Shown here in pieces: positions 1 through 64,000 of a stretch of 64,000 bases of DNA. Below the pieces are notes generated by a model, which searched no databases, was not told the origin of the DNA, and saw only the letters and a program-made list of their open reading frames with translations. A program made the translations under genes and the position numbers. Source of the DNA: Fimbriosthenelais zetlandica (lineage: Eukaryota); assembly GCA_977030845.1 (NCBI GenBank), contig OZ365109.1, positions 61,008,001-61,072,000 on the forward strand, written 5' to 3'. How positions within the stretch are numbered: position 1 is the first letter of the stretch; the number at the start of each line of letters is the position of its first letter.

Positions 1-2774
1 GTAAGCAAGTTAACAAAAATATTTAATTTACTTTGGAGACAGACCACTCACATGGTAACAGTCCTTGAATGCCCAGAACTATGTATTCTTGAACGAGTAC
101 AGATAATTTAGGCCTCATATATTAAACAAATTTTCCAAAATTAAAGTGGGTCTCAGACCACCGCCTAGGCTACTGTTTTAAAATTATTAAGTTCTGAAAT
201 AAAAATGGGAAAAAACGTCAGTTGTTTAGCGTTTAATGTCCTATCTCCCCTCCCTATATTGGACAATTAGGCTATACGCTCCCTAGTTGAATTAATCTTT
301 TAATGTTTTTACCTAGTTTTTATAGTTTTCGCACAGAAGTCTGTTATATATAGGCCTAAGTCAGTTCATAAGCTTCCCCCTTCACTAGCTCTATGCGTGT
401 CACACCCACGGCCCATTCATTTAGCCCCGCCATCCATACTAAATTAAGCCAAAGACATGATTGCGGTGGTTATTTCCTGAGCACACACCCGTACAACAGG
501 CTGCCTGCCTCGTCACCTAGCCTACATAGCTATACGTACGGCCTGTATGTCAAGTTATGAGCAGGTGATGTAACTGGATGTTTATAGATTGGATAGGCCT
601 ACCGGTAACAGCAGAAATTGCCCCATGTTAAAACGACAACCTCAACCAGTTTTAACGTATAGTTCCTGGTTTATCCGCTTGTATAATCTAGCGCAAATAT
701 CTGCTGCCATAGGGTCCAATGTTAAAAATTATTTATCCCCCCAGGCCCCTCCCCGGCCCCCAACCTCAACCTCCACCCTCATGTCTAGGCTACCCCCGGC
801 ACCGACCCGAACTCCCTCCCAAAAATTCAGCCTGATTCGAAATAGTTAACCTGTTTAAATCCTTTGGATTATGCAAAAGTGTCCTCTCCATAGGCTCAAT
901 GTTAAAAATCACTCACGATTACAGGAATGTGTGCTACAGAGCCGGTTTGCCAGTCCACTCCAATCGGATTTTTCTCTACCTAATACATATTATTTTCACT
1001 CAAGACCACGGTTATGTATAACTTATGACCTCTACTGATACATCTCAAAAGAGTGGAGACGAAAAACGAGGAAAACCTCGATTTCTGCAAAAGTGACAAA
1101 TCGGCCGCGCGTATACCGGCCTATAATTTGGCCTTTTAAAAACCTTAACAGCGCCCTCTCACTAAAAGTCGAAAAAGTTGAATAACTCTGTAAATAATGG
1201 GTGTAAAATTACAATTCAAACGGATTGTTCTTAGTTGGAAGCATCTCCAAGTATCTATGTGGGTTTTGTTGCACTAAAATTGATTTAAAATTTCGATTTC
1301 TGAAAATGGAGGGAATTTGAGGTCTATAGCATTGATGAGGCCAGCGCGCCAGTGGCGACCCGAGATACAGCGGCAAAAAGGTGAACTACTCTTCAATGAT
1401 CAAGCGAAGGCTGAGTGCTCTGTAGGCCTACACCTGGCCATGCATAGGAACTGTTCCTCTCTACTAGCGGGTGGTGGTGGGGGCTGAATAATTTTTCAAG
1501 GCAAATCCAATGCACGAATTAAATAAAAATAAATTACCGGTATTTTCTAAATCCGTTGGAAATGTTGCCAAATTTTTATATTTTATTATTCTGTCTAGGC
1601 CTACCATTTCGGAAGACGGTCGCTCAGTTGTAGCCTATAGGCCTAGGTGACTATCAACTAGGCCTAATTATAGGCCTACAATTAGGTAAAACTACATTTT
1701 TTGCCACTTCTTTGAAAGAACTTTTAGGTTTAACTTTAAATAGGGGCCTAGACACATTAGGCCTAATTAGGAACATACCGAGTCAAACTCATTATCATTG
1801 CAGTAACACGTTAATTAATTTATTCAACATTCATCATTAACAATTTATTTTAAAAATGCAAAATCCAGAATTCTGGCTAGGCCTGCGCCTGTCTGCCAAG
1901 AGATTTCGGACGGACACAATAATGTTCCCAAATTTCAATAGGCCTATCGCAGGGGTTTTTTCTTGTGCTTCTATCCATTCTTGAACAGAATAAAAAATAT
2001 TTAGGCCTAGGCCTACACAATAGCCTAGATTTTGTGTTCCCATATCAAAATCTGCAATAGGCCTATTTAGCCTAGGCCTACACATTTCACTGTTTGAATT
2101 CAATAGATTTATGCTGAGATCCTTAGGCCTAAATATAGGCTAATATCCCACCAAAATATGTAGAAATTAATATTTTACAAGGAAATAATTATTCATGATA
2201 AACATTAATAGCCTAGGCCTAGGCCTAATGAAAGTGAAGAATAACTTATAGGCCTACCGGTAATAGGCCTAACTACCGGTAAAGAATCGCTTCTATGGTA
2301 TTGTCGCCATTATCGTTGGCTGCCTCTGTGTAGGCCTAGCTCGGATTCTCCATCATGATCCCCATTAGCCAGTATAACCAGCCCTGTCCCTGTAGGCCTA
2401 CAGGAGATGGATACTCTGTCTAGATCCCCATCAGACATCTCCACACAGGCCTACGCTTGATGGCCACCCATAGCATAGTTAGGCCTACTCGCGGGTCCCC
2501 CGACCTTCGAAGTTGGTAGGCCTACTGTTAGAAAAAGATACAATCAAAATTAATCAATAGAGACATTATAGATCATTATAGGGCTGCAGCCAAGATGCTC
2601 AATTTCTCTCTACAAAATTTTAAGAAAAGAATGATGACAATCACACAATCGATTGCGAATAGCCCGTATGCACACGCGCCATCTTGTTTTTCGACCGCGC
2701 ATTGCATTGTGGGAGTTGTGGTACAACGACGTCAGACGTCGCACCACGATTTCCGGCGCGAAAACGGCGGCGCC

Positions 2775-5700
2775 ATGCCGGGCTACACATGTTGTGTCCC
2801 CGGCTGCTATACAAATAGCAAGCGAGATCGCCACTTATGTTTTTATAAATTTCCAAAAGACGTCAAAAAAGAAAGGATATGGAGAAACAACATCGGTAGG
2901 GTTGGAGAAACTGGTAAGTTCAGTTTATTTCAACCCTCCCAGACTGGACACCGAGTGTGCAGCCTGCATTTCAAGGGCGGAAAGAAGACGTACATTGTAT
3001 CTGTTCCCACAGAGTTCCCCATGAAATCCTCTTCTACTTCCAAACCCGAATACGCAAGGAGGAAGATAGAGAGATTAGTTCCGACAACGGATGAACCTGA
3101 ATTATGTAAGTATCCATGTTTATATTGACTGAATGTCGCATGGGCCACTCGGGCCACTCCACTGACACTGTCACTGACTCTGGCTGCAGTGGCACTGTCA
3201 CTGTCAGTCAACACCTGACACTACTGAAACTTGAAGTTGACAGGGGCGGGGATGAGATTCTTTATACTGTATACAGTGTATTAAGTTAGTAGGCCTACTG
3301 CTCCCCTTTTTGGCTTTCATATTACTTGACCATTAGCTAGGCCTACTTGATTTCTCGTGAAAAGTAGGCCTATAGCCTAGTGCTAGGCTATATAATTTCG
3401 ACCCTCATCCCCACCATCCCCCACGGCCCTGCCCCCGCCCACTGTTTTCCCTCTACTAGTAACATTTAAGTTGCCTACCCACGAAAACCTACATAGGCCT
3501 AGATTTAGTAGGCCTATAGTCTAAGTTTTGCTCCAATAAAAAGAAGTAGATCTATTAGCTGTCTACCCCATGTTTTCACCTTTTTGCTCATAGTATCATT
3601 ACCGGTATATCTATAGATCTAATGTAATTTATCCATCTTTGTTTTATCTCCAGGTTAGGCCTACCACATTTTCATTATACCTATACACTAGTTATTACAC
3701 TATATGCCTAATTTATCTTCAGCTTAGGCCTCCCACATTATTATTATTGTATCTATAAAGTAATCTTCCGTTTAGGCCTACATCATTATCATTATAATCT
3801 ATAAAGTAATCTTTAGCTTAGGCCTCCCACATTATTATTATTGTATCATATCTATAAAGTAATCTTCAGTTTAGGCCTACCACATTATCGTTATATCTAT
3901 GAAATAATCTATATTCAGGTTAACACAATATAACCATGGTATATTTTTAACAAAAAATATAAAAATTCTAAAGTTCAGACTGTTCTTTAAATAATTGAAA
4001 TCTCCGCTTTCTGTGGATCTGAAACAAAAATAACTTTTTGCCTGATCGGGTGAAGTTTTCCTTCCACCGGCTGGGGTTAGAAACAAAAAAGACACTACAG
4101 ATAATATAGGACTGGTTCATGACGACCACCCCCCCCCCCCCCCCCCCCCCCCCCACCATTGCCCCCAATTTCATGTTATTCCAAACAAAGATATTATTCT
4201 GTTTGGCCTAATACTAATATTTGCATTTTTTTTTTCAGGTGATGACCACGTACAAAGTATGCCCAGTGATCTCGACATCACACACAGTCATTCCTACGCC
4301 ATGCCGATGGACAAAGATAACTTAAAGTGCCTGCTAAATGATAAAAATAGGACTATAGAAATGATGGCAGAGAAAATCGAGGACTTAGAACAACAACTTT
4401 CTGAACTGACGACGAGATTGAAACAGACGGAATCAAAACTATCTGAGGCAGAAAAGTCAAATGGGGTGATGTTAAAAGAAGTTAGGACATGGAAAAGAAA
4501 GTACCATATGTCCATAATTCATAGAGAAAAAGTAAACGAGGATTTCTTCACGAAAATCCTAAGCATACAGGCCATCAAGGAAAATCCAGACGCTATCCGG
4601 TTCTACACTGGCTTTTCTACATACAACGAATTTCTCGTACTGCACAATTTCCTTGCACATGATTTGGATAAGATACAATATTGGGGGTCTCAACCCAATA
4701 TCAAAACAAGCCCCTCACGAGGAAAAAACCGCCTTCTGTCTTCTGAAGATGAGCTTCTGCTTGTGCTGGCAAGATTGAGAGTTGGCCTACTGGTTGAGGA
4801 CCTTGCATTCAGGTATGTGGACATCTTGTTACTCAAGTTCTAGAATGTTAAACGTACCATGTCCCGTAATAATTAAATAGATTATAACTAGGATAGAAAT
4901 TTAGTCTAATTTTAGTGTCTAAGGCCAGAAAAAATATATGAATTTACTAGCCTACTTACCCTACCTAAAATAGTAAATACTGCTGATTCCAAAGAGACTG
5001 TTTATTGTTTTAATAAAATAAAATTATTGTTAAAATAATAATTAAAATAAAATAAAAAAACAAGCAACTCTTTACAAAAATCCTTAAGGATCCCAATTTC
5101 AAATTTTGTGAAAAATATGTTGCAAAATAAATTTGCCAAGCTTTCAACCCTCAACTTTTCCATCACATGAAAAACCACATACTCCATATACCTATTATAT
5201 ACCTGATATTCAATGACTCATACAAATAAAAATCTGAATCTGAATTTCATTCTAATTTCCAGATTTGGTATCCATGCGACAACAGTGAGTAGAATATTTC
5301 GCACTTATGTCGACCTGATGTCTCGCCGCTTCCGGCAGTTGACAATATGGCCAACCAGACCACTACTACAGGAGCACATGCCCGAATGCTTCAAGCAGTC
5401 CTACCCTTGCACTCGCGTAATATTGGACTGCACAGAGCTTTTCATTGAGACGCCATCCCATTTGCGAGTTCAGTCAGAGACATATTCATCCTACAAAAGT
5501 CACAACACGGCCAAGGGTCTCATAGGCATAGCACCAAATGGTTTTGTGAGTTTTGTTTCTGATTTAGTCCCTGGACGCATGTCTGATAAACAGATCACAG
5601 AAAACAGTGGACTACTCGACAAGCTGGAGGAAGGAGATTCAGTGATGGCGGATAGGGGATTCCTCATAGACGAATACCTAGCACAAAAGAGGGTAGGACT

Positions 5701-5935
5701 CAACATCCCCCCTTTCATGAGTGGAAAATCACAGCTCTCCCCAGAAGAAGAGGTAGCAACAAGGAGGATAGCCTCTGTCCGGATCCATGTTGAACGTGTT
5801 ATTGAGCGTGTTAAGAACTTTCGCATACTTAAATATATATTTCCAAATACCATGGCTGCTGATCTCAATAAGATTTGGGTTATATGTTGCTATCTGGTAA
5901 ACTTCACGACTGATCCGATTGCATCTGACAAATAA
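2775..5935 (+). CDS. THAP-domain DDE transposase (HARBI1/DDE_Tnp_4 family), 3 exons, 525 aa
   Basis: Exons 2775-3105, 4239-4812, 5263-5935; all GT-AG, phases 1 and 2 match, 1578 nt total. Exon 1 has a THAP C2CH finger (CCVPGC...FYKFP...W...VCSLHF...SVPT). Exon 2 has a coiled coil, FYTGF and an HTH ([29 protein letters not shown]). Exon 3 has the catalytic D/D/E ([25 protein letters not shown]). Confidence 0.92.
3650..3910. repeat. Degenerate ~50-bp tandem repeat in transposase intron 1
   Basis: About five copies of ttaggcct(c/a)ccacattattattattgtatctataaagtaatcttc, starting near 3656, 3724, 3773, 3819 and 3872. Confidence 0.75.
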
Positions 5936-7704
5936 TGATTTTAGTAACAATATTGCAGAACCTCACATAACAGCGGGCCGCAAGTTAATGTCATTATTGT
6001 AATTCATTAGTCAACGTGCATCCCCCCACCCCACCCCCCGGGCTGATGTAGGTGTTTCACACCCAAATGAAAAATTTGAATCTGTTTCCAGATGTCCTAA
6101 AAATGATTTCGCCCGTGGTTTATTATGGTCTCATCTATAAGTACCTAATACAATTTCCATTTAAAATACTGATAAGAAAATATCTGAATAAATCTCCAGA
6201 TGAATCGTATCAGCCATCACTGGTCCGAACCCTCACCTCAGAGGTGGGCTGAGTTGGTGGTGGGTGAGCATTGTGAATAGAACATAATATTCTATGGTGA
6301 ATGTGAGAAAGTAAATTTGAATATGCACATACAGGGAAATGTCAGAGTACTATTGTCGGTAGCATTTAAGAAGCCTCAAATAATTTAATTTGGATATTGT
6401 AATATACTATTCAGTAAATTCAATAAAAATGTAGATAATAAGCAGGTTGAGATGAGTATGTAGACATAAAGGGAAATGCGGAATATACTCAGCATCAGCA
6501 ATTGTCTATAGATATGTTTGTTCCACGTTTGGATGAAGATGTTCTTTGGTATCTCTAATTCAGAAACACATGTACATGTATGTTTATATCCAGTGGATAA
6601 ATCTGGGTGTTATTTTGGTATAATTATAGAGCTAGAATTTTAATAATAATTTTTGAGCAAAATTATTGAACCTTTTGTATGTATACATGTATTATGAATA
6701 CAGAAGTATTCTTAAAAACAAATTTAACTTTTGTTTAACAATACATCACCAACATTGATCCAATCTCTAAATATTTCTTATATTCAAATAATCAAATATA
6801 GTGTATGAAGTAATTAGTTATACCATTGGATTTATCATAGCAGTTATGGTATTCAGGCACATTTATGACCTAAACGTGATTCTCCTTACAGCTTCCTGGC
6901 TGAATGGGCTTGGAATTTAAACATTTCTTGGTCTTAGGTAATGAGTGTCTTTCTGTACCAATCCCAGTACTGGCGGATTCGTTGTCTGTCATCAGTAGCG
7001 TTTATGCAGAAATGTTCGCAGATAAATTAAGATATGTCTAAGATGATTTTATATTTAAATTATTTCAAATACTGTGTCAAATACTGCTATCAGACAACAA
7101 GAGCAAAACCGAATGTTCATTATAATATATATTTTATTGCAACTACCATACCATGAAGTGGAAAATAATGTTGTTTATTATTAAAGAATTGTGATTATAG
7201 AATCATCTTTCTGTTATGATTATATTATAATTGTATAAATAATAATGAATGTCAATAATTTGAAATGACTAGTTTAGCTCTCCAGTCCAATATCTACCAT
7301 ACAATAACTCTTATCAACCCTTTGTTCTCACCCAACACCCTACCATAGCTCGCATATGTTCTAACTCATATGGAATTCCATATTAAATTTCTCCCTGTGA
7401 ATATGTAATATGTCATTATAACAATAGCCACTGATAGTCAATAAGAAAACCATAGACATGTAGCTATATGTCTATGATAAAACAATTGGAACTTCCAAGG
7501 GAGGGCTTAGACCTCAGGCCTATACTGGAGTCTGGCAGGAACCCACTTTCCTTCCTGATTCAAAACAATCATCATCCAAATTCATTAATAGACAAGATAC
7601 AGTCATCTGAATACAGAATTTAATAATTCATATTATTGTTACAAAATTATAATTTACCTAGTACCAATATGGCGGACGGTAAACACTGGGAACAAGATTT
7701 TATA

Positions 7705-7968
7705 AATCTACTATCATTAGGTGGATAAGCCACATTTTAATCTACTATCATTAGGTGGATAAGCCACATTTTAATCTACAATCATTAGGTGGATATGCCA
7801 CATGTTAATCTATCACAGCTGGATAAGCCACATTTTAATCTACAATCATTAGGTGGATGTGCCACATGTTAATCTATCACAGCTGGATAAGCCACATTTT
7901 AATCTACGATCATTAGGTGAAGAAGCCACATGTTAATCTACGATCATTAGCTGAATATGCCACATTTT
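7705..7968. repeat. 34/30-bp minisatellite, 8 units
   Basis: Unit aatctactatcattaggtggataagccacatttt; starts at 7705, 7739, 7773, 7807, 7837, 7871, 7901, 7935. The 30-bp variant aatctatcacagctggataagccacatttt occurs at 7807 and 7871. Confidence 0.92.
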
Positions 7969-8021
7969 GGTGTACCCAAATAGAAATATTTCATTTGTCA
8001 TTCATACTTTACATTTCCCCC

Positions 8022-9653
8022 TCAGTTTTCTTTTCCACCTGTGTATTTAAATCGCTCCGAATTTGGATACAACTTAAGCCCCCGCTGTACTCGCCTGAAT
8101 TTCCGTTCTTGGACTATCCCTTCCAGGTAAAACTTGTCTACTTTCTCAAGGATAGTTTTGTATACATCAGGCTCAAATTGGACTCTCTTGATGAATAAGT
8201 CACAGATCCCATGTCCTTTACAGCAAAAATAGACTACCAAGTCGCACCACTTCTGGTTCAAAATACCCATCTGTGCTTGTATTTGAAAGAAAGAGTTGTG
8301 CCTCCTGTTGATAGCCCCATCTGGTTTGATATAAAAATCTTTACGCTGAACAGCGATTTCAAGAACAGAACTTGGTACTACAGTACTAGAATTGGGAAAA
8401 TATGGGCACTTAATTTCAATGATACCTGTATCTGGTGTGGGACTATCTATAATCACCACACCATCAACACTAGCACCAAACCATGGTCTTGTTGTGTCGA
8501 TGATCAGTCCCTTTTCTTCCACATTAAGTGTGACACCCTGTTGTTGGTTGTGTAAGATGTAGGCTTGCCTCGCTTCATCTTCATGTGTGATGCCATGGGT
8601 ACAAGCAGCAGATGTTGCAGCAGATGACGTCTCGTAGCCCATGATTTTTTTGACAAGCACATCGGGAGGGGTCTGCTCCCGCCTCTTTACGATCTGACCA
8701 ACGATCGAAGCTGTGATTCTCCCTGAAAATGGATATGGCACTTGTGAAATTATATTAATTAATACAGAGCCAAGTAAAACCTCGGTACCACATCACAATT
8801 TGCAATGTAAAACTACCATGCCATGTATTCCTTCAATAAACGTTGGTGCAGCCAGGCAGAACAAGGGTAAAAAAATAAACAGTGAATACCTATACAAATT
8901 ATATTTAATACTATACAAATTGGTTTTGCACCGCATAAAATTGCTATGCATTGTCCCTCAACATCTTGGAACCAGAATTCATACCAGGAGATACACATTC
9001 ACATAACAAACCATAACTATTATATTATAATAGTTTATAATAGTTTGTTTTAAATTATAATCCATAATGTTAACCTGGTAAACAAATTTTGAATTAAAAG
9101 AATGGTTCCAAGATGTAAAAAGACTGGATTATCATGCATCATGAATACTCACCAATTCTCTCACGGAACCAATCTTTATTTCTGGACTGCCCTCGGGTTT
9201 TTTCTTCTATTGCTGCTTGTAGCTCAGTAGTAGTTTCAGTGATGGGCGTGGTGGCTGTATCAATGTGAGGATCCGGACCTTCACTGATTTCCTGTGAGGG
9301 TTTAATAATTACTATTTATATTTCACATAAATGGATATATATAAAGACTGATGATGTAAGCCACCTGTTCCACCTGTATAGGACACTGAGGCCCCCTAGT
9401 GTTAGAGGGCCTCACCAACCATGGTCAGTCCCTGCTCCATATATAATATATGCTAATCACTCATCCACTCGGACATTGTGCTTATGTTATTTTTTTTATA
9501 TAAAATATACATCATTCAATAAGTACATTCAGTTTTACCATGCTTATATATATATAAATCAATAGTCATACAGACATTAAATATTAATAACAATAATAGA
9601 ATAAATTAAAATTACCTCAAGGTCTAGTAGCTCAGTCGCAGGTTCAGTGGCCT
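8022..9653 (-). CDS. YqaJ-like (lambda-exonuclease family) viral-recombinase protein, 5' end not resolved
   Basis: Exons 9653-9616, 9291-9153, 8722-8022 with consistent phases. The junction gives IEEKTRGQSRNKDWFRERI|GRITAS, followed by motifs GITHEDEAR, WFGASVDG, IIEIKCPY and FQIQAQM. No start exon identified. Confidence 0.88.
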
Positions 9654-9750
9654 CTGCAGGGCGTGTCAAAATCAGAAATGTTATTCAATAATATGACTGG
9701 ATGAACAGCTTTGTTGAGATTTTCGATTTTTTCTGATTTCTGGGAATCCT

Positions 9751-9764
9751 GTTGTCATAGCAAC
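9751..9764. promoter_or_regulatory. RFX X-box motif
   Basis: GTTGTCATAGCAAC closely matches the palindromic X-box consensus GTTGCCATGGCAAC. It lies 1.24 kb upstream of the WD40 gene ATG. Confidence 0.5.
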
Positions 9765-11001
9765 AGATACCCTGGTTGACATGGCGAACAGATTTGTGTT
9801 CAGTGCAAAATGTTAATATTTTTATAAGTTTTTTACTTGAGATAACTAAAAATTCAAACATTCAGGAGTTTAGTATAACCATTGATTCATGACATAACTT
9901 GAAATTCCTCAGGGTACAACGACTTGTCCCATCGAAATTCTTCAGGGTTGATTGAGTTAACAGGTTTAAAACGTGTCTGAAAAGTAACAAAACGGACGAA
10001 GAAACCGTCCGAAATTAAAGTAAACACCGAAATAGGCCTAACAATTCTGAAGAGGCCCTAATATGGGCCGAAATGGACGAAAAGGGTTCACATTTCCTGA
10101 AACAGATGCTAAGTGTCCGAAATAGGCCTAAAACTTCCTAAACGGCGCTCAAATGGGCCGAAATGAGTTTATCAAGGGCTAAAATTGACCGGAACACCAA
10201 CTGGATCATTTCAGGCCTCAAAAAAGGTAAAGAATGCATCCTTCTGCAGTGACCACGAGAAGGAATAACAAAAGAGACCCAAAAATGGAAAAAAATACAC
10301 ATGGGGGGGGGGGGGGGGGGGGGAGACAAAATGGCCGACAAAAATCAGAATAGTTATACACCCTCATTTACGGCGACTTTACTGACACTAGTGACAGAGC
10401 CAAAATTTTACTGAGACTGTCAAGTTGACTGACAACTGACAAAACAATGACCCCGTTATAACCCTCTGCCAAACTGTTTGTTTGGCAGACAACATTGAAT
10501 CCTGTTGCATTTTCTTTGGAAATGTCATTATATTTTCCTAAGTAGGCCTATAATAATTTTATGCAGATCGAGGCTGAAACAACATGGCTGAAACAATAGA
10601 CCGTCAACCGTCAGATTTCTGCAAAAGTACGCATATCTTCCAGCAGATCTGCGCAATAAATTCGGAATTAGAATCTACTAATCTACTAATAAAAAAGTTT
10701 TGACTTTATATTCATCCTCTGATTTATGATTTTATTTCTTGGTAGATTTATAATCACAATGAACAATGCAGTTACGATGGTCACCAAATTTGGTTCATTG
10801 TCATAGTAATGACGCGTAGTTAAAGCAAGCATAGAGAACCGATAGTTGTAAATAGAGTAGATTGGATCTCCCGAACAGCTTCATTTTGGCCTGGATTTAT
10901 CGATGTTGGATGACAAGTTCTGAATTCTGATATGGGTAACCGATTGAAGTGAGGGAAATTGAAGATTTTCTTGCGATTTAATTGAGAAAAAAAATTGTTA
11001 A

Positions 11002-14000
11002 ATGGAGGAAGAAGATCAGAAAGAAGAGGAGTTGGAGGTTCCACAACCTCCTCGAAATAGTAGACGAAAATCGTTGTTCGATTCATCAGTTGTTCGAAAC
11101 TTAGCTGGTAAAAATGAGAAAAAAGTGCAGTCCAAACATAAATCGCTTCAAAGCCTTGGGGAGGAAGATGAAGAGGAGACGGTGGATGATGAAGAGGAGC
11201 GGATTGAAGATGAAAATCAAAGTGATATCGCGAGTGCAGTAAATTCGCGAGCTGAGGAAGAGGAAGATGACGGAGAGCAAGAAGAGGGGGCAGTAGGTGT
11301 ACAGGATGGAGCTCTCGGTCAAGATGCCAAAAAATCAAAGAAACAAGATGACAATGCTGGAGGTTTGGAAGATCAGCTTACCAATGAAAAACTCCGGCAA
11401 CTGGAGGAGGTAATTATGATCATGATTAAATTAATGTAGGCCTAAATGTAAGATAATATTAGGCCTACGGACGGTAGTCTACTAGTCTAATACTAGTAGT
11501 AGACTCTAGTACTAGGTCTAGTAGTCTTTATAATTATAGGCTACTAGCTGTAAAATTGTTCTTATATGATATTATAATATGGGTAGATCTAGACCATATT
11601 TTATTATATTATAATTTAGTAGTAAGTGGTGTCATATAGATAAACCTAACGTTACTATAGGTTCAAGACACTATAATGCCACTAAATAGAGATAGGCCTA
11701 CAGTACCGTAGATAAAATATCGATCCCTGTGTGTCCAGCAGGGGTAAGGAGCCGATCATATTGTCTAGGCCTACAGTGGCTACACTCTACTCTAGCCTAT
11801 ATGATCGGCCCCTTCTAGGGTTACACAGGCTCCACCCAGCGAGGGATGGATACTCTATCTATAGCTACACACCTGCATAGTGCAAACTTTTAAAACGAAA
11901 CAACAGCAAGATAATGGGAAAGCCGAAAGGGTGATAAAGAATGGAATATTAAGCCTCACTGACCAACTAGCAATGCCCGTGCAAAGAATAACGGGTATTG
12001 CTAGTGGATACACGTAACGGTACTATTAAAGTATAAGCATACAGTTCTATAAGATCATTGTATTTTATTTCTGACAGATATTCAGTGAGGCAGATGAAGA
12101 TGGAGGAGGAGGACTAGACATGGAGGAGTTCAGGAAGGCGATGCGCACCCAACTGGGAGGCAAGCTCACAGATGCTGACCTGGACAAGATATTTATGAAG
12201 GTGGACACCAACTGTGATGGCACGGTGGACTGGGATGAATACCTCACCTATATGCTGCTAGAGTGTAAAGGCCAAGATACAATGAGCTTACAGGTAATCA
12301 TTGGTCCAGAGTTTACAGTGGTGCTGTTTTTATAACCAAAAAAAAAAACGACAGAAAGATTTGAGGTTGTGTGTAGGCCCTTGCTACAGTTCTATGTGTA
12401 GGCCTACCATCGAGCAAGCCTACTACGGTACCGTTTTAATTATTGTCTCTTCTGTGGATTTTCTCCTGGCTTCATTTTCACTTGCAATAATTTTGACAGT
12501 CCCAGCAACCATATCCAAAGTATGTGTCCGCCATCAGGAGCCCACATCGCGATTCTATTATCTGTATTCTCCTGATGTCCAGTGGAAGGAAGGACAGCAC
12601 AGACCCCAGGGAAGGTATATATGGGAGATACATATCTGTAGGACAGGATGGCATCATTTGTATCTGGACAACAAGCATGAACCTCTTGGCATCCCACAGG
12701 TATAATTTATACCGGTTTTGACTACTGTTACTAGATCTACAACTTATAAGCTCTCAATTCATTCAAAACTTACCAGATTTGTTTGAATAAGAATCTTCTG
12801 GTGCTCTGAAATACCATGCCTAATAACGTTAGGCCTACTCACTCAATTTAAGCGAAATTTAAACACTCTGATTCGATCAGACTCGTACTCATCAAATTTA
12901 TAAGTAAAGATCGTGAAAGATATAATATATAAATTGTAGGATACAACCTGAAGGTAAACAAGTATGGGTGACTGATGCTGCCTACATCTCTGGGGTGCAA
13001 GAAGTGGTTGTTTCTTCCACATCCCGAGAACTCTTCCTCTATGATGTCAGTGGTAACAGGTAAGCTTCTGAGAAATTCGGATTGTCCTTTGAAGTTTCAG
13101 TCTTATCCAATGGAAATGATGACTTTTGGAGTGGTAAAATGTGTAATATGGACCGAAACAGGAATGGCCTTTAATTGAGCAGCTTAGCTTCGATGCCTGG
13201 CATGAATCTGCATTCAAGATTATCGGCTAGTGCATCGATGCATATCACGCAATCATTTAATTATCTTGCATACCGGTATCCATCAGGTTTCAGTTGACAC
13301 GCCGAATAACAAATTTAAACTCCTGCGCCTTGGCTTTGCACTTCTGGAACAACTATGACAGCCGAAAATTGCAGTTTACAGATGGCAAGTTTGTTAAGGC
13401 CATCTTGTTATGGGGCGATTCAAGCGGAAGCTTGGCCACAGTCTTTTTCCACACTGAACCCTACACCTCAGCACTTTGTGGAAAGTTTGAACAAAAAAAC
13501 AACCGCAAGCAAATTACTTTCCAAGAACTCCTACAGGATAAAATACCAGGTGAGTGTGATGCATCTGTGAACATTTCTTTTGAAAGATTTGCCTTCGGTT
13601 CCTCCGCACAAAACCTCGATAAAAAAAAATATAATGATATAGGTATAATTGGAATAATAAAAAAAAATATCTTATCATTTTTGTTTGCACAGGGATGAGT
13701 GCAAACTATAGAGAACAACTTCATGGGGATCTAATCAGACAAGTCATGTTCTGTCCAAATCTCTGTTCCACAATCTCCTGCTGCAAAGAAAGTGACACAG
13801 CTATGTTTGTTGGTGGCATAGGATCCAAGCTTATCAACTCCTATTTCAAGGCAAGGGAAACATATTCCTTCATAGATATATTGACTTAATTATGAAATAG
13901 GCCTGATCAAATTCTAGGTGCTCGACTGTGAGACACAAGAAGAACATTTTGAACTACAGTAGACAGTGGTTTGAATTAAAATGTAACATTTGGTTTCTAA

Positions 14001-17000
14001 ACAAATAGATCTATTTCATTTTAAAGCAAGCCTTGGTTCTGACCAATGCCTGGGTAATGAAGAATCAGAAGAGTTCTAACCAATGTTTTCAGGTAAAGAA
14101 AGGCATTGACACCTTTGACTATGGACCAAGTTTGAACGTTATAGTGACAGGAGGCTATGATGGCCTTGTTCGCATATGGAATCCTTATGTTCCGGCTAAG
14201 CCCGTTATACGACTGGATGGGCATCAGGTAAAAGACTACTGATAGTTTAATGAATATGCATGAATGCCTTACTGAAAAATAAAATGGAGCCTGAAAGCTA
14301 TAACATTGATGGTGCATTCTTTACTTGTTCTGTATGTATTTTACTTGTTTGTAAAGATACTTTATGCTGAGAACAAATTTGCTTTATCCTTTTGTCGTAG
14401 TTCCCAGTGCAGCATGTAAGGATTGACACAGTGTTGGAGAATGTGGTGAGCATCTCTGAGATTAAAGAGATCCGTGTCCATGATCTCTCGACTCAGGTCT
14501 GTATCCAGACCATCTATAAGAAAATGGTACTTGGACTAGGTAAGCAATATTGTCATTTCACAGAAAAGTATTGATTTCAGTGGTTCACCCTATGGAATTG
14601 TTATTGACATCTGTAGTGGAGTACATGTAAATAGTTTGAAGGTCCACATATCTTGAGGAATGCTTTCCCAGAATAGAAAAGGCCAGGGTTCAAATTCCCG
14701 TCTGGACCCAGGGATGTCTTTGCTTGCTCACACAGGTTCCCCACAATATGTTTCACAGTGAAGGTCAATAATTTTCTTTGGCAGGGCCTCGCAGTGTGAC
14801 CGCATTTTACCTGAATCAAGGGCGTCAGAATCTGGTGTTTGCAACGAACACGTTGGCTACTCTTGAGCAGAAAGAAGAGGAGAACATACCAGTGGAACTC
14901 AGTTCTCATGAGAAGGCCATCTCTCATGCACTGTTCAATCCACTCTTTGAGCAGGTTGTCAGTATTGGCGCAGACTCCTCGGTCTGTGTCTGGGCGATAA
15001 CTAATGGATCAAAGGTTAGTATTCAAAATTGTGTTTCTTCCATTATTTATATCCACCAGGTGCCCCAGGCAGAAACGATGACCTTTCTTATCACCGACAC
15101 TGGGCAGCCATTTTAGAGAATGTTACACCAACATGCTGAAAGCCCCATGTTTCAGGGAGAAATGGTCTTGCTGCCATTCAGTGTTTGAACGGTAATAAGA
15201 TTGTAACTGCCTGAAAATACATGTTTTTCTTGCTAACCTGCTCCACAGTACTGTACACAGGTCGCTTTATCTTTTCAAACTCCAAGGTTATGCAGTTCAA
15301 AGCACATCAAGTTCGACGCAATGGCGAGATGAAGGATGTGGAGGTGACAGCCATGACTTTTGATCCAACTTTCCGCCGTCTCATCACTGCAGCCAAAAAT
15401 GGAGACGTCCGAATCTGGAACTTCAATAATGGTGCATGCCTCAGAGTGTTACCAAAGTTTGACAACACAGAGATAACATCTCTGTCCTGTCCCAATCACA
15501 ACATCTTAACAGCTGGCTGGAACAGGTAGGTCAAAACCTGCATACATGTATGCCATTTCGTCACCTTGGTCATTTTCCATACTACATGTAATGTATATAT
15601 CATGTTGTTATGCAAAATATTACAACTCTTGTGACACCTTCTTCCATCTTTCAGACGAGTGACAAAATATGTTGACTCTGCGGATGATGACAGTGTTCGT
15701 TGGTTGAAGCTTTACCACCGTGATGATATCCTCTCCATATCTCATTACAATGGGAATGTTCTAGCATCTGGTTCCTATGATGGGAATATCCTTGTCTGGT
15801 CTCTAGCCACAGGCCGGCTTTTGTTCTGTTTGAACGGAAACATCAGCGACAAGCAAATTCGTGCAGCAACTTACTTCAAGTCCGAGATAATCAAAGATGA
15901 TACACCAGAAAATGGTGTTTCACCAAAGGATAGAAATGATATGAGCAACAACAGCCCAAGGATTGAAACACAGGACAAATGTGTAACAAATAATGCTGTT
16001 CAAAAATTATTATTTCTGGAATCCCGTGAGAGTGATGCAGAGACTGCAACTTTGTTGGCAGCATGTGCTGATGGACAAATCCAGGCATGGTCACTCCACC
16101 ATCTAAGTGGCCTTCTCGGTACCTTTCCAGCCGCACACTTAAAGGACACCAGCGTCAACTCTATGGTGACGGATGAAGAGAACATTTTGCTTATCACTGC
16201 AGACTCGGGTGGATATGTCAAGGTATTTGACATGAGTAATTATTGCACTTCTGGTTGGGAAGAGCAGGAACAAGACGAGACGTACATTGCTGAGAGGGAA
16301 GAATTGCATAAGACGTTTCCTTTCATAGTCTGGTCACAAATGGTCCTGGAACATTCGCATAGTGGAATGCAATCTTGGACCAGGCGATATATGACGGTGA
16401 GTAAAACGTACTTTATGACATAGAAGACTTTATGACAGAATGTACCAGATGTCTTTACTATGATAGAGCAGATGATTGCTATACTGCAATATCTTTTGCA
16501 GGAAGGTAACAATAGGCCACCAATGATGAACTCTTTCAGAGCTCATCTTCAAAGTATTACAAGCCTGGATCTCGTTACAGTGAGTAAATTCCACCATTTT
16601 GATTAGGCAATTTCAATTACCCTGCCAATATCTTTGGCCAAAAATCATAAATGACATATATACTTCATTTTAATCACGTCCTAGGTAAAAGGCTCTACAA
16701 TGCTCCTAACTGCCAGTCTGGATCAATCAGTTCGACTGTGGTCAATTCAAGGCCAGTTCATTGGTATATTTGGACAGCCTGACTTATGGGACTTGCGTAT
16801 GACCTTCCCAAGGTACCCCAAAGAGATGGCAGACATTCAAGCTACAGGGGTTTATAGACACAGGTAAATACTTTACGACAGTGTGCATGTAGATGAACAG
16901 GGGTAAAACAAGAGATTGCATGCCTGTAGAATGTTTTTTTAATCGTAGGAAGGTACTATTGCCCCCTGACATACGCCGAGTGGGTTCAGCAGCTACTCTG

Positions 17001-18434
17001 ATGGTTTTGAATGGCGGTAGACGACCTGCCTGGAAGTTATGCAGCAACGTCATTAAATGGTTGTTCAGACCTCCAAAAGTAGACGAACAGTCAAAAAGCC
17101 CTCAGGTAGGTTTTCATCGTTTATATTTTAGAAATTCACTCTTGCCTTTTGGTACTTTTCTGTTGTGATATTAAGATCTTTTCATATGATGCTTCGACGT
17201 TTCAGAGAGCAAATCTCGAGAAGGTCTCCTCAATAAAGTCTGTATCAAAAGAATGTGAATATCAACCATCAATCTTAGGATCAAACTTCACCCGACTAAC
17301 ACGGCACCATCCGTTGCCATCAATTCCCCTTCCGAGATTCAATGGCATTACAGAGGTACAATATTTGACTAACTATACTAGTCGTAAGAGAATAAATCAT
17401 TGATAGGTTACGTTTAATACAGGAGTTCATTTTTTAAATATGTCTCGTCTATTATAGGTCTTGTCAGTGTATGGCTCACTGCAGTACCATCAGTTAGTTG
17501 AAGTGGAACACCCCGAAATGCCAGACAGCTTGAAAGTCATCCAACGAACAAAGAAGAAACAGATGAATGCTCATAGATTATTCACAGTAAGTTAGCTCAC
17601 TGAATGGATGTGTTCTTGAAGGATGAATATTATCTATTCTTCGCTTTATACCAGAACAACTTTATTGAATCTCTGTTTGAAACTATTCTAGGAAGCAGCA
17701 TCGATACAAAAGAAGCTCAAAGGAATAAAGGCATTCCGTAACTCTATTCCACTGGTGCAATTAATGTCAAAGAAGGTAAGTCTTCTGTTCTATCAGTGTA
17801 AATCTTGGCCTTGGGGGTGTAAATTCAACTGTGGCCTAGAACAGTTTTCAGGCTGCAAACATAATATTGAAACTCAATCATAGTTTTGGACAGCTATCGC
17901 AGAATGGTGTTTAACTTGAACATGAATTTCGAATTTAGTTATCCTGATTAATTATTTCCCTCCACAGTCGTCCCACATCCGTACAGACATTTCCCAGCAG
18001 GAAAATGGCGAGCCTGGGGTACCATCTTCAGCCTCAAAGAAAGGTAAATTAACGCAGCATCATTTTAAACTAAAACCTGGAACACACTAATCCGATTCTC
18101 CAATCCGTCACCATCCGAACCCCCATTTCTAACGGCATCAAATGCATTGATCGAAATTTTGTCAGCACTTGGTTAACCTTACGTAGAAGCCGGATAGAGA
18201 ATCAGATTAGTGTGTTCCAGGCTTAAGATTGTTAATCTGTGGTTCATAAATCGAATTTAATTTCACTGTCCTATTATTTCAGAAATTAGGAAGCCTTCTA
18301 ACAGCATAAAATCACCTACGAAGAGCAACACAAATACAGCTGGGACAGGTGATCTTAGTGATGAAGGACAAACATCTCACACCTCCATCCCAGCAAACAA
18401 CTCCGCAAAGCTCACTGTTATAACTGAAGTCTAA
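11002..18434 (+). CDS. EF-hand + WD40-repeat protein (WDY/WDR49/EFCAB8-like), 19 exons, 1284 aa
   Basis: Exons 11002-11409, 12078-12293, 12500-12699, 12940-13059, 13287-13549, 13693-13850, 14093-14227, 14401-14539, 14785-15014, 15287-15525, 15655-16396, 16502-16579, 16685-16863, 16949-17105, 17206-17355, 17458-17586, 17692-17775, 17968-18043, 18283-18434; 3855 nt, all phases consistent. Acidic N-terminus, two EF-hands (DEDGGGGLDMEEF, DTNCDGTVDWDEY), many WD repeats (TGGYDGLVRIWN, TAAKNGDVRIWN, SGSYDGNILVWS, TASLDQSVRLWS) and a C-terminal LPPDIRRVGSAATL segment. The last five exons are less certain; the exact orthologue cannot be fixed. Confidence 0.88.
18074..18223. mobile_element. Tourist-like (PIF/Harbinger) MITE in intron 18 of the WD40 gene
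   Basis: 27-bp TIRs (18074-18100 and 18197-18223) matching at 25/27 positions; TAA on both flanks (18071-18073, 18224-18226); 150 bp, non-coding. Confidence 0.8.
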
Positions 18435-18540
18435 ATAATCAATTAATGTTATTTCGAAAACTTGTAATGCTTGGTCCTTTCTGTACACAAAATTGTATTC
18501 CTTATACATTTTCCACTTGGCAGAATGCCGTAAATGCCAA

Positions 18541-18546
18541 AATAAA
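18541..18546 (+). terminator. Putative polyadenylation signal of the WD40 gene
   Basis: AATAAA about 107 bp after the stop codon. Confidence 0.45.
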
Positions 18547-18691
18547 CTTTAAAACATAGTTAATCAATATTATATTTATATAAATATAAACTGTATTATT
18601 ATGGATCAATAAGTCAGAATAAAGATAATTATATATTACTATATTATCTTATGGTTGAATTATGCACTAACACAAAAGGGAATTTTAGTTC

Positions 18692-18697
18692 TTTATT
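18692..18697 (-). terminator. Putative polyadenylation signal of the convergent minus-strand gene
   Basis: TTTATT on + (AATAAA on -) about 430 bp past the stop at 19130. Confidence 0.35.
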
Positions 18698-19129
18698 GTT
18701 TAAATATCACATATCGTTGTAGTTTATCACAGAACGCTATGAATAATAACCAAAACATTCAACAATGATGCAGTAAAAGAAAAAAACTTTTTGGGATACC
18801 AACCGAAAATAATAATAAATTGTTGTTATGAACTCTGTGCTGAGGAAAAAAATGTAACAAGGTAATACTGATGCGACAAGTATTACACCTAGGTGTCATA
18901 CCACAATGGAACTTCATTTGCTTTCACACAATTGACTTTACTTAACTAAAAATGACTCGGGAAAGGTTTAGTATACAATTCATAAGACCTACTTAATTAT
19001 TTGAGAAACAAGACAAGTACACTTAATACAATATATTCATTGTGGACCATTAGAAATGATTCCATAATAGGCTAATAACTGCCTATGTCAGCCTATATCC
19101 ATTATGGGGCTTTGTGCGTTTTCTTTTCA

Positions 19130-22100
19130 TTAAGGGCCCCAATCAGGATGGATGGTGAAGTGACGTGGCACAGTACCATGTGGTTCTATGAGGATTGAAC
19201 TCTTGTTTAAAACCTTGCTCTTGTTGGGGTAGGATGGAAGGTTGTGCCATGTCTGATGACGCCACTTGTTTTGGCGTGCAGTTGGCGTCAGGAGGTTGAT
19301 ATGACGTAAACCACGTGCGTCGTTCAGGGAACGTGTTGTTTTTACGTCAGTGGCATACTTATTAGGAGGACTAAAATACAACGGCAGATACTGCTGTTAG
19401 AGAATGTAAAATAGATGCCAAGTTTGATGAGAATATTATATCGAAATTGGTGCACAGTGCTGAACGTATGATAGGGTTTCAACTAAGAGCAGATTCGAAT
19501 GTCATTTGTCAGAAATACGTGCATGCAACTATCTATAGATACTTTAGATTTAAATGATTCTACACAGAATCGATTTCAATATAACGCCGCAAGTTGAAAA
19601 ACAGCCGTTGAAATTTTCCTCTGATGAATTATTCAATGCAAAAAACCTACTTTTCCAGCAGGCTGACGACCTGGTCCATCCTCTCCTTCTTATCAGAGGA
19701 TCCTCCCATGAGCTGAGTCCCTGCCAGAGACTTGAAGAAAGTCAGTGCTACTTCTCTCTCTGTAACAAAGTGCAATTTAGTTAATTTCAGATTGTGTACA
19801 ATCCAAGTGCTACTTCTCTCTCTGTAACAAAGTGCAATTTAGTTAATTTCTGATTGTGTACAATCCAAGACCAGTATAACTATAAGCATGAAAACTATGA
19901 TAGCCTAATTAGACACTTTAGTCTAAAGAAATTTTCTCAGATTGTTCTGAGATATTGTTGATATCACTACGAATTATAATAGCTGGCTGATGTCTCAGTA
20001 GAGAGAAATCAATTCCTAAACATGATAAGTCGCCCCTGAGTAAGAGATTTATGAGGGTCAGCCATCTTTAGCAGCTATGATGTCACAAGATGTCACATGG
20101 TGTTGGTCAGCCAATCAGAATAAGGAAGGGGTTGGTGACAGGACGTCACATGGTGTTGGTTAGCCAATCAGAATAAGGAAGGTGTTGGTCGGCTACAGCT
20201 ATAATTTGTAGTGAGATCAATTATCTAAGGCAAGAACTACCTGGGAAAATTACTTTACATCAGGTGGTTAGCATCCCTTTAAAAGTAACATATAATTGCC
20301 CTACACCATTGTTATAAGGTCTGTGTATAGTGAAGGCAGGCGTATAGTTTGTGTCTTACCTTTGTCTGAGGCCCCATCCAGCCACTTCTTGACAGGAGCA
20401 GCCACATCATCTTTACTTTTAGGCTGACCCATGTTAAGGGCTTTCTCCATCATCTTTAGTTCAGAATCTGAGGCATGGGCCAAGAAACGTTCTGTGGTAC
20501 TTCTCTCATCCCGAGCATGGTACTGGTTAAACAGCTGCGAGGAAAAGGATCACTTTAGTCAATTTATATTTATTGAAGTGGGACCTGCCTACATGTTGTC
20601 AATTTTATTACTTTCAGAATGAAATATTATAATTATAATATTCTAGCGTCTATAATGCGTTCACATTATGCTACATGGCACTTTATAGACTATGTTGGGA
20701 GATTGTTCACTCACCGTTTTGGCAGCTAAAGATTTAGGTTGTTTTGATTGCTTGCCTGGCTTGGCAGGACGTCGAATGCCAGCGATTGACTGTACAGTAC
20801 ATGGACGAGGTGAAGCTCCATAAATCTGTGGTACTGCAAACGAACAATAAAGCAACTATGGACCATGATCAAATAAGTACACTTGATAACTGTAGACCTG
20901 GGCCGTGTCAATAGGTCATTCAAGGGATAGCAGGTATTATAGCCTTCAACAAAAGAATTTAGAACTGCTTTTGTTTGGATCCTTTAGAATTAATTGTCTA
21001 CTTGAAATCTATTTAATATAATATTTACCTAACATTATATACATAATAAATTGATGTGGATTGAAGGTGATTATGTACAATCTATGCTATTGGCCATTTA
21101 ATAATAATAATTATGTAGGTTATATTAGAACTCACATGCAGATTTCTCGCCGCTTCCGCCGTTCGCATCTTGCACATCTTGGGCTATACTTGCTACACTT
21201 GCTCGAGTTGCTGTTCAAATTTGTAAAAAAGGAGATCCGGATGTTACTTTTGACAAAGGTGAGGATTGATAAGGCTCCATGCTCAACATTCATTTTTTAA
21301 ATTGAACTTAAAATTCATAGCAAAGGGATTTAAATATATATAGCGGATTTCAATAGCTTACCACTTCTGGCGTCACTGTCAGTAAGCCGAGAAGGCACTT
21401 TCCAACGCTGGAATTGCTGTAAAATAAACCAGACACACTGAGTAAATATTTACAAATATCCAACCATATGGAAGGTTAAGAACATAAAAAATAACTTACT
21501 TTAAGCATGGTGAGATTTTTCCCACTTTAGTATCAATGAGAAGTTATAGCTAGAGCGATTTGCAGAAAAGTGTTTATATAAGCCTACTCCCATGAAGGTT
21601 AAATTATCCAATGAAGGTGCGTTGTGGCAGTTAGACAAGGTGCAGGGACCGTTACATAAATTACACATACATGTATATAGGCTCCTCATTAGCCAATGCT
21701 AAATCTTGGGCTAATGTGTTGATTCCATTTTATGAAAGAATCACTTGAACATTGCTGATCGGTTTCATTTGCGCAGTATGATATTAAAGCCGCTATCAAG
21801 AGGCGGAACTCCCAAGGATCGATACCTTTTGGGATGTATCCCCTATTTTTGAGGCCCCCAGACTGCACAGCATGGGATTTCCCATTGGTCCTCTAATGCA
21901 GAACATAATCTCAGATCACATTATTGCCTCAGGCCATGGCATTGTTTGCGACCGTCTCTGCTACGTACTCGATGCCTGGACTGTTTATACGGCCACCAAT
22001 TCAACTCATTCTTACTTCCTTTCTAGTCTTCCAGACAGGACTGTTTATTAAATCAATAACTTAGGCTAATATCATATTATAGAAGAGATTCTACTTCCCA

Positions 22101-23414
22101 TTAAAGTCTATTAATCACGGTGGTCTCATAATCCAAATAATCATGCCGACGGCTTTTGACAAGTGGTTAAACATCAGCTCTGTGGAAATCAGGCTAAACA
22201 TAGAAGGATATTGACACCATATAGGCTTAATCGAGCCATATTGCTGGTATACGGTCTTCAAAGAGTTGAGTGACACTAGCTAGGTTTCCGAAATTCCGGG
22301 ACATAATATTATTTGCGCTATATGCCTAAGTTTACAGCCTAGCTTGTCACATGCATTCTGAAAAATGGGGTATAAACTAAACTGAGCTCATAGACGGCAA
22401 ACTAAAACTTGGATATTTTGAAAGAAGAAAATCAATAGATAAAAGAAATAACTCCCACATCCATTGACTATCGAGATGTACGGTATTGTACCAGGTGGCA
22501 CCACCGTGACTGTGCTCTATACAAAATAACAGTGCAGTAAAGATATAGTCATGGATGATGGAGGAGATTGGAGATAATGCATTCCCTAATAACCCTTGAC
22601 AGGAGATTTCCACAATGGAACCGGCATGTCATACAGATGTCCACAATTATTACGCATGAAATCAATCTGATCTACCCATTTTCTCACATTTTTGGATAAT
22701 TTTTTTTTGTCGGGGCATCGCAAATTACGGTCTATGGCAGCCCTATTAAGATTTGCTAATCACTATGTCATTGTGTAATCAGTACAACGGAACAACCACC
22801 TGACGCAACGTATATAATTATGCCTATGGCGCTATAGACATGTGGAATTTGTTGTAGACCTAAATTGCCCTGCGAATGCCATTTTGGGAGCATCTAATGA
22901 GAGATCAAGTATTTAAGAAATCATTTTAAAAAAAACAGGGACGCGAGGGCTAAGTACTGCAATTATTATTATTCATCTGAGATCGACAGATCCAATTAAT
23001 AGGCCCTATTAATTTATAATTGGCATCTCGATGGGGAAAATCATTTCATTTGAGGCAATCGTATAGACTGAATTTAATATTTTTTTTAATTTTAACACTT
23101 ACCGTGTTGCCCCAGCCGCCGAGCGTTCCAGCCACACCACAGTCGTCATCACCTGCTTTTCCCATATGGGCCTTCACAGCAAACTTCCTGTCAGCCTGAG
23201 CTCTGAGTTGCTCAATGGGAATATAATCACTATGCATGGTGCTCTTCCATCGATTCAATCTTCTGGTTCCTTCTACACTGTAGACACTCTCAGGAAAAAC
23301 ACTCAGACTGTCATCGTGGATCTTTTTCAGTTCTGAAGCGATGTAACCACCGAAAGGTCCAGCTGGTCGCCATTGAGGAGACACCTGGGCGATGACGTCC
23401 TCAATCTCCGCCAT
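19130..23414 (-). CDS. Uncharacterised 361-aa protein, 7 coding exons, possibly ciliary/sperm
   Basis: Exons 23414-23103, 21416-21362, 21210-21136, 20833-20715, 20534-20360, 19759-19651, 19370-19130; all GT-AG, phases 0/1/1/0/1/2 chain correctly, 1086 nt. Starts MAEIEDVIAQVSPQWRPAGPFGGY and ends HGTVPRHFTIHPDWGP. An acceptor at about 23450 implies an upstream non-coding exon. Confidence 0.82.
19744..19869. repeat. 62-bp tandem duplication covering a 3' splice site
   Basis: agtgctacttctctctctgtaacaaagtgcaatttagttaatttc(a/t)gattgtgtacaatcca at 19744-19805 and 19806-19867, one mismatch. Confidence 0.93.
20092..20189. repeat. 53-bp tandem duplication carrying CCAAT boxes
   Basis: gtcacatggtgttggt(c/t)agccaatcagaataaggaagg(g/t)gttggt begins at 20092 and at 20145. 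Confidence 0.85.
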
Positions 23415-23689
23415 CTTAGTGGACCAAAATCCCCCGCCGGAAACTTTCTGCAAGAGATGGTATATTGGTTAGTTTAGGTACATATGTGGAGTAACTAGAT
23501 AGAACTGAACGAGGGTTGGGATCCACGATCTGGAATGATCCGTCATCCAATACCTCGAATGAATAGTTTTTTTTGCCAACGAGTTAATATTCTCAGTTAG
23601 GCCTTTAATTTTATGCCTAAATTGCGTTGAATTGAGAACTATCCAGTCTGTATAATAGGCCTATATCATAATGATATCACATATGAATA

Positions 23690-24501
23690 CAGTGGAGTCC
23701 GCCTATAACGAAGCGATTGGTTCCAGCACTTTAATTCGTTATAACCGAAATTTCGCTATAAGCGTTTAGAGTAACTTAGTGTCCCTATCAGCCGCTAGGT
23801 GGGGGTGCACGCAGTAATAAGCCTAACAGGGGATTACAAGACATGATTACATGTGGAAAGAAACTGTATTATGCGAAATACATCTCTTTAAATACACTGA
23901 CTGCTAAGCTAACCATTATGAAATATCTTTGTGGAATTCTTATTTGATTTTTTTTTTAACCAAATGGAAGTTTAACTTCAATTTACCAAACCCACGCTGA
24001 CCCGTCTCACCTGGTCAGTCGGTGGTGCCCGGGAGTCTGGTTGTTGGGATTGGGGACTATTGTCTGAGCTTTGATGTGGGATTAAGTTATGTCATGGAAG
24101 CTTTGTTTTAGCAGAGGGTGGGGGTTCAGGCGTGGGGACTGACTCATGACACTTGTATCACAGGTGATTGTAGAGGGGTTCTTTGAGTTTGAGGTGGGTG
24201 GGTAGGGGTGTTTGTGTGGGTGGAGTGACGTGTGAGTTCAGTACTAACGAATTTTAAGCTGAAGCCCTTCCTACTACAGAAGAAAACCTTTGATGAGGTG
24301 TCCGACTTCGTTATAGGCGGATTTTTTTCTCAATTTGTTCCTGAAATCACTTCGTTATAAGCGGGAAATTCGCTATAGCCAATTCGTTATATGCGGACCA
24401 AATTACATTAGATTTAACAGGGAATGAATCGGTTCTTGGGATTCAGTTCTTTATAACCGAAATTTCGTTTTAAGCGTGTTCGTTATAGGCGGACTCCACT
24501 G
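23690..24501. mobile_element. Non-autonomous Tc1/mariner (pogo/Tigger-like) DNA transposon, 812 bp
   Basis: Perfect 23-bp TIR CAGTGGAGTCCGCCTATAACGAA; TA target duplication at 23688-23689 and 24502-24503; subterminal TTCGTTATA repeats; no transposase ORF. Confidence 0.9.
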
Positions 24502-25899
24502 TATCACAGTCACTATTTGTGTGAGCTAATCTCAATGAGCTGTCATAAGGACCAGCCGTGTCTCCTTCCACCGTAGCTTTCTCATATGACAAACACGTAT
24601 CAAGTACCTGAGTGGAGAGTTTCTGCTAGGATACGAGAAAGCCTAATCTTAACACCTTAATCTTATTTGTGAGTTCTTGTCAAAGACATATCTGTAGCCA
24701 ACCCTCCTGTTTATGATTGTAAAGCAGTGGAATAAGTCCCAGTCTTTTCTTGTAGTCTTCAATGTTCTCTAACAAAATCCGAGGAAGGTCAGGAAGATAT
24801 GAACCAGTTTGCAATAAGAATGTGTATTCAATATTGAAATGATTCTAGTTATGAAGGTTTTAACAGCTTTGAAGTTTAATCTGTTTAAACTAATCCTATA
24901 CTAACCAGGGTGAGCCTGTTTTTCACCCACTTAAGACTTTCAGTCACTCTGCTCAGGTCAAAGCATGAACGTTTTCCTCCTGTGAATTATAGCCGATTAA
25001 CAATTCTGAACTATAGAGCAAGAACATAATCTGTTTCGCTACCTTATTAGCCTACCACCCATGAGTCTACGGCCACTGGATCACATATAGCACTTATTAT
25101 GTCAAGGGATTTATTTATAATAATTCCTGAGTAATCTAGTTACCACTGACTGGAAAAAAATAATGTTAAAGATGTTTTAACTGTTGTAGATACATGCTTG
25201 TGTATATTATTGATAGAAGGTTGATCAATGTGCAATGTACATTTCAAGTACGGTATAATTGGTATAGGCCTACTTAGATTTCATACACTGAAAGTTTCAA
25301 GGCCAACTGCTTTGCTCTAAAGTAAATCCATGCGTCAGGTAGTATATGTCTGGTAATATTATTAAGTTTAATGTGAAAACAGCAGTACATTATTTTGACT
25401 TTTAATTTCTTTTCTGCCTAACTGAACGTATATCCTAGTGATTATGAATAGAAATAACCCAGCCAATCTCAGGCGAAATTTAAAATAAATGGATAATACG
25501 ACAATATAAGCACTTTCTTTTCGGTACATAAATTGATCATTTTGATGTTATATGAATACAATACAAACATTAATCACAATGTATAAAAATAAATGTAAGT
25601 TACCAACCTGTGACTTGGTAGGTGATTGTTTTCTATATCCAAGGAGTTTTTGCTTGGCACTGGTCTCCGGTATCAATGACCACACAATGAGTGGAAAAGG
25701 ATTGATATGTAGTGAGGTACTGGTAGAGGCCGTGGGTTGGCAACTACTGTTAGCTTCTTACTAGCTATAATATAGCTTGCCTGGGGTCGCTTTTACATAG
25801 GTTCTCCCTATGTGTTCCTGCGTGAAAGCTTCGACCTGTGGTGACTTGTGAATTGTGTTAAAGGGTTTTATCATAGCCTAGCAACCTTCATCAAGCTGT

Positions 25900-26045
25900 G
25901 GAATGGATGAATGGATGGATGGCTTACTTTTCTATGTTGTTTCTGGAGGAACGGATTTATGAGGGAATAGGCACACACTAGGTAGATAGGTGGATGGATG
26001 GGTGGGTGAATGAGGGATGGTTGTGTTGATGGAAAGATGGATGGG
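25900..26045. repeat. Degenerate (GGAT)n microsatellite patches
   Basis: tggaatggatgaatggatggatgg and ggtggatggatgggtgggtgaatgagggatgg...gatggatggg. Confidence 0.5.
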
Positions 26046-28035
26046 TCGAGTCCAAGGAGGTTATACATGAGGTATTGGTTTCAAGAAACTTGGGTTTGGG
26101 CAAGTCGAATAACAATAGATATAATTGGTGAGGGTGGCTTTACTTGGGCGTAATAGGCAAAGTATTGGGCGGAAGCCAATGTAACGAAATCAATATATCA
26201 TGTAGATTATATTTCCATTAGCTATAGTCTGTTTGACTCTTGATGAATGATAGTTTGTTATATTATATATAGTCTGATCCCTTGTGTATTTATCATCATA
26301 ATAATGTTTTTTTTTATTTGCACGAAAAGAAATTGTCGCTGGAAATTAATACACGGTAAACCCATAGAATACATTTATAATCTCACGTAGATGAGATCTA
26401 ATTAAGGGTTTTCTTAAAGGGCAGGTTAAGGACCAAGATTGGCCAGTGACGGTTGCATCGAAATGGGGACCTAGCTATCCCCTTTTTATATTATCCATAC
26501 CAACGTGTGAGTAGACTATAGTGGTACGAATCTTGCCACTTTATGTCATCATTCTCGGAGGTTGGACCTGATTTGTCCCTTAATCTGTGTTTCCCATATT
26601 TGATAACCCTGCAGCTATTACAGAGACAGATATATGGTAGATATTGAGTGGAATGGACAACACTCAGGCCAATCCCAGCAAGCCAGCATTGAGCCGAATA
26701 TAGACATATTTACCATACATCCCTCTACTATCATCCTGCTGTCACCGAGGTAAAGCTGACCTTTCTCCATCAGTGAGCTCCCATACAGGACAACTATCTA
26801 TAGGCCCTCAATCTTTCAAAATACGTATACATTCTTTCACAATACACCCCAAGCAAATTTACGGAATGATCCACCAGCACATTATCTTATTGCAATTCCA
26901 CTCAAACCTTTTTTTCAGAATGATGTCTTTCAAAACATTAAATTGTTTACAAAGTAAAAGTTTAAAAGCTTTGTTTCTGCTTAATTACAAATGGTTGAAT
27001 CACATGCAATTTTTTTACATTGTATAATAATATTATAATAGATTTATGATGTCAACTAGCTCGCTTTCTGAACTGCAGTGTACATTAGGTATTGGCCTAG
27101 ATAATGACTTGAACAAACGAAAGCATTTTTGCGGTCGCGCTCATGGCACATGCGACTTTTTATAGACGCACCAACCTTGGTGTTTTTGTGCATCGCTATA
27201 GCCGCGAGAGTGTACACCTAGAAAATCTAATCGTCATGTGCACTTGACAGCTGGCTTTTTTCTGAAGTCGCATTCAAGACAAGGAAAACCACTAGCAATT
27301 TTACTGTTCTGCCCACTGCGTAGCACATCAATCGGAGACGTTCATAGTCTGTTCCAGGCATAAATATTATAACAGTATTTTACAATATTGAAATATTGCG
27401 AGGTGGTATTTGTGCAATTTATTTATTGCGCATGTCTCAGTTAGTGATAAAATATTGTCAATAGCAATATAAAAACGGTCACAAATACAGATTGAATGCC
27501 CTCTTATGTAGACCAACCACAAGAGCCTGGACTAACATCCAGTAAATGACTTTGGCGCCCTCTTTGGGCATTTTCCTGGATGTATTGTTTGTTGAGGGGG
27601 AGAAAAGCAGTGATATCTGTCCGCCAACCAGACATGGCCCCGGCACCGATAGCCAGCTCTCCTGGGACCCACTCTGTATTATATAGCAGGTTGTGAAGGG
27701 AAAAAAATCACCAGCCTCGAGGAAAAATCGGAAGACCACAAGAAAAGGAATAACCAAAACGCTACAAGAACGTGCGGGGGGTTACGTCTGACGATGGGTT
27801 ACACATATTTTGTCATAAAATGATGAACGACTGCCATCATAAAAGACCATAATTTTGGTTTTATAATGAGGCAGTTCTAACTCCACTGCCATATATATAC
27901 ACTATAAAATATTTTCCCAGTTTTTATTATAATTATAGGCATAAAACTATCTTTCCAAATTTCCTTTCAACAAACGATACGTTTTTTCTGGCCTAGAAGA
28001 AGCACCAATGCAATATGAAACCATTCTATGTGATG

Positions 28036-28339
28036 GTTACCAAGCAACGAGAGGTCCTTGGGTGTCAAAGAGAAGCATAACAGGACGCGTGACATCGCCT
28101 GTCTTCTTTTTGGAAACGAATTATCCCTGAGCTGACCAAGGGAACAGTGATCTGGCTACCCCATGCATTGTAAAGCAGCTACAGCATATATCTTAGACTT
28201 AAAATGCTAAGATTTCTTTTTGGATACATTATCTGTTCCCTATAGTTAATAATTAGCAACATAAATCAACAAATCAATCACTAGAGATAATAGCCAGACT
28301 TTAGGTTACCGTTGCCAAGCAATGCGTTTTCATAGCAAC
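28036..28339. promoter_or_regulatory. Cluster of three RFX X-box-like motifs
   Basis: GTTACCAAGCAAC 28036-28048, GTTGCCAAGCAAT 28311-28323, GTTTTCATAGCAAC 28326-28339. Confidence 0.5.
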
Positions 28340-29769
28340 ACACGGACCACCATTAAAATCAGCAGGCTTGATATAGTTGGGGTAAGAAGGAAACAAGGAA
28401 AAGTTTGTAATTGGGGATAATCTGAAAAAATGGGTCGTTGCTAAGCAAAACTGGCCCCCTGACTGAGGCCGATCAAAATGCCTAGAGCTACATCTAAAAT
28501 CAAACTTTATGGTATGGTGAATCATTTTGCCAAGTTTCATACTTCAGACATCAAATGCACAATTCTTCCCATATTTTTTTTTAGCTTAACCGCCCCACTA
28601 TAATATTATGTATATGTGCACTTACTTATAAGCACAAACTAATGTATAGGCATGCAGGAAACCTGTGCGGCAGGAAATTACTTTAAACCGTCCATTCCTC
28701 CCACATACTACATTTTTAAACCATTCAGTTCACCCATCCCTTGTACAATTCCACACCTTTCTATCAAATTCCCACGCATAGAAGAAATCAAAGCTGGTGA
28801 ACGAAAAAAGCCTTTATGTTTGTCCATCTACATATGGCCCTGATGGAAAATGCAAAAACCTGGTAGCACTTTGTTTGCAGTGGCTTCTGGCGATTGCTTC
28901 CCGACTCAAACACTGGCTTCAAGATCTCATGTCCCTGCAGCCGCCCCATCATGTATACTGCTCGAGGGTGGGGCACTCACTCTATTCTGACAAATCTCTG
29001 AAATATCTATACCAGTCTATCAGATATGTAGAAGGTTCATTATTTCTCTCATGCTGAGAATATTTGCACGGGGATTTCATTTTGTGGTCAACAATGTCAT
29101 GCCTTTCTACCATGCAGACACCACATTAATACCCACCTTAATTCATTTATCATTTAGGCCTAAGGTCTTTTAACTCGCTTATCCACTTTGTCAACAGGGC
29201 AAAGCATATAACAATTTACTGTATGTATCTTATTGAAGTATCGCTCAAAGATTCTTCAAAGGGACTTATGGGGCATGGGTGACCAGTAGTGAGCCAAGTG
29301 CCCCCAAACAAGGACACATGCTCCAGGCCTGGACCAGCTCCAGTGCTAAACATTCCCTGCTATCTATACCAGAGTCACCCTCACCCCAACTCACTCCAGC
29401 ACCCACCGGCATCCAAACATCAGGTCCTGCCACCAGAAGCAAATAGTTAACAACTAATGGATTAGTACTGTTTGTCATCACTCGGATTGCCTTTAGTTTA
29501 CAGCAGGGTGATCTGGTGAATTTAACTCCTGGTTCACTTCATGCTGCCTTTGTAACACATTGACGACTGCCTGGGAGGATATATATGAATGCCTAGGTGG
29601 CAGCTGCCTCATGAGATGGTGACGCTCTACAGTTGGGCACAAGAACGCGGGGATGCTTCTTGGAGAAGCTGAGAATGGGAACGGACTGAGACTTTAAGAG
29701 AGAGTTCATGCCACTGCTTTGTTTGTGAAAATCAGGGGATAAATCAGACAACATATCGAACAGCGAACA

Positions 29770-32700
29770 ATGGCTTTGTACTGGATAAGAATTGTAACAT
29801 TATTCCAAGGTAAGTTATTGTTTCCCCTATATAATCTTAATTTCAATGCAAAACGCATTCGAAAACTGTAAAGTGCACCTAACGAGCTAGTACTGATAGG
29901 AGATAGAAGTGTATGTAGCCTAAAAAAATTATCATTTATCTGAATTTTAAGCGTTACGAGATTTTGACGTTATCACAAATTGTCTGAATGTTTTCAATAG
30001 ATCTTGTGGTTCGTTCAAATTACAGGTCCAAACATTAACCATGTGAACTTTTACTTTTTAACTGTTTCATATTTTTGAACGAACATATTATTTAACTATT
30101 TAAAACCAAAATGAAAATGGAGCAAGTACAATATGTCGCCCAATGAGCATAGAATCACAAAAGCATTGCTTTATCCCTTATGTAGGCCTATACGTATGTC
30201 ATGCAGGCTCATTAACATCCAATGCCTTTTGTGACCTTTAGTGAAAAAATCATTATGAGAGGGAAATTCTGTATACTACCAGATCGATAGGCCCTATGAA
30301 CCATTCCCAGTTGCAAAGAGTATTGTCCCAGCTTTCCAAATTGGAAATCATAAATCAAGAGGGTTTGTCCTCCTTTTGTTCCTTCCCACATGACTATATC
30401 AAATCTATGCCGCCCGAGCAAGAATGTGTGAGCGAGTTGGGGGTTACTTCCTAATGGACCCGGTGTTTCATTCTAATCATAGTCTTATTTTTCAATTCAT
30501 CCCTTTAATTGGCAAACGCAATAACTTTCATCATCCCCTGGGCATACATGCATTATCTACTCTTGCCTGAAAGCTTACTTCAGAAGTCTTACCCGGATGA
30601 ATCTTTATAGTCTAATAGTTTTGTAGCAGCTCCATTTTACTATGGATTTTAAGGATGAGCAAAATGTGCACTGAAGCATTCAAACTGTCTAATTAATTAA
30701 TGCAAGGATTTTACATTGTACGTGTGGCAAATTTTCCACTCGAATCCCTCGCCCCAAAGTACTATAGTGCCATTTCCTCAATAAAAAACAATTCATTTTT
30801 AAAAGTATATTAAAGTAAAATAAATTGAAATAGAAAAAATACAAAATGGGGTTCATGAATTTCCTCGCAGTGCCCCGAATTATAGAGTGCAAGGACAAGT
30901 CTCGGACATACACGTGTATGTATATTAACTAAAAACATTACTGCACTAGATTAATACCGCCCACAAAACTAAACCAATTTCCCAGCCTCATAATAGGGGT
31001 GCATTTGTGGCCTTTTTACTGCACGATATATCCATTCTTGGAACAGAACTATACATTATTATGATTATACGTGAGAGAGAAAAAGGACGGAAATGGGGAA
31101 TCGTGTCATCAGATGTCATTAGTGTAACTGTCATGTAATGTATTATGATTTATTAATATGACGGGTGTTAATTAATATGTGGAGCTTGTCATTTTCAATT
31201 GCCCTATTTGCACTTGTGAGAACTTCCAGCTGCTAATCACATTAATCACATTAAGGACATATGTATCAACCTTCAAGGTGCATTTTTTGTCAACAATTTT
31301 TGTCAAAAATCAAACCTTAATGTGCAAATGCATTGTTTCATGCATATTGCTTTGTCCCATATAGGCCTACTGCCATAGCCTTGGATCGGGCATTTTCCCA
31401 CATGATCAACAATGTGCTTTGACAAAATGCTAAAAATGCTGCGAAAATATGCGAATGCAAATGGGAGCAGTTTTCTTTGCAAAGTCATCCTTCAGATCTG
31501 TGTCTTTGGCAACACACTTGGAGGACTTGAAAACGATTGATGGAAATTTGATTCAGTCTACGTCATGGTTTCCAGTGCGTTTCACGTGAAAAAAGCCCCG
31601 GAACATTTTAATCGAGAAAATTTTCAAATGAAGAGCATTCATCAGGGTTTTTTCCCACTGACTCAGACACAAAGCTCGGGCCACCTTCGGGGCCTCACAT
31701 GATTGCCTGGAAGACCGCCCAACGACATTTTAGGGAGGATATTAACTGAAGAGATTTAATGACGAAAAACTGAACTTTGATGATATTACTTGAAATCAAA
31801 CTTTTCAACTGCTGACAGTCAATTCTGGATCGATCAGTATCACTGCGGTATTCAGTTGGGCGATATTCGAGGATTTTACCTATTCAATTTATAATGTTGC
31901 AGTTGGGTCATAATAGTTCCCTTATAATATTAAGTTAATGATGCATTCCAAGGTTATTCCTCACATGAAAATCAACATAGTCTAGATTTCTTTTTCTCTT
32001 AGGTGAAAATTACGAAATGTTACCATAGAAATGTTAAATAAAGATCGATTTAGGCTATTTCTGACAATGATAAGACTGTGAGTCACAGCCTCAGAAATCT
32101 AGAGGAATTATAGCTTAAGCAGTCCATGAAACAGTAGATCTATGATGGGCTAATCCACCTAATATAGAACATGTTGTTTGGAACAGATGTCTGGATAATA
32201 ACATGACCCCCATAATGTCTGCATCATGATGAAAATGATCAGTGACATTTGCCAATATTTTTCCTACTCTGACCCACCCATGGAGTTTTTGGTCCCCATG
32301 CCCAATCGACAAAAAGGATTCTGGCAACAACCTTTAGTGACACCCACCAAAGCTCACACAGCAGGTTATTTCATTATGAATATATTTAGTAATAGTCCTC
32401 ATTTCCGTATGAATTTATTGTTGGAATAAAAAAATAAAGGTAGCTATATAGCCTACTACGCGAATATTCCACATGTTTGTAATAGGTTTTCCTATTCTAC
32501 ACCATTCAATGACTTCCGGTCTCAATAATTATTATGTACACAGTACAAGCTACAATTACATGTATGCTTACATGTACATGTAGTATATATTAAATATGCT
32601 TTGGCTAAGTTGGATAAATAGGACCCATGTACTGTAATTTAATATGCCAATAATATCATTATAATGTATTTCAATACCCATATACTTTCTGCCTATAATG

Positions 32701-35700
32701 CTTGCCTATTTCATTTCATTCAGAGATAACCATGTCCCACCCAGAATTTGGCCTGAATGCGGGTGTGCACTCTTGCGAATATATTATTTAATAAAGAATA
32801 CTCAAGCCCTGGAAGGGATGTTGTATTGCGAACTATGCCACTTGACGAAAGGAACATCACAAACCCAACTCCTTGGATTCAAGAATCCCTAATTAACAAA
32901 TTCGATCATTGTTGTGCATTAGGTAAAAGTGCAAAGGGTGTTGTCAGAAACAATTAAATCAGACACAAAAACATCTACCAAAGATATATCTGGATTGAAT
33001 CTCTAGCTAGGAGACGGTCACTCGATCAGGACCCAGTCTCTAAGGTATTGAGATCCTCATCCTCATGGGCCTTGGACCCAATATACACCTACTCGGGACT
33101 GTATGGACCAATCTGCAGGAGACTGTAATACTATATGCTCATAATGCTGATGACTGAAGCCAATCTGCGGGAGACTGCAGATGGCAGGTAATAACATCAC
33201 ATACCCAAATCCTTGGACTCAAGAAACATGGCTAAATGTTGGCCATGCAGAAAATGCATATGCCATCCTTGTCTGGGTATCTTGAAGGGTCTGGATATGG
33301 TCTCCAGAATGTCTGTGGAGACTATAGATTGGCTCATCTCTATAACAATGGGTGATGGGCACCATCACAGTAATGGTGTGGCTGATGCAGTTGATTGCCT
33401 TATGTTTGCAGAAATGCTGTGCAAGCAAAAATATCCACAGATCTGCCAATGACTACACCGTCGATAATTATTGTATACCTATATATAATAGGATGCACCT
33501 ATTTAAAGACATGTTTATAATAATTAACAAGTTCACTTCTTATCAGTAGTAGATCTCCTTATTGGAAAGGGTTTTTAACGTTGTTTCATTTTCAGACCTT
33601 GTAGAATTCGGCAGTTGATACAACAACTATTTTTAGTGTATTTTAAAGGGTTCAGACTCGGACGTGTAAAGTTGCATTGTACATATTATATGAATCTTAT
33701 TAACCCGGTGTTTTTCTGTTTGTTAACCTCCAGTACTGCTACAAATAATCTAATCTATGATTTCAACTGCACAGGGCTGATGAGGACTGATAGTCTCCTT
33801 AAGCAGTAAATGAGTCTAACTTCTCCCCAGTCGGCAAAACCTCGTGCCAATTAATACAAATAAGGAAGTCTGATGGAGGGCGCCACCCAGCCCGCATATA
33901 ACAAGTAGTCTGATTACATGGCCTCAGCCCATTCATCAAATACCCGACACCAATTTCCCCCTAGTTGTGATGGAACTTTTAGTGGCTTTGGCTATTCAAT
34001 CACCACATTCAAGTTTCCAGGAGAAACATTATTCAGCGTTTAAATTTTCACCATTTCCTGCATTGGTAAACATGATAAAGGATAGGATTTATCTTAATCC
34101 CCTTGTAGCTGCCTTCAATTGCCATCCCTCTGTTACATAGGCCAATTTGATTATGGAAACCTTCAAAAAAGCGATAGCAGTTTATCACGGCGGCCTTTAC
34201 AAACAATGGAGGAAACTTAATTTTGCCGGACAAGCCCCTCCTTAGTATTCACGGTTTAGGGAATGGAATGCTTTTGATTTGATAATAACTTATTCTGGTC
34301 ACAATATGGAGATTTCACTATTTCAAGTGAGTAACTTTATAAATAAAATAAATCACAGTCCACAAAGGGAGATATACCCATGCACGTTTAATAAGGATTT
34401 TAATAGAATATAATGTCGTGACAGATTGGGATTTAGAATACCCATGAAGTGATCAGATTCTATCATTATGATAAAGGGCGTGGATCCAGCCTTGTAAAAC
34501 CAGATATCTTCCAATAATATAAGCATCACGATGCCAGACTCTCCAATGTATGCAGCTGTTAAAGGTCATGAATCAGATAAAGTAGTGGCCACGGCAGCTG
34601 GTAACTATAGTCAAATGTAAATCGAGAGGTATTAGTGAGGATCAACTCAGGCACCGAGGCATTACATTGATATGCATGAAGCTCATATATAGCCTAATCA
34701 TTCATTGCAGGGCTATTGTTAAAGTTCTAGGGAGCAGAAATTAATGTGATCACAATTTCCCTTATGAGCCTTGTAATTACTCATCTACAGAGCAGAAAAG
34801 TTACAGAAACCACAGCCTTATACATGGCTTCAATTTCCACTTTTTGGAGAAACATTATAGTTTTAGCCTCGATGTATTAGATATACCTAACGGAACGGCT
34901 AATACGGACAATGAGGAAGGCCTATTGTACATATATGCACGGGACCGAACGGAGGTAATACCGTGAATGTACATCAGAAATATCGCGTTCTGAAGATATT
35001 TTTTTCACACAAGTGTCTCCTCAATCACTTTGGTTGGTCGATCTATAAGAGCCTATAAGCACAGAGCGTGACGACACAAAAGCAAGGCTATTGGTCTCAA
35101 GGCTGTATATACCTTTGTGAATAAGGAAACAGAATATACTCCGATTCATTCATCTCTATACAGAAGAAAGACCTACGCCATGCTCTTTCATACATAGACT
35201 ATAAGTGATCGGTTTTATCCAAACCTTTGAAAGGTTGTTTCATTTATCAGTGGTTCGCCACAACTGTGACAATGTGACACAGTGATGACAGATTAATCAC
35301 TGGGGTGTATTTTTAAGGAAGGAAATAATGATAACTTTCCATTTTCCATGATTAACACAAAGAACCTGGATTTCTTGCATGGCTGTATGTAGTATACGGA
35401 ATTGTTCCTTTGGGGATGGTGGATTAGTCCCACATATTAGAATCTTCTAGAGTATTCCGTGAAGTAGATAAGATTCTTACCACATCAATAACCATGGCAA
35501 ATAACTAATCAATAACCTATTGTGACTAGTGCCTTATGTATATTGCATTGCTAGTATACATGTACATGTGTATGTACTTAGTTAGAACAAATGGGTTCTT
35601 TCAGGCTGTTTGAATAAGAAAACCTAGGCTGATACGGTATTTATCAAGTATACCTCATGGATTTTCAACAAGAAGAGGCAAACGCGAAAATACAGTCTTG

Positions 35701-38700
35701 GCCAGTCTATAACACAGGCCAAATAGAACATCTCATAACACAAGCACTAATGGGAGTTTCCAATGCGATTCACTTTACTTTAATCCTTGACTAGTGGGAC
35801 TCCATCGCGATATTCAGTAGCACAGATAAGCTTCCCCAGGGAGCATACATTTATATCTGCCCACTCATACTAACCTTCTCCTCAAGTCATTCATTGCCCG
35901 ATATGACCGCCCAGTGGTATAAAATCTGGTTACTGGATGTCATAGATGAGGAGAGAGATGGCTGAATAACAACCCCCGAGTCATTACACTCCTGATAATC
36001 ACATTCCCTCTATATGAATACCTGTATAGATCATGCTCACTGATAATATATAGGCTCGTTCCGATTTTAAACAAGAAAATACTACGATTATTGTTTTGCT
36101 CGTCATATTTTATTTTAGCGCAGATCTATCTGGTCGGGAAAGTGGAAAGAATATGGATGATCAACGTGGGGCAGGAAGTAATGGAAGATGGAAGGTTGGG
36201 AAGTTGGTATAGCGAGGTACGGTACTGGAATTAAAAAAAAAATGGACGATGTATCGTGTGTCATGGATCATGCATCCCATCTTTCGGGCGGAACGTATAT
36301 AATCACCTCTCACCTACCTTTATACATCATTTTGTATGGAATGATTGGTGTACCGGTCCTATTTGATTCATTATGGACACGCTATATATCCTACAAATCA
36401 AATATGCTAAGTATATCACCAAATACCCTGTAGAACAACCTGTATGAATTATTATTTCATACCTCAAGTTTATGACATTACCAGACCAGCCATAGGATCC
36501 CATAGCACACCATATTAAATATTAAATATACAATAATACTACAGCCAAATGTCATGTAAAACTTTCCAGTCGTGGCCAAAAGCATACAAGTATGGGAGAG
36601 TCACAGAGCCTGTGTCCGTGACTTTGGGAAGTATAATTGAAAATCAATGTCTCTTCATTGTATTGATTTTTGCCCTTTAGCGATAGCGGAACACAAATTT
36701 AAGTGCCACCTTCTGAACCATTACGCAATAAAAGGCCTTCCTCAGCATTCTTCCAAATGGGTAGTTTCTGCCCCGCATTATCTGTCAGTCTGAAGAGCAA
36801 GACCGGAACTTGTGACAAAGTCTGCGGAGTTTAGATAAACATCAAAACCTCTTTGAAAGCATATTATAGTGCACGCTTCGTTCTATCAGGCCCGAGCTCA
36901 TGCACATGTACATCCATGTTATATGTATAACATTCTGAGTGAATAAAAGCAAAGTAAAAGTTTATTAGAATTCTGGTGGTGAATTTGCAGTCATATATAT
37001 AAAGGAATCACCAAGTTTCTGCCACGAAGACCTGAGTATAGTTAATTAGAGGTTCAGTTTTTGAGGATATCCACCTCTACAAAACATTACCAACAACCAT
37101 TAGAACCAGACAATTAACCATTGGTTAACAACCTAGAAAAAACACTTACAGCCGAAGGCCATGCCATAAACATGTGTCAATTAAAGGACCTGACTCTAGC
37201 AAAATAAACAATCACAAATGGCTAACAACCTAGACTGAGAAAGATTAAAAAATCCCTTATCTCTGCATTGCCCAATATATTTCACCTCATACTATATTGT
37301 CAATGATAGGCTAGCAGTATAGAGTTGGTCAATTTATGAAGAGGGTCAGACCCTATTTTGTGCAAAACTACGCAAAATAAATACGCTGGCAGAAGAAATC
37401 CTCGTTCTATCAGGAAGAAATCCTCTTTCCTGTTTATTTCTCAATATCTAGGTGACATATAAATTACAATGGAAACAGCCTCAAGACTTCGCAATACATC
37501 CTAGTTAAAGGCTAGATCTCAGAGACATGTGCAGTAACGTTACATAACGTTACGTAACGGAACATAAGTAAGGTTACAGTGCCCAAACGTCAAGAAATAT
37601 TCTAAGATGAAAATTGTAGAATGTGCAATAAATTCAATGGAAGTCCTTTAGTTGTAACCAACAATGTACAATGAATGATATTTCACTGCAAATATAAATT
37701 ACAGGTGGTCCTGTAAAATTTACAGTATATATATTAGTTCACGGATTCAGTTCTGTAAAATGAAAAAGGGGAACCCCTTGTAAAATTTAAATAGTAAATC
37801 TTACGGGACTTATTCGCAGAGTATGCTCTGAGGAAAAGAGTTATGTTTTTATCAAAGTACTTGTATAAAGGATGTATAAAAATTGTATATATATATTGAT
37901 GTTCACGTGTAGAAAGGGGTATCGATCTTCACTCCAGCACTGATTCTGAGTATGCCACACCGGAAATAAAAACTTAGAGAGGAAAGCTAGTCAGCTTTTC
38001 AGTTTAAGTGGTGGCAAACAAGACATTGGTGGAGGTCAGATGTTGCGCATCCCACAGGGTATATTACCGCACCGAGCCCTGACATAGCGTGGTGAAATTT
38101 CACGCTTGTCTGATTGGTTACTGCCCCGAGGATGGCCTACCTCCATTTGCAAGCATTTTGTTTCTGGCTGTGAAGGCGGGCTGATCTGTGTAGGCGATCC
38201 GGCAGCATGGGTGAGTGGTTAAGACTAGTTCTGGTTTAAATGGATGGTGCTTGGTGTGGTGAATATATATTGTACATGTCATCTTCAGCAAGTGAAAACT
38301 GGTCCTCACTTCATACACTATAGTATGATGGATAGTGTTCAAAAGCTTGTCTTCAGATACAGATCAAACAAGTTAGAAATAAATATTATAATATTGAAAA
38401 ATATTACAGGTTGGTATGCCTCATTTTATGAGGCAGAAAATTATGATAATGACCTCTGACGATTATGCTCCCTCTTCCCTCAATTCTATTATTGCTTATT
38501 GATTTTCCTGATCTTGCATTAAGTGCTGGGACAGACTGCATAAACTATGTCATACATATGCAGGAGGAACCTGAAGGAAGGCAATCAGTCCCGAGATTAA
38601 TGATTGTAAATGAGGCCTGGGACGAGGCATGAGTAAGCTTATTGCAATTGGTCAATGATCAGCGTGTGCTGAGCACATTTGTTCCTCTCGTGAGGACATA

Positions 38701-41700
38701 ATCCCTTATCAAAGATCATGGTCATGAAAAAATATCGGAAACAGCACTGTTTTATAGGGCACTGACTTGTATGTTTCCTGTGTGTTTAATTATCTGAGTC
38801 TCACTCGAATCTCTATAGCGAAGGAAATAAAAGACTTGCCTATCCTACAAACCATTTAATAAACTTTAAAATAAACTCCAGGTGTAATAAATGAGGTCAA
38901 TGAACATATATTCAAAAGTTTAAATCATAACTTAACATATGTAATGTATGTCTATGTACATGTATGTTAAACAGGATGACTCATTTAAAATAGTCAAGAC
39001 ATACTTAATTATTCCTCCCCAATTGCATCAACAATCATTGGAAAGGGCAGATTTCCCAACATTGAAGGTTCAATTATTCCTACCCAACTGCATCAAAAAT
39101 CATTGGAAGCCACTCCACAACCCCCTAAAACCCGCACGGGATAATTAATTTTAAATGCATTTGGGAACGAAAAAAAAATCTGCATTTTTGGTAATTTTTG
39201 ACACACCCGGGGCTTACTCGAAAGGCCAGATTTCCCAACATTGAAGGTTTAATTATTCCTACCCAATTGCATCAAACATTATTGGAAGCCATTCCACAAC
39301 CCCCTAAAACCCGCATGGGACCATTTGAAGGCATTTGGGAACGACAACAAAATTCAGCATTTTTTGATCATTTTCGACACCGGCTTACTCGAAAGGCCAG
39401 ATCTCCCAACATTGTAGGTTCAATTATTCCTACCCAATTGCATCAAAAATCATTGGAAGCCACTTCAGAACCCCCTAAAAGCTGCATGGGACCATTTGAA
39501 GGCATTTGGGAACGAAAAAAAAAATCAGAATTTTTGGTCATTTTCGACACCACCGGGGCTTACTCGAAGGCCCAGATTTCCTAACATTATAGGTTCAATT
39601 ATTCCGCCCCAATTGCATCAAAAATCATTGGAAGCCACTTCAGAAGCCCCTAAATCCCATGTGAGACGATTTGAAGGCATCTGGGAACGAAAAAAAACAT
39701 TGTTTTTGGTGATTTTGGTAAGCCCCGGGGCTGTCTAGAAGGGCTAAATTTCCCAACATTGTAGGTTCAATTATGTTTGGTAGCTTACTACTGTTACATA
39801 TTTGTTTTTCAGTGTTTTTGGTTGTGTCCTCTACGAAGTTCCACTACCGCCTTGTCAAGGATCTGCTGCGGGATTATAATCCCATGATCCGGCCGGTAAT
39901 AGAGGGAGACACTCCGGTGACAGTTAGTATCAGGCTGACACTGCACCAAATTAGAGAATTGGTGAGTATTTGCTGACACACCACTATCTGCTAACTCAAA
40001 GAGTATTATGATCACCTTCCCCTTAATAATAAATTTACATACATGTACTTACCCGAGCATGGCCGATTTTTAAATATTATATTTACAATGCACTAACACG
40101 ATTGTCCAGGTTTGAACTAACTGAAATGGCTTTAAATGTCATGAACGCACGCCATGGATTAAAGTTAGAGAACAGAGATTTAGAGTAGCCCGTTTCAAGT
40201 ATCTCCATTTCAATTTTGAGAGCACAGCATACAGAGGAACAAAAACTCTGTCAACACATGCAGGAAATATTGATCACCAACCATCCAAGCCAAATACCCA
40301 TTCATGTTTTATGCCAACTCTCCTCGAAAGATTATTTGTATTCCAAAAATCAATACCAACTCATCATTCGGGCCCAACAATCTCCATTCTTGTTGTAAAA
40401 GTCCACAAGATCCAGCTTTCTCATTTCACAGGTGGTTCCATCGAATTATCCCATATATTTTGACCACTGAATTCCCATAAAATTTGATATTAGTGAAGGC
40501 ATTGAAAAAAAATGCATTGAAGAACATACCCATGTATTTTAGATATTGGTATTACGAGGTATAAGATTAATGTAAGGTGAAATTCTGCAATGCTTTCAGG
40601 ACGAGAAAAACCAACATTTAATGACGAATATGTGGCTGAGATTTGTGAGTATAAATTATAATTATAATATCGATTTTTTTCTTTCTGTTTTTTCTCTTAT
40701 CAGATATTCATATTATTGTTCACGAAAGTTCAATCCAATTGATGCGAAATTCAAATAATGTATTATTTTTCTTTGATTATAAGTTCTGGAAGGATGAGTT
40801 TCTGGCCTGGAATACCACTAAATACAACAATATACAGAGACTTCACATACAGTCATCTAAGATTTGGACCCCAGACATTGTCCTCTACAACAGGTAGGCC
40901 TATATGAACTATTTATCTCGACTCTACTTCTTCCGTCAGCAATTTCTGCATGTAAGGTATGAAAGGGTTGATATTGTAATGGTCATGTACACGTACCCGG
41001 TCGGTGCCACAAATGATATCCTTTATCCTTTTACCTGAGTAAGTCCAATATCAGACCCTTGCTACTGCTGAATCAACCCTGTCATAACTAGTCCTCAGAA
41101 ATAGAATATAAGGTATGTACCTACAAGGACCATACTGTTTGAAAGGGGCTTACTTTAATGCATGACGTATATAAAAAAAACATTAGGCAGGTCAACACCA
41201 AAAGGATTTGGCACCGTTCACTCCAGGAAAATGTGTAAATATGAGGCCCATTTCAAAGTGAATATTAGCCATAGATTTTATCTAGCAATGTTAATATTGC
41301 TTTTGAAACGTGCTCGAGTCCTCTGCAGATTGTGTCCAGTCCCCTGCACATTACAGGTCTGCCAGAGACCCAATCTGCTTGTTGTAGACAGTCAAGGGGT
41401 AGCTTCACTTGTGACTTTACTTCGGCATGTCTATTCCGACTTTTCCCCTGTACCAGATTCTTCTATTTTTTTTCATACTTTCTTTCTTCCCCTTTTGTAT
41501 TGTAATCGAATGTTATGTACTGTAATTTTTCTCTAAGTACATATAAATACCACAATTGATCAATTGAATCAACAACAAAAAGAAAGATACGACTCAACTG
41601 AACGAGTCGTCTGTTTGCCTGATAACATCAGCCTTGATCCAATTGAACTCAAATGTAAAATCAATGACAATCACCAAACTATCCTCTCACCTTATCTCTT

Positions 41701-44700
41701 GTTAAAGTTTTCCTCCAAAGAACATCGGCACATTTACGTATTTTGCACGTGTTTCCAAGTCAGTTGATTCTTTACAATTTTTCCAAATTTTATCCATTAT
41801 CGCCTCTTCAAAAATGATAGATGCAGCTAAGCTGGGTTTTTGATATAGTACAAGACGGCCTTTTTGATGCAAGTGCAACTGAGAAAAGTCGCATTGCGTT
41901 ATTTTGCTTCATTTTGCAATATCTGACACATTAGTTTGTGATGTGGTCACATTAGAGGCACCTATAACATAACATCTTTCAAAGAAGAAATCCATAAGAG
42001 ACGATTGCTTAAAAAGAATAATTTATGTTCCCATGAAATTTGAAATTTTTGGCAACAAGATGGGATAGAGGATCTTCTCGGTGAGTATAGAAGTAAAACA
42101 TTCCAATCACCTAATATATTTTGTACTGTTTTTCACTATTTTTATATTAGTACCTACATTTGATTATTCCTGCAACTAAATTTGTATGGGACTAAATTAT
42201 ATACATCCCATTTAACCCTATTCTCCAGGACAGTATGGCACTATGTTCACTTAATACTTTGGCCCCAGAACCGAAATTAGCAGCATATTATTGGCTAGGC
42301 AACTGCTGGATAATATCAAAAGAGATATTATATATGGGTCATATAATGTATTATTGGTTGAGGCAGAAATGTAATTTGCACGAGCAGATTACTCTCTTTG
42401 CCAAATGTATTTAGTTATAACACTGTACTTCGTCTATCCATTTCCTTTCACCTTTTAAATTCGAGGGATAGTTACACTAAGTTACAGTTGGTCAAATCAG
42501 TGTAACGAAATGTGTAACGATTCTATTAGACTTCAATAATGCCATGTCAGTATAAGCTCTAATTCATGAAATCTTATTTATAGGCCGGTCCTTTTACTGT
42601 TTGCACCAATATTCTACTTTGCCAACATATTCTTAAAAGGCATCAAGAATGTTCAAAGTAAAGACCTGTAATAATAATAAAAAAATCACTGTCCTCCCAG
42701 AGGACGGGGGCAGAGCCAGAGGGGGATCAGGGGCCTAGGCTGTTCAAAGATGATTAAATTTTCTTTACTTCCTTTATTCAGAATCGGTTCAGCTGACAGT
42801 ATAAGAACCGATTTAACCGAGGACCAAACCGGACCCAGTTGAATCAGAACATTATAGGGATGACCATTTGTAATGAAGTTCCATATAGGTTAAAACAATA
42901 TGAGGCTTTGCCCTGTAATAAACCCGGATCCACCTCTGGGTGTCCAGCCTTTATCAGGTTGAAGCACTGCCCCCTTTAACCATTACCTTGCCCATTTCTT
43001 CTTTTTATTTTCCAGTGTCGACGAAGAGCGGACGGCTGCTGATCTTATGGCGGACACCAACGTTGAATTATCGCCTGATGGCACAGTCAGTTGGACAACT
43101 CCAGCCATGTTCAAAAGCGCTTGCAAAATCGATATTGACAACTATCCTTTCGATGTACAACGATGTCCACTCAAACTGGGCTCCTGGACATATAATGGCT
43201 TGGAAGTCAATGTGACGTCACATGCTCATGACATATTCCTTGACAATCTTATGGCTAATGGCGAGTGGGAAGTCAGTGAAGCACCATGCACACGCAACGA
43301 GGTGTATTATTCCTGCTGTAAGGAGCCCTACCCCGATGTGACGTGTGTCTTGAACATGAAACGACGTCCCCTCTTCTATATCTATAACCTGGTGGTTCCG
43401 TGTCTCCTTCTTATCTTTATTGGCTCACTCGTTTTTTGTCTGCCTCCAGAGAGTGGAGAGAAAGTCTCCTTGGCCATGACAGTCCTTTTAGCGATGACCG
43501 TCTTCATGCTTGTGGTGATGGAAAATATACCTCCTACTTCTGAAGTAGTTCCACTTTTAGGTGAATATTGTTCTACCTGTTTTCTTTTGTTATTTCTTAT
43601 GACTGGTGTCAAACATTTTGCGGTGCTTTCCCTATCAGAAGACCTTTTAGGCCTAGGTTTTTTAGGCCTAGGTTAATTAATAAGTTTTCTCCTTTAGCTT
43701 AAAATATAGTCCTCTGTTGTAGAAGAATTGAGACGTTTTGATAGCAAGTCAAAGGTCAGCTTTGTCTTGATATAGGCCTAAGTGACCGAATATGAAGCTC
43801 ATGCAGACAATCAATATTAGTCATACAATAGCCAATAATCTTCAGTTTAGTGGATATTTCCTAAATTAACCTCTATTATAGGTCAATGCTGTAATATCTT
43901 GTAAGGTAGTGTATACCAGTTATTGTTTTATGCTAGCCTAGTTGGCCTACTCCCTGTAAGAAGCCACCCTTTTACAGTCCATGCCATACAAAGCTACCCG
44001 GAAGTGTCGATAGGGAGGCCGGAAGTACAGATCCATAGGTCTTCGGACATGGATTAGGCCTATAGTAGTGCCGGACGAGGACACCCAGCACGCATACACG
44101 ATTTCAGATAGTTTTGGGAAGGAATTAGCATTATAGATTGGGTGCATGATTGGTGTGTAACGATCACATATATATATATATAGCTACATATTGAGCTAGG
44201 CTATAATTATATAGGCCTAATATAGTAGAGGGCTAAGCATTAGAGGTCGGTGAGAATGGGGGAGGGGGTGGGCGGGGGAGGGTGGTATAGTATGCGGCCT
44301 ACTGAACGCATCAATCAATTCAGGTACCTTCATTGTTGTTTAGGATGTAAGGACTACACTGAATAATTATTTTTATCCATTAAACTATGGGGGATACATT
44401 AGTTACCAATAATTATAATGAAATTAATTATTTATCTAGGATCTAATGGGTAACCTGATTTAGAACTAGGCCTATCCCTCGTTGGTAAACTCTTGACCCA
44501 CCTGGGACGTACAGCAGGCAGACCCTTGAAGTAAATCTCCATTTTAATACTGGAGCTTTGTATTAGGCCATGGAATATGCAAAACCATGCATGCAGTAAA
44601 CTTTGACCAGCCACACGGTTGGCAGAAATAGCCCTTATATATAGACTTTCTCCCTTCTGAGGACCATTGAGACTCTTGCGACTTTCCCATTGGCATTGTA

Positions 44701-45930
44701 GCGGCAGTAATATAACATTTCCTAATGAGAAGAGCTAGCCATTCATACATAAAATCCTATCGTAACAGTTTTTGAACAGGTTATTCTAATCAGACTCGTA
44801 AAACTTTGAAAATGCTCATTTCCTTGGCATTGTAACATATAATACAGACGTTAGAATCATCCTGCTATACAAGAGCTCTATATATAACGGCAGAAGATGC
44901 TGGCGAATAGAGCTGAGACTGCACAGTGCTAGTGTACATGTATACATATCCTGACCTGAAACTGAGCTGCATAGTATTTCCCAGAGCTTTCAATACATCA
45001 TCTTATTACAGAGCTTTAACATTAACAAGTCACCTTTTCATATTAACAGTGCTGTCAATTCTTTTTATTTAATTTTCACAATTTAATGCGAACTCTTTGT
45101 TCATGTTAGATCCATCTTTTTTCTATTGTAGAACAATTCATTGGAGCCACCATCGTCCTACTCACACTCTCTGCCATGACAGCCATATTTACAGTTAACT
45201 TCTTTTTCCGTGGCCACGGTTCAACACGACCTTCAGTCTGCGTTCGTAGAATCATGTTTAATGTGCTGGCCAGGATAGTGCGAGTCAAACTGAATCTGCC
45301 ATGTGTATCTGACACTGAGAAGGTTTGTCTGCTATCATTTGTACCATGATTTTTTAAAAAGAGAAACACGTACATTATTTGGTGCCGATATTTATGCAGT
45401 GTCCTAAGAGACATATATCATTTAAACCACTGCTATAAACTTTAATCTGATTGCCGCTATGTTTGTAAAAAAAAAAAAAATCTAAAAAATATTGGGATAA
45501 AATCAATTTTGATCTACCAATTTTCACTTTTTATTTCTATGTCTCCCTTCCATTCTAGAGACGCAACAGTCTGACAAGAGAGAATGGATGTGTTCGCCTA
45601 TTGCCATGTGCAGCACAAGGTCAGGTACATGACAGTAGCGAAATGGTCTCACCATGTGATACAGAGGAAAACAGTCAAATGCTGCTAAAACTGAGCCCTG
45701 AGGAGTCCAAGTTATCGCCTTCTGGTGTAACAACAGTCATGGAGACAATACTCAGTCGGCTGGAGAACATTAGTCACCTTCTACATGAGAAGGAAGGCGC
45801 CAAGATGCAGGAGGATTTGGTCAAATTAGAATGGAGATCAGTGGCATTGGTTCTGGATCGCATTTTCCTTATCTTTTTTCTTCTGCTCACCTGTATAACT
45901 ATCATTTCCATCTATTCCAAAATACCTTAG
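29770..45930 (+). CDS. Nicotinic acetylcholine receptor alpha subunit (alpha9/alpha10-like), 7 exons, 483 aa
   Basis: Exons 29770-29809 (signal peptide MALYWIRIVTLFQ|VFLVVSS; least certain), 39813-39961, 40600-40644, 40784-40893, 43016-43560, 45132-45322, 45559-45930; 1452 nt in frame. The family-typical 45-nt and 110-nt exons are present. Cys-loop CKIDIDNYPFDVQRC, loop B GSWTY, loop C vicinal cysteines YYSCCKEPY (alpha subunit), cation-type TM2 GEKVSLAMTVLLAMTVF, and TM3 and TM4. Confidence 0.93.
39006..39774. repeat. ~175-bp tandem satellite, about 4.3 copies, in nAChR intron 1
   Basis: Anchor tttcccaacattg(a/t)aggttcaattattcc recurs at 39052, 39231, 39402, 39577 and 39749 (periods 179, 171, 175, 172). 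ORFs 38948, 39198 and 39496 are translations of this repeat. Confidence 0.93.
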
Positions 45931-48900
45931 TGATTTAGAGCTTCACTACCGGAATCTCCATAGCTTTATCTTTCCAGATAATTGCGTTGCTTGTATTCCC
46001 CAGACGTTTGTTATTGGATTCTAAGGATTGGATCTGCATGTCTTGGTTTTTTTGTCAATATTTAAAGATTGAATGTCCTGCTTACACCAGGTTGAAATAA
46101 ATTATACAAGAGGGAAGTCTTCCGAGAGAACAGATCCCTATAGTGTAACTTTCTCAAAGGATAACTATTGTCTTGTATTTTGAAGAATGGATATTGCGTA
46201 TCAAAAGATTCAAGGCAAAGTGGAAAGGATCTTGACTTTTAGACAGTGAAAGGTCCTGCTTTGTCACTTGCAGAGATAGGATTCCAACCCTGAGCCAAAC
46301 TACAGGGAATGATACAAGAACTATATCAATGTACTTTGTGTGTTGTATAATTCACTTGTCCAGGAAAATAATTGCCCAAGAACCTCCTGGGGTAGAAGTA
46401 TAATCCTTCCTCCTTTTAGAGAGGGTATGAAAATTGCGCCCATTGAATAACCCTACTCTAATATTTATTGATGCTGGATTCCCCTCTGAAATGAATTCTT
46501 TCATGTATAGGCTATTCAAGAATGGAGAATTACTGACCCAAGAGAGATTGGACCTGAGTGATATGTAGTCATGAATGGGAGTAACAACAATGCCCATGAT
46601 GTGGTAGAATATCCATTATCCTCTCATTTAATAGACTTTTGGCATATTGACACTTTGCAAGATGATCACGGATTGAAAATGTGATCTCCTGATACCATAC
46701 AAAGTTCCATCTTTCCCAAGTGCAGGCGGCAATAAAGAAAAGAAAGGATTTCCCAAAACTAAAGTTGTAACTTTAAAGACAGTGTTGCTGCTGAATTTGT
46801 AAATATACGATCCTCAAAATACTCGTAGTTTTGCATACATTATTAGCTTAGATTCAGGAATTGTGTGTTCTGTATTACTGAACATGGACTTTTCATCTAC
46901 TATTTCGCCATTATGACAAGAGGCGAATTAAAAAGTGACTTATTCATGTATCGTCCACAGACATAAGGACTTCGTAGCCAAACCATAATCGGGAGAAACA
47001 TAACAACTATGATGTTCAGATGTATAATTTGTCAGATTTGCAATGTCTGAAACCTGATAGTCATTCTATGGAATGGAATCCTGATGCAGTACTCTCACTC
47101 CTGGTTTTTGCTTAGTGCCCTATTGGAGTGGTCCCCTAGCATCAGGTGGCAGCACTCAGCACAGACTATTAGAAAATCATCAATAAACTCCTGCACTGTC
47201 GAGACTGAAGTGAACACCTCTGGAACCCAATTATCAGTCGCAGTGTGGCCTGGCATCAATGATAACTCGAGAACAAACTGGTTTGTGATCAGGGAAGGAC
47301 AGTGAGTAATTTATGTCTTTTTACACACAACTAAGAGATACTGGGAGTAATCGATCCCGGTAATCTATCCCTAATTGATCGTTGAGAGCAGGAAGAGGTA
47401 GATTATCTAATTAGTCACTCCATTGTGGATCAAACTTGGGATCAGGTTGATAATTTCGGCAAATTCATCCAAAGGTTTTTCCAGTCATCTAGAGAATATG
47501 AATAGGCATTTGTCCCAGTGTCGTGATTATTCGGTTTCACCAGGACCGAGAGTATTCCTGTTTATTGTCATTTCATTAGTCGTTCATGTGAAGGTTATAG
47601 AACTTACTTATAAGTGTTATCCACTTATCGTCATATATGGTATTAAGATCGATGGATGGCTATTGTAATTGTTGATGATTGTAACATCATGTATTCGAAT
47701 ATGACCAATAATACTGGTATTAATGGATTGTAGATTATAATATTGTCCTAGAAACCCAGCCTTGTCCATTACAGCATTATATACGTTTAAATTGGCACAG
47801 AGATGAGTGAAAACGATGTACTCGTTATGTATTTTGTTATACTTTTAATGAACAGAATGAGATGTTAGCAGGCCACCTAGTTTTAAACATGCTAAGGTTG
47901 ACAATGACTGCAGTAGAAATAAGTATGTATAATAGTATTCTTCAAACATTCACAATATCATTTTCTCCTGACATATCAAACATGATTTACTACATGGCTG
48001 GCAGTCCTCATGGGCTGAAAAGTGTAAAATAAATATTAAAATATGTGTTATTACAAGATTATGTTACAAATTACATCATATTAGCAGAATTGAAGAACAT
48101 GTAGTAATGTATTTGTGAGCTTTAATAATGATGGGAATGTAAAATAAAGGTGTTGCTCAGTCTTATATATTATGGGGGATGGGAATGCTGGTAGATTCTG
48201 GGAATGTAGAAGTGCCGAGGTGATGAGGAGGATGATCCAGGCTATGATGATTGTAATATGATTTGATGCTTTTCAATATGGTCTTCAATAAACTGCAGAT
48301 GAAAGTGTAAGGGAAGTTTATAACTGTAAAGTTGCATGCATACCTGCCCAGAAGAATACAATGTTCACATTATCGATGCGGTACGAATTAAGCATTTTAC
48401 ATATATGCGAACTATTCCATGAAAATTAAATTATTCCTGCTGCGTCCTATGAAAGCATACATGGTATCATTATACTTTTGCAGTTTTTCTTTATGTAAGC
48501 ATGTCACAAGTGTGACACTAGATATACTGGCTGGAGGTAGCGTAGACTGTCAATCTATACAACAATATTGATCATTTCAATGAATAGTAGAAGGTATAAA
48601 ATGATTTGTGTATGGCAGGTACCTTATACCCTTTTGACTATAAATGTCATCAATTATAAATCGGTGCCATGTTTCAAATGACGATGGAATCTGTACAAAG
48701 GATCCATATTCCATAAATTTTAACAATAAATGTATGTACTGTATTATGAAGTCCTTATGCGCAATTAACATATTATTTGATCTCACCTTGGACCCAATAG
48801 TATGTAGGTCTACAAATCCCAGGCGATTAAATAATCTGCGGCAACAGATATTACAGGACATAAGGACACTTTCATTTAATAAATTAGTAAAGATTATAGT

Positions 48901-50226
48901 GAGCACATTATTTACAAAAGCTATTCCATATGGTGCCCTTATAAGTCTTGCTTCAAAATGTGCCCCATCCTATTTTGGCGTTTGCAGATACTCTAGGTTT
49001 GGAAACAATCGTAGAAAAACATCCTTTACAAATGGAAGACATGTGTAATTTAGTAATCATGGGTGTATAAATTATATCAATCCTAAGGACACAATTTTAA
49101 ACAGTTCCAGTAGAAAATATGTTTTGGGAAATCCTTGTATATATTGGATACTGATTTAGTTTTTGGCAATTGTATCTGTAATAGCAAATTGGATGTTTAG
49201 TTAAATGTTAAGTCTAGCCAGTATCAATATCAACATCTTACGAAACAATTTCCTCTGGGACCTTTCTTGCTTTAATGAGCTTTGGGCGATTTCCAGGTTT
49301 AACTGAGATGCCAATAAATGTCATATAACATAGGCAATATCTGAATATTTTGAGACGTTGAAAAAGTAGGCCATATCAGACAAGACATTCAAAATGTTCA
49401 TTTAAAGAACGAAAGGATAAAAAAAGAACGCTGTGAAAGGAATGGCAAATTTAAAATGATAATTCCCATGATGAATATAGGCCTATGAAAAATACCATTA
49501 AAATTGCTATTTTCCAGGTGTGTCTATTAATCTACCAAGTTAGCTAAACTGTTTCATTTTGGGGACTTTCTTGCCAGTCCTCAAGTTTAGTGACAACTCA
49601 AAATTATTACAGAAAAGCGTGATTACAATTAAAAATCAAAACGTTCACATGCAGGATAAAAAGAATGCTTGCTATATATAAAGCTAAAACAGGGTAAATG
49701 CATTAAGTAAAACAAGTCATTTGTGGTCAGTTACACTCCTCTGTGGACTGCAAAAGTAACAATCCTACAGTGTTATCCTGCAGGTAATTATTCACATATC
49801 ATCTGATCAGTGTCAGTCCTTTCATAATGCTAATTATTCAAATACATCTTCATCTATGATATCAATAGGTCAATATCCTCATTGGAACAGTAATCCAGGC
49901 TGGGTATGCAAAATGCATTGGATGCAACTTTGCAGATATCACCCTTGCAGTGGGCTTGGCTTCTAGCCTGTTGGAGCTGCGACTCCCCTTCCATAGCTAG
50001 TGAGAATATCTTGGAATTTGTCAGTCTTAGCGGCGTATGAGAACTTTCTATATCTGCCAGAGTTAACAATTATCAGCTCCTTGAACTGCCATTTGTTAGA
50101 TTCATGAAGCAGTCAGTTATTGGATCATTCGCTCACTTCCCATTATGGGTTATTGTTATCGGTGGGCTCTTCATTATTGATGGGATGAGCTGAAACGTCA
50201 TTTCTGTTGACGTCAGACTCCTGACG

Positions 50227-53200
50227 TCAGCTGTCGACGTTGCAGACGTTCACACCCAGGCTTTTGAGCCAAATGATGAGTTCTGTTCTGAACTGTCCCC
50301 AGTATGGCAGACAGGAGGCCACGTTGAAGCCAGGGTTGGCTGGGTCTCGTACAAGAGGCGTCGGAGGTTCAAAGTCCACTGGGTATCGCTCTGGTAGGTA
50401 GAAGGTGCTCCAGGATATGCTAAATAAAGAAATTATTCATTACGGTGAATACAATAGCATATAATAAAAATTGTGTGTAGATGGCTAAATATTTAGTTTG
50501 ACACACGGGTCCAATAAGGACCATTCATTAAGTGCTAATTATATAAGTATCACAATAGCTTTAGTTCCAAACGGTAGATGAGATAAATGGAATGTTAAAT
50601 TCAATTGTTGAAATATATGATAGACGCCTACTCACCTCAATTCAGGTGCAAGCACAAGTGCACCAAGCCTTTGTAGAACCCGTTTCATATCAACACTAGA
50701 ATAAGGACAAAAAATTTACATGATTAGCAAAATGATGAACTGAATTTTTTTTAATGGAAGCCTCTCCCTCTAAACTTTAAAATCTGAGTTAACCGGAGTT
50801 GGTGTAGGATAGTCTACAATGACTCAAGATATACTAACGATCGAGTGTCCTCAACAGACTTGATGACGAGGAGAGACAGGAGAAATCCATCTGGCCTGTA
50901 CAATGTCTTCTTCCATTGGACACAATTCCTCCAATGTTTCACCACTTTGATAATTTCCTTCACCTGTAAAAGCAATATCTCAGCTGAATTAGATTAAAAA
51001 AGTACTATATGACTGCAATTGCACTGCCATCCTAAATTCGCAAATATAAATTAATAAAAACAATAAATTAACAGAAAATAAATTAATAGAAACAATGGTA
51101 GGCCTACCTCGTTTGGTTGATCTGTGATGAACTTTTTCTGGAGGCGAGCTGAGCCTAAGGCACACCATTGCTTGCCTTTGAGGATATCCTGTTTGCATGT
51201 TAGATCATAGAGGGCATTGTAGCCACCTCTCCGTGCCTCATCCGTGTCCCAGTCATAGGAGAAGTGAATATCTACATCAACGCCGCCACAAGTGAACTAG
51301 AAAACCAAGAGAGTATAGCATTAGAAATATCGCATTATCTTGAAGATTTGGTTATAAAAATTCCAACAAATTGCAATGCACAATTGCTCAGGATTTTAAG
51401 TGGACCGTAGTGCTTTCTGTAGAAAAGAAAAGTACAAGGAAAATGTAACATACCTGTAATGCATGAACGGCTTTGGTGAAGTCTTGACATTTTGGGAGTG
51501 GGAAGAAGGGGTCAGGGTTTGTGACAGCGTTCTGGACAACTTTGCTTGTGGCATGTAATAATGCTGGCATCCATGCTGACTGGCCAGATATTGGTAAATC
51601 TGAATAAAATAGAAGTTATCATACATAATTCATATTTTGCATAGAAAAGACGTTTCCAATAAATAATCAATCCAAAGACGAATTAGACTTCTCATTCACA
51701 TACGATCAAAAAGGGGGAAAACTAAAACTGTGTATAATGTGTTGTTCATCTCTTTTGGGGACAGGAGTAATTGTTGGCAACAATTTTCTACAAATACATG
51801 ATTCACCACTTTGATGAAACTCCCAAGACACGCAATACTGCAATTTGCTCATCAGGCCTCTAGTTCCGTCACAGTCTACACGGGGGCAGCAATGTTAGCA
51901 TTGCATGTGGAGTGAGCTTGACTGTCTGGGCATCCAACTTTATTAATCTATGCTAATATAGACAATGTTCATTGACGCAATGATCACTCAAAGATAACAT
52001 AAAATGTCACATTGTATAATACAAATATTTAAATTCAATCGGCATAAATATTAGAACAATCGTAGGCTTACGGATTGCAGAGGGTCCAATGACATGAAAC
52101 CCATTCAGTATGACGCAAACATTCGATCGCTAAACTTTTATAGAGGAGTAACAAAGTTGAGAGGGAGATAACTACACTCTCCAGCATCCACAGTTATCCT
52201 AGGACATTCCCATACATATAAACTGCCCCAAGTCCAGTGACCTGCTACCAGGCCTCAGGCCATGGCGCTCCCGGGGCATGTCACACCATTCACCGTGCAT
52301 ATGATATATATAGACCTGTTTACTCTTTTGGCATAACTTGCCAAATCCATAATTGGACATGGCTTTTTCAGCTTTTTACTCAGCCATAAGAAAAGCTTTT
52401 GGCTGGGAAAATGCATAATTGTTCTATCTGGATTGTCTGCCAGGTTGAGGTTGAAGCAGATTCTGAAGGTCTGTTAACTTTTGAGAGGGTCAACGAACTT
52501 TTCCATTATATTTTGGACTCATTACTTATGGTTCATGTTCTAAAGTTATCAATCTTAATTTGAGTGGTAGCTGTTTTCAGATTAAAGTGTTGCTTACCAG
52601 GGCTGTATATAACAAGGTCTACATCCATCCTACTCCGAGTGGAGGTACCACTACCCTGAGAACCAAACTCCAGAACCTCAGAGACTCTCAAAGGTATACG
52701 TTGCTGGAAAATGATTATTAATTCCAAGTTTAATTGACGGTCTTGAATATCCATGTGACAGGTTGAGCAATGAGGTTATACAATCTGCATTAATCAATTA
52801 AGTAGCCTACGTAGCATTAAAGCATTTGAATGCACTAAGGCCTTGTAAAGAATTAATTTCAATGACCCAAATAGCCATATACAAGTACCGTAGGATATAT
52901 CCTTGCAAAAGCAACGCAGGTTACTATCAGCAATCATTCTAGAACATTGCATTGCTTCGATAGATTTCCTTTCTAAATTATTAACTCTCGAATGTAACAA
53001 TTGTTCTACAGCATATTTCAAAATAATCTTGATCGTGATTAAAACCTTATAGGGACATACTTGAAGGAATCTTATGAGGGTGGCCACGATCTCCTTCTGT
53101 TTGCCGACATCAACAGGACTTGGCCTGGCCTCCGTGAAGAGGGAAGTTTCATCAGAGACAGCTATACCGCTCTCCGTGGACACGTCTTCCCGTGTACCGT

Positions 53201-56200
53201 GGAATAAATCACGGCTAGTGATGTATACTTCATCACGGAAACTCTCCTCCTCTCTCGCCTTACAAGTTTCGGCTATGTTCTTAAGGACATCGCTGAAGAA
53301 TCCTTTACCAAAGTCATCATCCTCTGTGTTCATCATGTCCCCTGTTGACAATGCCTGGAATTCATAATATATTCTGAATAACAAATCTCAGTAACGATAA
53401 ATTAGGGGAATTGATGCATGTGGCAGGAGAAAACAGACCAATGTTTATTATATATGCAGCCTAACAAGGATAAAATATTGAACAAATATTGTATATAAAT
53501 TTGGGATTGACTGTAGTGAAATATTAAAAATTATAAATAAAGATAAATCAGCTCAACGATGGGATGAAGCTAAGTTAGGTCCTTAATTTTAATGAATTAA
53601 ATTTTAATCTAACGAAATGATCTAACACTAATGATATGTCATGTTAGTAACAACAGGTTGTCATGGACTGAAAAAGAGTCTCACTCATTTATTATGAACC
53701 CAATGCAACAATGGAAGAAGTAAGGAAACCAAAGAGATAGAACCAAGGCACATCACATATCATTTCAACATGCAGATATATTTATAGACCTTTTTGGAAA
53801 TTTGAGTATGTAATGAGCAAGTTCACCCAAAGATAATTTGGCATAACACCAAAGAACATCCTTAAATAGAATTCGGATATTTCCATTCAATGTTTCCTCA
53901 TTCTCAAAAGTGCAAAGTTCAGACAGTATTTTGATATCATAAAGATCATATCAAGAAATATTCTTAAGACGGAACCCTAGCCATTGAACTCATAGAGTGA
54001 TCCTCAAGACCCCAATGATGATGGAACTCATATATGCTTGCCAACTTGATTCCCGAAATAAAAACGCACACAAAAATCCTTATTTCTAGACTATTACCTT
54101 GAAAAGATGGGACCTGTCATCCACTGTTGAGTTACCCCACTAGCAACCATTTGAAAATCAATTAATAAAAGGTTCATCAAGACTACAATCTAATCGAAAG
54201 CATTAGATAAAAGCATAAGGGTGGAATCAAAGAACACTGCAATTCCTAACATATTCTGCAATCATTGATAGCAATTTGCGTAATTATTATAATGTGTCAG
54301 CTGACTACAACATGCATTAAAATCTGCCTAAAACTTCGTACATCTATATTAAAAATATTTGGAAACGTTATTAATTGATTTATAGCAGATGAAATTGGAT
54401 TAAGCAAAGATTAAATCTCACATCCAGACTGTCGTAGGATTTGTAGAGCTGCATACGGGGACTCATCTGAGAGCCAGAATCAGGCGTGCGAAGGTCATCT
54501 CTGGAGGTGTCAAGGAAGGAGAGAGACGCCCGGGAGGCGGCCATCTCACGCATATCCTCCAGGCTCCGGGTCTTCTCCTGGAGCAAGCGTCTGTAATAAT
54601 GAGTAATTAATTGTATTGTTTAACACTGTCTGGTCGTCATGGCACTCCTTGATGGCCAGACAATTGGGTTATGTACTGATGCATTACGTTCATTGAGGTG
54701 CTTCTGGTTTATTGCTGGTTTGCAAAAATCTGGCCCAAATTTTCATTTTAAAATTCAAATTGACCCTTTCTGCAACAGTTTAATGACATATACATGCGCA
54801 TCAGAAACCTATGGTCACATTTATACAATAATAATTATGACAAAATTGCAAGGAATTGTAGGACACAGTGGCTTACCTGGCCCTGATGAGATGCTTGTTC
54901 TGGTAGTCAAATCTGGGTATACTCCTCATACCTAGAGGTAGTGTTTGTAGGGATAACAGGTTCACCCGCAGTAGCACCACATTACTAGAGCCGTCTGTGT
55001 AAGGGTTACCCTTTTCTTCCAACTGAAATGGTAGGAAGAAATATTTGAAATTATTATACCATTCTCAGGTCAAAATTTCACTTTAAATTGGATATCATAT
55101 CCCATGATGAATATTAATTTCACAATGCGCGGTTCCCAGTGCATTATTCTAGCATGTTTCATAGTTGGTCTAAACAAAAGATATGCTCTCCCTGTTTTAA
55201 AAAAGAGGTGCTTTTGGACAGGTAACCAGACTCTGATATAATTGCTTTATAGATTCTCCTAAACAGACCTAAACAGACTCCTAAACAGCAGTCATTAACC
55301 AGAAAAACTTTGTTATGACCTAAAAACTGAATACATATTAAACAACATGGCAATCCTTTCCAATCACTAGAAATGGGTCGAACATCTTGACCTACCAAAA
55401 AAAAGGAAATGGGTTGGTCATACAGAGATAGGGTTGTTCGATGGAAATGAAGAGAAAGTATTGGGTTTGTGTGAGAGATGTAAAAGTTGATCCTAGTTTG
55501 ATAGCATTCGTGTCACATTCACTGGAGCCATCTGTGGCCAAAACAAGCACACATGTATCCATCTACCTGATCCAGACTTCCCCTCCTTCTCTTCCTCTCA
55601 CTGCTCTATTCAATGTGTCACTTTCAGAGAACACCCACTGCCAACTTTTCAACCTCTCAACAGATCACAGCCACTGGTAAGGTAAACACCAAAAATAAGG
55701 CCTAAAGGGTGTATTGAAGGGGGTACTTCACAATTTAACCATGCACCTCCTTCAAATCACAAGAGCAAATCAGAAGAGCTACTGGCCCCCTTAAGACAGT
55801 TCCTTTAAATTAAAACTCGCTACAGAAATGCAAATGACCTTGGGCCTGTTTCAGAACAACCATTAGCAATGATAAGTCTATGGGATAATTTTACGCTAAA
55901 ACAGGCCCCTGCTATTCAGGGTCATTTGGTCTCAAAATTGTTATAAACTTTCACCATGGCAAAAGCTTTGAACTCTCCTATCTTAAAGGGACAGAGGAAA
56001 TATTCGTCATGGCCTTACAATGTTCTAGGCAGATTGCAATCCCAGTCCAAGACCTCTTTCTTAGATTATGCTCTAACGCATTGATCTGGAAAAGGGCCAG
56101 GGATTTCAGTGTCCAACACGAAGATGAAAGTGCTCAACATATATGTAAACAAGTTTCCTTTACCAGTTCCAGATCAACATGTATTTCTTGTGCACCAACT

Positions 56201-58344
56201 GCACTTTAGATACATCTAACTTAGACACAGAACTAAGACTGAGTCCAATGATATTCATGCCAAGTCTTCTTTACCCACCTCAACTTTCATTCTAATTCTC
56301 AACACTTTTAGGTCCTGCCACTTGCCTAAACTTCGTACAAAATGTTATTTTACCAATCTAGATAACGAAAGGATTACAGAACTCGTTCATAATCCCGATG
56401 GTTAGTTTCATAGAGAAGTTACTTTATTTCCATTTTATTGGCAAGAACCTACTGTAGTATGGCTATTTCGCACTAAACTGTCCTACGTTGACGGTTCTAA
56501 TTCCACCTAGCTTTCAATGGCCTGCCACATGTTCCCAGTTTTGTATACACCACCTGTCATTTTCTGCAGGTATCTGGAAATATTCCCAATCTTTTGGCTG
56601 AGAAAAGAGATGTTTTTGGCACTGTACACGTCAATCAGCATAACTGCCCCACTTCCCCATGTTGTTGACCATTCAGAGGGGAAAAAGTCTAAGGGCATAG
56701 ACTGGGACTCGAACTTAAAGCTTATAATTCACAGCTGGTTCAGTTACCCGTCCAACCGACTGAAGCATTACAGTTCAAGCTATAATGTTTATTATATACG
56801 GTCCGTCTTCTTTGAAGCCAAAAGAAAATATCATATTGCACGAGGCGATTCTCATTTTTCTTCAAATGATGGTTAGTTAATACCTCTGTGATACGTGAGG
56901 TGAATTGGAATATGTTTAAAGTTTTCCAATGACCGCCATCTGTCAGAAAGCTGGAGTCTAAACCTGTCACACCCCCACTGCTTTCTTTGATGAATTCTTC
57001 AGCTATATTGATACAAAAACACCTTATAAACCCGATTTGTCCTGGGGATGTTGCAACACCTGATATTTATAGCTGAAATTAATGGAAACTACTTGCTTAA
57101 GGATCAATGACAAGTATAAAAATTCTAAGTATAAAAAAAGAAAAGTTGATTACTGAAGTGATGCTACACTAACAGACTTGAGTTCACAATTCTGATGAAC
57201 ATTGTGATAAAAAGCTATATGACAATTTTCTTTCAGCATGAAAAATATGTATTTAATTGAGCATACAATCTTCATCAGCGTCAATATGTAACCAGTCTTG
57301 CTTGGAAAGTCTTACAGATGTTTATCAATTAAACATATGACTGTGTCTAGGGGTCTGCAGACCCAGGAGCCAACTCATATAGAAAGAGAGTAGACCTTGT
57401 CATAGAGGCTAGACAAATAGCTGGAGTAAATAAGAGGATGGCTACTCCAATAAAAGCCAAAGGACAACCTCACAAGAGGGTCATAAAGATCAAAGTGATT
57501 TAGGTCCACTTCGCTCAGATTTCCTGAATAGCAGCTAAATCCAAATTGACATAAGCTTAAATTCGATTATGCAAGTTTCCAATTACCGAATTAAAAATAG
57601 AAAATTTAATAGATAGTGGATAGTTAAAGGTGAAAGAGGGGGAGGCAGGTAAAATGTAGTTGTTACTATAATGGAGGATTGTAAGAATTATCCTTTTTTG
57701 TAAGAAATTTTCTTTCCTAATTTAGGAAAACACTTGAATTCAAGTTCCCTTTTGATTTCCCAATGTAGATGTTATTCTCAAATTTATTTTGACATCTATG
57801 AGAGTGGGAGTGCAATTATTTTCTGCCTTCAATAATGCATCTAGACATGGCTCAGGTCAGACAGTTCATATTTGTAATGTATGCGTGAATATTATGTATA
57901 CTTGCCATGCACACATGGGAACATACCCTATCAATATTGACATTTAAGCTTTCCTTACCATCTGTACTGACAGAAACATAGAGATTCATGTTCGCTAGAT
58001 AAAACCCTTAGCCCTACCCCATTTCTTGATCTATACATGGGATAAAAATTATTTACTCAGAGCCAAATGCTATAGGGTAAGTCGCACAAACCAACCTAGA
58101 TAGTAGAAAGTCTTGTATTACCCAAAGCAACTTGGAATTCGTGGATTGCCTTTATTTTTCTATTTTTCAATCGTTATAGTTTACATACATATCAAGAGTA
58201 ATCTTTGTACTGGTTAAAGTGACTTTAATCCATTTCAGGTAAGTATGAACATGGAAGGACATCATATTTGAAGCAGCAACACGTGGGCTGCACCACATAC
58301 TGGGACATTTGGCTCAGTTCCACCTTCTCACCTGGAGCCATCAT
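50227..58344 (-). CDS. OAS: 2'-5'-oligoadenylate synthetase-like nucleotidyltransferase with N-terminal extension, about 449 aa
   Basis: Exons 58344-58332 (tentative start exon), 54931-54877, 54590-54422, 53354-53061, 52703-52598, 51599-51454, 51296-51108, 50963-50839, 50695-50636, 50419-50227; 1350 nt, phases consistent. NTase signature FGSQGSGTSTRSRMDVDLVIY, third Asp in GGVDVDIHFSYD, then LQKKF, IIKVVKHW and LVRDPANPGFNVA, collinear with OAS1. The core (50227-54931) is well supported; the first exon is an inference. Confidence 0.85.
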
Positions 58345-59649
58345 ACCTGTGGGGACAATCTACTAATGGCATTAGTCTTGCACCTGTCCTTAACTCCATA
58401 CTCTATCCAAAAACCCCCATTCTTTCCCTCGAAATAATGTTATCTTATCTTCATATAGACCTTCACATGCATAATTATTAAAAGTCCCAAACTATGTTAA
58501 ATATGAAAATACTTTTTAAATGATAACATCAAATAATGGCATTTGTATTCCACAATTGAGGCAGCAATCTTATTAATTTAATTTCTGATCTGCCCAATTC
58601 TAAAGCCATAAAGCTAAAACAAAATAGCCGTCACCATGTTGTTGTTTTGCTTGGAACAAGGCCTTGACATCAATCCAAATGATCAATGAAAATCTCATCA
58701 ACTGGGTAGTGTCTGCATGTCAACCTATAGTACAGTCGGTGTCAATGTCCTCATCACTTTTTAACTCATCATGATCAGTCTATTTTGAAGCCAGATCAGT
58801 GCACAATATAAGCTCGTATTGCACTTTTGCCAAAGCTCAAAATCTGATATCAATAACAATTGATTCCTCGTGAAATGACTTTTCATAAAGCCGACATATG
58901 ATAATAAATGGACTAAAATCTGTGTATTTCTGAGTCATTGACTCAATGTACCCTGTCCCCAAGTATAGGCTAGATGTCACCATTGAACTGTTGTGCCACA
59001 GTTGGACATTTTCAACCCCGTGACCATGTGGTTGGTCATGTGACCATTTTTACCTAGATTTACTTGAAAGGGGCACCACACATGCATGTAAAAAAGAATT
59101 AGTGGAAGCCTGAAAGGCAAAGAAAAGTTTAGTCAAAGCGTTTAAATAATGATATTTTCTGCAGATTCTGCCGGAATAAAAATGAATTATGCCTTACTGC
59201 ATACACGCTCTGTCTATCTTGGCCTATTTCATAAAAGTGATAATGTTACAGATTAATTCTGCATCCCTAAAAAGATACATGATCATTTTTCGTGTCCTAT
59301 GAACCAGAAGATCAACTCAAACAATTACTTGCTCCGTTGATTTTCAGTAACAAAATATGTACACTGATATTCGTGATGCAAATATATTTTTTCTAAGCAT
59401 AAAGGAAAAAGCAGGGTTGGAGAGCAACATAAAATGCAATGATTATACATATCAAGAACCCATTTATTTTGCTGCGTTTATTCTATTCATATGAGGTATG
59501 CATCTGACATGTCCTTTCCTTCCCGCTCATGGGTAAAATGAACCCATTTCAATCTGCAGGTGCGTTTGAAGTGCAGCAATATGTATTCACAAAGTGGCTT
59601 ACATTTGTTTGCCTTCTGACAGCTCTGCTAGGTTTGCATCTCTCGGACA

Positions 59650-59661
59650 TTCTCGCGAGAA
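59650..59661. promoter_or_regulatory. TCTCGCGAGA palindromic promoter motif, candidate OAS promoter
   Basis: TTCTCGCGAGAA in a local CpG patch, about 50 bp upstream (minus strand) of a GTAAGC donor at 59602-59597. Confidence 0.45.
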
Positions 59662-62600
59662 TAGAGTAGTAACGAGATCAGACCGTAAATGGACGTGATG
59701 GAATGAAGTGCAACATGTCAACACTTTAAACTCCCTCCATGTCTGGCTGCCAGCCAATTTTCAAATAATACAGCCCACATTATTGTATTTTGCCTCTTAA
59801 CCGGCTCCTATGTGTATCTGGTTTGAATTGAGATGCGCTTTTTCACTTAAAAAAGTATCAAATGCGATTTTACAGTGTAACACTGCATTTCATTCACATA
59901 GCTGGCCATACAAGTTTCATAATTCATAGATCATCCATGATGAATATCAATAGGCTTAAATTTACAAATTCAGGCTTTTAAAAATCCAATGATGACATTG
60001 AGAGTTAACTATATGTACATGTATGTCGAATATGATTGGGGAGTTGGGAGGGAATTAATAGGCTACATGTAGGTTCTGAAAGTTTTAATATAAGAAATAT
60101 TAAAATACAGTAGTTAATAACATTCTTTTAGAATTCCACCAATATAACCATGAGTATAAAAGGCCTATTAAGTCGTGCAGTCAGAACCCATGTATGAACC
60201 TAGATCAGTGAAAGCTATTTCAATCAATTCAATTGTATTGGTGAATTGAAGTAAAGAGAGAGAACGTGAGGATGATAAGGTAGGAGTGATAACCCTACAC
60301 ATGATCAGTACACTGATGTGGCTCCCTCATAAAAGACAGCCACCATGTAATCAACATGATCTCCATGACAACACTATTTGACTTGTGTGTTTACTCCTGA
60401 TATACAGAGAGAAACACGAGGCAAATACATGGAACCTGTCAGTTGAATAATTTATTAGTTTAACACCAGGAGATCTGCGTGATAATAATTGTTAAAAAAA
60501 AGTTCAAAATAGACCAACGTTTAGGTAGTCTTGAAGAAGATTTGGGTGATATTGTGTCATCCAAAGTTTTCCTATTAAATTCAAGCACCTGTTGTATATT
60601 TTAAACTACACATGTATGTTATAAATCACTTATAATAGTCATAGGAGGAAATTATAATTCACTATGAAATATTAAAGAGCAGTCCCCAAAATTGCCAATT
60701 AAATCTTTGGTAGTGAAAATCAAAAGAAAGTGGTTTAAAGTGAGATTTCTCGTTTTTTAACCGATGCAATTGTTATGGAATGTTGTTTGTTTTGAACCAC
60801 TTAATTTTCTCTTCTTTTTCTGTCTGGCACCTTCTTTTCAATGTCACAATATTTCAACTTTGATGCATTACATAAAGAGTTATAAAAACAAATGCCCAGA
60901 GGCATGAAATGAATCACAGCAGCATATCTGCTAACAGTCAGTATCACATCTTCCAACAGACAATATATATTACATGAACATGTATATTAGAGCCACTAGT
61001 AGTTTACTAATGAAATCTTTTCGTAAATGAAAATTTAATATTAGTAACCAAAAGATCATCATTCACAGAAATGTACGATATTTCCCATAATTTATCATAA
61101 TAGAGCACATAAACTGTGAGCAATGACCAACCACTAAGGCGCTTTGAAATATTAAGCAAATAATTTTGTGAATTTTCATATAATTTCAATTCTACCCGTG
61201 AAAGGTTATTTGCACTATTGATCGCACTTCATTGCCTTATATCACTATTACATGTATAGATGTTTAACTTGTTAGCTAAGCCACCAATGAACCAGTGAAA
61301 TAATTGGACATGAGGTATCACAGATTGTTCATGGCTGACAGGTTGGATCCATATACTCTATTACAAGCATTTCGAAAACAGAACACAGAAAGCATTGTGG
61401 TGCCACTCTTGATAGTATCTCAAGGTGGAAAGCCACAAAAATGTGTTCTGCTGTGATTCATGCTTTTACCTTTAGAACCATGCGACCTTAACAGGTCAAA
61501 ATTTGGTTACAGATAATCTGTATGACCCACTCCACCACACAAGCACCAATTCCCAACCCACCCACATATGATATACCTAGTCCGACTCTCCCTATTTTCT
61601 GAATGTCTATTATCAGTATAATTGATAATCAGTTGATACTAATTTCAGAGATTATGCAATGACATAATTTTGGTATAACTCCCGTTCTTAATTATGCCAG
61701 ATACCAATTGCCTTGTAGGGTCCTTATTAAGCTTGGACTCAAACTTGGATTCATGACAATTTTCTGATCTATGCAGTGAAACTTGTGAATTTCAGTTACC
61801 ATATAACTAGGCCTATATTCTACCATTCTTAGTAGAAGTGTGACTGGAAACAGTTAAGAAATGGAAATAAGTGTTATGTTTAGTCATCAGATGAAGGTGA
61901 ACATCATACAGACATTTCAAGCGCCTTAACCATGTAAGGAGTCAGTAAGTGATATTCATGTTCCAGGTATGTCAGGTAGAAATGTGTCAGTGTCATTCCC
62001 AGTATTATATCTTTAGCCTTAGATTAAACAGACCCATATATAATGATAAACACATCAACAAACCAAATATACCTTTAAATCTGTAAACAGATCTATGCAC
62101 AATGTCACTTTAACCGTGGCATATATCACAATGCTTAAGAATCAAGCAGAATATAGTCATTATAAAATGCATCATTTGAAACTACATAATAATCAAGCTC
62201 AGAAGCCTAGGCTATGAATCACTGACTTCAAACGTACATACGTGATTGTATCATAGATTTAATTAGTTTTTTTCTTCACAGATCATAAAGCATTTCCGGA
62301 CATAGTCATATATATTTGCCCACAACGGAATGCATCAGGCTTAAATTCCAAGCCCTGTTGATGCAATTTAATGGTAACATAATTAAATCCATATAAAGTC
62401 TAACTGACAGGATGTAGTAATCTTATGAACCTACCACTACCTGACCTAGTCGGGATTAATTGAGCCCCCCTGATGAAGACGGAGGTTTGTAATTAAGTTA
62501 ATTAAAGACATTATCTAGTGGTTTGAAACATTCCTCGTGTCAGCCTTGGAGACACTGATCCCTGGGACTCGCCTTGTGCTGTATCTAATGGACAACAATT

Positions 62601-64000
62601 ATACATGTAGGTGGGGGATATTTCCCTATACGTGTACTAGTATAGTAGCTAGACCTAGCCCTGAAATTATGGCTCAGTCAGTGGGTGTTTCTGATTGTTT
62701 GTTTCTGGGCGTAATAATGATCTAAGCTAAGCCCTGTATCAATAACATGAATACATTCATGTGTTTCCTTGCTATATTAAATTGATAAATTTACGAATGT
62801 TTGTATTCATTGAATGTTCCATGGCCAGAGGCTGAAGGGTTCATGTTATTTGCATTAGTAAATTTATATTCTGGTCCGGTCATGGCAGAACTAAACAATA
62901 TGCGGTAGTTATACTACTGTATAGTATTTTTTTGCGTTAGACATTTGTTATATTCTTCTGAATAATAACAATTATGTTGAGTGTAGTTCTGTTCTGACAA
63001 GTCCTACTTAGTTAGATCGCCATCAAATTCGATATGAAAGGTATGAGATCATTAGGAGACTCAGGTCTCTGGCTTCAATCCCAAGGCTCCTATAATGTGA
63101 TCTTTGACCTGGAAGTTCAGGACCATGTTCAACCTTCCTTCTCTTGAAGTTTCTCTAATTGAACTTTTCCACTCTTTCATCTTTTCCTCCCATAGCACCT
63201 TACAATGGGATTTTTGGTTGTCCTCAGAATGTTATATTTTGTAACCATGTGCATGTATTGTTCCTTAGACCCGTTAATGCTGTTCTAAATTAGGGGGTTA
63301 TTTGGGGGTAACTCCTGGTAGATATACCTGTATCAGGTGTTTAAAGGTAAGAATTATGGTCTGACCGATACACCCAGTACAAGATTAAACCATTGAGAAG
63401 GGGTGATTTACTCGCTGGGTGAGATCAGCTGAGATTTATGGCACCCAGATCAGAAGTAATGGGCGGTAAAACATGACACTTGGCATGCTTGTCCTTGACA
63501 TGCTTGACTAACAAACCATTCCTACACTATGTAAGTGTTTCTTCCCAATTTTCACTTTTCTAGGTTAAATCTTGTTCTTGGCAAAATAATCTGTTGAAAC
63601 CAACATTCCAATTCTCGGAAATTTAGTTTATAATAATGCACCTCGAATCATGTTTTGCTACAAATACAAATTTTGATCCTGTTCAGTTCAGGTCGTGGTG
63701 GGGGTGAAACAAGGGCAAAGCCTTCAAATTATATCAACTACATGTAGCCTATGTACATACATGCAATTAGTCAAAGCCTGGAGAAAGGCATAGTTTTATA
63801 ACTAACTATACGAGTACAAAAGTTCTAGTGAACTAGTGTTTTTGCCCATAAGAAATTTGGCCATAATTCATTTTTGCCTAAATTTAGTCAGTCCATGGCC
63901 TAGAAATATGAAGTCATATTATATTATATTATATTATATTATTGGACTTGATGAACAGGGACATGCGAGATGAATTAGGTTGGGGAGGTAGTATTTATGT

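What the first reader, a model, noticed from the sequence alone, without database searches (positions are those of the whole stretch)
50227..54931. Invertebrate OAS-like enzyme with a ~155-aa regulatory-looking N-terminal extension
The OAS fold with all three catalytic aspartates is preceded by a basic helix (PRFDYQNKHLIRARRLLQEK) and a long Ser/Asp/Glu-rich segment absent from vertebrate OAS1. The known 2-5A effector RNase L is confined to jawed vertebrates (established), so the product, activator and receptor of this enzyme are open questions. It is a candidate for an undescribed nucleotide second-messenger pathway (inference). It is the strongest novelty candidate in the window.
Basis: partly seen in the sequence, partly recalled or inferred. 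Interest (0 to 1): 0.75.

Follow-up and report, generated by a model that had tools for sequence, protein, structure and literature searches.

The report
MATH-domain–OAS fusion enzyme gene

Summary
The OAS-like core is real. Nine GT-AG exons on the minus strand (window 55022-50227) encode a G-S motif, DxD, a third Asp and an OAS1_C-type C-lobe. The best sequence and fold matches are OAS1, OASL, OAS2 and OAS3.

The proposed start Met (54929) is internal. The exon continues in frame to an acceptor at 55022. It joins, across an 18.9-kb intron, a 411-codon first exon outside the window (G000:C1:61081882-61083114). That exon encodes MATH domains; module 1 matches the USP7 TRAF-like domain at Z 14.3.

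The full model has 10 exons and 886 aa, with the order MATH modules, linker, OAS. It is collinear with:
- an mRNA-like contig of a relative (P0039, 870 aa, 62% identical);
- Helobdella robusta HELRODRAFT_181338 (979 aa).

Intron losses in two relatives confirm the junctions. The "extension" is a predicted-disordered acidic linker (about 158 aa) under strong purifying selection. It holds a 35-residue motif almost invariant in 15 sequences from polychaete-like assemblies.

The gene is single-copy in this genome. Function is inferred: an active OAS-type nucleotidyltransferase regulated or recruited through its MATH domains and linker, probably not by the OAS1 dsRNA surface. No RNA data were available for this species. 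I found no paper describing this architecture. The scan noted this stretch only as the same finding.

The parts
55023..64000 (-). Part of intron 1 (18.9 kb in all). Coding exon 1 (411 codons, MATH modules, start ATG) lies outside the window at G000:C1:61081882-61083114, equivalent to window 73882-75114.
   Evidence: P0039 residues 1-399 match one open frame at 64% identity, E 6.6e-173. ATG with an in-frame stop 14 codons upstream; donor GAG|gtgagt in phase 0; no ORF of 120 aa or more and no recognisable gene in the intron.
54877..55022 (-). Coding exon 2 (aa 412-460): the end of the third N-terminal beta-rich module, plus the start of the helix PRFDYQNKHLIRAR.
   Evidence: Acceptor tttcag at 55023-55028, donor gtaagc. 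Conserved in P0039 (60%), L003 (86%) and Helobdella.
54422..54590 (-). Coding exon 3 (aa 460-516): linker part a. It holds motif A, LEDMREMAASRASLSF (window 54515-54562), which is also conserved in leech and Paralvinella.
   Evidence: 98% aa identity to L003 although synonymous sites are saturated. Paralvinella protein P0014 spans the exon 3|4 junction.
53061..53354 (-). Coding exon 4 (aa 517-614): a variable acidic stretch; then motif B, RDxFHGTREDVSTESG..SDExSL..EARPSPVD (window 53109-53213), almost invariant; then the first helix of the OAS N-lobe (KQKEIVATLIRFLQ).
   Evidence: 14 protein clusters from other assemblies at 59-93% identity; alignment; pN 0.07 against pS 0.89; motif B region has pLDDT below 50, the helix pLDDT 95.
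52598..52703 (-). Coding exon 5 (aa 615-650): NTase G-S motif (FGSQGSGT) and the catalytic pair MDVDL, equivalent to OAS1 S63, D75 and D77.
   Evidence: NTP_transf_2 E 1.7e-4; residue-by-residue alignment of the orthologue to human OAS1 4ig8. The 614|615 junction is confirmed by P0039.
51454..51599 (-). Coding exon 6 (aa 650-698): N-lobe insert (DLPISGQSAWMPALLHA...).
   Evidence: It is fused with exon 7 in L004 (intron absent there), which confirms the junction.
51108..51296 (-). Coding exon 7 (aa 699-761): third catalytic Asp (GGVDVDIHF, equivalent to OAS1 D148) and the start of the C-lobe.
50839..50963 (-). Coding exon 8 (aa 762-803): VKEIIKVVKHW (equivalent to OAS1 K213) and the RPDGFLLSLL helix. 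The donor is corrected to CGATC|gttagt.
   Evidence: weak OAS1_C match. P0039 reads ...EETKS|YEMKP. L003 has exons 8 and 9 fused (VEDTRSVDMKRV is continuous).
50636..50695 (-). Coding exon 9 (aa 803-823).
50227..50419 (-). Coding exon 10 (aa 823-886 plus the TGA stop): OAS1_C end with PLVRDPANPGFNV, equivalent to OAS1 PVILDPADPTGNL.
   Evidence: weak OAS1_C match; 24 hits, including Helobdella and amphioxus OAS1-like proteins; single copy in the genome.

Best explanation
Shown. The interval holds exons 2-10 of a 10-exon, ~25-kb, single-copy gene. It encodes an 886-aa cytosolic-looking protein built as follows:
- N-terminal MATH modules: module 1 clearly resembles the USP7 and SPOP MATH domains, module 2 is recognised weakly, and a third beta-rich module is unproven.
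- A short helix.
- An acidic linker of about 158 aa, predicted disordered, with two strongly conserved short motifs.
- A complete OAS-type nucleotidyltransferase with the G-S loop, DxD, the third Asp and the equivalent of K213.
The protein is the orthologue of a family kept in annelids (Helobdella, Paralvinella and many unnamed assemblies) and has cousins in amphioxus and a sea anemone.

Inferred. The C-terminal domain is a working template-independent nucleotidyltransferase that makes 2'-5'-linked oligonucleotides (2-5A-like) from NTPs. Its activity or location is set not by the OAS1-type dsRNA groove but by its own front half. The MATH modules dock on a short peptide of a partner (a receptor tail, an adaptor or a pathogen protein). 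The conserved Ser/Thr/Asp/Glu motifs in the linker act as a phosphorylation- or partner-dependent switch. The receptor of the product is unknown.

I put the architecture at 0.9 or higher, 'catalytically active NTase' at about 0.6, and the MATH/linker-regulated signalling mechanism at about 0.35.
For: Gene model:
- All ten exons have GT-AG borders and compatible phases.
- The model is collinear with P0039, the 870-aa ORF of a 3438-nt mRNA-like contig with UTRs. That contig maps in blocks onto a related genome.
- Intron losses in L003 and L004 confirm two junctions. Paralvinella P0014 spans another.
- Exon 1 was found 18.9 kb upstream.

Domains:
- Pfam MATH_2 has E 6e-15 on the genome's own exon 1. 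NTP_transf_2 and OAS1_C score above cut-off on the orthologues.
- By sequence, human OAS1 is the best PDB match, E 9e-11, with S63, D75, D77, D148 and K213 aligned to identical residues.
- The AF2 core has pLDDT 85-95, and the top Foldseek hits are OAS1, OASL, OAS2, OAS3 and then CdnC.
- MATH1 against the USP7 TRAF-like domain gives Z 14.3, rmsd 2.2 A over 129 aa.

Constraint:
- In the linker exons pN is 0.03-0.07 against pS 0.8-0.9.
- Motif B is almost invariant in 15 sequences.
- MATH, linker and core are equally conserved: 63/55/63% to P0039 and 40/28/38% to leech.
- The gene is single-copy.
Against: - No RNA run could be listed for this species, so the exon 1-exon 2 splice across 18.9 kb rests on orthology and phase only.
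- No activity data exist for any member.
- Basic residues that I recall contacting dsRNA in OAS1 are mostly replaced (K60 to E, K66 to S, K199 to T/A; only R195 stays basic, as K; alignment). The donor/acceptor residues Q229/Y230 are G/F here, so substrate and activator may differ or activity may be altered.
- Amphioxus cousins have lost catalytic residues (P0034 lacks the DxD), so non-catalytic roles occur in the wider clade.
- Single copy and strong purifying selection are atypical for antiviral sensors.
- Motif B is absent from the leech orthologue, which has a poly-Asn tract instead.
Confidence: 0.5

Rival explanations
1. One reading: a stand-alone protein of about 445 aa that starts at the ATG at 54929, that is, an OAS core with a 155-aa N-terminal regulatory extension, made from a promoter inside what I call intron 1. 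It could exist alone or as a second isoform.
For: An ATG is there, and the Met is conserved in the polychaete-like relatives. No RNA data for this species exclude an internal start. Intron 1 is long enough to hold a promoter.
Against: The frame is open and conserved upstream of the Met, back to a strong acceptor. Those codons complete a beta-rich module that begins in exon 1. The only transcript-like sequence of the family carries MATH plus OAS in one ORF. In Helobdella the Met is a Val.
Confidence: 0.07
2. A pseudo-enzyme or scaffold, like OASL or NF45/NF90. The OAS fold only binds a nucleic acid or nucleotide, and the protein signals through its MATH modules and linker motifs without making any product.
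For: Amphioxus cousins have lost the DxD or the third Asp. The dsRNA-contact and Q229/Y230 equivalents differ. OASL and the NF45/NF90 DZF domains are among the fold matches. The strongest conservation lies in a non-catalytic linker motif.
Against: All annelid-type sequences examined (window, L003, P0039/L004, Helobdella) keep the G-S motif, DxD, the third Asp and the K213 equivalent across deep divergence with saturated synonymous sites.
Confidence: 0.2
3. A housekeeping or developmental enzyme, not an immune one. Examples would be a MATH-targeted nucleotidyltransferase acting on a specific RNA or protein substrate, or a signalling enzyme in a conserved cellular pathway.
For: The gene is single-copy with one-to-one orthologues and uniform, strong purifying selection over all domains. 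That is unlike the birth-and-death evolution described for vertebrate OAS genes (PMC10400998). MATH domains of USP7 and SPOP serve general ubiquitin pathways.
Against: The nearest characterised relatives of the core are all innate-immune OAS proteins. One ISRE-like element and an excess of IRF half-sites lie upstream of exon 1, which is weak evidence.
Confidence: 0.2

Closest known systems
Vertebrate OAS1 (human 4ig8, porcine 4rwp/1px5)
   Same: Two-lobed NTase plus OAS1_C fold. The G-S loop, D75/D77/D148 and K213 equivalents are identical. It is the best sequence match (E 9e-11) and the best fold match (E 8e-11).
   Different: Identity is only about 20%. The worm protein has about 600 extra residues in front (MATH modules and linker). 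Most basic dsRNA-contact residues and Q229/Y230 are not kept. No ANK-kinase-KEN RNase L was located in my own scan.
Helobdella robusta HELRODRAFT_181338 (UniRef name 'MATH domain-containing protein', 979 aa) and the unnamed transcript protein P0039
   Same: Same order of parts (MATH modules, helix, motif A, linker, OAS core). Identity over the full length is 37% and 62%. These are orthologues.
   Different: The leech replaces motif B with a poly-Asn tract. Neither protein is described in any paper I could search.
Amphioxus 'OAS1-like' long proteins (P0032 with three adenylate-kinase domains; P0034/P0055 with a charged coiled-coil front) and a sea-anemone entry (A0A6P8HGE7)
   Same: These are the closest non-annelid OAS cores (31-34% identity). 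They share the helices just before the core, and they also carry long N-terminal additions.
   Different: Their N-terminal parts are unrelated to MATH. Some have lost catalytic residues.
USP7 TRAF-like domain, SPOP MATH domain and the TRAF-C domains of TRAF1-6
   Same: The beta-sandwich of module 1 superposes at Z 14.3 (USP7), 13 (SPOP) and 12 (TRAF2). All of these bind short linear peptides.
   Different: There is no RING, zinc finger, BTB or protease domain, and no coiled coil in front. Here the MATH modules are joined to a nucleotidyltransferase.
Sponge and mollusc OAS (short, about 300-aa invertebrate OAS; the 'OASb' group of PMC10400998)
   Same: Invertebrate members of the OAS family. 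Some are reported active without dsRNA (a reference title cited in PMC6307210).
   Different: Those are single-domain proteins.

Membership tests
OAS family (NTase + OAS1_C) | Pol-beta-type NTase N-lobe with a G-S loop and three catalytic acidic residues (OAS1 S63, D75, D77, D148) | tested here: met
   The window encodes FGSQGSGT, MDVDL and VDVDI. The orthologue aligns residue for residue to 4ig8. Pfam NTP_transf_2 has E 1.7e-4 on the window exon and 9e-9 on the orthologue core.
OAS family (NTase + OAS1_C) | OAS1_C helical C-lobe (PF10421) above the Pfam gathering score | tested here: met
   Orthologues score 34.5-46.4 bits against a cut-off of 19.9. The window's single exons alone score only 13-14 bits because the domain is split over four exons.
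OAS family (NTase + OAS1_C) | Overall fold closest to solved OAS structures rather than to cGAS/Mab-21, poly(A) polymerases or CCA enzymes | tested here: met
   Foldseek ranks 1-7 and 10-11 are OAS1, OASL, OAS2 and OAS3 (E 8e-11 to 4e-8). CdnC and NF45/NF90 come lower, and no cGAS appears in the top 50. AFDB and Atlas searches agree.
OAS family (NTase + OAS1_C) | 2'-5' oligoadenylate synthesis | not testable with these tools
   This needs an enzyme assay.
OAS family (NTase + OAS1_C) | Activation by dsRNA through the basic groove (OAS1 K42/K60/K66/R195/K199; residue list recalled from memory) | tested here: inconclusive
   In the alignment K60 becomes E, K66 becomes S, R195 becomes K and K199 becomes A (T in the window). 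Most contacts are not kept, but an alignment alone cannot exclude another RNA surface.
OAS-RNase L pathway | An ANK-pseudokinase-KEN receptor nuclease in the same genome | tested here: inconclusive
PF06479 rings at one locus (C13), which has kinase and KEN domains and no ankyrin ORF within about 5 kb upstream; it is probably IRE1-like.
MATH/TRAF-domain proteins | Eight-stranded MATH beta-sandwich | tested here: met
   Module 1: Pfam MATH_2 E 6e-15 (56 bits, cut-off 32) on L005 exon 1; VIA Z 14.3, 2.2 A, 129 aa against USP7. Module 2: MATH_2 E 3.6e-4 alone, below cut-off. Module 3: no sequence support and a low-confidence model.
TRAF proteins proper | RING and TRAF zinc fingers plus a coiled coil N-terminal to a single C-terminal MATH domain | tested here: not met
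   Pfam finds no RING or zf-TRAF. The MATH modules are N-terminal and repeated.
cGAS-like receptors (Mab-21) | Mab-21 domain (PF03281) | tested here: not met
   There is no Mab-21 hit on the orthologues. The genome has at least 19 separate Mab-21 loci elsewhere.

The most novel reading that the evidence does not exclude
MATH-OAS is a peptide-licensed rather than dsRNA-licensed messenger synthase. Binding of a partner or pathogen peptide by the TRAF/USP7-like modules, and/or phosphorylation of the invariant linker motif, releases the OAS domain to make a 2'-5' oligonucleotide. That product is read by a receptor other than RNase L, for example one of the genome's STING-like or nuclease-dead ANK-kinase-KEN proteins. 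This would be an RNase L-independent OAS signalling pathway that arose in annelids.
Probability: 0.15. Interest if true: 0.85.

Novelty: new variant of a known kind. Interest (0 to 1): 0.55.

Why it matters
OAS enzymes are old, but outside jawed vertebrates nobody knows what switches them on or who reads their product. This gene hard-wires an OAS catalytic domain to peptide-recognition modules of the kind used by TRAFs, USP7 and SPOP, and to an unusually conserved, disordered Ser/Thr-acidic motif. That gives concrete handles for finding the upstream trigger and the regulation of an invertebrate OAS: MATH pull-downs, linker phospho-mutants and Asp mutants. Because the gene is single-copy with one-to-one orthologues, it is tractable in annelid models such as Platynereis or Capitella if they carry it. 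The case also shows how an internal Met and a 19-kb first intron can make a fusion protein look like a short enzyme with a tail.

Tried and rejected
- RNA evidence: two look-ups for sequencing runs (the 5-kb stretch and exon 4 alone) listed none, so read laying was never used.
- An alternative exon between exons 4 and 5 (the in-frame read-through VCPYKV...EQLLHSRV...): rejected. The only acceptor gives a stop, and all relatives join FLQ|QR directly.
- My first donors for exon 8 (GA|gtcatt, AA|gtctgt): rejected in favour of TC|gttagt.
- PF10421 scan of the genome: no hit even at this gene, so that scan cannot show absence of other OAS genes.
- Global MAFFT of fragments with full-length proteins scattered the fragments (A1 and A2). 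I used trimmed, region-wise alignments instead (A3-A5).
- Complex prediction, MATH region against linker: no verdict (score 0.00; controls not run; the partner is disordered). This is neither for nor against self-binding.
- hhalign among the three N-terminal modules: probabilities below 3% even for the two that Pfam calls MATH. This is uninformative for module 3.
- Promoter motif count: one ISRE-like site and 6 IRF half-sites against 1.8 expected from mononucleotide shuffles. Too weak to use.
- Literature: no paper with the locus tag or run ids, and none joining MATH and OAS.


Full report
**1. What is in the interval**

The window is eukaryotic DNA, about 38% G+C with short exons. On the minus strand between 55022 and 50227 I find nine coding exons. 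All have AG acceptors and GT donors and compatible phases:
- 55022-54877
- 54590-54422
- 53354-53061
- 52703-52598
- 51599-51454
- 51296-51108
- 50963-50839
- 50695-50636
- 50419-50227 (TGA stop)

The exons encode the following OAS features:
- the NTase G-S loop (FGSQGSGT);
- the catalytic pair in MDVDL;
- the third Asp in VDVDIHF;
- the VVKHW lysine;
- the PLVRDPANPGFNV motif of the OAS C-lobe.

Single exons match Pfam only weakly, because the domains are split across exons: NTP_transf_2 at E 1.7e-4 and OAS1_C at E 0.05-0.07.

**2. The "start" is internal and the gene is longer**

The frame upstream of the ATG at 54929 stays open to a strong acceptor at 55022.

A HMMER search of 1.84 billion representatives with the last exon returned mostly exon-sized ORFs. 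It also returned three long proteins whose C-termini match. One is Helobdella robusta HELRODRAFT_181338 (979 aa). Its Pfam domains are MATH_2 and OAS1_C, and UniRef names it "MATH domain-containing protein".

Searching with that protein found P0039, an 870-aa ORF with MATH_2, NTP_transf_2 and OAS1_C. P0039 comes from a 3438-nt contig of run SRR19075495 with 161 nt before and 664 nt after the ORF, which is the shape of an mRNA. That contig maps as nine collinear blocks onto a related genomic locus, L004.

tblastn of P0039 against the window reproduces every junction of my model. It also corrects one donor: exon 8 ends CGATC|gttagt.

P0039 residues 399-447 match window 55025-54876, so the Met is residue 443 of the real protein. 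Residues 1-399 match nothing in the window. They match one uninterrupted frame at G000:C1:61081882-61083114 (minus strand, 64% identity, E 6.6e-173), 18.9 kb upstream of exon 2 and outside the window. That exon has these properties:
- It starts with ATG and has an in-frame stop 14 codons upstream.
- It ends GAG|gtgagt in phase 0, which fits the phase-0 acceptor at 55022.

The resulting model has 10 coding exons, 2661 nt and 886 aa (about 101 kDa). The intron between exons 1 and 2 holds no ORF of 120 aa or more and no recognisable gene.

**3. Independent support for the splicing**

No RNA run could be listed for this DNA, so the support is comparative:
- In a close relative (L003) exons 8 and 9 are fused. 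In L004 exons 6 and 7 are fused, and a different intron is present. These intron losses and gains confirm those junctions.
- The NCBI partial protein of Paralvinella palmiformis (P0014) spans the exon 3|4 junction.
- The thirteen ORF fragments for exon 4 from unnamed assemblies (P0001-P0013) all run on with a Val right after ...FLQ/LLK. That is the GT of the same donor read through.

**4. What the parts are**

*Front half.* Pfam MATH_2 hits this genome's own exon 1 at E 6e-15, with two matched stretches. An AF2 model of P0039 1-447 (pLDDT 65) is all-beta.
- Residues 17-154 superpose on the USP7 TRAF-like domain at Z 14.3 (2.2 A, 129 residues). SPOP MATH domains give Z about 13 and TRAF2 gives Z about 12.
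- Module 2 (about 165-285) gets MATH_2 at E 3.6e-4 on its own, below the cut-off.
- Module 3 (about 310-440, completed by window exon 2) is beta-rich but has no sequence support.
I therefore call the region "MATH modules; two supported, the third unproven".

*Back half.* phmmer against PDB sequences ranks human OAS1 first (4ig8, E 9e-11). Then come porcine OAS1, OAS2, OASL and bacterial CdnC. In that alignment S63, D75, D77, D148 and K213 match identical residues. The AF2 model of P0039 448-870 has a core at pLDDT 85-95. Its Foldseek hits begin with porcine OAS1 bound to dsRNA (E 8e-11), followed by OASL, OAS2 and OAS3. AFDB clusters and the ESM Atlas agree. No Mab-21 domain is found.

**5. 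The "extension" is a conserved linker**

Residues 443-600 are acidic and Ser/Thr-rich: pI 4.8, with S 12.7%, D 11.4% and E 8.2%. They match no Pfam family.

In the AF2 model the region reads as follows:
- Then come two disordered stretches (pLDDT below 50) around a second helix (...FFSDVLK...).
- The confident first helix of the OAS N-lobe then begins at KQKEIVATLIRFLQ.

The region is nevertheless under strong constraint.
- A search with exon 4 alone found 14 protein clusters at 59-93% identity.
- Against L003, synonymous sites are saturated (pS 0.8-0.9) while pN is 0.03 (exon 3) and 0.07 (exon 4). That is lower than in the catalytic exon 5, where pN is 0.11.
- Motif B (RDxF[HN]GTREDVSTESG...SDExSL..EARPSPVD, window 53109-53213) is almost invariant in the 15 polychaete-like sequences. 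The leech has a poly-Asn tract in its place.
- Motif A (LEDMREMAASRASLSF, window 54515-54562) is kept in the leech too.

High conservation together with predicted disorder is the signature of short linear motifs. The motifs contain acidophilic-kinase-type Ser/Thr sites, an ESGxxxS stretch reminiscent of DSGxxS phosphodegrons, and A/E-x-x-S strings of the kind USP7's TRAF-like domain binds. These resemblances come from memory and are degenerate; they are leads only. A complex prediction of MATH region against linker gave no verdict.

**6. Distribution and copy number**

Named relatives are annelids (Helobdella, Paralvinella) and the orthonectid Intoshia linei, the latter as a C-terminal fragment. 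Most other notes of this scan also call the genome annelid; a few say mollusc.

The nearest non-annelid cores are amphioxus "OAS1-like" proteins and a sea-anemone entry. Their long N-terminal parts are unrelated to MATH: three adenylate kinases in one, a charged coiled coil in another. One amphioxus protein lacks the DxD.

Searches with full-length P0029 and P0039 found no annotated orthologue from another phylum. That method needs shared 5-mers, so this is weak evidence of absence.

In this genome the gene is single-copy by exon-wise search. Identity to P0039 is even across MATH, linker and core (63/55/63%), and likewise to the leech (40/28/38%). The fusion is therefore old and has evolved as one unit.

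**7. Possible partners in the genome**

Exon-wise Pfam scans of the genome gave:
- at least 2 STING ligand-binding-domain loci;
- at least 19 Mab-21 loci;
- one Ribonuc_2-5A (KEN) locus, on C13.

The KEN locus has a kinase exon just upstream and no ankyrin ORF within about 5 kb, so it is probably IRE1-like. I did not check this. If true, they are candidate 2-5A binders.

PMC10400998 places the working OAS-RNase L pair at the base of jawed vertebrates. It groups non-vertebrate OAS as a patchy "OASb" set and does not mention MATH fusions.

**8. How it most likely works**

Shown: the architecture, the intact catalytic signature, and the constraint on all parts.

Inferred:
- The core makes 2'-5'-linked oligonucleotides, as its family does.
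- Most basic residues that contact dsRNA in OAS1 (list from memory) are replaced: K60 to E, K66 to S, K199 to T/A. The enzyme is permanently tied to peptide-binding modules and a motif-rich linker. I therefore think activation or placement comes from protein partners and/or phosphorylation rather than from the OAS1-type dsRNA groove.

Rivals:
- a non-catalytic scaffold, as some amphioxus cousins seem to be;
- a non-immune role, which the single-copy, slow-evolving pattern favours;

**9. Novelty and verdict**

The OAS family and MATH domains are both well known, and an orthologue sits unnamed in public databases. I found no paper describing an OAS joined to MATH domains or the linker motifs. 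I rate this a new variant of a known kind with moderate interest (0.55). The scan had noted this stretch only as this same finding.

Noticed in passing
window 2595-5935 (+) and 8022-8741 (-): ORFs for THAP (E 6e-12), HTH_Tnp_4 and DDE_Tnp_4 (E 3e-48), which together look like a Harbinger/PIF-like transposase. A convergent YqaJ-like exonuclease ORF (E 9e-12) lies nearby. The scan already noted this as s1-217075.
   Followed up: partly
window 43047-45930 (+): Exons of a Cys-loop (nicotinic-type) receptor subunit: Neur_chan_LBD E 1e-29 and Neur_chan_memb E 3e-21. It is the next gene downstream of the OAS gene, in convergent orientation.
   Followed up: partly
window 14778-16423 (+): Several exons of a WD40-repeat protein (WD40 E 1.5e-9). 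The gene was not modelled.
   Followed up: no
L003:15147-16357: In a close relative, the last 45 coding nt plus the start of the 3' UTR of the orthologue are repeated 3.6 times in tandem (334-bp unit, 92% match). The window has no such array.
   Followed up: partly
G000:C19:4611155-4611583 (L006): A second, distant MATH-like open frame in the genome (32% identity to MATH module 1, E 5.5e-6). It was not examined further.
   Followed up: no
G000:C10:31923129-31924009 and C22:3366564-3368707: Two loci with STING ligand-binding-domain exons. At least 19 Mab-21 (cGLR-like) loci are spread over the genome, many as single long open frames.
   Followed up: no
P0017 and P0024: A 1877-aa Nippostrongylus protein and a bacterial SdrD-like protein hit the last exon through 10-21 short repeated stretches. 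These look like low-complexity or repeat matches, not homologues.
   Followed up: no
L005:2734-4233 (upstream of exon 1): One ISRE-like TTTCNNTTTC lies at -994, and there are six IRF half-sites against 1.8 expected from shuffles. This is weak, and the transcription start is unknown.
   Followed up: partly
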